Of a stretch of DNA of 64,000 bases, positions 1 to 64,000 are shown piece by piece. Below the pieces are notes generated by a model. It was not told the DNA's origin, did no database searches, and saw only the letters and a program-made list of their open reading frames with translations. How positions within the stretch are numbered: the stretch's first letter is position 1; the number at the start of each line of letters is the position of its first letter. Source of the stretch: Leucoraja ocellata (Eukaryota); NCBI GenBank assembly GCA_036785375.1, contig JAWMAR010000122.1, positions 5,890,001-5,954,000 on the forward strand. Direction: 5' to 3'. Made by a program: the position numbers and the translations under genes.

Positions 1-3000
1 TTGCTACACATGACAATAAACTAAACTAAGTGATGAAGTTGATCAATGCGAGTACGGTAGTGGATGTTGTCTACATGGATTTTATCAAGGCATTTGTTAA
101 GGTTTACCATGGTAGATTGATCCAGAAGATTAAGATGCATAAAATTCACACTGACATGGTTGTAAGGAATTATAGCTGACATTGATAGAAGATAAAAGGT
201 TGTGGTTGAAGAACAATGTTCAGGCAGGCTTTCTGAGACCAATGGAGTTCCACAGGTATCGGCGCTGATACCTCTGTAATATACAAAGGACTTGGACATT
301 AATGTAAATGCTTAGTTAGTAAGTTTGCAGATGGCACCAAAATTGATGAGTTTGTCAAGTGGGGAAGGCCATCAAAGAGTACAGTGGGACATGGATCAGC
401 TACAGAAATTGTGGAGAAATGCAGAATATAATCTGAGCAAGTGTGAGGTGTTGAATGTAGGGAGATGGAATGTAAGGGGAATGACAGTTAATGACAAGAT
501 CGCTGATGTATGGAGGGATCTTGTGGTCCAAGTCCTTTGGTTCTTGAAAGTGGAAATGCAGGTAGATTAGTATAGGAGGCGAGGCGTAAGGCATAATTGC
601 TTTCATTGGTCAGGGCATTGAGTTTGAGTGGGGAAGTCATGCTGCAGATTTATAGGACTTCAATTACTCCACATTTGAAGTATTGTTTGCAGTTCTGATC
701 ACCCACTACAGGAAGGATGTGAGGCTTTGGATAGGATGCAGAAGAGGTTTACCAGATTGTTACCTGGAACGGAAGATAATAGCTATCAGGAGAGGTTGGG
801 CAAATTTTGATTGTTTTCTCTGGAGCGTCGGAGGTTGAAGGGAGATCTCAAAGTATATAACACTGAGAGGCGTAGATAAGGTAGACATGTAAACTTTTTT
901 ACTAGGGTACGTGTCAAATATGTGAGCGTAAGATGAAACCAGGAAAGTTTGAAGGAGCCAAGTAGGGCAATTAATTTTTAGGGGGTGCTAGTTTGCACTG
1001 TCAGTGGTGGCTGGCATTTGGTGGTATTTGAGACTTACTGATACACACATGGATAGGCAGGGGATGGAGAGATATGGATCGCATGCAGGCAGAAATTTGT
1101 TTAACTTGACATCATGTTTGACATAGACATTGAGGGCTGAAGAGCTATTTCCTTTGCTGTACTATTTTATGTTCTGTGAAATGAGGTTTTTGACTAAGCT
1201 CTGCCGAGCACTATGCAGCCTCTGGGGCTGCTCCAGTTTCTTCACTTTTGTACTGGACCTCTATTCTGTTTGCCTGCTTTTTGTTCCATCTCGAGGAGTG
1301 GAGCAATTGCTACCGTGCTTGACCTCTGTGGTGATAGTTGTTTCTAAGAAGTCTGTACAGAATTTTGTCCAGTGCACCAAACCACAAAAAAGTCATTTTA
1401 AACTTTTTTTGTGGAAGCTATTAGTAATTGTCCAAATTGCTGTTAATTTCATCTAAGATAAATTTGGATTAGTTTAGAGATACAACATGAAAATTGGCCC
1501 ATCGTGCCACTGAGTCCATGCCAATCATTGATTACTCAATCACACTATTCATTTATCCCATGTGTCCATTCTCCATGCTAAAATTTAGAAGCCAATTATC
1601 CTATAAACCCACACATCTTTTGGATGAGAGAGAAAACGCGTGCAGCCAGAGAAACCCCACACATTCACATGTGGAACATGCAAACTCCACACCACATTCG
1701 ACGGTAGAATTGAACCTGTGTCTCTGACACTGCACCACTTTAAAGCAGAGTCAGTTATGGATGATTAAAGAGCACACTTGACGTGGTGTGTTGATGTTTA
1801 ATGTGCCAAATAAGAGTGTTGTAAGTAAGCTTTATGCATACCAAGTGAAATACAGAGTGGCAGTATAAATAAATAATTGGTTTAAACGGAAAAGAATCAT
1901 GCTGGACATTTGTATGGTCTGAAGGAAGGTGGCTTGGCAGAACATAATTTAGAATTAACATGATGACAGAAAGGACAAACCCCAGGAATAAAAATGGAGA
2001 TAAGACCTGTTTAGGCTGGTCCAGAAGATTAATTCAAATGAGACCCATGGTGACTTGGGAATTGGATCCAATACTGACTGTCATGAAGAGGATGCAATGG
2101 CAAAGATATTTTTATTACAGTAGGTTTGACTTGTGTTTGCAAGTGTATGATTTGCATGAAAATATAGATGGTCTCATTAGTTCATAAGATCATAAGTGAT
2201 AGGAGCAGTATTAGGCCATTCGGCCCATCAAGTCTACTCCGCCATTCAATCCCCCCCCCCCCCCCATTCTTCTAAACCCCAGAGAGTATAGGGCCAGTGC
2301 CGTCAAACACTCATCATACGTTAACCTATTCATTCCTGGGATCATTCGTGTAAACTTCCTCTGGACCCTCTCCAGAGCCAGCACATGCTTCCTCAGATAT
2401 GGTGCCCAAAACTGCTCACAATATTCCAACTGCGGCCTGACAAGCGCCTTATAGAGCTTCAGCATTACATCCCTGTTTTGATACAAGCCCTTTCGAAATA
2501 AATGCCAGTATTGTGTTTGCTTTCTTTACTATCGATTGGACTTGCAGATTAACTTTTTGGGAATCCTGCACCAGCACTCCCAAGTCCCTTTGCACCTTGA
2601 AGCTTCCCAATCCTTTGGCTTCCCACTAATATTTGCAATGTTATATGTCTTCTCTTTTAGTTTTATACTGTCCTTGGCATTTCTTGTCAGCCACAGTCGC
2701 CTCTTTCTCCCCGTAGAATTTTTCTTCCTGTTTGGAATGAAAAGATCCTACATCTTCTGAATTATTCCCAGAAATTCCTGCCATTGCTGTTCCTCTGCCA
2801 TCACTGCTAGTGTCCCTCCCCAGTCAACTTTGACCAGCTGCTCTCACATGTAGTCCCCTTTGTTCTGCTGCAATACCGACATGAAATGAAATTTGTGAAT
2901 TTTGGATTGAGGGGCAGTCAAAGAACAAAGCAGAATATAGATCAGTACAGATATGTTGGAGAAATGGCAGAGGGCGTTTAATCAGAGTTTGGGATATTGT

Positions 3001-4908
3001 ATTTTGGGGGATCAAATCCAAGGAATATACTAAATGGCTGGGCTCTTGGGACGGTGATGTACAAAGGGATCTTTGGGTGTTTGTCCATAGCTCACTGAAA
3101 ATAGCAACGCAAGTAGATAATGAGGTAAAGGAATATGGCATGCTTGCCATCATCGGTCAGGGCATTGAGTATACAAGTTGGCAAATTGTGTTGCAGCTGT
3201 GCAAAATGTTTTGGTTCTGTTACATTTGGGGTATTCTGTCCAATTGTCCAATATAGGCAAGATGGAGAGATTTCAGAGAAGGGTTTTACCAGAATGTTTT
3301 TGAAAAAAAACCACATGCAGTGCTAGAATAACGAGGCAGATCAGACAGCATCCCCCCCACCCATGTTTTCTACTGCTCATTGACCACTTTCTTTCTTAGG
3401 CTCACTGCAATAGCCACGTGTCCTTTGTAAAAAATATAATCATAGTTTTCCTTGTCCTTGCCTTTCATCCCACTAACTTCCACATTCAGCATATCCTTTA
3501 TCTCTTCTGCCAACTATAACACGATCACACAACCAGCCTTATCTTGATCTCCCCACCCTTCTGCAGTGACTACTCTCCATAACTGCTTGAACTGCTCATC
3601 ATCCTGTTGGCACTTTCTCTGCTGGAGAGCAACACTTGTTCCTAAACATCTTCCCTCATCACCTTTCAGGGACCTAAGCTGTTCTTCCAGGTTAGGTGAA
3701 CATCCACATGCATCTCCTTCACCCTTGAATACTGCATCCAGTGCTGTTGATGTAGCCTCCTCAACTATTCCAAATGCAGAAGAGGCGACTAGTTTGCAGA
3801 GCATCTGAGCTCTGTCCACAATAGCAATCCTGAGATCCTGGCTAAATGCTATTTCAACTTCCCATTTCCACACTGACTTGTCCGTCTTTAGCCTTTTTCA
3901 CCACCAAAGTAAAGCCCAACACAAACTGAAAGAACAATACCTGGTGGAGGAAATTGATATGGAGAGGGCATAGGTTTAAGGTGAGAGAGGAACGTTTTAG
4001 CCTGTCGAGGTAAATGAGGCAAGCCCAATAGCAACATTTCAGGGACATTTCAAAAGGTACATGGATATGAAAGGTTTTGGGGGGGGATATGGAACACCTT
4101 GATCAGTGTGATGAGTTGGACAGAAGGGCCTATTCCTGTGCTACATGGCTCTGACTAACATAGTAGATAAGGTCGTCTACAACCCAATAGTACAAATATT
4201 GAGCCTGAAATTTCAGGTAAACATCACCACTTGTTCTCCTCTTGGTCCTCTCATTTTTGTCCCCTTTCCCATTAAACTCCCCCTCACCCGGATGACTACG
4301 TTTCTTATCTCTCCAACTTTAGTTTTAATCCATCATCTACCGACAATCTTCACTCATAGAAACATAGGAAATAGGTGCAGGAGTAGGCATTCGGCACTTC
4401 GCGCCAGCTGATCATAGCTGATCATCCAAAATCAGAACCCCATTCCCGCTTTCTCCCCATATCCCTTAATTCCATTAGCCCTAAGAGCTATATCTAACTC
4501 TCTACATCCAGCAAATTGGCCTGCAATGCCTTTTGTAGTAGAGAATTCCACAGATTCACAACTCTCTCAGTGAAAAATGTTTTCCTCATCTGTCCTAAAT
4601 GACTATCCCTCATTCTTACTCACTGTGTCCCCTCCCTCATATGGCACCATGTACCCGTCACCTCTCCCTTAATAGTTCCCATTTATTACCATCTTTATCA
4701 GATTCTCAGTTTTCCGCTTTTGCGTCCCCACTCAATGCCCTCCATTCATTGTCTCCAACTTTGCCCTCCCCTTCCCCCACTTGGCTCCATCTATCTTCTT
4801 CCTTCTCTCCAGAGATGTGGCCTGTTACTAGTCGGAGTCGGATACGCAAGAAATGAAGGAGTCGGAGTCGCGTGTTTTGGGTATCGACTCCACAACCCTG
4901 ATATATTA

Positions 4909-5808
4909 TCCCCCCATTTCAGGATTGAGCCAGTACCTTCAGCAGCCATACATGCCCAGGCCATAACACCATGTTTCACAGATACGGTGGTATGCTTTGG
5001 ATATTGGGCAGTTCCTTCTCTCCTCCATACTTTGCTCTTGCCATCAGTCGAATATAAGTTAATCTTCGTCTCATCTGTCCACTAGACCTTTTTCCAGAAC
5101 TGTGGTTGCTCTTTTAAGTACTTCTTGGCAAACTGTAACCTGGCCATCCGATTTTTGCAGCTAACCAGTGGTTTGCATCTTGCAGTGTAGCGTCCGTATT
5201 TCTGTTCATGAAGTCTTCTGCATACAGTGGTCATTGACAAAATCACACCTGAAGAGTGTTTGTGGTCTGTCAGACAGGTGTTTGGGGATTTTCCTTAATT
5301 ATAGAGAGAATTCTTCTGTCATCAGCTGTGGAGGTCTTCCTTGGTGTTCCAAATAGTTGATTTTGGTAAGCCTTAGGTTTGGCTAACAGTTTTATTCTTG
5401 GTTCTCATAAGTCTCATAATGGCTTATTTGACTTTTATTGGCAGAACTTTGGTTCTCGTGTTGATAAACAGCAATAAAAGTTTCCAAAGGTCATGGAAAG
5501 ATGAGGTGCTGAGAGCTCTCTTAATTGCCATTAAGGAGGCAATTAAACACACCGGAGCAATTACAAACGCCTGTGAAGCCATGTGTCCCAAACATTGTGG
5601 TGCCCTGAAATGGGGGGACTATGTATAAACACAGCTGTAATTTCCACTTGGTGAAACCAAAATGTATAAAAATGGCCTTTATTAAAATCTGACAATGTGC
5701 ACTTTAACTGCATGTGTTTTTTTTTCTATTACAAATCTCTAATGGTGGAGTACAGAAGCAAATTAAATAAACGATGGGTCTCTGTCCCAAACATTATGGA
5801 GGGCACTG
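4909..5808 (-). mobile_element. Tc1/mariner fragment (duplicate of 28338-29237)
   Basis: The TIR ends ...CATTATGGAGGGCACTG followed by TA. Transposase remnants (KHG-VMAWACMAA) are on the minus strand. Confidence 0.85.
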
Positions 5809-5970
5809 TATGAGGTGCTGTTCCTCCAATTAGTGCTGGGCCTCACTCTGATAATGGAGGAGGCCCTAGACAAAAAGGTCAGATTGGGGCTGGGAGGGGG
5901 AGTTAAAGTTCTGAGCAACCGGCTGAGTGCTGAGCTTTCTCTTTAAGAACACAGACTGCTAGTTACACTG

Positions 5971-6343
5971 TAGAGTAAAACTTTCTCCCAATTTTGTTAG
6001 TGGGGGCATGAACATCGAATTCTCCCAATTTTGTTAGTGGGGGCATGAACATCGAATTCTCCCAATTTTGTTAGTTCCGTTTGGGGAGTCTGCATCCCGG
6101 GGGCATGAACATCGAATTCTCCCAATTTTGTTAGTCCTTGCTGTCTCCTCCCCTTCCTCAACCCCCCTGCTGTCTCCTCCCATCCCCCAGCCTTCGGGCT
6201 CCTCCTGCTTTTCCCTTTCTTGTCCCCACCAACCCCCGCCCCCGATCAGTCTGAAGAAGGGTTTCGGCCCGAAACGTTGCCTATTTCCTTCGCTCCATAG
6301 ATGCTGCTGCACCCGCTGAGTTTCTCCAGCTTTTTTGTGTAAC
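5971..6343 (+). mobile_element. Short Penelope-like pLTR insertion with 15-bp TSD (duplicate of 29400-29772)
   Basis: TSD CTGCTAGTTACACTG at 5956-5970 and 6344-6358. Hammerhead-like core at 6251-6278. Confidence 0.8.
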
Positions 6344-8388
6344 CTGCTAGTTACACTGCTGACACTATGGAAATTGACATGACATTGAAATTGACTGACT
6401 TCCGATTGCTTCCATCCACACTTAACTCTTTAATGTAACAGACTGCCTTTAGTATTTTAGCTTGCAGTAACAAAATTACATGTAGCTACTAAAAAGAACT
6501 TTGCATTTGAAGGCAATTCATTGTATCACAGAGTGGCCGCTAGGTGGTTGGAGTAAATCCCTTACTCGCTTATAGCAGACAATCTACAATAGCGAATACT
6601 ATTTTCTCCCTGTGGTATGTTATAATGAGGGTTTACAATTGATTGCAGAATTGGTATGTTAATAGATTGATACAGATGGGGAGGGTATTTGATAAAGTAC
6701 CGCATGGTGAGAGACCAGGTATGACTGCTCAAGGATAAAGGAGGAAATTTGTGCTTGGTCAGACGATGTGTGCAAGGTACTAAATGAATGTTTTCCATCT
6801 ACATTCACCAAGGAGAGGGACATGGAGGACAGTGAGATCAGTATGGAGAGTACTAGCATGCAAAGACATTTTCAAATTAAGGAGGAGGTGGTGTTGGGGT
6901 TCTTAAAGAGAATTAAGGTGGATGAATTCCCTGAGCCTGATGCGATCTGTCCCAACTTATTAAGTGGAGATTTGCGAAAATACTTCTATCTTCTCTAGCT
7001 ACAAGCCAAAGTCCTGGAGGACTGGAGTCGATGGTGTTTCTTTGTTTACGAAGGGAAGTGGAGAGAATCCAGGAAGTTACAGGCCAGTGAGCCTCATGTC
7101 AGTGGTAGGGAAGCTATTGGAGAGGATTCTGTGGGATAGGATTTCTTCCCATAGGAAGGTGGGCTAATGAGGGACCAACCTCATGGCTTTGTAACTGGTA
7201 GATCATGTCTTCCAAACTTGATTGAGTTTTTTGAGGTGACAATGAAGATGATTGAAGGGGGTATGGCGGTGGATGTTTTCTACATGGAGTTTAGTTAGGC
7301 GGGAAGTTGAGTAAGTCTCCCACGGCAGACTGATCCAGAAGATGAGGGATATCGTGGGCTGAAACGCCTGTTCCTGTGCTGCACTTTTCTGTTGTATAAA
7401 TGTGTGAACCTTTGAAATCCATTAATATTATACTTGCCTCCTATAGTGGAGAGCAAAACTGAACTTTTTTGTTGCTATAGTTATGGATGATCATTTATGA
7501 TTGAGAATTGTCCAGAGTAGTTTGTTAACAATGCAAGGTTACTTTTGCCATATGGAATGATGACTGGGTAGCAATAGATTATCAGTGGAAAATCTGCAAT
7601 TGGGTTATTTTACTATGTTATATTGAGGATTCATAACAGGCAAAATGATGGTGATGATCAGTTTGTACTGATGTTTCGTACTGAACTTAATTGAAGACTT
7701 AAATGATCAACACTGAATATCCTTATGGGCTTTGACCAGAAGCAAAGCCAATGATGAACATAGTGTTAAAAAAATTTAAGTTCTGACATATGATCCGTGT
7801 TTCTCTGCACTATTTATTGCATATTCCTTTGCCTTGTTTCTTCTATACAAAGGTGGCACCTCGTACCTCTGTAGATGGAATTCCATTTTATGTTTTGGCC
7901 TAGTTAAGTATTCCACTGATACCTTTTGCTGCCATAGTAATTTTTCACTATCAACCAAAAAAACCTTTTCCTCATCCAGCAGTACTGAGAATTTTTGTAA
8001 TACTCTGTATGACTTCCATGCTGTCTGGTTGTTTATCTTGACATTAACTACAGTTTAAGTCATTTTGTGCTTTAATTTCTCAAAGTAAAAGTAAATGTCA
8101 TTAAAAATTTAGCTTTAAATAATGCTGATTTTCTTAAAAAATAATGTGGATGAAAGTCTCAGGTTGCTTTTTTGTGTTGAAATCTTGTAAAGTCACTTCC
8201 TTTAGTTGCATCATTGACTCAAGGCATGTGTTTTGCTTTCCACAGAGACTGGCCTGCTAAATATTTCCAGAACATTGAGATGATTTTTATTTCAAAACAT
8301 TTTAATTTCAGATTTTCATTTTCATAGCCAGTATTTTGATTTTTCATTTCATTTATTTTTTAATCTCTTCATTTTCTTTTATCTTCAG

Positions 8389-8589
8389 GAAGGTGAAATG
8401 CCAATCCAAGATTTATTAAATTTGTATGGTTATGGGAAGACTGTGCCATTTCCTGGTGATGATGATGAGGAGGATGATGATGATGAAGTGGAGGAAGATG
8501 ATGATGGAGATGAAGGAGATAATGAAGAAAATAGTGGAAGCAGTGAGGTTCCAGAGACAGAGGATCTACCTGAGATAAATATAAACCAG
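8389..8589 (+). other. MIER1: Duplicate copy of MIER1 exon 4, with no upstream MIER1 exons inside the window
   Basis: Identical to 31818-32018 with intact AG/GT sites. It lies upstream of the MIER1 promoter, inside the duplicated block. Confidence 0.9.
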
Positions 8590-9192
8590 GTTAGTTAAAA
8601 TGTTGGTGGTATAACAGTTGGTGGATAAGAGCTTCATCTGAGCAATCTATACATAAGGTTTTGTTTTGAAGAACTTATGGTTTGATGGAGTGGGATTTTA
8701 GTCTGTGTAATGTGAGACTGAATTTTTTGTACTATGTTCAACTAAACTGCGAACAATGCTCAAACACAATTATTTTTTCTTAGATTTTGCTTGTCCTTTG
8801 ATTCAACATTTTATTTTCTGATGTATTTGTTTTTTTACAGTCATTGCAATACACCTTGTTCAGTCAAACTGTCCATTAATTTCCTGGCTCTTTCATGTAT
8901 TTTTGTGCTGCTCCGGAAGTTGTGATCATTATATAGTGATTTTTGTTCACCAATTATAGTTAACCAGCTGCTTCCATTCATAGGAGCATAAGCAGTCCCT
9001 TGGCATCCATATTAAATTAAGTTTGAATCCATGACTTGTTTGAATGCAACCATTGCTTTTTAATGCCAGTTTAAAATCTTGGATTTGGGTCTTTCAGGAG
9101 GGACTTGAACCTGCAACCTTTTTATTTGGGTCACAATGAGCATTTGTCTGGAGTCGGAGCCTCTAACCCAGATGTAATCATTATACATCTAG

Positions 9193-10537
9193 GGTAGACA
9201 AAAATGCTGGAGAAACTCAGCGGGTGCGGCAGCATCTATGGAGCGAAGGAAATAGGCAAAGTTTTGGGCCAAAATCCTTCCTAAGACTGATGCCGGGTGG
9301 GGGGGGGGCGGGTATAAAAAGGAAGGGAAGAGGGAGAGCTGAGAAGGGGAGGAGACATCAAGGGCAACTGGAAATTGGAGGTCAATGTTCAGGCCACTGG
9401 GATGCAGACTGCCCAAGCGGAATATGAGGTGCTGCGCCTCCAGTTTCCGGTGATGCTCACTCTGTCAATGGACGTGGCCCAGGACAGAAAGGTTGGATTC
9501 GGAATGGGAGGGTGAGTTGAAGTGCTGAGCCACAGGGAGATCAGGTTGGTTAATGCGGACCGAGCGGAGGTGTTCGGCGGAATGATCGCCAAGCCTACGC
9601 TTGGTCTCACCGATGTAGATCAGCTGACATTTAGAGCAGCAGATGCAATAGATGAGGTTGGAGGAGATACAGGTGAACCTCTGTCGCACCTGGAACGACT
9701 GCTTGGGTCCTTGAATGGAGTCGAGGGGGGAGGTAAAGCGACCAGTGTAGCATCTCTTGCGGTTGCAAGGGAAAGTGCCCGGGGAGGGGGTGGGAAGGTG
9801 GGAAGGGAAGAATTGACGAAAATGACTGAGGACTATTTGTTGTATGTGACGGCTAGTGTGATGGAAGGTGAGGACTATAGGGCCTTTGTTCTGAGTAGGG
9901 GGATGGGGAGAGGGAGAGCAATGTTGCAGGGCATTGAAGAGACCCTGGTGAGAGCCTCATTTATGGTAGGGGAGGGGAACCCCCGTTCCTGAAGAATGAG
10001 GACATTTCCGATGCCCTGGTGTGGAACACCTCATCCTGGGAGCAGATGCGGCGTAGATGGAGGAATTGGGAGTAGGGGATGGAGTCCTTACAGGAAGCAG
10101 GGTGGGAAGAAGTGTAGTCTAGATAGCCATGGGAGTCAATGGGTTTATAGTGGATGTTGGTCAAAAGCCTATCACCTGCGATGGAGATAGTGAGGTCAAG
10201 AAATGGTAGGGAAGTGTCGGAAATGGTCCAGGCGTATTTGAGTGCTGGATGGAAGTTAGTGGCGAAGTTGATGAAGTTAGTGAGCTGTGTGTGGGTGCAG
10301 GAGGTAGCACCAATGCAATCGTCGATGTAGCAGAGGTAGAGGTCGGGGATGGGGCCCTGGTACGTCTCGAACCTTGTTCGATGTACCCTACAAAGAGGCA
10401 GGCATAACTGGGGCCCATGCGCGTGCCCATAGCTACGCCTTGTGTCTGGAAGAAATGGGAGGTCATATGAAAAGTTATTGAGGGTAACGACTAATTCCGC
10501 TAGGCGGAGGAGCATATCAGTGGACGGGTTCTCCGGT
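9193..10537 (-). mobile_element. Penelope-like retroelement, 5'-truncated (duplicate of 32622-33966)
   Basis: RT motifs QTQGVAMGTRMGPSYA and YIDD; GIY-YIG endonuclease (NLIYCICCSKC..IYIGETKR..EH); frameshifted. Confidence 0.9.
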
Positions 10538-11304
10538 CTCTCTCCCCATCCCCCTACTCGGGACAAGGGCAGAGTCGTTATGCAATTTCTATTAGTTCTT
10601 TCCACTTCCAAACAAAAATGTGGTTGGATTATTCAGCATATGATCAGACTGTGTCAATAAATCCTGGACCATGGTAACATATATGCTTAACCATGCACAC
10701 TACAGATTGATACAAGCATGTTTTCTGTGAAGGACTGAAAATTACCATGACACGGCCATAGTATGGGTCGTTATTGCTAATGGCACAAAGCACTCTTGCT
10801 TCCCACATAATTTATCCACAACAAAATATACAGGTTGCAAGGAAATTTCTAAAGCTTTTTATGATAATAGCTGTTAAAACCGACTATACCCATCTGACAG
10901 GTTAAACATTACACTAACTGACAAGAGATGGCCAAAGCACATAACTGCAGCAAATGTTCTTTTGGTAATATGTTTAAAGGTGTCAAAACAAATAATAACA
11001 TTGGGAATTAAAACACGTTTGATTGCATTCCGTTATCAAACATAGTCAATGTTCGCTCTGAAGACCATGAAGCACAATAGGGTCAGGGTGTGTGTGAATC
11101 GGTGCGGGGTGGATAGATGGCGGAGGGTTGAGAAGGCAATCGGTGCAGAATGGATGGATTGAGGCAGGTGAATTAGTACATGTTGGTTGGAGTATGTAAA
11201 ATTGTGAGGGGAGAGCACGGGGGATGTCAGTGGTGTTGAAAGGTGGGATCAGTACGGGATGGATGGGGGGGGGGGATCAGTACAGGAATGGTGGGGATCA
11301 GTAC

Positions 11305-11504
11305 NNNNNNNNNNNNNNNNNNNNNNNNNNNNNNNNNNNNNNNNNNNNNNNNNNNNNNNNNNNNNNNNNNNNNNNNNNNNNNNNNNNNNNNNNNNNNNNN
11401 NNNNNNNNNNNNNNNNNNNNNNNNNNNNNNNNNNNNNNNNNNNNNNNNNNNNNNNNNNNNNNNNNNNNNNNNNNNNNNNNNNNNNNNNNNNNNNNNNNNN
11501 NNNN
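11305..11504. other. Assembly gap (200 N)
   Basis: Run of N. Confidence 1.
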
Positions 11505-12100
11505 CTCCCCAGGACGGTCCGCCCCTTCCTGCGCCATCTCATCTTTACTAGAGCTGAGGGTGGCCGGCGGAGGTCTCCAAACCGGACATAATTTTCAGAG
11601 GGACCGGAAGCAGCCCAGCCCGGAGTCGGAGATGTCGTCAAACAGGAAGCGGAGAGAATAATCTCCGGTTGGCGGCGCAGCTCACGCAGCCTGTCTGTCT
11701 TTTTTTTTTTTTGTCTAGTTGAATGGGGTTTGTTGTGTTCATTTTATATTGTTTTTAACTGTGTATATGTGGGGGGCGGAAATTTTAAATCTCTTCCCTT
11801 CACGGGAGTCTCGACCTGGAGCGGGGCAGTACATCGCCCGGCGCGGCCTTAACGGCCGTGGGACTTACCATCGCCCACCTGGGGCTTTAACATCGGGAGA
11901 AAAATGGAACACAGGAGAGAAAAGACTTTGCCTTCCATCACAGTGAGGAGGAGATTCACTGTGATGGATGTTTGTGTGAATTGAATTGTTTGTGTGTCTT
12001 GTAGAAATTGTTCCTTTTTGTATGGCTGTAGAAACAGAGTTTCGTTTGAGCCTCATTGAGGTTCAAATGACAATAAATAAATATTGTATTGTATATTGTA
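11505..12100 (+). mobile_element. Non-autonomous retroelement-like repeat with (ATTGT)n tail
   Basis: GC-rich 5' part; ends ...AATGACAATAAATAAATATTGTATTGTATATTGTA, resembling a LINE-type 3' tail. Family not identified. Confidence 0.45.
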
Positions 12101-12384
12101 ATCCCAGCAGAGGAGAACGACCAATGTGAGTCCCATCGCACTGCCAGTTCCAACCCCTCAAACCCCTGCACACACACCCCTCCCCGCCCAAGCACTCTTC
12201 CGGCCACAACCCCACCTTTGGCCTGCGCAGTTAGGGGCGATGGGTGAGTGGTGGAATATTGCATTGGGGGAACGGGTTGCGTTGTGGGAGCGGGTGAGTA
12301 GTGGAAATTGCGTTGGGAAATGGGTTGCGTTGGGGGACCAGGTCTCCCGTGTGATTGGGACCCAACAGGTCCCACTTAGTCTAG
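12101..12384 (+). mobile_element. Helitron-like 3' terminus
   Basis: Hairpin GGGACC-CAACA-GGTCCC (12357-12373), a 7-nt spacer, then CTAG (12381-12384) followed by T. Confidence 0.55.
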
Positions 12385-12429
12385 TTATTAATCTAGATTG
12401 ACAGACAAAAGATTGACAAAAGATTGACA

Positions 12430-13345
12430 CCACCTACTCATCTCCGGGGGGGACGAGTACGCCTACCGGGATGAGGCGGAGCAGCTGACAGTGTGGTGTG
12501 AAGAAAATAACCTGCTCCTCAACACCTTAAAGACAAAGGAAATAATAATAGACTTTAGGAAGAATAAAACGGACATGGTACCATTGATTATTAGAAGGGG
12601 ACTGTGTGGAGAGGGTGGCGGATTTCCGCTTCCTGGGAATCCATATTGAGGAGGACCTGACGTGGAGCGTGAACACCACTGCGCTGCTGAAAAAGGTCCA
12701 GCAGAGACTGCACTACCTGAGGGTGCTCAGGAAGAATAACATCACTCAGAGACTGCTGCTGTCCTTTTATCGGTGCTCCATTGAGAGCATACTAACATAC
12801 TGTGTATGCGTATGGTACACCAGCTGTACAGCGGCTCAGAGGAAAGCGCTCCAGAGGGCCATTGACAACGCCCAGAGGATTGTCGGCTGCCCTCTCCTTA
12901 CCTTGGAGGACTTACACAGTTCCCGCTGCATCAAAAAATCCCAGAGTATTATAAAGGACATTTCCCACCCCGGTCACTCCCTGTTTGAACTGTTGCCGTC
13001 AGGCAGACAGTACAGATCTACAAGGACAAGGACGAACAGACTAAAAAACAGTTTTTACCCCACTGCTATAAAAGCACTAAATGTAGCCGCCAAGGAACGC
13101 AGGGGCGATACATACTAAGGGACTGTGGTAAATTGTGAAATCGGCAGAAGGATGGAGGGTTGGGTGTTTATGCGTGCTATTTGCATGATATTTATTTTAG
13201 TTGTTTATCTTTTAATATTTTACCTTGTATGTATCGTTAGCTTTTAGAAATGTTTGAATGGTGCACTGACTGGCTGACATTTTTAAATTTTGTTGTACAT
13301 GGTTCATGTTACAATGACAGTAAAGAAACTATTCTATTCTATTCT
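12430..13345 (+). mobile_element. Rex1/Babar-type LINE 3' fragment (RT C-terminus, 3' UTR, tail)
   Basis: LTVWCEENNLLLNTLKTKEIIIDFRK, then a frameshift to ORF 12606-13118 (FRFLGIHIEEDLTWS...FYRCSIESILTY...HPGHSLFELLPSGR...RLKNSFYP). (ATTCT)n tail at about 13331-13345. Confidence 0.85.
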
Positions 13346-13461
13346 AAAAGTAGACCCAGCACCAATCCATGTATAGCACCTCACTGGTCACAGGCTTCCA
13401 ATTTGAAAATTATCCCTTCATTACCACCCTCTGATTCATACAGCATACTCCCGGCAAACAC

Positions 13462-14428
13462 CCATATAACCATATAACAATTACAGCACGGAAACAGGCC
13501 ATCTCGACCCTTCTAGTCCGTGCCGAACACATAATCTCCCCTAGTCCCATATACCTGCGCTCAGACCATAACCCTCCATTCCCTTCCCATCCATATAACT
13601 ATCCAATTTATTTTTAAATGATAAAAACGAACCTGCCTCCACCACCTTCACTGAAAGCTCATTCCACACAGCTACCACTCTCTGCGTAAAGAAGTTCCCC
13701 CTCATGTTACCCCTAAACTTCAGTCCCTTAATTCTCAAGTCATGTCCCCTTGTTTGAATCTTCCCTACTCTCAGTGGGAAAAGCTTTTCCACGTCAACTC
13801 TGTCTATCCCTCTCATCATTTTAAAAACCTCTATCAAGTCCCCCCTTAACCTTCTGCGCTCCAAAGAATAAAGCCCTAACTTGTTCAACCTTTCTCTGTA
13901 ACTTAGTTGCTGAAACCCAGGCAACATTCTAGTAAATCCCCTCTGTACTCTCTCTATTTTGTTGACATCCTTCCTATAATTAGGCGACCAAAATTGTACA
14001 CCATACTCCAGAATTGGCCTCACCAATGCCTTGTACAATTTTAACATTACATCCCAACTTCTATACTCAATGCTCTGATTTATAAAGGCCAGCTTTTTTT
14101 ACCACCCTATCTACATGAGATTCCACTTTCAGGGAACTGTGCACAGTTATTCCCAGATCCCTCTGTTCACCTACATTCTTCAATTCCCTACCATTTACCA
14201 TGTACGTCCTATTTTGATTTGTCCTGCCAAGATGTAGCACCTCACACTTATCAGCATTAAACTCCATCTGCCATCTTTCAGCCCACTCTTCCAACTGGCA
14301 TAAATCTCTCTGTAGACTTTGAAACTCTACTTCATTACCCGCAACCCCACCTATCTTAGTATCATCTGCATACTTACTAATACAATTTACCACACCATCA
14401 TCCAGATCATTGATGTACATGACAAACA
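13462..14428 (-). mobile_element. CR1/HER1-like LINE 3' fragment, relatively young
   Basis: ORFs contain SKYADDTK, LYKALVRPILEYGVQFWSP, LERRRLRGDLIEVFK and FFTQRVV; short-repeat 3' tail. Confidence 0.9.
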
Positions 14429-14429
14429 A

Positions 14430-15110
14430 GCTGGATGAACTTAAAACTAGACTCACCTACCTTAATGAACTGGGATACTAAAGTGTGCATTGTTTTACAG
14501 AGACAAGGCTCACACCTGCTCACCTGACTGTGCCATTCAAAATAAAGGCCTCTCAATTCATTGGATGGACCATAGGGCATCCTCGAACAAGAAAAGATGA
14601 GGATGGGTCTGCTTCCTAATCAACATTTCATGGTGCTTGGACATGGCTGTTCTGGTGAGATCCTGTCCCGCACCGTGAATATCTGAAAGTAAAGTGCCAT
14701 TCCCTATTACCTGCCACAGGAATTCACTTTGGCTATCTTCATTGCAGTTTCCATCCCACCCTATATGGTTGTGATTCCTATACTGGATGTACTGTGCACC
14801 ACTACCAATAGCCTAGAAACAAAGTACTGCAAAGCTTTAGATAGACACAAAAAGCTGGAGTAACTCAGCGGGCCAGGCAACATCTCTGGAGAGGAATGGG
14901 TAAGGTTTCGAGTCGAGACCCATCTTCAGACTGGTAAGGGATAAGAGAAAGCCTTGTTCATCATAACCTAGGGCTTCAACCAAGCCAACCTTGAGAGTGT
15001 TCTACTAAAATACTATCAACGTGTCCTCTGTCCGACAAGAGGGCCAAACACCCACGATCACCGCAAAACAACCCCTGTCTGAATTTTGGAAATCTGACCA
15101 TCAGGCTGGA
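14430..15110 (+). mobile_element. Decayed Rex/Babar-like endonuclease region with a small Penelope pLTR insert (~14840-14947)
   Basis: KLDELK...CFTETRL-type APE motif remnants with many stops. Confidence 0.5.
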
Positions 15111-15509
15111 AAAATCGAACCAGTTTGTAAAATTTAACCAGCTCCTATTCCCTCCTTACACGCAAAAACAGAACTCAGATAAACATAGAAAAATAAATAA
15201 TGTATCAATTATATATAAGCTACACATAGAATTTCAAAAAGAAAAACTGTACCAAAATTAAGATAAGATGCAAAAACATAAGTTGAAAAAAAGCACAAGT
15301 CCACAGTAGTGCTGGTGATAGTCTGTAGTGTTCCGTTATTGAAGTAGAATTAGGGTTGTGTGGGTTGATTCAAGAAGACAAAACTTGTGCGAAAATGATG
15401 TTCCTGAAACTAGTGGTGTGGGGACTTTTTTATTTTGCCTGATGGTACCAGTGGAAAGAGGGCAAGGCCTGAATGGTTAGGATGCCTGGAGAGATTCCAC
15501 CTTCTTGTG

Positions 15510-16335
15510 GAAGTATAATGTGGATAAATGTGAGGTTATCCATTTTGGTGGCAAAATCAGGAAAGCAGACTATTATCTAAATGGTGGCCGATTAGGAAAA
15601 GGGGAGATGCAGCGAGACCTGGGTGTCATGGTACACTAGTCATTGAAAGTAGGCATGCAGGGGCAGCAGGCAGTGAAGAAAGCGAATGGTATGTTAGCTT
15701 TCATAGCAAAAGGATTTGAGTATAGGAGCAGGGAGGTTCTACTGCAGTTGTACAGGATCTTCGTGAGACCACACCTGGAGTATTGCGTACAGTTTTGGTC
15801 TCCAAATCTGAGGAAGGATATTATTGCCATAGAGGGAGTGCAGAGAAGGTTCACCAGACTGATTCCTGGGATGTCAGGAATGTCTTATGAAGAAAGACTG
15901 GATAGACTTAGGTTTATACTCTAGAATTTAAGAGATTGAGAGGGGATCTTATAGAAACTTACAAAATTCTTAAGGGGTTGGACAGGTTAGATGCAGGAAG
16001 ATTGTTCCCGATGTTGGAGAAGTCCAGGACAAGGGGTCACAGTTTAAGGATAAGGGGGAAATCCTTTAAAACCGAGATGAGAAAAACTTTTTTCACACAA
16101 GGGTGGTGAATCTCTTGAACTCTCTGCCTTAGAGGGTAGTTGAGGCCAGTTCATTGGCTATATTTAAGAGGGAGTTAGATGTGGCCCTTGTGGCTAACGG
16201 GATCAGAGGGTATGGAGAGAAGGCAGGTACGGGATACTGAGTTGGATGATCAGCCATGATCATATTGAATGGCGGTGCAGGCTCAAAGGCCCGAATGGCC
16301 TACTCCTGCACCTAATTTCTATGTTTCTATGTTTC
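15510..16335 (+). mobile_element. CR1/HER1-like LINE 3' fragment
   Basis: ORF 15643-15924 (KANGMLAFIAKGFEYRS..LEYCVQFWSP); (TTTCTATG)n tail at about 16316-16335. Confidence 0.9.
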
Positions 16336-16984
16336 AGGCAGGTCCTCATGTAGATGCTTTTGATGGACATGTTAACATTGAGTGAGAGGGTGTTTTTGCA
16401 GCACCACTCAACCAGGTGTCCTATTAGGTTTTCTAAACCATCTGTGACACCAGGAAACAATTCCAGATCAAGTTCATTACCGAGACTAACCACGCAGATA
16501 CCCATTGATCGTATCAAGGCCTGCATACTATAAGTGGCTACAAAATGAAGTTGGGCAGAGTTGCTGGCAACAATGCATTCCTCCCTGAGTCAATGCATTC
16601 TAAGCTCATTTTAAACCAAAGATCAGAGAAATGCAGTGTTCAAGTCTCCTGCCCCGATAGCCTCAGGTGCACATGTGATCATGAATACAAACATCAGATT
16701 GGATTTCCAGAAACTGAAGCAGGTTAAAGTGACTGGCCCAGACCCTGAATGTACCACAGCAAGCCGAACATAGCACAATACTGCACCATTACAGGATCTT
16801 CGTCCCAGAATATCCATGCTGAACATGATTCCAAGTTAAACTAATCTCTTCTGCCTGCAGGTGATCCATATCCCTTCATTCTCTGCATATCCACGTGTCT
16901 ATTTAAAAGCATCCTAAATGCCAATATCATATCTGCCTCCACCACCAATACTCCTTGGTGGAGATATACGGGCAGTAATTAAAT

Positions 16985-18670
16985 ACAGGTGAAATGCCAA
17001 AAGACTGGATGGTGGCAAATGTTGTGCCTCTATTTAAGATGGGAAAAGCCTGGGAACAATAGATCAGTGACTCTAGCATCTGTGGTCATAAAGACAGTAG
17101 AGAGTATTCTGAGGGATAAGATATAAAAGACTTTGGATAAACAAGGGCTGATTCGGGATAGTCACCACGGTTTTGTTTGCGCGGTATCTGGTCACACAAA
17201 TTTGATTATTTTTTGAAAAAGGAACCAATAAGGTTGACGAGGGCAGAGCTATAGGCTGTCTATATGGATTTCAGCAAGCCATTTGACAAGGTTCCACATG
17301 GTAGGCTGCTCTGGAATGCTAAATCACATGGGATCCAAGGAAAACATCTTTGAATAGAAAATTAGCTTCATGGAAGGAGGCAGAAGGTGATGGTGGAAGG
17401 TTGCTTTTTGGACCGGAGGCCTGTGTCTTGTGGTGTGCCTCAGGGATTGGTGCTGGCTCCTTTGGTGTTTATGGTTTATATCAATGATTTGGGTGAGAAC
17501 GTACGAGGCAGGATTAGTTAGTATGCACACTAAAATGGGTGGTATTGGAGATAACGAAGGTGGTTATCAAAGGTTGCAACAGGACCTGGATCAGTTGGGT
17601 AAGTGGGCAACATGACCATCTACACGAGTTCCACCCATCTGCATTCAGCCCATATCCCTCTAAACTTATCCTATCCAGGTACCTGTCTAAATGTTGCTTA
17701 AATGTTGCGATAGTTGTCCCAACTACCTCTAGGAGTGCAGGTTAGATAGTTTATTGCAAGTGGCATCTCGGGTAGATAAGGAGGTCAAGAAGGTTTATGG
17801 CACATTGGTCTTCATCAGTCAGGGTTTTGAGTATAGAAGTTGGAATATTATGTTACAGATGTACAAGGCGCTGGTGAGGCCACGGTATACCACCAGTATT
17901 GTGTCATGTTGGTCATCCTGCTATAGGAAAGATGTTAAACTGGAAAGAGGGCAGAGAAGATAGGGAGAGGTCAGGCAGAACAGGACCTTGTACCTTGTAC
18001 CTTATACCTTCCACCTTCCGAAGAGTCCACCAGGGACTATACTGGAAGTAGGACTATTTTATACCAGACAATTGTTTTTACATTTATCAAACCAATTAAC
18101 CTACAAACCTGCACGTCTTTGGAGTGTGGGAGGAAACCAAAGACATAGGAGAAAACCCACGCAGATCACGGGGAGAACGTACAAACTCCATACAGACTGC
18201 ACCCGTAGTCGAGATCGAATCTGGGTCTCCGGCACTACATTTTGCTGTAAGGCAGCAACTCTACGCTGCGCCACCGTGACTGCCCTCCTGCATTCCTTGG
18301 AGCGTAGGAGGATGAGGCGATCTTATAGAGGTATATAAGTTCATGGAGGGAACAGTAGATGCGCAGAGTCTTTAACCCACAGTAAGGGAATCAAGAACCA
18401 GAGGACATAGGTTTAAGGGAGAAATTTAATCGGAATCTGAGGGGCAGCTGGTTACACAGAGGGTTGTGCGCAGTTGGAATGAGCTGACAGATGAGATAGT
18501 TGAGGCCAGCACTATCACATTTAAAAGATATTTGCACAGGAACATGGATAGGATAGGTTTAGAGGGATGTGGGACAAACACAGGCAGAGGGGACGAGTGT
18601 AGATGGAGTATTTTGGTCGACATGGGCAGGCTGGAACGAAGGGCTTGTCTCCTCTGTGCTGTACGACCTT
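16985..18670 (+). mobile_element. Decayed CR1 ORF2 with nested SINE (~18080-18285, minus strand)
   Basis: ANVVPLFK, YMDFSKPFDKVPH and GVPQG remnants. The SINE carries a V-domain-like core. Confidence 0.75.
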
Positions 18671-19399
18671 ATCCTGAATCTTTCTTTCCGGTTCATATTC
18701 ACGGACTGAGACAGTGAATAGCAGAAAATGAAAAGCCGATAAATCCGTCAGTCTTGCTACTCTCTCTGCTTCCATAGCTGCTTGCTGCTATGGACATCAT
18801 ATGAGTGTTCTAGCGGTAATTTTCGCAAGACAGTTTAGAAGACAGTCTGCAGAAGGGTCTGGACCCGAAACATCATCATTCTCTCCAGAGATGCTGCCTG
18901 TCACGCTGAGTTACTCCAGCATTTTGTGTCTATCTTCGGTTTAAAGCAGCATCCGCAGTTCCTTCTTACACACTCAGAAATAACATGTCGTTTCGATCTC
19001 TATCCCAATCTCCGAGATAACTTTGGACAGCATTCCTCAGTGATAGACACAAAATGCTGGAGTAACAACGGGCCAGGCAGCATCTCTGGAGAGCAGAAAT
19101 GGGTGACGTTTCGGGTCGAGACCCTTCTTCAATCTGAGTCAGGTGAGAGGGGAGACACAGAGAGATGAAAAGGTACAGAACAGATCAAAGCTATGATCTG
19201 ACCCGAAACGCCACCTATTCCTTTTCTCCAGAGATGCAGCCTTACCCGCCGAGATACTCCAGCATTGTATGTCGGCGTAAACCAGCAACTGCGGTACCTT
19301 CCTCTGTGAATTGAAATAACGATCTTGGGCCACTGAATTACACACGAACCTTTAATTATCAGTCATATAAAAAGTAACACAAAATCTAGCAGAACTCAC

Positions 19400-19443
19400 G
19401 ACACTGAGGTGTTGCCTTTCTTCATTGCTGCAGAGTTTTGCAT
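19400..19443 (-). CDS. Candidate first coding exon of a divergently transcribed gene (possibly DNAI4/WDR78): MQNSAAMKKGNTSV(S)
   Basis: Minus-strand ATG at 19443 is open to a GTGAGT donor at 19399. A second GTAAGT donor lies at 19464. Identity is inferred only from human MIER1-DNAI4 head-to-head synteny and the X-boxes. Confidence 0.35.
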
Positions 19444-19469
19444 GAAGTGGATGCACTGACTTACTCCCT

Positions 19470-19915
19470 CGCCGCTCTCCAACACAAAGATCGTATAGCT
19501 TTGCTCCAACCGGCTTCACCAGTTTCCAAGCGACGGGGCCGTTGTCAGGGAGCGGGCGGTACAGTCACCATGGTTACTCCGGCCCGCCCGCAACCGCAAG
19601 AAAACCCAACCCGATTGGTCAATATTGAAACAGAACCAGTTCATTCCAAGCAAAATTACGCCGCTATTTCAAAAACAGTTTTAACCAACCGACGGAAGAA
19701 GGCGCCACAAAAGAGCCGAGAACTGTGAAGCGGGCGGCGGAACATTCATTTACACTGATGGCCCAAGTTACTTGCGCGTCCAATCAGAGAGATGGTTGCG
19801 GCACGGTTGGGGGGGGAGGGAGGCGGGATGGGCAGTACATCCGGGTCAGCAGTCGATCTCACTCTCCGGCCCGAAGTTAGAAAATGGCGGAGGTAAGGCA
19901 GAGCCGTCAACACTT
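19470..19915. promoter_or_regulatory. CpG-rich MIER1 promoter, probably bidirectional
   Basis: High CpG density; ATTGG 19614-19618; CCAAT 19780-19784; ETS-like CGGAAG 19693-19698; G-rich GC-box-like tract ~19808-19828; YY1-like AAAATGGCGG 19881-19890 over the ATG; X-box-like GTCACCATGGTTAC 19564-19577. Confidence 0.8.
19884..19892 (+). CDS. MIER1: MIER1 coding exon 1 (MAE)
   Basis: ATG GCG GAG|GTAAGG; matches the MAE N-terminus of vertebrate MIER1. Confidence 0.9.
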
Positions 19916-20597
19916 GGCTGAGCAGGAAGAAATAAAAGTTAATTTAAACATCTATTCTTTAATATTTATTCTCAAATGTGACCATCATCCGAGTCTGATT
20001 ATGTTATATTTTTAAAAAGCAAGATGCAATTTTAAAGAGCAGTCGTTCAGCTGCTGAACTTTTCGTTTTTCTTGGGGTTAAATATTGCAAAATTGTGGAA
20101 TTATTACTAGGTTGAGCCTGCCTTCGCGGCGCGCTTTCCCCAACCCCCACCATCCGATGTTGAAGTTCTGTCCGTATCCGCTAGGCCTTGATAAAGGGTT
20201 ATTCCTCTCCTGGAATTCGTCACTTAAAACCCCCCCACAAAAAACTGCGTTTCTTCTGAAATATGTTTGAATAAAGTTCTTGAATTGCTGCATTTACTTT
20301 GATTTTTTAAAACATTTTATTTCGCTCCAGGCTACGTGCAAAAGTCCGCCAACAGCGGCTTGCCATTACACAAACTTTCCTCTCAACCCATCCAGTCAAC
20401 CAGCCAACATTTCCCAATTTGTATTTTATTATTACTTTTAAGAACGGTGGTAGTTTGTGAATATATATTTAAATAATATTTGTATAATTTGTAACGCTTT
20501 ATAACGCCATTTAAGACTTTAGATCTAGACATGTTTTTTTTTAAATGACTGCCAGTGAATTTATTTTGAACCTTTTCAATTTTATTTTAATCCACAG

Positions 20598-20622
20598 CCT
20601 TCCATTGGAAGCTCAAGCCCAG
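20598..20622 (+). CDS. MIER1: MIER1 exon 2, 25 nt (PSIGSSSP-G)
   Basis: TCCACAG|CCT...CCAG|GTAGAG; human has PSVESSSPG; phase 0 to 1. Confidence 0.9.
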
Positions 20623-20811
20623 GTAGAGTAAATGTAAACATTCCTTAAGGTCTGTATTTATGATAAAGTTTGCTGTTACATCATGATATTTTGTAGAAAT
20701 GGCTAATTTATAAATTGCAATTTTTTTTTAGTCATGGGATACTGGGCAGATACAAAACTCGAGAATTTCAAAAACTTTTAACATGAAATCCAATAGATTT
20801 CTCAAAGATAA

Positions 20812-21192
<381 letters not shown>

Positions 21193-21359
21193 TGATTTCC
21201 CCATCTGGATTGTTTATGAAAATAATGAGTGTTAAAATTGTGACATTCTCATAATCAGCTTTGTGGTGTTTCCTATTACTAGATAAACATATTTTTGAAA
21301 TGAAAAACCATTCATATTGTCCACTTTCTATTCCTTGACTTTATTTGTTACATTGAACA

Positions 21360-21660
21360 GTTTAATTTAACGATACAGCGTGGAAACGGGTCTTTTGGCC
21401 CACCGAGTCCATGGCGGCTTTCAATCACCCATTAACACAAGTTCTCATCCACTCCCTACCCACTAGGGACAATTTACAGAGACTAATTAACCTGTATACC
21501 AGCATGCCCTTGGGATGTGGGAGGAAACCAGAGGAGGCCCATGCAGTTATGGGGAGAGTGTGCAAGCTCCACAAAGAGAGCACTTGGGGTCAGGATTTAA
21601 CTCTGGTTTCTGGCGCCATGAGTCGGTAGCTGTACCACCGTGCTGCGCCACTGTGCTGCC
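21360..21660 (-). mobile_element. tRNA-derived V-SINE (HE1-like)
   Basis: Reverse complement shows the GGCAGCACAGTGGCGCAGC head, the GGTTTCCTCCCACATCCC V-core and a CR1-like tail. Confidence 0.75.
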
Positions 21661-21779
21661 CCAGCTCAGCCATTGGTCGGATTTCAAGTCAAAATCAGCT
21701 GTTATTTAAATTTTTGCTGCAGATTTATTTTTCCTTTGAACATTTCATTTGCATTGTTAATAAAAACAGAAAATGTTGG

Positions 21780-22400
21780 AAATGGTATTGGTTTATTAAT
21801 GTCATGTGCACTGAGATTCAGTGAAAAACATTGAGTTGCATGCTATCCAGGGAAATCATACTGTACATGAGTACATCAGATAGTGCAAAAGAAAAACTAA
21901 ACAGTACAGAGTATGTCTTTACAGCGACAGATAAAGTGAAGGTAAAAATAAAGGGCAAGGGTTGAAACAAGATAGCTTTAAAGATTGAGAATTCATTTGT
22001 GGTCTCAAGGTCCATCCAGGAGTCTGAGAACAGTGGAAGAAGCTTGCAGTAGGCAGTAGCTGCTTTCAAGTTTTCTATTTTCTGCCTGAGAGGAAAGGGG
22101 AGAAGAGAGAATGGCTGATGTGTGAATGGTCATTGATGGTCCTGAGACAATGTAATTTGTGGAGGAGGAGAGTTGGGTTTGCATGATGGGCTTTGTGTTT
22201 ACAACTCTCTAATTTCTCGTAGTCTGGGCAGAGCAAGCTGATGCATCCGGGTTGAATGCTTTCTAACTGTAGAAATTGGTACGAATCGTTTGAAACATGC
22301 TCAATTTCCTTAGCCTTCAGAGGAAGTAGTGGCACTGGTGTGCTTTCTTGTCCGTAGTGCCAGTGTTGTTTTGTCCATGACAAATTATTGGTGATATTTT
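21780..22400 (-). mobile_element. Decayed Rex/Babar-like LINE 3' fragment
   Basis: DHSHISHSLFSPFLSGRK resembles the HPGHSLFELLPSGR motif at 12.9 kb. Confidence 0.55.
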
Positions 22401-22859
22401 CAGCTAATGGTCAGGAGAAAGGAAGTTAATATTTCAGGTCTACAACTATACAATTGAACTAATGATTGAATGATCATTCACCTGAAACAACGATTTATAA
22501 TTTGTATCTTTTTTTGTGCTGGTCCAAATCATTTATTTTATTTCAGAAATTCATTTTTGTTATGTATATTCAGAGCTGAAGAAGTTAATTTACAGTTTTG
22601 CAAATTGCTGTTTACTGCTGTTATTTTGTATGCATCAGTAAACCTTTTACTGATTTTCAGTAAAATAGATTTTTCTAAGAGAAAATTATAGATTGTTCTC
22701 TATAATAAGGCTAATTATAAATCTGCAATGTAGTTTCTTGTTAATTGTATAGCATACATGTTTTTTTTAAGTGTTTTCTTTAATAGCAATATTGTAAACC
22801 TTTGTTATTGCAGACATCTTTACAATGGATTTGGGTTATAGTGGATTGTCTCTAAGAAA

Positions 22860-23088
22860 GGTAGACACAAAATGCTGGCGTAACTCAGTGGGACAGGCAG
22901 TGTCGGGGCGAGACCCTCCTTCAGACTGATGTCAGGAGAGTGGGTGGGACAGAGATAGAATGTAGTCAGTAAGACTAGTGGGAGAACTTGGAAGGGGAGG
23001 GAATGGAAAGAGAGGGAAAGCAAGGGCTATTTGAAGTTAGAGAAGTTAATGTTCATACCGCTGGAGTGTAAGCTACCCAATCGAAACA
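22860..23088 (-). mobile_element. Penelope pLTR fragment interrupted by Tc1 (resumes at 29238)
   Basis: ...CTACCCAATCGAAA joined to TATGAGGTGCTG (29238) reconstitutes CCCAAGCGGAATATGAGGTGCTG seen in the Penelope copy at about 32840. Confidence 0.75.
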
Positions 23089-26000
23089 CAGTGCCCTCCA
23101 TAATGTTTGGGACAAAGACCCATCGTTGATTTATTTGCCTCTGTACTCCACAATTTGAGATTTGTAATAGGAAAAAATCACATGTGATTAAAGTACACAT
23201 TGTCAGATTTTAATAAAGGCCATTTTTATGCATTTTGGTTTCACCATGTAGAAATTACAGCAATGTTTGTACATAGCAAGGCTGTCAAGTCGGAGTTGGA
23301 GCAATTTTGGTGCTGCTGGAGTCGGTAAAAAAGTCCCGAATCCGACCTCAACATAAATTTCAGAGAATTACAATTTGTAATCATGTGTTGTTTTTCTGCT
23401 AACTGGTTAGCACGCAACAAAAGCTTTCCACTGCACCTTGCTACACATGACAATAAACTAAACTAAGTGATGAAGTTGATCAATGCGAGTACGGTAGTGG
23501 ATGTTGTCTACATGGATTTTATTAAGGCATTTGTTAAGGTTTCCCATGGTAGATTGATCCAGAAGATTAAGATGCATAAAATTCACACTGACATGGTTGT
23601 AAGGAATTATAGCTGACATTGATAGAAGATAAAAGGTTGTGGTTGAAGAACAATGTTCAGGCAGGCTTTCTGAGACCAATGGAGTTCCACAGGTATCGGC
23701 GCTGATACCTCTGTAATATACAAAGGACTTGGACATTAATGTAAATGCTTAGTTAGTAAGTTTGCAGATGGCACCAAAATTGATGAGTTTGTCAAGTGGG
23801 GAAGGCCATCAAAGTGTACAGTGGGACATGGATCAGCTACAGAAATTGTGGAGAAATGCAGAATATAATCTGAGCAAGTGTGAGGTGTTGAATGTAGGGA
23901 GATGGAATGTAAGGGGAATGACAGTTAATGACAAGATCGCTGATGTATGGAGGGATCTTGTGGTCCAAGTCCTTTGGTTCTTGAAAGTGGAAATGCAGGT
24001 AGATTAGTATAGGAGGCGTAAGGCATAATTGCTTTCATTGGTCAGGGCATTGAGTTTGAGTGGGGAAGTCATGCTGCAGATTTATAGGACTTCAATAACT
24101 CCACATTTGAAGTATTGTTTGCAGTTCTGATCACCCACTACAGGAAGGATGTGAGGCTTTGGATAGGATGCAGAAGAGGTTTACCAGATTGTTACCTGGA
24201 ACGGAAGATAATAGCTATCAGGAGAGGTTGGGCAAATTTTGATTGTTTTCTCTGGAGCGTCGGAGGTTGAAGGGAGATCTCAAAGTATATAACATTGAGA
24301 GGCGTAGATAAGGTAGACATGTAAACTTTTTTACTAGGGTATGTGTCAAATATGTGAGCGTAAGATGAAACCAGGAAAGTTTGAAGGAGCCAAGTAGGGC
24401 AATTAATTTTTAGGGGGTGCTAGTTTGCACTGTCAGTGGTGGCTGGCATTTGGTGGTATTTGAGACTTACTGATACACACATGGATAGGCAGGGGATGGA
24501 GGGATATGGATCGCATGCAGGCAGAAATTTGTTTAACTTGACATCATGTTTGACATAGACATTGAGGGCTGAAGAGCTATTTCCTTTGCTGTACTATTTT
24601 ATGTTCTGTGAAATGAGGTTTTTGACTAAGCTCTGCCGAGCACTATGCAGCCTCTGGGGCTGCTCCAGTTTCTTCACTTTTGTACTGGACCTCTATTCTG
24701 TTTGCCTGCTTTTGTTCCATCTCGAGGAGTGGAGCAATTGCTACCGTGCTTGACCTCTGTGGTGATAGTTGTTTCTAAGAAGTCTGTACAGAATTTTGTC
24801 CAGTGCACCAAACCACAACAGGCCAGTCATTTTAAACTTTTTTTGTGGAAGCTATTAGTAATTGTCCAAATTGCTGTTAATTTCATCTAAGATAAATTTG
24901 GATTAGTTTAGAGATACAACATGAAAATTGGCCCATCGTGCCACTGAGTCCATGCCAATCATTGATTACTCAATCACACTATTCATTTATCCCATGTGTC
25001 CATTCTCCATGCTAAAATTTAGAAGCCAATTATCCTATAAACCCACACATCTTTTGGATGAGAGAGAAAACGCGTGCAGCCAGAGAAACCCCACACATTC
25101 ACATGTGGAACATGCAAACTCCACACCACATTCGACGGTAGAATTGAACCTGTGTCTCTGACACTGCACCACTTTAAAGCAGAGTCAGTTATGGATGATT
25201 AAAGAGCACACTTGACGTGGTGTGTTGATGTTTAATGTGCCAAATAAGAGTGTTGTAAGTAAGCTTTATGCATACCAAGTGAAATACAGAGTGGCAGTAT
25301 AAATAAATAATTGGTTTAAACGGAAAAGAATCATGCTGAACATTTGTATGGTCTGAAGGAAGGTGGCTTGGCAGAACATAATTTAGAATTAACATGATGA
25401 CAGAAAGGACAAACCCCAGGAATAAAAATGGAGATAAGACCTGTTTAGGCTGGTCCAGAAGATTAATTCAAATGAGACCCATAGTGACTTGGGAATTGGA
25501 TCCAATACTGACTGTCATGAAGAGGATGCAATGGCAAAGATATTTTTATTACAGTAGGTTTGACTTGTGTTTGCAAGTGTATGATTTGCATGAAAATATA
25601 GATGGTCTCATTAGTTCATAAGATCATAAGTGATAGGAGCAGTATTAGGCCATTCGGCCCATCAAGTCTACTCCGCAATTCAATCCCCCCCCCCCATTCT
25701 TCTAAACCCCAGAGAGTATAGGGCCAGTGCCGTCAAACACTCATCATACGTTAACCTATTCATTCCTGGGATCATTTGTGTAAACTTCCTCTGGACCCTC
25801 TCCAGAGCCAGCACATGCTTCCTCAGATATGGTGCCCAAAACTGCTCACAATATTCCAACTGCGGCCTGACAAGCGCCTTATAGAGCTTCAGCATTACAT
25901 CCCTGTTTTGATACAAGCCCTTTCGAAATAAATGCCAGTATTGTGTTTGCTTTCTTTACTATCGATTGGACTTGCAGATTAACTTTTTGGGAATCCTGCA

Positions 26001-29000
26001 CCAGCACTCCCAAGTCCCTTTGCACCTTGAAGCTTCCCAATCCTTTGGCTTCCCACTAATATTTGCAATGTTATATGTCTTCTCTTTTAGTTTTATACTG
26101 TCCTTGGCATTTCTTGTCAGCCACAGTCGCCTCTTTCTCCCCGTAGAATTTTTCTTCCTGTTTGGAATGAAAAGATCCTACATCTTCTGAATTATTCCCA
26201 GAAATTCCTGCCATTGCTGTTCCTCTGCCATCACTGCTAGTGTCCCTTCCCAGTCAACTTTGGCCAGCTGCTCTCACATGTAGTCCCCTTTGTTCTGCTG
26301 CAATACCGACATGAAATGAAATTTGTGAATTTTGGATTGAGGGGCAGTCAAAGAACAAAGCAGAATATAGATCAGTACAGATATGTTGGAGAAATGGCAG
26401 AGGGTGTTTAATCAGAGTTTGGGATATTGTATTTTGGGGGATCAAATCCAAGGAATATACTAAATGGCTGGGCTCTTGGGACGGTGATGTACAAAGGGAT
26501 CTTTGGGTGTTTGTCCATAGCTCACTGAAAATAGCAACGCAAGTAGATAATGAGGTAAAGGAATATGGCATGCTTGCCATCATCGGTCAGGGCATTGAGT
26601 ATACAAGTTGGCAAATTGTGTTGCAGCTGTGCAAAATGTTTTGGTTCTGTTACATTTGGGGTATTCTGTCCAATTGTCCAATATAGGCAAGATGGAGAGA
26701 TTTCAGAGAAGGGTTTTACCAGAATGTTTTTGAAAAAAAACCACATGCAGTGCTAGAATAACGAGGCAGATCAGACAGCATCCCCCCACCCATGTTTTCT
26801 ACTGCTCATTGACCACTTTCTTTCTTAGACTCACTGCAATAGCCACGTGTCCTTTGTAAAAAATATAATCATAGTTTTCCTTGTCCTTGCCTTTCATCCC
26901 ACTAACTTCCACATTCAGCATATCCTTTATCTCTTCTGCCAACTATAACACGATCACACAACCAGCCTTATCTTGATCTCCCCACCCTTCTGCAGTGACT
27001 ACTCTCCATAACTGCTTGAACTGCTCATCATCCTGTTGGCACTTTCTCTGCTGGAGAGCAACACTTGTTCCTAAACATCTTCCCTCATCACCTTTCAGGG
27101 ACCTAAGCTGTTCTTCCAGGTTAGGTGAACATCCACATGCATCTCCTTCACCCTTGAATACTGCATCCAGTGCTGTTGATGTAGCCTCCTCAACTATTCC
27201 AAATGCAGAAGAGGCGACTAGTTTGCAGAGCATCTGAGCTCTGTCCACAATAGCAATCCTGAGATCCTGGCTAAATGCTATTTCAACTTCCCATTTCCAC
27301 ACTGACTTGTCCGTCTTTAACCTTTTTCACCACCAAAGTAAAGCCCAACACAAACTGAAAGAACAATACCTGGTGGAGGAAATTGATATGGAGAGGGCAT
27401 AGGTTTAAGGTGAGAGAGGAACGTTTTAGCCTGTCGAGGTAAATGAGGCAAGCCCAATAGCAACATTTCAGGGACATTTCAAAAGGTACATGGATATGAA
27501 AGGTTTTGGGGGGGGATATGGAACACCTTGATCAGTGTGATGAGTTGGACAGAAGGGCCTATTCCTGTGCTACATGGCTCTGACTAACATAGTAGATAAG
27601 GTCGTCTACAACCCAATAGTACAAATATTGAGCCTGAAATTTCAGGTAAACATCACCACTTGTTCTCCTCTTGGTCCTCTCATTTTTGTCCCCTTTCCCA
27701 TTAAACTCCCCCTCACCCGGATGACTACGTTTCTTATCTCTCCAACTTTAGTTTTAATCCATCATCTACCGACAATCTTCACTCATAGAAACATAGGAAA
27801 TAGGTGCAGGAGTAGGCATTCGGCACTTCGCGCCAGCTGATCATAGCTGATCATCCAAAATCAGAACCCCATTCCCGCTTTCTCCCCATATCCCTTAATT
27901 CCATTAGCCCTAAGAGCTATATCTAACTCTCTACATCCAGCAAATTGGCCTGCAATGCCTTTTGTAGTAGAGAATTCCACAGATTCACAACTCTCTCAGT
28001 GAAAAATGTTTTCCTCATCTGTCCTAAATGACTATCCCTCATTCTTACTCACTGTGTCCCCTCCCTCATATGGCACCATGTACCCGTCACCTCTCCCTTA
28101 ATAGTTCCCATTTATTACCATCTTTATCAGATTCTCAGTTTTCCGCTTTTGCGTCCCCACTCAATGCCCTCCATTCATTGTCTCCAACTTTGCCCTCCCC
28201 TTCCCCCACTTGGCTCCATCTATCTTCTTCCTTCTCTCCAGAGATGTGGCCTGTTACTAGTCGGAGTCGGATACACAAGAAATGAAGGAGTCGGAGTCGC
28301 GTGTTTTGGGTATCGACTCCACAACCCTGATATATTATCCCCCCATTTCAGGATTGAGCCAGTACCTTCAGCAGCCATACATGCCCAGGCCATAACACCA
28401 TGTTTCACAGATACGGTGGTATGCTTTGGATATTGGGCAGTTCCTTCTCTCCTCCATACTTTGCTCTTGCCATCAGTCGAATATAAGTTAATCTTCGTCT
28501 CATCTGTCCACTAGACCTTTTTCCAGAACTGTGGTTGCTCTTTTAAGTACTTCTTGGCAAACTGTAACCTGGCCATCCGATTTTTGCAGCTAACCAGTGG
28601 TTTGCATCTTGCAGTGTAGCGTCTGTATTTCTGTTCATGAAGTCTTCTGCATACAGTGGTCATTGACAAAATCACACCTGAAGAGTGTTTGTGGTCTGTC
28701 AGACAGGTGTTTGGGGATTTTCCTTAATTATAGAGAGAATTCTTCTGTCATCAGCTGTGGAGGTCTTCCTTGGTGTTCCAAATAGTTGATTTTGGTAAGC
28801 CTTAGGTTTGGCTAACAGTTTTATTCTTGGTTCTCATAAGTCTCATAATGGCTTATTTGACTTTTATAGGCAGAACTTTGGTTCTCGTGTTGATAAACAG
28901 CAATAAAAGTTTCCAAAGGTCATGGAAAGATGAGGTGCTGAGAGCTCTCTTAATTGCCATTAAGGAGGCAATTAAACACACCGGAGCAATTACAAACGCC

Positions 29001-29237
29001 TGTGAAGCCATGTGTCCCAAACATTGTGGTGCCCTGAAATGGGGGGACTATGTATAAACACAGCTGTAATTTCCACTTGGTGAAACCAAAATGTATAAAA
29101 ATGGCCTTTATTAAAATCTGACAATGTGCACTTTAACTGCATGTGTTTTTTTTTCTATTACAAATCTCTAATGGTGGAGTACAGAAGCAAATTAAATAAA
29201 CGATGGGTCTCTGTCCCAAACATTATGGAGGGCACTG
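23089..29237 (-). mobile_element. Tc1/mariner element split by a 5 kb insertion in its left TIR
   Basis: Left TIR CAGTGCCCTCCATAATGTTTGGGAC... 23089-23276 resumes at 28338 (TCCCCCCATTTCAGG). Right TIR ends CACTG|TA at 29237. Transposase remnants lie at 28350-28900. Confidence 0.85.
23277..28329. mobile_element. hAT-like element with ~5 kb of heterogeneous internal sequence
   Basis: Imperfect TIRs CAAGGCTGTCAAGTCGG / TCGACTCCACAACCCTG (12/17); GGAGTC subterminal repeats at both ends; degenerate 8-bp TSD GTACATAG / ATATATTA. Confidence 0.6.
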
Positions 29238-29399
29238 TATGAGGTGCTGTTCCTCCAATTAGTGCTGGGCCTCACTCTGATAATGGAGGAGGCCCTGGAC
29301 AAAAAGGTCAGATTGGGGCTGGGAGGGGGAGTTAAAGTTCTGAGCAACCGGCTGAGTGCTGAGCTTTCTCTTTAAGAACACAGACTGCTAGTTACACTG

Positions 29400-29772
29400 T
29401 AGAGTAAAACTTTCTCCCAATTTTGTTAGTGGGGGCATGAACATCGAATTCTCCCAATTTTGTTAGTGGGGGCATGAACATCGAATTCTCCCAATTTTGT
29501 TAGTTCCGTTTGGGGAGTCTGCATCCCGGGGGCATGAACATCGAATTCTCCCAATTTTGTTAGTCCTTGCTGTCTCCTCCCCTTCCTCAACCCCCCTGCT
29601 GTCTCCTCCCATCCCCCAGCCTTCGGGCTCCTCCTGCTTTTCCCTTTCTTGCCCCCACCAACCCCCACCCCCGATCAGTCTGAAGAAGGGTTTCGGCCCG
29701 AAACGTTGCCTATTTCCTTCGCTCCATAGATGCTGCTGCACCCGCTGAGTTTCTCCAGCTTTTTTGGGTAAC
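29400..29772 (+). mobile_element. Short Penelope-like pLTR insertion with 15-bp TSD and 37-bp tandem repeats at its 5' end
   Basis: TSD CTGCTAGTTACACTG on both sides; repeated unit TGGGGGCATGAACATCGAATTCTCCCAATTTTGTTAG. Confidence 0.8.
29680..29707 (+). ncRNA. Minimal hammerhead-ribozyme-like core in Penelope pLTR
   Basis: CUGAAGA-A-GGG-UUUCGG-CCC-GAAA-CG-UU: conserved CUGANGA/GAAA/UH core and palindromic ACGU at stem III; stem I is weak. Confidence 0.55.
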
Positions 29773-30089
29773 CTGCTAGTTACACTGCTGACACTATGGA
29801 AATTGACATGACATTGAAATTGACTGACTTCCGATTGCTTCCATCCACACTTAACTCTTTAATGTAACAGACTGCCTTTAGTATTTTAGCTTGCAGTAAC
29901 AAAATTACATGTAGCTACTAAAAAGAACTTTGCATTTGAAGGCAATTCATTGTATCACAGAGTGGCCGCTAGGTGGTTGGAGTAAATCCCTTACTCGCTT
30001 ATAGCAGACAATCTACAATAGCGAATACTATTTTCTCCCTGTGGTATGTTATAATGAGGGTTTACAATTGATTGCAGAATTGGTATGTT

Positions 30090-30820
30090 AATAGATTGAT
30101 ACAGATGGGGAGGGTATTTGATAAAGTACCGCATGGTGAGAGACCAGGTATGACTGCTCAAGGATAAAGGAGGAAATTTGTGCTTGGTCAGACGATGTGT
30201 GCAAGGTACTAAATGAATGTTTTCCATCTACATTCACCAAGGAGAGGGACATGGAGGACAGTGAGATCAGTATGGAGAGTACTAGCATGCAAAGACATTT
30301 TCAAATTAAGGAGGAGGTGGTGTTGGGGTTCTTAAAGAGAATTAAGGTGGATGAATTCCCTGAGCCTGATGCGATCTGTCCCAACTTATTAAGTGGAGAT
30401 TTGCGAAAATACTTCTATCTTCTCTAGCTACAAGCCAAAGTCCTGGAGGACTGGAGTCGATGGTGTTTCTTTGTTTACGAAGGGAAGTGGAGAGAATCCA
30501 GGAAGTTACAGGCCAGTGAGCCTCATGTCAGTGGTAGGGAAGCTATTGGAGAGGATTCTGTGGGATAGGATTTCTTCCCATAGGAAGGTGGGCTAATGAG
30601 GGACCAACCTCATGGCTTTGTAACTGGTAGATCATGTCTTCCAAACTTGATTGAGTTTTTTGAGGTGACAATGAAGATGATTGAAGGGGGTATGGCGGTG
30701 GATGTTTTCTACATGGAGTTTAGTTAGGCGGGAAGTTGAGTAAGTCTCCCACGGCAGACTGATCCAGAAGATGAGGGATATCGTGGGCTGAAACGCCTGT
30801 TCCTGTGCTGCACTTTTCTG
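30090..30820 (+). mobile_element. Decayed CR1 ORF2 fragment (duplicate at ~6660-7390)
   Basis: NPGSYRPVSLMSVVGKLLERIL and HGFVTGRSCL.NLIEFFE motifs. Confidence 0.8.
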
Positions 30821-31817
30821 TTGTATAAATGTGTGAACCTTTGAAATCCATTAATATTATACTTGCCTCCTATAGTGGAGAGCAAAACTGAACTTTTTTG
30901 TTGCTATAGTTATGGATGATCATTTATGATTGAGAATTGTCCAGAGTAGTTTGTTAACAATGCAAGGTTACTTTTGCCATATGGAATGATGACTGGGTAG
31001 CAATAGATTATCAGTGGAAAATCTGCAATTGGGTTATTTTACTATGTTATATTGAGGATTCATAACAGGCAAAATGATGGTGATGATCAGTTTGTACTGA
31101 TGTTTCGTACTGAACTTAATTGAAGACTTAAATGATCAACACTGAATATCCTTATGGGCTTTGACCAGAAGCAAAGCCAATGATGAACATAGTGTTAAAA
31201 AAATTTAAGTTCTGACATATGATCCGTGTTTCTCTGCACTATTTATTGCATATTCCTTTGCCTTGTTTCTTCTATACAAAGGTGGCACCTCGTACCTCTG
31301 TAGATGGAATTCCATTTTATGTTTTGGCCTAGTTAAGTATTCCACTGATACCTTTTGCTGCCATAGTAATTTTTCACTATCAACCAAAAAAACCTTTTCC
31401 TCATCCAGCAGTACTGAGAATTTTTGTAATACTCTGTATGACTTCCATGCTGTCTGGTTGTTTATCTTGACATTAACTACAGTTTAAGTCATTTTGTGCT
31501 TTAATTTCTCAAAGTAAAAGTAAATGTCATTAAAAATTTAGCTTTAAATAATGCTGATTTTCTTAAAAAATAATGTGGATGAAAGTCTCAGGTTGCTTTT
31601 TTGTGTTGAAATCTTGTAAAGTCACTTCCTTTAGTTGCATCATTGACTCAAGGCATGTGTTTTGCTTTCCACAGAGACTGGCCTGCTAAATATTTCCAGA
31701 ACATTGAGATGATTTTTATTTCAAAACATTTTAATTTCAGATTTTCATTTTCATAGCCAGTATTTTGATTTTTCATTTCATTTATTTTTTAATCTCTTCA
31801 TTTTCTTTTATCTTCAG

Positions 31818-32018
31818 GAAGGTGAAATGCCAATCCAAGATTTATTAAATTTGTATGGTTATGGGAAGACTGTGCCATTTCCTGGTGATGATGATGAGGA
31901 GGATGATGATGATGAAGTGGAGGAAGATGATGATGGAGATGAAGGAGATAATGAAGAAAATAGTGGAAGCAGTGAGGTTCCAGAGACAGAGGATCTACCT
32001 GAGATAAATATAAACCAG
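31818..32018 (+). CDS. MIER1: MIER1 exon 4, acidic region (EGEMPIQDLLNLYGY...EININQ)
   Basis: Polypyrimidine TCTTCAG|GAA...CAG|GTTAGT; human has EGDMPIHELLSLYGY; 201 nt, phase 0-0. Confidence 0.93.
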
Positions 32019-32621
32019 GTTAGTTAAAATGTTGGTGGTATAACAGTTGGTGGATAAGAGCTTCATCTGAGCAATCTATACATAAGGTTTTGTTTTGAAG
32101 AACTTATGGTTTGATGGAGTGGGATTTTAGTCTGTGTAATGTGAGACTGAATTTTTTGTACTATGTTCAACTAAACTGCGAACAATGCTCAAACACAATT
32201 ATTTTTTCTTAGATTTTGCTTGTCCTTTGATTCAACATTTTATTTTCTGATGTATTTGTTTTTTTACAGTCATTGCAATACACCTTGTTCAGTCAAACTG
32301 TCCATTAATTTCCTGGCTCTTTCATGTATTTTTGTGCTGCTCCGGAAGTTGTGATCATTATATAGTGATTTTTGTTCACCAATTATAGTTAACCAGCTGC
32401 TTCCATTCATAGGAGCATAAGCAGTCCCTTGGCATCCATATTAAATTAAGTTTGAATCCATGACTTGTTTGAATGCAACCATTGCTTTTTAATGCCAGTT
32501 TAAAATCTTGGATTTGGGTCTTTCAGGAGGGACTTGAACCTGCAACCTTTTTATTTGGGTCACAATGAGCATTTGTCTGGAGTCGGAGCCTCTAACCCAG
32601 ATGTAATCATTATACATCTAG

Positions 32622-33966
32622 GGTAGACAAAAATGCTGGAGAAACTCAGCGGGTGCGGCAGCATCTATGGAGCGAAGGAAATAGGCAAAGTTTTGGGCCA
32701 AAATCCTTCCTAAGACTGATGCCGGGTGGGGGGGGGGCGGGTATAAAAAGGAAGGGAAGAGGGAGAGCTGAGAAGGGGAGGAGACATCAAGGGCAACTGG
32801 AAATTGGAGGTCAATGTTCAGGCCACTGGGATGCAGACTGCCCAAGCGGAATATGAGGTGCTGCGCCTCCAGTTTCCGGTGATGCTCACTCTGTCAATGG
32901 ACGTGGCCCAGGACAGAAAGGTTGGATTCGGAATGGGAGGGTGAGTTGAAGTGCTGAGCCACAGGGAGATCAGGTTGGTTAATGCGGACCGAGCGGAGGT
33001 GTTCGGCGGAATGATCGCCAAGCCTACGCTTGGTCTCACCGATGTAGATCAGCTGACATTTAGAGCAGCAGATGCAATAGATGAGGTTGGAGGAGATACA
33101 GGTGAACCTCTGTCGCACCTGGAACGACTGCTTGGGTCCTTGAATGGAGTCGAGGGGGGAGGTAAAGCGACCAGTGTAGCATCTCTTGCGGTTGCAAGGG
33201 AAAGTGCCCGGGGAGGGGGTGGGAAGGTGGGAAGGGAAGAATTGACGAAAATGACTGAGGACTATTTGTTGTATGTGACGGCTAGTGTGATGGAAGGTGA
33301 GGACTATAGGGCCTTTGTTCTGAGTAGGGGGATGGGGAGAGGGAGAGCAATGTTGCAGGGCATTGAAGAGACCCTGGTGAGAGCCTCATTTATGGTAGGG
33401 GAGGGGAACCCCCGTTCCTGAAGAATGAGGACATTTCCGATGCCCTGGTGTGGAACACCTCATCCTGGGAGCAGATGCGGCGTAGATGGAGGAATTGGGA
33501 GTAGGGGATGGAGTCCTTACAGGAAGCAGGGTGGGAAGAAGTGTAGTCTAGATAGCCATGGGAGTCAATGGGTTTATAGTGGATGTTGGTCAAAAGCCTA
33601 TCACCTGCGATGGAGATAGTGAGGTCAAGAAATGGTAGGGAAGTGTCGGAAATGGTCCAGGCGTATTTGAGTGCTGGATGGAAGTTAGTGGCGAAGTTGA
33701 TGAAGTTAGTGAGCTGTGTGTGGGTGCAGGAGGTAGCACCAATGCAATCGTCGATGTAGCAGAGGTAGAGGTCGGGGATGGGGCCCTGGTACGTCTCGAA
33801 CCTTGTTCGATGTACCCTACAAAGAGGCAGGCATAACTGGGGCCCATGCGCGTGCCCATAGCTACGCCTTGTGTCTGGAAGAAATGGGAGGTCATATGAA
33901 AAGTTATTGAGGGTAACGACTAATTCCGCTAGGCGGAGGAGCATATCAGTGGACGGGTTCTCCGGT
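32622..33966 (-). mobile_element. Penelope-like retroelement (RT + GIY-YIG + pLTR), 5'-truncated and frameshifted
   Basis: ORFs 33390-34040, 33590-33895 and 32894-33118 contain GVAMGTRMGPSYA, YIDD, LPFLDL, YKP.D.H.YL and LIY..YIGET. Confidence 0.9.
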
Positions 33967-34671
33967 CTCTCTCCCCATCCCCCTACTCGGGACAAGGGCA
34001 GAGTCGTTATGCAATTTCTATTAGTTCTTTCCACTTCCAAACAAAAATGTGGTTGGATTATTCAGCATATGATCAGACTGTGTCAATAAATCCTGGACCA
34101 TGGTAACATATATGCTTAACCATGCACACTACAGATTGATACAAGCATGTTTTCTGTGAAGGACTGAAAATTACCATGACACGGCCATAGTATGGGTCGT
34201 TATTGCTAATGGCACAAAGCACTCTTGCTTCCCACATAATTTATCCACAACAAAATATACAGGTTGCAAGGAAATTTCTAAAGCTTTTTATGATAATAGC
34301 TGTTAAAACCGACTATACCCATCTGACAGGTTAAACATTACACTAACTGACAAGAGATGGCCAAAGCACATAACTGCAGCAAATGTTCTTTTGGTAATAT
34401 GTTTAAAGGTGTCAAAACAAATAATAACATTGGGAATTAAAACACGTTTGATTGCATTCCGTTATCAAACATAGTCAATGTTCGCTCTGAAGACCATGAA
34501 GCACAATAGGGTCAGGGTGTGTGTGAATCGGTGCGGGGTGGATAGATGGCGGAGGGTTGAGAAGGCAATCGGTGCAGAATGGATGGATTGAGGCAGGTGA
34601 ATTAGTACATGTTGGTTGGAGTATGTAAAATTGTGAGGGGAGAGCACGGGGGATGTCAGTGGTGTTGAAAG

Positions 34672-35225
34672 GTGGGATCAGTACGGGATGGATGGGGGGG
34701 GGGGATCAGTACAGGAATGGTGGGGATCAGTACAGGATGAATGGGGGTAGACAAAAATGCTGGAGAAATTCAGCGGGTGAGGCAGCATCTATGGAGCGAA
34801 GGAAATAGGCAACGTTTCGGGTCTATACCCTTCTTCATACTGTCCCCCCCCCCCCCCCATTCTTCTTGAATGGGGAGATCAGTACAGGATGGATGGGGGG
34901 GATCAGTACAGGATGAATGGGGGGGGGGGGGGGTCAGGACAGTGGAACGGAGGATATGTGCAGGATGAATGGGGGATCACTACAGGATGAATGAGTTGAT
35001 CAGTATAGGATGAATGAGGGATCAGTACGGGGTGCATGAGGGGATCAGTACAGGATGAATGGGTGATCAGTAAAAGATGAATGGGGAGATCACTACAGGA
35101 TAAATGGGGAGGGATTGGTGCCGAGTAAATGGAGGGTGGGTCAGTATGGGATGAATGGGAGGATCAGTGCAGTATGAATGGGCGAAGAAGTACAGGATGG
35201 ATGGGAAGAGGGGTCAGTACAGGGA
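34672..35225 (+). repeat. Degenerate ~21-23 bp G-rich minisatellite (GGATGAATGGGGGGATCAGTACA) with a pLTR fragment inside (~34747-34842)
   Basis: Many imperfect copies are visible, with long G runs. Confidence 0.8.
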
Positions 35226-35604
35226 CCAGTGTAGGATGAGGGGGGGGGGGGGGGTGGCAGGAGAATCAATGCAAGGTGGGTAGGGTGATGAATAGATTGG
35301 GGGGTGGGTAGATGGGGAGGGGAGCACAGGGGATGCCAGTTAGGAATGAATAGAGGGAATGGGGATCAGTGCGGGATGGAGAGGAGGGGTCCCAGGATAA
35401 GGGGACGTACGAGAGGAAGGGAGGGAGGGAGAGGGAGAGAGAGAGGTCAGCGCTCCTCGGACAACATCGCCCCGCTGCCTTGGCCGTCCCTGTCCAACGC
35501 CAAAGTAGTGCCACCGCCAAAGGAGGTGTCGGTTGGGATCTCCTCGCCACGGCCTCCCCTCCTCCGCCGGCCGACAGGAAGGTGCGGGGCCGAGGGGTGC
35601 AGCT

Positions 35605-35632
35605 CAAAGATCCTATAGCTATAGGATCTTTG
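35605..35632. mobile_element. 28-bp perfect-palindrome mini-transposon with 8-bp TSD
   Basis: GTGCAGCT|CAAAGATCCTATAG-CTATAGGATCTTTG|GTGCAGCT. Confidence 0.75.
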
Positions 35633-35703
35633 GTGCAGCTGCTTCAAACGGCGGTATGAGACCTCCCTCTCCCCCTCCCTCTCTCCCTCTCCTTCCCACC
35701 TCC

Positions 35704-35845
35704 CGGCCTCGGCGTGCGAGAGGGGTTGTTTGAAAGCGCTGTTGGCGGATTTGCAAGCAGCGGCGGTTATCAGGACGATAGTGGCCGCTGCCTGCATATT
35801 CGCCAACGGCGCTTTCAAAACAACCCCTCTCGCACGCCGAGGCCG
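35704..35845. repeat. GC-rich inverted repeat with ~61-bp arms
   Basis: 35704-35764 versus the reverse complement of 35784-35845: 4 mismatches and 1 gap. Confidence 0.85.
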
Positions 35846-36344
35846 AGAGGAGGGAGGGCGGGGTGCGGGAGGAGGAGGCAGTGGAGCCGCTGTCGCGGCC
35901 GCCGCTGCTGCTGTTCGGTGCCCATTTGCTCCGACCCTTCGTCACCATGCACCTAGTATCTTTGCCCCGCAATACAGCCGCCTCTGACATGAAACATCAC
36001 GTTCCTTTTCTCCAGAGATATTGCCTGACCCGTGGAGTTACTCCAGTTTTTTGTGTCTATCGGTATAAACCAGTATCTGCGTGCCAAGCCGGGCAAAATG
36101 ACTCGCCGTTTAGTTTGCCCGGCGGCACTTCGGGTAGTCAATGGCACCCGGGTAACCGCTAATTTCGAGCCCTGAACTAGTGGTCTGGCACCACCTTTAA
36201 TCTGGATAAAATTACAAAAGTACACTTAAAGCCGGTATCTCAGCTCCTCGGAGGCCTTAACCTCTGTTGGTCCAGCAAAATGAATAATCCAGTAAGACTC
36301 TGGAACCGAGTATGCCAGAAAAACGATGGTGTACCTGGACTTTG

Positions 36345-36980
36345 CAGCACATGTTAAAATAGACCAAAGTCAACATGGTTATTGTGAAGGGGAGATCTTG
36401 CCTGACAAATCTTTTGGAATTCTTTGAGGAAGTAAATAGTAAGATAGACAAAGGTGAGTTAGTGGATGTTGTTTACCTGGATTTTCAAAAGGTTATTGAT
36501 AAGGTGCTGAGCATGAGGCTGCTACAGAAGATGAGAGTCCATCGTATAAGAGGGAAGATACTAGCATGGATAGAAGTAGAAACAAAGAACTACAGATGCT
36601 GGTTGATACCAAAGATAGAAACAAAGTGCTGGTGTAACTCAGGTGGGTCAGGCAGGATCTCTGGAGGAAATGGATGGGTGACATTTCAGGTTGGGACCCG
36701 AAATATCGTTGATCCTTTTCTGCCAGAGATGCTGCTTGACCCGCTGAATTACTCCAGCACTTAGTGTCTATCTTTAGCATGGATAGAAGATTTGCTGAAT
36801 GAGCGAAAGCAAGGGGCGGAAATAAAGAGGGCTTTTTCTGGTTGGCTGCAAGTGACTAGTGGTGTTAAGGGATCGTTGCTGGAACCGCTACTTTTCACGT
36901 TGTATATCAATGAATTGGATGAGGGAACTGAAGGCTTTGGGGTCAGGTTTGCGGATTGTATGAAGATGGGTGTAGGGGCA
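36345..36980 (+). mobile_element. CR1 RT fragment with inverted-pair pLTR insert 36577-36774
   Basis: KGRSCLTNLLEFFEEV..VDVVYLDFQK; the insert is flanked by the 15-bp TSD TAGCATGGATAGAAG (36562-36576 / 36775-36789). Confidence 0.85.
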
Positions 36981-37197
36981 AATTGTACTACGTTCTGCAG
37001 TTCCATGAGGCGTTTTCATTTGTATGCTGCATAAGTAATCTTTCCCCTTTTCTAACATTTGCATATAGTTACGCAGTCCTTTAGAGTAGCCTTCATATTT
37101 TGACTCAAAAAATCATACTTTTGGACTTGATCTTTTTCTACTAAATGTTGTGAATTCATTGAGCTTTGTTTTACATATTTTTTAATGAATTTCATAG

Positions 37198-37515
<318 letters not shown>

Positions 37516-38546
37516 TAAATCAGATGGACACAATGCTGTCCACAGTAGGACAGGAAGCATTTCTGGAGAGAAGGAATGGGCGGTGTTTCGGGTCGAGACC
37601 CTTCTTCAGACTGAACCTACCATTACTAGGTTGTTTAAATTTAGAAAATGTGTATAAAATATAAGACCAAAATAACACTAATTTTCTCTTGCTCCATTAA
37701 TTTTCACAGTCTAACCTCAGAAGCAGTAAAAAATAAATTGAAATTCAGTTTCAGCATTTTAGAATATTTTAAACCAGTTTATATCAAAATGATGATTGTT
37801 ACACAGTTACAGCTGTACTGCATGTACCAGGCCCTTTGGCCTATTTCGTCCATGTCAACCAAGTTGCCTGTAATTGCCCCATATCCCTTTAAGCCCTTTC
37901 TATATATCTGTCCAAATGTTTCTTGAAAGTTGTAAATTTATCCACTGCTTTTTCTTCCTTTGAGTGAAAAAGTTGCCCCTGAAATTGCTTCCTTTTGGTG
38001 TAGTCTGCAAATTTACTAACAATGCTAGCTACATTGTCATTCTAAATCATTAATGTAGATAATAAACAACTTGTGGACCCAGCACACACTGGTCATGGGA
38101 CTCCAATCAGAAAATCAACCCTCCGCAGCTACTCTTTGACTCCTTACTGCAATACAATTTTGAATCCAATTAGTTTGTTCATCTGGGATTCCATGTGATC
38201 TAACTTACAAAACTAGCTTACCATGCTGTACCTTGTTAAAGATCTTGCTAAAGTCTATATGACAAGGGCCAGTCCTCTGATCTTCACTGACTTTTTCAAC
38301 AAAAAAAACGGATTCATGAGACACAATTTCCCACGCACAAAGCCATGCTGACCATCCCTAATCATACATGCCATTCCGTATGCTGTTAGATCTTGTCCAT
38401 CAGTATCCCCATCAGTAATTACCTCCATTAATTTCAGACTAGGTCTGTAGTTACCTGGGTTGTCGTTGCAGCTTTATTAAAATAAAGGTACACCAATAAC
38501 CACCTTCCAGTCTTCGGGACATCACCTGTGAATCATGATGCAAATT

Positions 38547-38822
38547 GCACAGTGGCGTAGCGGTAGAATTGCTGCCTTACAGCACCAGGAACCCGGGTTC
38601 AATCCTGACTAAGGGTGCTTCCTATATGGAATTTGCACGTTCTCCCTGTGACCATGTGGGTTTCCTCTGGGTGATCCGGTTTCCTCCCACATCCCAAAGG
38701 CATGCAGGTTTGTAGATTAATTGGCTTCTGTAAATTGTCCCTAGTGTGTAGGATAGAACAAGTGCAGTGCGTACTCTGTGCACTGAAGGACCTTTTTTCA
38801 TGCTGAATATCTAAAATCTAAA
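38547..38822 (+). mobile_element. Near full-length tRNA-derived V-SINE (HE1-like)
   Basis: A-box TGGCGTAGCGG, B-box GGTTCAATCC, V-core TTGCACGTTCTCCCTGTG...GGTTTCCTCCCACATCCC, and CTAAA-type tail. Confidence 0.85.
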
Positions 38823-38944
38823 TATCTCTGCAAGGGCCTCTGTAATTATTTTTCTCTAGTTTCCCACAAGTTCCGAAGGTCAGGTCCTGGGGATTTATCC
38901 ACTTTAATGTGTTCTAAAATTATCAATAATTCCTCTTTAGAGAA

Positions 38945-39725
38945 AAGACACAAAGTGCTGGAGTAACTCAGCAATTCGAGCAGTATCTAGTTCAAACCTG
39001 GATAGGTTGTGTTTCAGGTTGGAACCCTTTTCAGACTGATTGTAGTTCACATCCCTTCCCACCCAAACCACCCCTTCTCCAGGTACTTTGCCTTGCGACC
39101 ATAGGGGGGTGTAACACCTTTCCTTGTACCTCCTCTCTCACATCCATCCAGGGACTTTCCAGCAGTCTTTCCAGGTGAGACAGCGTTTTATGTGCACCTC
39201 CTCTAACTTCACCTACTCCATATGCTGTTCCCTATATGCCCTCCTTTACATTGGCGAGACCAAGCATAAACTAGCTGATTATTTGATCAAACACTTGCGC
39301 TCTCGGTCCACCAAAGCCTGGCTGATTTCCTGTTTGATAACCATTTTAAATCTTCCCATCACCATACTGACCTTTCTGTCCTGATATGATCAGTGAATTC
39401 TCCAGTTTTAGGTAATTAACCACAAACACCCTCCTCCCCATTTTCCCCTCACTCTTCCCTGTGCCCCATTTCTCCCCTTACCCCTGGATTCCTTCCTCTG
39501 GTTGCACTATTCGCAACTCTTCTATCCTTGTATTCTGGTCTCTCGCATCTTTTGTCTTTTCATCTCCAGCCTTTGTCATGGCTTTGTCCTGCCCCTAATG
39601 TTTCCAGTTCTCTCCTCCACCCCACAATCAGTGTGAAGAAGGGTCCTGACTCAAAGCATTCTCCAGCGAAGTTGCTGACTTTTTATTCCAGCATTTTGTG
39701 TCCTTTTTTGTAAATTAGCATCTGC
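38945..39725 (+). mobile_element. Decayed Penelope GIY-YIG/pLTR fragment with an inverted pLTR at its 5' side
   Basis: ORF 39124-39384 reads QVRQRFMCTSSN..YSICC..LYIGETK. Confidence 0.75.
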
Positions 39726-40161
39726 ACCTTGTGCCTTGTCTTTGGAGGTTTGATGAACTAATTGGAACTGTTATAATATGTATGGAATGGGGTGTATCAA
39801 TGAAAGCACTGTGCTTTACCCAGAGGAGGGGAGGCAAGAATCGGAGAGCATCGATTTAAGATGAAAGTGGAAAGATTAGAAACCTGGGGTGGGGGGGGGG
39901 GGGGGGGCACCATTTTTACACTGTTGGAATGGTATATGGAATGAGCTGCCAGAGGAGATAGTTGAAGCAGGTACTATACAACATTTAAAAGCTATTCGGA
40001 TATGTACATGGATATGGGCCAAATGTGAGCAAGTGGGACTAGCGTAGGCGGGGCATCGTGGTTGGTATGGGCAAGTTGGGCAGCAAGACCTGTTTCTATA
40101 ATCTGTGCATTGCTGATCTATAAGAATTCAAAATTGCAAAATCATGAATGTATATTTTCAG

Positions 40162-40197
40162 ATTTTATGACCAAGAGACCTACAAAAGAGCAAAAGG
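40162..40197 (+). CDS. MIER1: Candidate 36-nt MIER1 cassette exon (DFMTKRPTKEQK)
   Basis: TATTTTCAG|ATTTT...AAAGG|GTAATT; phase 1-1, stop-free, 141 nt upstream of exon 6. Confidence 0.55.
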
Positions 40198-40338
40198 GTA
40201 ATTTTTATTTATAATAACATTGATATTTTGAAAAAAGCTTATGTACAAATTGAATTAGTTTCAAAGTTCTTATTTTAAACAAGCAAAGCTCTTTCCATAA
40301 TATTACGAAGAATAATACTGGCATGTCAATATCCTTAG

Positions 40339-40400
40339 GCAATGAAGAAGAGGAATCTGAAGAAGATGAAGACTATGTGCCCTCAGAAGATTGGAAAAAG
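40339..40400 (+). CDS. MIER1: MIER1 exon 6 (GNEEEESEEDEDYVPSEDWKK)
   Basis: CCTTAG|GC...AAG|GTAATA; human has EEESEEDEDYIPSEDWKK. Confidence 0.96.
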
Positions 40401-41466
40401 GTAATATTATCCATAATAACAATGATTTACAAATGTTGTTAACTGAAGCCTCATTTCACATATCCCCCAAAACTTTATTTTCTGACTTTGTGCCTGTATG
40501 GCTGATTTCCATTTTAGCCTCCACTAAGCTGTTCTGAACAGGCTGGCTAATAATTAAAAAGATGAGTCAACAATAGGTAAAATAGTAGCATCATCACCTC
40601 AACTCTTGAGTCCAAAATGCTGAAATGCAGGATTACTTTTGGGGTGCAGATGGTGAAATTGCTTCCTCAGCGAGAGAAACTTGGGTTTGATCCTGACCTC
40701 AAGTGCTGTCTCTGTGCATGTTCTCGCATGACCCTGTGAGTTTCCTCCCCCTCTTGGTTTCATTTGAATGGAATGAAAAGTCAGTGTTTCGGGTGAGGAC
40801 CCTTCTTCAGACAGATTAGAGTCGGGGGGGGGGGGGGGGAAGCAGGCGGAGTCGGAAATGAGAGGTGGAGGTGGGATAAAACCTGGCAAGGAATATGTGT
40901 TTAGAGATACACCATAGAAACAGGCTCTTCTGCCCACCTGATTTGTACTGACGATTCATACTACTGTGCCTTTGCAACCCCATCCACACCAGGGGCTATT
41001 TATAGGCCAATTAAACCTACAAACCCACACGTTTTTGGGATGTGGGAAACCAGAGCACCCAGAGGAAACCCATGTGGCCATGGGGAAAATGTATAAACCA
41101 CACAAACAGCACCCGAGGTCAGGATCAAACCAGAGTCTCAGGTGCTATGGGACGACATCTCTGATAGCTGCACCATACTGCCGCCATACAAATGACTGAA
41201 GTGGTTTTGATTAGCAGATGGGTAGGATAAAAGACAAAGGTTAGAGGTGGAAAGGAAACAAAAGTCACTTCAAACTTTTGTCTCTTACTCCACTTATCTG
41301 CTAATTACCCCTCTCCCCCTCACCTGTATCCTATCACTTGCCAGGCTTTCTCTGCCCAACCTCCTTTTTTCATCTCTGCTAGCTGCACCATAATCCCGGC
41401 CCACTCCAATCACTCTGAAAAGGGGTCTCTAACCCGAAACGGCATCTATTCATTCCCTCCACAGAT

Positions 41467-42877
41467 CAGGCACTGCCTACCCTGACTAAAATTATAAAAT
41501 GGTAATTACTAAATATAAATAAAGGCATGGGACAATTATGCCTATCTAAGAGATCGATCTCTTAGGTGGGCATAATTCTTCGTGCCTTTCATCCGCATTA
41601 CTTGCAACACGCAAAGGTCTGTGCAGCCCACGTGCCGTCAGCGCTGCTTGAAGCCGTCAATGACAAGCGGGGCAGAAATTCTGCCTTTACTGTACGGCGC
41701 AGGGCGCAGCAGCCTACTGCGCATGCGCAGCGCTAGTTTCTTGGTGGGTTTTTTCAATTGTGGATTGACATTATCTTACGCGTATTTTAAGAAACAAAGA
41801 GAGAAGAATGGAGTTCATGTACCGATAATGTGACAAGTACATTTCTTGGTGCTATATGTTTTTAAATACCGTATTTCCCAGGGTGGGGGGGAATTCCTTT
41901 CACAGCGTTTGGGGAGTCTGGCCCGGGGTAAAGTTGCGGGGAGGGCAGGAGCATTGTGAAGGAGGGAATCGGGATCATGCCAGTAACCCACATACGACGC
42001 TCCTTGCACGGAGCCACCGCATTGAGGCCGGGGTGGGGGGAGAAATAGCTCGGGTGGCTGAGAGCGGCCGCCGGGCCGGACAGCGGAACCAGCCACCACC
42101 TCTGCGCCTTCTGCTGGCCGCCGCTCACCTTTGGCAGCTCTCCGTCTAAAAACCTCTCTCCTGCTGCTTGCTGGCCTCACTCATGTCAGCCGCTTCCAGC
42201 AAATCTTTAAATTCCAACAACGAGATTGAGGTTACTCGGCTGTGGGAATTTAAGGATTTGCGGGAAGCGGCTGACATGAGCGAAGTCGGCGAGCGGCAGG
42301 CGAGAGGTATTCAGACGGAGAGCACTGCCAGAGGTGAGCGGGCCGGCAGAAGGCGCAAAACTGGCTGCCAGTTCTGCTGTCGGGTCCTGGTGGCTGCTCG
42401 CAGCTACCCTAGCTGCTTCCCTCCCTGGCCACAATGCGGTGGCTCCGCGTCCGGAGCTCCGCAGCAGCGGTGAGTGAGTAAGTTACTGGCATGATCCATG
42501 ACCACCTCCTTCTCAACACACCTGCCCTCCCCTCAACTTTACCCCTGGCACAGACTCTCCATACGCTGTGAAAGGAACTCTCCCCCAAATTGGTCCCTTG
42601 AACAAGTGTTGTCATTCAATAAGATGACAACTGATTCATCTTGTCCCGGTGTGCTCCCGTTTTTCCCACCATCTCTCTACCTGCTGTCACCCTTCACCCC
42701 GCACCCATTCAGTAATTCAGAATAAAGGAGACTTGGAAGCCTTGGGCAAATTGAATTGTTACTGTCTTTATTTTTAATTTTTATGGGGAGAACATTCTGC
42801 GCATGCGCGGTTTAAGTTATTTTTTTTTTTAGCCGACTGACTGCCTACCCTGAGTAATTACTCACGACACGTGCCTG
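41467..42877. mobile_element. Non-autonomous hAT-like DNA transposon (1411 bp) inserted in a Penelope pLTR
   Basis: Termini CAGGCAC...GTGCCTG; 8-bp TSD CCACAGAT (41459-41466 / 42878-42885); subterminal direct repeat ACTGCCTACCCTGA (41472, 42840). Confidence 0.85.
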
Positions 42878-42919
42878 CCACAGATGCTGCCTGACCCGCT
42901 GAATTTCTCCATTCCAAAT

Positions 42920-44000
42920 GAACAGTTTGGTTTTGGAGAGGGAAGGCGGTGCTCTCACTCACAGTTTGTGCTTATTACGAAGTTGGGACGGGGTTTCAGA
43001 AGCAGATTAAAAACTGGAGCTACCGTCATGAATTTATCATCAGTATTTGATGCTACCTGGCATGAAAGCCACCCACCGAATGATTTGGTATGCCAAGACT
43101 CTCAGCGCATTCAGCGGCAAATAAATTTAACTTGAGATCATCTACTCAACAACTATCTGTCATGTGAGCAAGCCTCCCACTGATTCCCAGAGGTGTTATT
43201 TATGTTGCCATTGCTAGAGGAAGCAAGTTAAAAAATATTTGAGCAACTGACACCCATAAGTGTGCTGCAGTCAAAAGGAACCGTGGATTTAATCAACATC
43301 CAATTCACAATAACTTAGCAAAGCCCCCTCATAAATAAAGCCCTCTCAGAAGACATGCTCTTATTTGCTGATTTACAGAAAATGACATACAGTGCTGGAA
43401 TAACTCAGTGGGTCAAGCAGCATGCCTGAGCTGCTGAGTTACTCCAGCAGTTTGTCTTTGTTCCCCATCGGTACACTGTTCTGGACCTGGCATCCCATCT
43501 GAAGAAAATGATGCTGGGGAAAAAAATCAAGTTTTCCAAAAACATTTTGCCCATGAGCATCATCCTGGTATCTCATGGTATGCCTCATCTAATTAAAACA
43601 CTCAAAATTTGGAACCTTCAAGACTTCTCAAACTGTGTGACTATTATAACTGGGCTGCATTACCCTGCCTGCTATTCACTGTAATTCTGATGACCTCTCA
43701 GTTAAAAAATGTATCATGGATTTAATCAACATCCAATTCACTATAACTTAGCAAAGCCACCTCACAAATAATGCCCTCTTAGAAAACATGTTCTTATCTG
43801 CTAAGCAGCAGTCAGTACCGTGCGGGTGGCGCCCCCTATCCAGATTAAAGAAAAAGCAGCATGCATCCAGTGCATGAAACGGGTATTTCGTCAATGGAAC
43901 ATACAGATACATTTAGCTTTGACTTCAATCACGGACCAAGTTCAAATAGGACAGAATCTGTACTGGCCAGGAATGATGAGACCACTTGGTTTACAAATGG
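42920..44000 (+). mobile_element. Highly decayed non-CR1 LINE (possibly Vingi/I/Jockey-like) RT remnant
   Basis: GFRSRLKTGATVMNLSSVFDATWHE resembles the KTGAVFVDLSAAYDTVWH RT motif; family assignment is weak. Confidence 0.4.
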
Positions 44001-45295
44001 AAGTGTTAAATAACCTGAAGTGAGGTCATAATATATGCCCAAAATATGGAACACGTCACCTCAGTCTGACAAAGAATTCTGTTGCTGTCTGGCACCTCAT
44101 TTCTCCACCTGGCTGTTGCCTGCATTGACGTACTTGCATGGCGGTAGCTCCAGTTTCTCCACCTAGCTGTTGCCTGCATTGACGTACTAGACATTCAACT
44201 GTCACTCATTTCACATTGTGTGAAAGCAGTAAAATACCTTAAAGCATTGTTTTGGTTACCTTGTTAATGTGTCCAACTGGGAACTTGAAAACTAACTACT
44301 GTTCATTTTTACCTCTAGTCAGGAATTTTTATTGGTTGGAATGATATTCTCCCTCTTCTCAAATATATATTGGGCTAGGTTATGTTCATTATAACTACTG
44401 GCTACATCCTATTTGAGTCAGCTCATTTACTACTGACAATACCTGAGCATTGCAGTGCAGAAGTCAGAGATAAACTGGAGGTTATTTGCTAGGGCATATG
44501 ATCTACACCATTTCAGGTCCCTTAGCGTTACACAAGGAATGTCTAGTTTCAGTAGCAAGCCCATATTCATTTGAAGGTGCTTGTCATTTTTCTTTAATAA
44601 GGTGATAAGTTTATTTTTTTGTATTTTATGTTTTAATTTTTTAGAAATGTTTTTCACAATTTCAAATAATTTAAATGTTTTTCGACTTTTTGAGACAGTT
44701 AAAAATAGCTCTGACATTTTTGAGAACAGTGACTAGTCGAGAGGCAATCAGTGTGCTTTGAGTGCAAGGCCTCAGGATCCATTGCCTGAAGTCACCACTC
44801 AAAGCCCACTCTGCTTTCTGGGATGCCTGTTGCATCAAAACATGAATGCTGTTTGCCACAACAGAGCTGCAAAAGGTAAGTGAAGCTGCAGAAATAGCAT
44901 AGGAGTTGGGGAGGTAAGCCTGGGTTGTGAAGTGGTTCAAGCATTACCTGGCTCAATATTTTCAGTAGTGGGAGAACAAAATTGTGTGTTATCACTCTCT
45001 TTAAATAATATATAAAACCTATAATGCTTTTTATAAGTTTATATAAACTTTCTATGAAAAAAACAATTCACAGCAGGTGCTTTTATATTCTGGTGTAGTG
45101 CTTGTGCCACTAATTTCTGATACATGTGTCCTCGGCAATAAAATCAAAGTAAAGTTGCCAGATGTCTCTAGCAGCAGAAAAATATGTTTTTCCAATTACC
45201 ACTGTATGAAGAACGTATAAAATGAACAGGCTATTATTGAGTGTAACTGTAGTTATGAAATATGGGTAATAAATATGATTTATGTTTCTTTATAG

Positions 45296-45368
45296 GAAAT
45301 TATGGTGGGCTCCCAATATCAGGCTGAAGTTCCCATTGGCTTTTACAAGTATAAAGAGAATGAAAAGG
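45296..45368 (+). CDS. MIER1: MIER1 exon 7, ELM2 start (EIMVGSQYQAEVPIGFYKYKENEK)
   Basis: TTTATAG|GAA...AAGG|GTAAGC; human has EIMVGSMFQAEIP; 73 nt. Confidence 0.96.
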
Positions 45369-45869
45369 GTAAGCTTTTCTTCAGAATGTGCTTCTTGAAA
45401 AATGCCATATTTGTGTGAGAAACAGCGAGTATTGTGAACTGTGTAATACTGTGACGTTTTATGTTGCACCTTTCCAACTATTCGTTACTTTGTATCTACA
45501 ACGTTCCTCTTGTTTGAAGCGCTCTGTCATTTGAATTTAAACTGATGTACAGATCTATAATCTATGCAGCCAGCTTTTAAATTTATCAATTACATTGAAA
45601 TTTAAAAAAAATAGAGGAGTCATGTGCCTCCTCAAACTTGCTCCAGTTATCAATAAGATTCTCTCTACATGCCAAGTCAACTTTTCTATCAGATTTCCTT
45701 TCTTGCTTGATCCTCTTATTATTTTTCTGATTTCTTAATGGCCAGCTTTAATGCGGATGTTATGCCTCCCTCTTGACATTCCACTCAGAGGAAGCAGTCT
45801 CTCTGTATCTACCCAAACAAGCACTTTCAGAATCTTGTATTTAAATTAGATCATCTATCAATTTTCCAA

Positions 45870-46610
45870 ATTTCAAGTCTAACAAGGACAGGACATACCC
45901 AGCGAATGGTAGGACTCTGGGAGTATTATAGAGCAGAGAGCTATAAGAATGCAGGTACATGTTCCTTGAAAATGTCATCACATGTAAAAAGGGTAGTCAA
46001 GGCTTTCATTGGACTTCATCAGTTCGAGTATTGGGTATAGAAATTGGGAGGTTGTATTACAGTTGCATAAGGCATTGGTAAGGCCACATTTAGAGGATTG
46101 TGTTCAGTTCTTGGCACCATGTTATAGGGAAGATGTTGTCAAGCTGGAATGGGTGCAGAGACGATTTACAAGGATGTTGCCAGGACTCGAGGGCCTGGCT
46201 TATACGGAGTGGTTGAGCAGACCAGGACTTTATTCCTTGGAGCACATGAGGATGAGGCGTGATCTTATAGAGGTGTACAAAATAATAAAGGGAATTGATT
46301 GGGTAAATGCCCACTTTTGCCCACAGTTGGGGAATCGAGAACCGGAGGACATGGGTTTAAGGTAAGGGGGGGGGCGATTTTATATAAACCTGAGGGGCGA
46401 CATTTTTACAATAAGTTGGTGGGTATATGGAACGAGCGGCTGGAAGAGGTAGTTGAGGCAGGTACCATCACAATGTTTAAGATCTATCGCGACATTCAAG
46501 AGACATATGGACAGGTAAATGGATAGGATCTGTGTGGAAGGTTATGGGCCAATTGAGGGCAGGTGGGCCTAGTGCAGACGGTTGGGTGGAAGGACCCATT
46601 TCTACACTAT
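45870..46610 (+). mobile_element. CR1 3' fragment
   Basis: ORF 46009-46365 reads LHKALVRPHLEDCVQF..RRFTRMLPGL. Confidence 0.85.
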
Positions 46611-48571
46611 GACAATAATTTATGCCAGTGTTGCACACTCTGGTGAAAATCCCTCATCACACGAATCTTAACTGGTGAATGTGAATCCTACTTACAAGGC
46701 AAATGTAGCTTTTCTTGGATTATGGAAATATAAACTAGTGTGGTCTCACCAAAGCCCTGTTTTCTTGCACACCAACTCTAAATGCATGCAGGCCATACTG
46801 TTTATTTTTTAGTTGCTGTACATCTGTGTAGACCATCTGCATTTCACGAATCAACAAGCTAAGTTAAGTACACTCTTACTCATTGCTTACCATTTAAAAA
46901 ATATGCTTTTCTGTTCTTCCTAATTAAGTGATTAGTACCACATTTTCACATATCATTACTCATCTGCCTGTTCATATGCACTTGATATATCATTGCTGAC
47001 ACCATGTGTCATTCTCACAGCTCACTTTCCCACCAGTACAGTTTCCTTTTTATCTCTTCTGTCCTCAAACAGATTTTAAAAGGCCAAAGATATCTGAGCA
47101 TATCGTGACTCCAAGACTAAATTCTCCCAACAGAGGAAATATCTCCTTCATATCTACTCTGTTAAGACTCTTCAGGATTGTAGTTTCTGCGTCCATCTTT
47201 GTGCTTTAAAATTCTAGCTGATACAAGCCTAGCCTGTCCAGTCTTCCCTCATACGACTAATTTTCTATTCCTGCTATTATTCTAGTAAACCTTCTCTAAA
47301 CTGTTTCTAACACATTAACATTATTTTTTAAACTAAGCAGGTGTGTTAACATGCTCTTCTTGGCACATGACTTCACAATAACTGCTGGCACGATAGCTAT
47401 TCGCAAATCATACACTACGATGCTCACGTTATTTGCTGCTCTTTCATCATTTTGGTAATAGGTTTTTCTTTTCCTTTTCCTGCCTTAAACTCTACCAACC
47501 CTATATCAGCAGTAGTGTTAATGTTAGTTTGTTAAATACTTTGAGCATGGATTCAAAATGAGAGCATGCTCTGTATGTGTTGTGATGTGTATACGTATGT
47601 GTTGTGCTTTGTGTTTTATAACCAATTTAAAACCGTCTGAAATTTAGTACTACTGTAGGTTTCATTTTATCAAACAATGTTCAAGAATTAGGGGCAACAT
47701 TTTTTTTTTAATCCTAATCAGATTAAGTTACAGAAACATGCTGTTTTATATTAGTTATTTAACACTCCCTCCAACTTTATTAAGTTAATTCCAACCTATC
47801 AGAAAAATTAGCTTTCTCCAGAAAACACTACCATTGGCACGCAAATTGTTCTGAGAATTGGTCTGAATTGTTTTGGAGAAAATACTATCTTTTGCCAGAA
47901 ACGTCCTGCTTTTGCCAGGATGTATGCAGGGAAACATGTGAAAGACACAACAGCACAATTTAGAATGGATAGGGTTCTAGGTGGTAACCCAAAGGGAGAT
48001 TCTCCAAGTCAATGTTATGGAATGTTTTGCAATCCTTTTTTTTAATCATTGACTGCTGAGAGGATAGGACACCTTTTTGGCTGTAACCCTCCTTCAAGAG
48101 AGAAAACAAATGTGTTCAGCCATCTTCACAACTGTCTACATAGAAATATCCAATGCCTAGCAGTCTATCTTTGAAAATGTGGTATAACAGTATGAACAAA
48201 TGTTTACTTTTTCTGAGTGGTGATCCAATGCTATTACTGAAGAATACTGCTATTCCGTTTAGATCACCTCCTACAATAGGCCAAGGTAATTGGCAGTTGG
48301 AGCTAAGTTTATGGTGCATGTTTAAAAGCAAAAGTGTCCGTGGTTTGGATATTCCACCAATAGTGGGATTGGGTAATCCACTGACATAACTATGAAAGAG
48401 CCTGACATCCTTTGTCAGGACTTGTAAGTAATAAGTGGTTGATTAGATTAGTTGTCAAAGTTCTTACATCATCTGAATATTTCTATGCTAGCATAAGATG
48501 TCTGAGGAAAATTTATTTGTTATTTTCTTTTTAATTTGTTAATGGTTTCTTTGGTTAATCTTAAAGATTGA

Positions 48572-48859
<288 letters not shown>

Positions 48860-49099
48860 TGAATTTTACATATCAAACAAGGCCTTAGATAAAATCATTA
48901 TCTCAAATTAGTATCTCAGTTTAACATCATTATACATTTTGACTAATTATTGTAATTTGAATTGTTAATTGAAGGCAACTTGTATTTCTTGTATTGTCCT
49001 CTCTGTTAAACATGCATTCTGTAAGATATAAGATAGTAAGAAAATTCAGTTAACAAAAGATTGAAGCAGCTCATTCAGATTAGCCATTTCATTTAGAAC

Positions 49100-52000
49100 T
49101 TAAATCTCTGGATGAGTGACGGCACTCCATTTCAAAATGCTTTGCAAACTTCCATGACAGATGAATGTGTGACTGAGGAATTGGTGCAGGGAACAGGAAT
49201 TCAGATTTTTGGATCTCTTCTGGGGCAGTGGTGACCTGTGCAAGAGGGATGGGTTGCACTTCAACAGGAGGGGCACTGACATCCTTGCAGGGAGGTTTGC
49301 TGGTACTACTCAGGAGGGTTTAAAGTAGTGCTGGGGGTTAGGAACCAGAGCATCAGATCAGCAAATGGAAGGGCTGCTGAGAAAGTGGAGGTCTCAATTA
49401 TATCTTAAATAAGCAAGTCTCAAATCAAAGACAGGCAGGGAGAGGTTCATGAATACGGGGATAATGAAGGGCTGAACTATGTTTGCTTCAATTAATATTG
49501 TGACGAAAGGTGATGGAGCCTGGCTCAATGCTTAGAATTATGATATTGTGGTCATTACAGAAATTTAGTTGTGCGAGGAACACTATTTGGGCTGAGGAAG
49601 GATGTACTGGCCCTGGAGAGGATCCAGAGGAGGTTTACACGAATTATCCCAGGAATGAGTCGGTTATCTTCTGATGAGCGTTTGACGGCACTGGGCCTGT
49701 ACTCGCTGGAGTTTAGAAGAATGAGGGGGGACTTCATTGAAACGTACCAAATAGTGAAAGGCTTGGATAGAGTGCATATGGAGAGAATGTTTCCATTAGC
49801 GGGAGAATCTAAGACTAGAGGTCATAAGCTCAGAATCAAAGGATGTTCCTTTAGGAAGAAGCAATTTCTTTAGTCAGTGGGTGGTGAATTTGTTCCCACT
49901 GAAGGCTCTGGAGGCCAAGTCAATGGATATTTTCAAAGCAGAAATAAATAGATTCTTGATTAGTACGGGTGTCAGGGATTATGGGGAGAAGGCAGGAGAA
50001 CGGGGTTAGGAGAGAATGATAGATCAGCCTTAATTGAATGGCAGAGTACACTTGATGGGCCGAATGGCCCAATTCTACTCTTATCACGTATAACCTTATG
50101 ACTGGCAGCTCAACCTGCTTAGGTTTCGATGTTTCAGATGAGATAAATAGTTGGGTAAAAAAAGGTGGAGTAGTTGCTTTGTTAATCAGGATGTCACGAT
50201 GGTACTCGGCGAACATATTGGAGGGTGTGTCTACTGAAGCATTATGGGTTGAACTCAAATAATCTATTCTAATGAGATTATATAGGCCTCCCAAAAGCAA
50301 GTGGGAAATGGAGGATCATTTACGTAGACAAATTACAGAAGTATGTAAGCACTGCAGGGTTGTTGTGGATGACTAACTTCACCAATATTGACTGGGACTT
50401 ACTCGGGGCAAGAGGGTTAGATGGAGCAGAATTTGGTAGGTGCACCCAAGAAGGTTTCCTTAAACAGTATGTGGATAGTTGACTCGAGGATGGACTATAC
50501 TTGACTTTGTATTGGGAAATGAACCTGGTTATTGTGACTGGTGGTGCAGTGGAAGTGGAATTTGGAGATAGTGATCACAACCCCACAGGTTTTAACCAAA
50601 AAGAGAAAATGCTCGAGTAACTCAGCGGGACAGGCAACATCTCTGGAGAGAAGGAATGGTTGACGTTTTGGGTTGAAACATCTGCAGATTGAGTCGGGAG
50701 AAGGATAAAGAGAGATAGGGAAGGGCATGTAAGGCATGAAAAGGAGAGATCAAATCAGACAATGATCGAGGAAATGTACAATGGTTCATTGTTGGCTCTG
50801 GGGAAGGTGACAACGAGGCAGACAAACAGTAAAATTAATCTGGGGATAGTGAGAATAGTAGGACAACTCTGGTGTTGGAGGGAGAGGGGGAAAGCCAGGG
50901 TTACATGAAGTTTGAGAAATCAACATTCATACTGCTGGGTTGTAAACTGCAAGCAAAATGAGGTGCTATTCCTCCAATTTGCATTTGACCTCACTGTGAC
51001 AGTGACGAGGCCCAGTACAGAAAGGTCAATATGGGAGGGGAGTTGGTGTTTAGCAACTGGGAAATTGCGTAAGACCAGGCAGACTGAGATAAGGTGGTCA
51101 TTGAAATGATCGCCCAGTCTGGTTTTAATATTTTGAATAGGGATAGGTCTGGATGTTGAGGGAAGGCAGATTACAATGTCATACGGCAGTAGCTAAGGAG
51201 AGTAAATCAGGAGCGGTTGTCATTGGGTAGTCCACAGATGTCACGTGGGACTCATTTAAAAGCCATCTGATCAAAGTGCAGGATCCGCATATTCCGGTAA
51301 GAAGGACTGATGTGGATGACCAAGGAGATTGTAAACTTGTTCAGGAAAGAAAAGTATGTGTATGTCAGGTTTCAGAAGGTAGGCTCAGATGGCCTCAGAG
51401 CAATATTAAGCAAGAAGGAAAGAACTCGAGCGGGCAATCAGAAGGGGCCCTGAAATGCCATTGACGAGTCGGATTTAAGTAAAATCTCAAGAGTCTTTAT
51501 ACAGATGTTAATAAATAAAGGGTGACCAGAGGGAAGGTAGGACTGCTCACTAAAATGAGGAATCTATGCTTGGAGTTGGAGGATGTGGTGGTGGTGCTGG
51601 GGCTCTTGAAGACATTAAGGTGGATGTTCTCAGACATCTCGTGATGGGATTTATCCGGTTATTGAGGAAGGCAAGAGAGGATATTGGGGGTAGACACAAA
51701 AAGCTGGAGTAACTCAGTGGCGGCATCTCTGGAGAGAAGGAATGGGTGACGTGGCCTTGACCAGGATCTTTGTTGCTTCTCTAGCCACAGGTGAGGTCCC
51801 GGAGGACTGGAGAGTGGCCATGTTGTTCCTTTGTTTAAGAAAGGAAGTAGAGAGAATCTAGGAAGCTATAAGCTGTAGAGCCTCACATCAGTGGTAGGGG
51901 AACTATGAGAGAGAATTATTTGTGACAGTATTTACTCCCAATTGGAAGAGATTGGGCTAATTACGGATAGTCAGCACGGCTTTTTCCATGCAGGTTGTGT

Positions 52001-53130
52001 CTCACAAACCTTATTGAGTTTTTTTGAGGTGGTGACAAAGGAGATTGATTAAGGTCGGGGGATGGATGTTGTGTATATTTTAGTAAGGATTTTGGTAAGG
52101 TCCTGGTAAGGCATGGTAACTGATCCAGAAGATTGATATGTGTGGGGGTTCACGATGACTTGGTCGTATAGATTCTGAGGTGACTTATTCGTAAAAGACA
52201 GGGTCATTGTGGAAAGTAGATATTCTGGCTGGAGGTCTATATGTATTCTAACTGAAGATGAGTTGGTGAGTAAGTTTACTGATGACACTAAAGAGGAATT
52301 GGAGACTGTCAGAAAATACAACGGGATATAGATCAGCTGCAGAAATGGCAAATGGAGTTTAGCATGAGCAAGTATGAGGTGTTACACTTTGGGAGGTTGA
52401 ATGTAAGGAATTTGATGTACAGAGGGATCTTGTAGTCCAAGTTCATAGCTCACCGAAGGTGGCAACATAATTCAATAGAGTGGATAAGAAGGAATATGAT
52501 ATGCTTGCCTTCATTGCTAGAGGCATTGAATATAAGAGTCAGGAGGTCATGATGCAGCTCTATAGGAATTTGGTTGGACTGCATTTGGAATATTGCGTGC
52601 AGTTCTGGGCGCCCTATTACAGGAAAGATGTGGAAGCTTTGCAAAGGGCGCAGAGGAGGTTTACCAAAATGCTGCATGAATTAGAGAGTTTAGGCTACTG
52701 AGAGAGGTTGGACAGACTTGGGTTCTTTTTTCTGGAACATCGGAGGTTGAGGGGTGACTTGCTAGAAGAATATAAATTTGAGAGGCATAGAAAGGGTAGA
52801 CGGTCAGAACCTTTTTTCCAGGATAGAAATGTTCTACAGTTAAGGCATAACTGTAAGATGAGAGGGGAAAAGTTTAATAGAGGTGTGTGGCGTGAGTATT
52901 TTGCACTGTGGGTGTGTGGGGGGGGGGGGGGGGGGCTGGAACACATTGCCTGGGGTGGAGCTGAAGGGTGATGCAGTAGTGGCTTTTAGATAGGCACATG
53001 GAAGTGTAGGGAACAGAGGGATATGGATCATGTGCAGGCAGATGAAATCAGTTCAGCTATGAATCCCGTTCGGCACAGTCATTGTGGGCTGAAGGACCCA
53101 AAGGCCCTAAGGGTTGCTATGCTTTGTATG
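49100..53130 (+). mobile_element. Long decayed CR1 (ORF1 esterase, APE endonuclease, RT) with nested younger CR1 (~49580-50100) and pLTR inserts (~50596-51120, ~51690-51752)
   Basis: RDGLHFNRRGTDILAGRF (SGNH esterase-like), NYDIVVITE, GGVVALLIR, LYRPPKS, QHGF..GCVS.NLIEFFE, SKFTDDTK and LEYCVQFWAP appear in order. Confidence 0.8.
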
Positions 53131-54421
53131 TTCTGTAAGGCAATCTCTGAAGAGTTATTTTCAGTTCCCACCTATTCCTGCAGTAGCAGTTTCTGGATAG
53201 TCAATATTTGATTAACTAGGACTTGCTCTTGTATCATTTTCTGGCCTTTGTCTAATTATCATGGCTTCAATTTTAAGTCTTTACACTCTGGCCTTTTCCA
53301 CATGAAGCTGTGTAGGTATCCCTTGTATGAATTAAGTTCCAGTCTGTGCCAACCAGCATGAATAAAGCACAATACAACTTATTGCCCTAGTTTATGTTGC
53401 CCTGCTTTTATTGCCCTAGCTTTTTATTGCTCTGTGTGCCACTTTTCAGGGTTAAATTGTGAAATAAACGCTGAGTGAATGAGATGTAGACACAAGGAAG
53501 ATACTGGCGTAACAAAAATGAAAAGACAAAGTGTGAGATAAGGATAGAAGAAGCGTGAAACGTGAAGCCAGAGGAAGAAATATAGATGTAATAGAATATG
53601 GGGAATGGAAGAAATGGTTGCACATCCAGGTGGAGGACAAGGAAAATAGGGGAAAATGGGAAGGGCGGTGTGTTGTTTACCAAATATTGGAGAATTCGGT
53701 GTTCATTCCATTGGGTTGTAAGCTATCCAAGCTGAATCTGAGTTGCTGCTCCCACAATTTGCATGTGGCCTCACTCGGGCAATTGGGGGATCCAAAAGGT
53801 CTTGGCGGACCAAGCGAAAGGGTTTAGTAAATCTAGTGAGTAAGAGATCCTGTCATAATGACGCTTAAATGAATGTGTGTGAAAAGTTTGGTAGCTTGTT
53901 TGAGGCAAATAGAATTATGCACAAGTTCATGCTGAAGGAGTAGCAAATGGCCTGATGAACCTGTTTTATGGAAATCCATGATTTAATTCAATGAATCTGC
54001 CTTCCCTCTGTCATACTTTGGTTAAATTAAAGTCTAATACTCAAATATAATGTTCAAGTATCCATTGTAGATAAGGGCTTGGTCCACACCTGACATTTCT
54101 TGCATGGGAAAAGCATTAGTCTCAAATTTAGTGTTTGTATCACGTTAAACTTGATTAGATTTGCTGAATGTTTCCTATAAAATTATGGTACCTATGTTGC
54201 AAACTAGTTAAGAATATATAGTGACGATATTACATAAATAATAAATTATTAGAAGTGCCATTACGTGTATTATTACATATAATAATAAACATTAACCATG
54301 GGTGGTTAATTTTAAAATCATATACATGCATCAAATTTTGTCGGCCAAACGTAGTTTTAGATGAAAAAGCTTCTATAAACAACATAACTTAACTAATCTG
54401 GAAAAGTCTACAGATACGTGA

Positions 54422-54544
<123 letters not shown>

Positions 54545-55653
54545 TAAATGGTGGTTTATATTGCAAATGGTGATAGGTGCACAACAATTTCCACAACTTT
54601 GAAATAATGGACCAAACGTTGCATGCAATTATTGCTCCTCAACATGGTGCATATGGACATGCTTTTCTTGGATTCTCCAGTGTTTGCTTGCTTTACAGAA
54701 TTATCTGTCCAAAATAGCACTGGCAGCTGGATCTGGCAAGTGTTAATTTTGTCGGGTGGGCAAACCAGGGTAAGCGTCACCTCTGCTATAGCAGCTAGAT
54801 AGATACTCTGCCAGCCATCCAAGCCGTGGCATTAGCTTAGTGAAATCTATAACATTTTTTTTAAAGCGTGGCCTGCTAGGGCAGCGTTGACCATCATCCC
54901 ACATTTACACTGTTCCTGTATTAATCTATTTTATATTTCCCTCCACATTCTTATCAACACACCTCGGATTCAACTACTCCTTACAAGCTAGGGCAATTTA
55001 CAGTGATCATTTGACTTGCTAATCTACATGCCTTTTAGGATGTGGGAGGAAACACAAGCAGCAACAAAAAACCTACTCGATCATAGGGAGCACATGCAAA
55101 CTCCATATAGACAGCACCCAAAGTCAGGTGCTGGATCACCGTCGAACAATATTTAAGCAGATTTTTTTAAATTTATATTTCCTTATGCTTTCATGGATAT
55201 TTCAAAGCAATTCCTCTTCTTTCCAAGATTGAACCTGCAATTCTCCTTTGTTTAATCTATCAAAGATTTGGCTGTCAGGTTCTTTCATTTTGTATTTCAG
55301 ATTACTTGGTAATCAAATTTCCTGTCAGTTCAATGACGACTTCAAACCTACGGTTTTAATGCCTTTCTGAGCACCCATAATCGTTTTCTCACCTGCTTCA
55401 GAAAACAGAGAGATTAATATATCTAGTTCTTTACCACAAAGACTGATATCAATCAGCATTGCTTTCAGATACATTAGGTAAATTTTGTCTGAAAGTTAAA
55501 AACTTTTACTTCCTGTCGTATTCCTGTGTTTCCAATGGTAATCTGTTTTTCGCAATATACACATCCCTTTTAGTTGAATACACTTTTTCTAATTAAGGAA
55601 TGCCTTCACTTGCTAACTTTAGCAGCTTGGAGCTAGCATAAGTTTTTGAATAT

Positions 55654-56040
55654 ACATAGAAAATTGGTGCAGGAGTAGGCCATTTGGCCCTTCGAGCCTG
55701 CACCGCCATTCAATATGATCATGGCTGATCATCCAACTCAGTATCCCCATCCCTGCCTTCTCTCCATACCCCCTGATCCCTTTAGCCACAAGGGCCACAT
55801 CTAACTCCCTCTTAAATATAGCCAATGAACTGGCCTCAACTACCTTCTGTGGCAGAGAATTCCACAGATTCACCACTCTCTGTGTAAAAAATGATTTTCT
55901 CATCTCGGTCCTAAAAGACTTCCCTCTTATCCTTAAACTGTGACCCCTAGTTCTGGACTTCCCCAACATCGGGAATAATCTTCCTGCATCTAGCCTGTCC
56001 AACCCCTTAAGAATTTTGTACGTTTCTATAAGATCACCCC
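55654..56040 (-). mobile_element. Young CR1 3' end
   Basis: GDLIETYKILKGLDRLDAGRLFP..FFTQRVVNLWNSLP; very similar to the 15.9-16.3 kb copy. Confidence 0.9.
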
Positions 56041-56671
56041 ATGTTATATACTTTGGTTGCTTTTTCTTTAAAATATTCTGAATTATGTACAGTTCAAACT
56101 GACGATGCTTATATTGATCTCTAATTATTAATAGATCTAAGATTCTAAATGTATATGGAGAAATAGGAGTGGGAGACCTTATTATGTAGTTGTAACAATA
56201 GAATGAAATCTTGTCATTATTACATAATTTCAATATTACTAGTTATTGGGGATTTTGTTTTAAACATCGCTTGAGATAATTAACCAGGCATTAACTTTTA
56301 AAAAAAAAAAGGTCAAAAGTTCCATAAGAGAAGGGCCATTGGAGCAACAAAGTTTGCTATCAACGAAATCAAGATTGTTTTCATTTCCTCTACTATTCCC
56401 ATAAATGATCATTACCCATTTCCCAATATTGAGTGCTATTATTTAGAACCGATAAGCTTTAACCAGTGGCAAGGAAAAAAAATCAAATGGGAAAATTGAA
56501 TGCTTGTCATGTGAATGCTCATCACCGGTCCAACTGATGCTATAACATAAGGACTTATTCTCACTCCTCAAATCTTAAACAAAAACTTGGATGGAATGAC
56601 TTTCAATGAAAATTAGACCCTTGCCTGAAAATATTTACTTCTAATCAGCCAAGTGGTGCTCCAGCATATAA

Positions 56672-56923
<252 letters not shown>

Positions 56924-57219
56924 TGATAATTGGACAATAATAATTCTAAAACTGGAATCTAAAAAAGATTGAAATTTCAACCAGAAAAATCGAACATTTT
57001 CATGCCTCATCTGCAATTCATAATGCTGGCAGGCCAATATGTGATTCTCGACACATCAGTGCAGTTGACTTTTAATTGCCTCCTAGAATTCAGGAACAAT
57101 TAGAGATAGATAATAAATCCTGACATTAGCCGTGCCATCCCTGTGTGAATAAATCAAAAATTTCAAATAATTATAATGCAGTTAATGTACAATACAGATT
57201 TTAAAAGATCAATTTGAAG

Positions 57220-58320
57220 GATAATTGTGAGAGGAATAGATTGGATAGACGCACAGAGACTCTTGCCTACAGTAGGGGAATCAGGACCCACAGGACATGG
57301 GTTTAAGGTGAGGAGGGAAAGGTTTATTAGGAATCTGAGGGGTAACTTTTTCACGCAAAGGGTGGTAGGTGTATGGAACGAGCTGCCAGAGGAGGTAGTT
57401 GAGGCAGGTGCTATCGCAACATTTCAGAATCATTTAGACCGGAACATGGATAGGACAAGTTTAGAGGGATATGGGTTTAGTGTAGATGACACATGTTGGC
57501 CGGTGTGGGCAAGTTGGGCCGTGGTGCCTGTTCCCATGCTGTAAGACTCTGACTCTATGATAGCCTTATGCTTTCCTTCAAAACAGCATTGTGGAATAAC
57601 TAAACTGAGAAACCAAACAATGCATGCATTATGTTAGAATGGTAAGGAAGCTATTACAGAGGATTCTACGAGTTCAAATGTACTCATTTGGACTGGCTAA
57701 TTTGCGATAGTCTGCATGGCCTTATCCCCAGCAAGTCATATTTATGAACGATTGAGTTTTTTGAGTTGTCGAAGGTGATTGATGAGGTAGACCAGTGGAA
57801 TTGTCTCTTTGGATATTAGTAAGGCATTTGATAATGTCTGTTATTCTGGCTGGAGGTCTGTGACTAGTGGAGTACAGGAACCTCTGCTGGGACCTTTGTT
57901 ACGTGTGATATATATAACTAACTTGGACGTAAATATGAATGGGTAAGTTAGTAGATTTGCAGATGACACCAAATTTAAGGACCGTGGGGAAGGCTGTCAA
58001 AGTATACATGGGCAAATAGCTCACTTGGTTAGGCTGCATTTCAAATGTGTGTTCTAGTCGCCCCATTACAGGAAGGATGTCAGAGGTTAAGGGGAGAGCT
58101 AATGAAAGTATGTAAAATTGAGAGGTATAGATAGGTTGAAACCTTTTTTTCCTCTGGTGGATATGTCAAAAACTAGAGGGCATAGTTTTAAGGTGAGACG
58201 GTAAAAGTTTAAATGAGATGTGCATGGCAACTTTTTTTACACAATGGTGAGTGTTGCAGGAGCGTTGGGGGAGGCAGATAAGAGTGGTATTTAAGAGGTT
58301 TTTATAAAGACGTGGTTTGA
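57220..58320 (+). mobile_element. Two CR1 fragments (3' end 57220-57560; decayed RT 57690-58320)
   Basis: NLRGNFFTQRVVGVWNELPEEVVEAG; RFADDTK remnant. Confidence 0.75.
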
Positions 58321-58970
58321 ACAGTTATGTATCGTGCATTCACCAGTGTCAAAATAAAATTTGCCTCCTACATTTTTACCTACTCGTCATAAACTAATGC
58401 TCTCTATTACTTAACATTTCCGAACTGGGGGTAAACGACTGTCACTATCTAACGCCCCTCATGATTTTATAAACTTTATCGGGTTCACTCTTAGTCCCTG
58501 AAGATTCAGCAGAAATAATGGTTTGCCGAACCTCTCCATTTAACTAACATGCTGTAATCCAAGCAATGTCCTTCACCATTTTCCAGCACCGTTTTCACCT
58601 CCACATCCATCCTTAATGTGGTGACCTGAACTGCTTGCAATACTCCAAATGTGGCCTAGCTGAAGTTTTATACAGTTGTCACATGAATTCCCAACTTTGG
58701 GACTAAATGCCCATACCAATCAAGGCACCTCTTTACCAACCTACCCACGTGTTGACACTTTCAGGGAAATATGGAGTTGCATCCCAAGATCTCTTTGTAC
58801 TTCAATGCTCCTAAAGGACTGGCAATTTACTGTATTCTTGCATCTTGCATATAGTCTTCAAAAATGCTTCACCTTGCATTTGTCTGCTATAAACTCTCTC
58901 TGCTAGGTACACAAAAATGCTGGAGAAACTCAGCGGGTGCAGCAGCATCTCTGGAGCGAAGGAAATAGGT

Positions 58971-58998
58971 AACGTTTCAGGCCGAAACCCTTCTTCAG
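58971..58998 (-). ncRNA. Minimal hammerhead-ribozyme-like core (left arm)
   Basis: Reverse complement CUGAAGA-AGG-GUUUCGG-CCU-GAAA-CG-UU. Confidence 0.55.
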
Positions 58999-59295
58999 AC
59001 TGATAGGGGGTGGCGGGGAGAAGGAAGGAAAAAGGAGGAGGAGGAGCCCGAGGGCTGGGGGATGGGAGGAGACAGCTCGAGGGCTAAGGAAGGGGAGGAG
59101 ACAGCAAGGGCTAACAAAATTGGGAGAATTCAATGTTCATGCAATGTCCTTCATGCCCAATGAACATTGAATTCTCCCAATTTTGTTAGCCCTTGCTGTC
59201 TCCTCCCCTTCCTTAGCCCTCGAGCTGTCTCCTCCCATCCCCCAGCCCTCGGGCTCCTCCTTTTTCCTTCCTTTTCCCCGCCACCCCCTATCAGT

Positions 59296-59323
59296 CTGAA
59301 GAAGGGTTTCTGCCCGAAACGTT
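59296..59323 (+). ncRNA. Minimal hammerhead-ribozyme-like core (right arm)
   Basis: CUGAAGA-A-GGG-UUUCUG-CCC-GAAA-CG-UU. Confidence 0.55.
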
Positions 59324-60261
59324 ACCTATTTCCTTCGCTCCATAGATGCTGCTGCACCCGCTGAGTTTCTCCAGCATTTTTGTGTACCTTCGATTTTCCA
59401 GCATTTGCAGTTCCTTCTTGAACAACTCTCTCTGCTAGTTCTTCACCCAAGTTTCCAACTGATCTTTATCTTGCTGTATCCTTTGACAGCCTTCCTCACT
59501 ATCCAAGTCCACCATTTTTTGTGTCACTAGTATAAGAATGAATAATAATTTTTGACTCAAAATTAATGTCTAATGCCATCTGTTAGATCTTGTGGCGTTA
59601 ATAATAATATAATTACTTTAAAATAAGACATGGCTGAAATAATTTCAGTTTCCAGGCTTTTTTTAAATGCATATTCTTGTGAATTATCGAATTATCTGCG
59701 ATAAAGGTATTATTTCTTTACTATTTTCACAATATGTAAATGTGTTAAAAATTTATATTTGCAATTCAAGCATTAGCTTTTGCACCAGGTTCAGAACTTC
59801 AACAATTTTTTAAGAGATGCTATAAAGACACACATAGAATTCATTAGATATTTTAATTGCATTCAGTTAATTGTGAAATTATTTTCTTTGAACTTTAATT
59901 TGTTTAAAACCTAATTTTGAACATAATAAAGTTTTAAGAAAAAGAATTCAGGTAAAATTCTTTTGAAAATGAATTTTGAGATTAAATGTTTATCAGCAAA
60001 CAAACCAAAAACCATATTTTTAAATGAGAATATTAACTCTAAACATTGGCAACTGGTGATAACACTTATGGATGAGATGGTTAATAAAATAATAGATATA
60101 ATAATCCTGGAATAGTCCAACACCAAATTATGAGATGAAAATGGATGGCATGGCAAGATAACATTTTGCTTTCACTAAGGGAAGTAAATAAGATTTTCGT
60201 TATCTGTGCACTTAACTTTGACACAGTTTAAAGTATATTGTTACTGATTTGATTCTGTTAA

Positions 60262-60399
<138 letters not shown>

Positions 60400-61436
60400 T
60401 GAGTATCTTTGGAATCATTGTACAATCTATAGGGCCAATTCATTTTTTAATATTGTAATATCACATCCTATTAATGTTCTGTTGCACAATTTAAAAAAAC
60501 CCACATGATGAGGAGGCTTTAGAAAGGGTGTAGAAGAGACTAACTGCTAACTCCACGCTGTATTTCTAAACTAAACTAAATGGTTAGCAACTTGGAGATC
60601 CAAGGCAGACCAGGTGCAAATGCTCAACAAAACAGTCACCTAGTCTATGTAAGCTCTCCAGATGTAAAGAAGGCCACATCAGGAGCAGTGAATGAAATAG
60701 ATGGAGGTTAGAGAACGTTCATGTGAACCGTCTCATCTGGAAGGGCTGATGGAGTCCCTGAATGGATGTACCGTATGAGGTGTTGCATTTTGGAAAGTTA
60801 AACTAGGGCGGGACCTTCACATTGAATGGTGAGCCTTAGGGAGAGTATAGAGCAAAGGGATCTAGGAGTACAGGTACATAGTTCCCTAAAAGAGGTGTCA
60901 CAGGTAGAAAGGGTGCTAAGGAAATATTTTGGTAAATTGGCCTTCAACAAAACAACTTACCATGAATCATTTTTATTATTAAATGCCTTATCAAATGCCT
61001 TGTTGAAGCCCATATAGACAACATCTACGGCTTTGTCCTCAATATTGTTAGTTAGTTCTTCATAAAACACTGAGATTTTGAGACACGAACAAAACCATGC
61101 TGACTATTCCTAATTGGCCTTTGTCTATCTAAATGCATGTGTATATTATCCCACAAAGTACTCTCCAGTTACGTGCCTAGGGCAAATGTTTGGCTCTCTG
61201 GTCTATCTATATTCCCAGGCTTTTCCTTGCAGCCTTTTTTAAATAGAGGCACAACATTCGCCACCCTCCAGTCTACCGGCACTTCCACTGCATTTAATGA
61301 TGATCCGTATGTCTAAGCCAGGGTGCCTGCAGTTTCTTGCGTAGCTTCCCAGTGTCCTCTGATATATCCAAGAGATTTATCCTCCTTCATACGACTGAAG
61401 ACATTCAGCACCTCAACTGTAATACTAACAGTCCCC

Positions 61437-61703
61437 AAGGCATTGGCGCAGTGGTAGAGTGCCAGAGACCTGGGTTTGATCCTGGCTACAGATACTGTCT
61501 GTATGGAATCTATGTTCTCCCTGTGATCGTCGGAAGTTTCTCTAGGTACTCCAGTTTCCTCCCACATTTCAAACAGATGCATGTTTGCTGGTTACTTGGC
61601 TTCTGTAAATCATCCCAGCATATAGAATGGAACTAGTGTGAATTTGTCATCGTGGACCTGGTGGGCTGAAGGGCCTGATTTTACGCTGTATCTCTAAACT
61701 AAA
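61437..61703 (+). mobile_element. V-SINE (HE1-like)
   Basis: TGGCGCAGTGGTAGAG head, GGTTTGATCC B-box, V-core and CTAAACTAAA tail. Confidence 0.75.
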
Positions 61704-62352
61704 GACACTTAAATTAACTGTCCCAAACTTTATCACATTCTTCCTATAGGGTGTCAAATGCCACCTTCATGATACTGTCCACCTGACTTGCCACTATCAG
61801 GGGACCATGCACTTGTACTCCTATTAATGTTCTGTTGCACAATTTAAAAAACCCATATGATGAGGAGGTTTGATCACTCTATTCTGCAACACTCTCCAAG
61901 CTCAAGCATTTACTGAGCAAGTGACCTAGTTTGACATACCAAAGTGCAATACCTCTCACTTTTTTAGAGTTAAATTCCATTGGCCCACCATCCCAACTGA
62001 TCACTGCTTGTTGTAAACTTAGATATAGAAGCAGAGTCATACAGCATGGAAACTTATCTATGCTGACCATGATGTCCTCATCTAAGCTGGACCCCTTTTG
62101 CACAAAGGGTGGTAGGTATATGGGAGGAGCTGCCAGAGGATGCAGTTGAGGCTGATACTATCGCAACATTTAACAGACATTTGGACAGGTACACGAATAG
62201 GAAAGGTTTAAAGGCCAATGGGCCAAACGCAGGCAGATGGAGCATCTTGGTCGGTGTGGGCAGGTTGGACCAAATGGTTTGTTTCCATGCTGGAAGACTG
62301 ACTCTAAAATTGGAAATCGTGCAGCAGAGATTGAAGGCTTGAGCCACAATTT

Positions 62353-63584
62353 CCTCCATAATGTTTGGGACAAAGACCCATCATTTATTTATTTGCCTCT
62401 GTAAGAGAACTCTCAGCACCTATTCTTTTCACCAGTCTTTCCATCACCTTTGGAAACTTTTATTGCTGTTGATCAACATGAGGACCAAAGTTGTGCCAAG
62501 GAAAGTCAAAGAAGCCAGTATGAGCCTGAGAAACAAGAATACAACTGTTGGAGACATCATCCAAAACTCATGCTTACCAAAATCAACTGTTTGGAACATC
62601 ATTAAGAAGAAAGAGAGCACTGGTAAGCTTACTAATCGCAAAGGCAACACTACAAGATGCAAACCACTGGTTAGCTTCAAAAATAGGATGGCCAGGTTAC
62701 AGTTTGCCAAGAAGTACTTAAAAGAGCATCCACAATTCTGGAAAAAGGCCTAGTGGACAGATGAGACGAAGATTACTTATATCAGAGTGATGGCAAGAGC
62801 AAAGTATGGAGGAAAGAAGGAACTGCCCAAGATCCAAAGCATACCACCTCATCTGTGAAACACCGTGGTGGGGGTGTTATGCCTGGGCATGTATGGCTGC
62901 TGGAGCTACTGGCTCACTTATCTTAATTGATGATACAACTGCTGATGGTAGTAGCATAATGAATTCGGAAGTGTATAGACACATGCTATCTGCTCAAGTT
63001 CAAACAAATACCTCAAAACTCATTGGCCGGCGGTTCATTCTACAGCAAGACAATGATCCCAAACATACTGCTAAAGCAACAAAGGAGTTTTTCAAAGCTA
63101 AAAAAATGGTCAATTCTTGAGTGGCCAAGTCAATCACCCGATCTGAACCCAATTGAGCATGCCTTTTATATGCTGAAGAGAAAACTGAAGGGGACAAGCA
63201 TAAGCTAAAGATGGCTACAATACAGGCCTGGCAGAGCATCACCGGAGAAGACACCCAGCAACTGGTGATGTCCATGAATCACAGACTTCAAGCAGTCATT
63301 GTATGCAAAGGATATGCAACAAAATTCTAAACATGACTACTTTCCTTTGCATGACATTGCTGTGTTCCAAACATTATTGTGCGCTAAAATGGGGGGACTA
63401 TGTATAAACACTGCTGTAATTTCTACATGGTGAAACCAAAATGTATAAAAATGGCCTTTATTAAAATCTGACAACGTGCACTTTAACCACATGTGACTTT
63501 TTCTATTACAAATCTCAAATTGTGAAGTACAGAGGCAAATAAATAAATGATGAGTCTTTGTCCCAAACATTATGGAGGGCACTG
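62353..63584 (+). mobile_element. Tc1/mariner element with decayed DDE transposase
   Basis: TIR remnants at both ends (left one internally deleted); HTH KSTVWNIIKK, WTDETK, LQQDNDPKH and WPSQSPDLNPIEH; stop at ~62751 plus frameshifts. Same family as 23089-29237. Confidence 0.92.
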
Positions 63585-64000
63585 TGGGCAGGTTCCTCTT
63601 TGGAATGTTGGCAGCTCAGGGATGACCTTATTGAGATGTACAAAAAATTATGAGATGCATGGATGCAATGAATTCTCAGTCTTTTTCTCGAAGGAGAGGA
63701 TTTTAAAACTAGAAGGTATAGGATTATGGTAAGAAGATAGAGATTTAAGAGGGATCACAGCAGCACTCTGAGATAGTTCATATCTGGAAAGACTTGCCAG
63801 ATGAAGTTGTAGAAGTGGATATAATTGTGACTTAAAAGGCATTTGGTCAAAAATATATGAATATAAAGGTTTAGAGGTTTACGGGCCAAATGCAGGCAAA
63901 TGGGACTAGCACAACACACTAACAGCCGACATGCTAGTTTAGTTTAGAGATACAGCATGGATACCAATCCTTCGGCCCACTGAGTCTGCGCTGACCAACA

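Follow-up and report, generated by a model that had tools for sequence, protein, structure and literature searches.

What kind of element left the palindrome of about 0.5 kb that sits in an intron of a MIER-family gene, between two SANT-domain exons, and how did its two arms come to face each other? The earlier note had read this insertion, with its opposed hammerhead-like cores, as a very young, non-autonomous fold-back retroelement bearing ribozymes. We analyzed the whole 64,000-nt stretch of DNA in which it lies (hereafter, the window) together with related copies in the 3.44-Gb genome. The data favor a different reading: the insertion is probably a single 5'-truncated copy of an autonomous Neptune-type EN+ Penelope-like element (PLE), its layout of inverted arm, tail and TSD likely being produced by double target-priming, and its ribozyme is predicted to be inert.

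Layout, host intron and age of the insertion

Near-perfect inverted arms, a 19-bp spacer, a one-sided tail and a 15-bp TSD had all been described, and the coordinates confirmed each of them (Table 1). The arms measure 236 and 230 bp and are identical at 226 of 230 aligned bases, with 4 mismatches and one 6-nt indel; no other inverted pair of the 64,000-nt window with its members within 2 kb is as long as the two that they make up. The tail is 34 nt long, or 36 nt if the AG common to TSD and arm is counted as TSD. That the unit holds no coding sequence was not exact, because each arm opens with the last 9 codons and the stop of an ORF. The smaller inverted pairs noticed at 19043-19300, 36577-36774 and 43380-43460 are indeed present, but as older relatives: they match the arm over 31-95 nt, at 79-84% identity.

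Table 1 Features of the palindromic insertion (58892..59438) and its surroundings, in window positions
Feature	Position	Strand	Remark
Left TSD copy, 15 bp, AACTCTCTCTGCTAG	58892-58906	+	Last 2 nt (AG) double as start of the inverted arm
Right TSD copy, AACTCTCTCTGCTAG	59424-59438	+	15/15 match to left copy
Inverted arm, second copy of the PLE 3' end, spanning the final ORF codons up to 36 nt before the 3' end	58905-59140	-	
Sense arm: 3' UTR/pLTR with pyrimidine tract, TCAG-T-CTGA, hammerhead and conserved downstream hairpin	59160-59389	+	
Spacer, one-off junction filler, 19 nt	59141-59159	none	
PLE tail, unpaired, on one arm only	59390-59423	+	Also in 30/30 loci
End of the RT-GIY-YIG ORF: final 9 codons and stop (MNIEFSQFC*)	59160-59189	+	
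Mirror copy of the last 9 PLE ORF codons and stop	59111-59140	-	
13-nt flank stretch with an exact match in the filler	58563-58575	+	Possible template
Minimal type I hammerhead core: CUGAAGA, bulged A, 3-bp stem II, GAAA-CG-UU, 2-bp stem I	59296-59323	+	
Minimal type I hammerhead core	58998-58971	-	Stem II closed by a G-U pair
Intron of the MIER-family host gene, flanked by two SANT-domain exons	56873-60270	+	Donor GT 56873, acceptor AG 60270

The flank stretch that matches the filler lies 329 nt upstream, and while it matches over 13 nt, no match exceeded 9 nt in 112 control windows of 1 kb. The filler can alternatively be read as a stutter of the PLE's own sequence; under either origin it is a repair scar and not a conserved loop. 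The flanks themselves belong to an older LINE-like relic, a paralogue of which (L022) runs unbroken across the insertion site and contains the TSD once.

The proposed placement between the SANT exons on the + strand was upheld by the splice donor and acceptor of the 3.4-kb GT..AG intron. The host gene, presumably MIER1 rather than MIER2/3, gave a weak Pfam match to MIER1_3_C (E 0.0011, below cutoff), and a PDB search with the second exon returned other SANT domains only. The suggestion of a long dsRNA in the host pre-mRNA is supported as a prediction: the arms would form a duplex of ~230 bp and would bury the sole sense core. A pyrimidine tract in the host sense orientation (59250-59295, +) ends in CAG just 5' of the hammerhead core and resembles a 3' splice site; it is predicted to be masked by the inverted arm. 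Thousands of such near-perfect hairpins in introns would represent a large predicted dsRNA load for ADAR.

The insertion does not appear very young, as had been supposed. Arm divergence is 1.7% (4/230 sites) in addition to the indel, and unique left-flank contigs of organisms A (X1, X3), B (X4) and C (X5) enter the arm by 22 nt and stop there, an overlap that covers the left junction only and is shorter than our 31-letter bridging rule. Within 629 nt of flank, organism B (X4) differs at 9 positions and organism C (X5) at 13; X1 (organism A) may be the source sample. Since an empty allele would lack a match to those 22 nt, the insertion is probably common to the three species labels, and neither very young nor polymorphic.

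Parent element and its copies

The proposed Penelope origin was borne out by sister copies. Upstream of the point where the arm starts, other copies run on into a GIY-YIG ORF and then into an RT with YIDD. The codons MNIEFSQFC* also end the endonuclease ORF in L002, L004, L007, L008 and L013, and, contiguous with the same 3' UTR, the nuclease motif LIYCIRC..YIGET with CCHH residues was found in L035 and L002 and the RT with YIDD in L036, L038 and L039. The latter three, the longest copies fetched, are 5'-truncated, and the upstream pLTR was not seen in them. Pfam matches on sister copies (GIY-YIG, E 0.003; RVT_1, E 5e-6) were both under cutoff. Between RT and nuclease, L002, L035 and L066 carry the linker CNRKKCNTC (CX4CX2C), and a CX2-5CxxC linker at this place is described as a feature of the Neptune clade (PMC8557442). 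Judged from sequence, the parent would therefore be an autonomous EN+ PLE, placed in the Neptune type by its linker motif. The features of EN+ PLEs are present: a single RT and C-terminal GIY-YIG ORF (in the sister copies), an inverted 5'-truncated copy, a tail of 30-40 nt and a pLTR hammerhead motif. The insertion itself consists of the 3' 264 nt of the PLE plus the inverted second copy and keeps only the last 9 ORF codons; it thus derives from an autonomous RT+EN element, truncated at the 5' end, and is not the non-autonomous retroelement proposed before. A description of this PLE family in cartilaginous fish was not found in the openly accessible literature.

The 34-nt tail tag has at least 17,010 exact copies in the 3.44-Gb genome. 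The arm-spacer-arm junction of the window insertion, for which the earlier note had advised a genome search, matched once in 3.44 Gb, which refutes a self-propagating family for this unit; a loose pattern for the same-codon break found one further locus, from another subfamily and with an 8-nt spacer. Many copies sharing the same ends and junction, as in a SINE/MITE-like family, were not found in this search.

Two samples of copies were compared. Sample 1 was drawn from contig C1, where the first 100 loci with the tail tag were taken; 99 of these were usable (L130 was dropped) and 49 were fold-back; after 7 sister copies were dropped and the window copy was added, it held 46 palindromes and 47 solos (92 kept plus the window copy). 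For sample 2, 128 further loci were chosen by two subfamily variants, 13 of them were dropped for look-alike 3' flanks, and the 115 kept comprised 47 palindromes and 68 solos, 45 of the solos being mappable and 23, longer than 400 nt, left unmapped. The layout of inverted arm, tail and TSD was found in 92 of 207 sampled copies (about 45%; palindrome shares are lower bounds, as the script missed a few palindromes), so that the inverted-pLTR insertion is, as had been suspected, a recurring product. As a genomic fossil the window insertion is ordinary, since truncated head-to-head insertions of this very common PLE number in the thousands. It is atypical in two respects: its adjacent arms, reaching to about -270, are the longest among the 93 palindromes, the other 92 reaching no further than -143, and its junction lies away from any micro-palindrome. 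Inverted partners of ~230 nt also occur, at greater distance, in L003 and L024.

This layout is the standard one of PLEs (PMC8557442, Craig et al. 2021; PMC3846280). As described for Pen2a_Av of Adineta vaga and other EN+ PLEs, an inverted 5'-truncated copy adjoins a sense copy, the tail of 30-40 nt is one-sided, the TSD surrounds the whole unit and short palindromes lie at many junctions (PMC3846280, PMC8557442). In contrast to the rotifer PLEs as reported, the window copy has a TSD of 15 bp rather than 8-10 bp and is without the ORF body (PMC3846280). The window locus is consequently of little weight in itself, the layout being published and thousands like it being present in the genome; natural end products of this kind nevertheless bear on the way in which inverted arms and one-sided tails arise in PLEs.

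Origin of the inverted arms

The 93 palindromes share several regularities. In 36/46 palindromes of sample 1 and 38/47 of sample 2 (74/93 in total), the start of the inverted arm falls 34-38 nt inside the 3' end. A TSD of 11-19 bp accompanies 41/46 and 39/47 palindromes (80/93), as compared with 12/47 and 18/45 mappable solos, at a false rate of 1/100. The left (inverted) arm is the longer one in 28 palindromes (16 + 12) and the right arm in 18 (8 + 10), while 47 (22 + 25) have equal arms; since either arm may be the longer, neither was simply copied from the other. Minor alleles common to both arms numbered 33, whereas 2,000 shuffles gave 5.7 and never more than 15. The end of the TSD overlaps the inverted arm by a mean of 1.43 nt at 37 junctions, about 0.33 nt being expected by chance, although this estimate of left microhomology comes from a TSD finder that maximizes length. 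Fold points concentrate on two micro-palindromes that belong to the hammerhead region. GTTTCGG-N-CCGAAAC is used most often, and there 497 tail-oriented copies have G as the centre base and 679 have C (42:58), whereas fold-back of tail-primed cDNA alone would give C only.

We therefore consider double target-priming the probable origin of the window insertion. The GIY-YIG nuclease would nick both strands about 15 nt apart; one 3'-OH would prime reverse transcription at the end of the tail, and the other, on RNA of the same source element, at a site about 36 nt more internal. Both cDNAs would be extended 5'-ward, usually to -128..-139 and in the window copy to about -270, the region of the ORF stop, and would then be joined head to head via microhomology or filler, with the TSD arising from gap filling. 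A G-G mismatch between the annealed cDNAs, repaired either way, could produce the mixed centre base. The fixed -36 start, the TSD enrichment and the 42:58 centre base make this scheme directly testable. Some of its support can be mimicked: later centre deletions and spacer flipping may yield unequal arms and a mixed centre base, spacer flipping is seen at a junction with 2,077 copies (see below), and the symmetric palindromes (22/46 and 25/47) fit fold-back equally well.

In L1 twin priming, both target strands prime cDNA, the junction carries microhomology or filler, and each cDNA is copied from a different part of the RNA. The cDNAs of the window insertion would, in contrast, cover the same part, so that either one RNA was copied twice or two RNAs were used. 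Two different RNAs per palindrome were considered and rejected, as the arms were concordant at -103, -96, -50 and -49 (18 shared, 0 discordant), a comparison in which two RNAs from one locus are indistinguishable by arm variants. No twin-priming account of PLEs was found in the openly accessible literature. The closest described activity is that of Poseidon PAc of Anolis (Frangieh et al. 2024, PMC11167929), whose protein, predicted to be a dimer, nicks and extends both target strands and starts reverse transcription at two RNA sites bounding the tail, which fits the arm ends in the window. PAc belongs to another clade, that paper leaves inverted insertions and TSDs unexplained, and in the window the ORF ends, rather than starts, at the 5' edge of the kept segment (PMC11167929).

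The main rival gives the same element and layout by self-priming: a cDNA or antisense template folds at a short palindrome and serves as its own template, after which nuclease cleavage 36 nt from the end resolves the product. Such self-priming, including that of an antisense template, was put forward for rotifer PLEs (PMC3846280), and the one-sided tail has been attributed to EN-mediated resolution (PMC8557442). It accounts for the concentration of fold points on micro-palindromes intrinsic to the pLTR and for the variants that the arms have in common, but the inverted arm exceeds the tail arm in 28/93 palindromes, G occupies the centre in 42%, clean TSDs are enriched among palindromes, and the window copy has a 19-nt filler in place of a palindromic centre. 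On balance we consider self-priming unlikely, yet the alternative to be taken most seriously beside double target-priming.

Far less probable is an origin from separate insertions of two copies into one site, or from a single copy that later underwent inverted duplication: although the family is dense and some target sites were struck repeatedly (L058, L121, L132), a single TSD encloses both arms, these break at the identical codon and have variants in common, and the -36 start recurs in 74/93 palindromes.

Other observations concern where the copies begin and where they land. The 5' ends of solos peak at -128..-138 (16/47 and 24/68), at TCAGTCT, and those of long arms likewise at -128..-139. 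This peak marks either an initiator-like start site or an RT stop; internal promoters have been described (PMC2377424). Spliced templates were rejected as a source of the peak around -135, because the solos keep ATCAG/TCAG 5' of the possible acceptor and have no common upstream exon. Independent insertions were found near the same position of other repeats (L058, L121 and L132; L086, L089, L102 and L108), which suggests a target-site preference. One palindrome, L254 (C3:12778070-12778283), has the tail on both arms.

Hammerhead motifs and fold-back units

Each strand carries one minimal hammerhead core, as had been claimed, in the pattern CUGAAGA-A-GGG..CCC-GAAA-CG-UU, and the estimate of about 2 bp for stem I of the monomer was correct. 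The core nucleotides are intact on the + arm. Like published minimal hammerheads, the motif has a bulged nucleotide between 9 and 10.1, the G10.1-C11.1 pair and a palindromic CG (15.2-16.2); a 2-bp helix I also occurs in D. virilis, and pairs of motifs on opposite strands, 100-700 bp apart, have been reported in Schistosoma (PMC4209133). It differs from the examples given there in its stem II of only 3 bp, theirs being larger, and in the U at position 17 (PMC4209133).

Folding gave a less favorable picture. An Rfam scan of the window yielded 0 hits at the gathering score. When the whole + transcript was folded, the hammerhead stems had P = 0 and 93% of the core was paired to the other arm (MFE -489 kcal/mol). 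The right arm folded alone gave P 0.02 for stem II and 0.0001 for stem I, the latter ranging from 0.0001 to 0.016 across single-arm constructs. Neither the full transcript nor the single arms are thus predicted to arrange stems I-III round the core as in an active type I hammerhead. Cofolding of two cores gave a best structure other than the stem III dimer, which says little either way. The idea that the opposed cores act as a dimer fails for a single RNA: whichever strand is transcribed, it contains one core in the sense orientation together with the antisense of that core, and the antisense arm is transcribed first. The core of the window insertion is thus predicted to be inert as a ribozyme, locked inside the hairpin, and we infer that the opposed cores are a by-product of the inversion. 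Ribozyme activity of the parent element, with the help of protein, is possible.

These results bear directly on the view that the insertion belongs to a self-propagating, non-autonomous fold-back element with active opposed hammerheads. Fold-back units of this PLE family can spread, one junction having 2,077 copies, and re-mobilization is also conceivable for the -120 palindrome, with at least 1,176 dispersed copies; the intact + arm core would suit such an element as well. Yet the window junction is unique, the sole sense core in each transcript is predicted to be buried, and the spreading 2,077-copy junction lacks CUGA. A cleavage footprint was likewise rejected: 5' ends at the cut site numbered 5/41 in sample 1 and only 1/25 in sample 2 (p 0.61), for which the prediction had been preset. 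Moreover, dimer cleavage of minimal hammerhead motifs is reported to be weak in vitro (PMC4209133), and ribozyme cleavage to be dispensable for PLE insertion (PMC11167929). We regard an element of this kind as very improbable here. Non-LTR retrozymes are likewise non-coding, hammerhead-bearing and pLTR-derived, but they are described as head-to-tail tandems with same-strand cores, whereas the window unit is single and head-to-head with cores on opposite strands (bioRxiv 10.64898/2026.07.22.740005); no head-to-tail repeats with same-strand cores were found in it.

The dispersed palindromes mentioned above, at least 1,176 in number and ~190 bp long, fold at GTTTCGG-N-CCGAAAC inside hammerhead stem II. 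The 2,077 exact copies share a fold-back junction that differs from that of the window insertion, though it comes from the same PLE family, and this clustered derivative is a more unusual lead than the window locus. Among the first 100 copies listed, 41 lie on C1 (20.1-22.5 Mb), 49 on C5 (14.3-18.2 Mb) and 0 on C2-C4, in contrast to a tail variant that is spread over C1-C5; the junction was also found on C6. In 27/30 loci (L134-L163) its core sits inside 66-bp tandem arrays derived from a sister pLTR. Thirteen of the 27 array loci start at the pLTR head and 7 end in the tail (23 and 9 of 540 controls, respectively), and they lie inside old pLTR relics that show no clear TSD. Outside such arrays, TSD and tail are both present on plain copies (L102, L104, L107, L114, L149), and the 4-nt spacer is flipped in about half of the copies. 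These data show that fold-back products of this family can spread as units, for this junction possibly by local conversion. A wider scheme may be put forward tentatively: PLE integration would be a symmetric two-cDNA process in which the micro-palindromes of the hammerhead region (TCAG-T-CTGA, GTTTCGG-C-CCGAAAC) anneal the cDNAs, so that the motif matters as DNA, and fold-backs would have founded the ribozyme-less 2,077-copy repeat, which spreads locally by converting pLTR relics. We hold this as a possibility, with more doubt than confidence.

Elsewhere in the window, two older fold-back structures (41884-42587 and 35671-35878) are unrelated to the arm by local search. An 11.3-kb segment occurs twice, at 1-11304 and 23438-34733, with 99.7% identity and an offset of 23,437 nt, and is either a recent segmental duplication or an assembly artefact. 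Tc1/mariner-like transposase remnants with inverted ends of 60 nt lie at 62343-63590.
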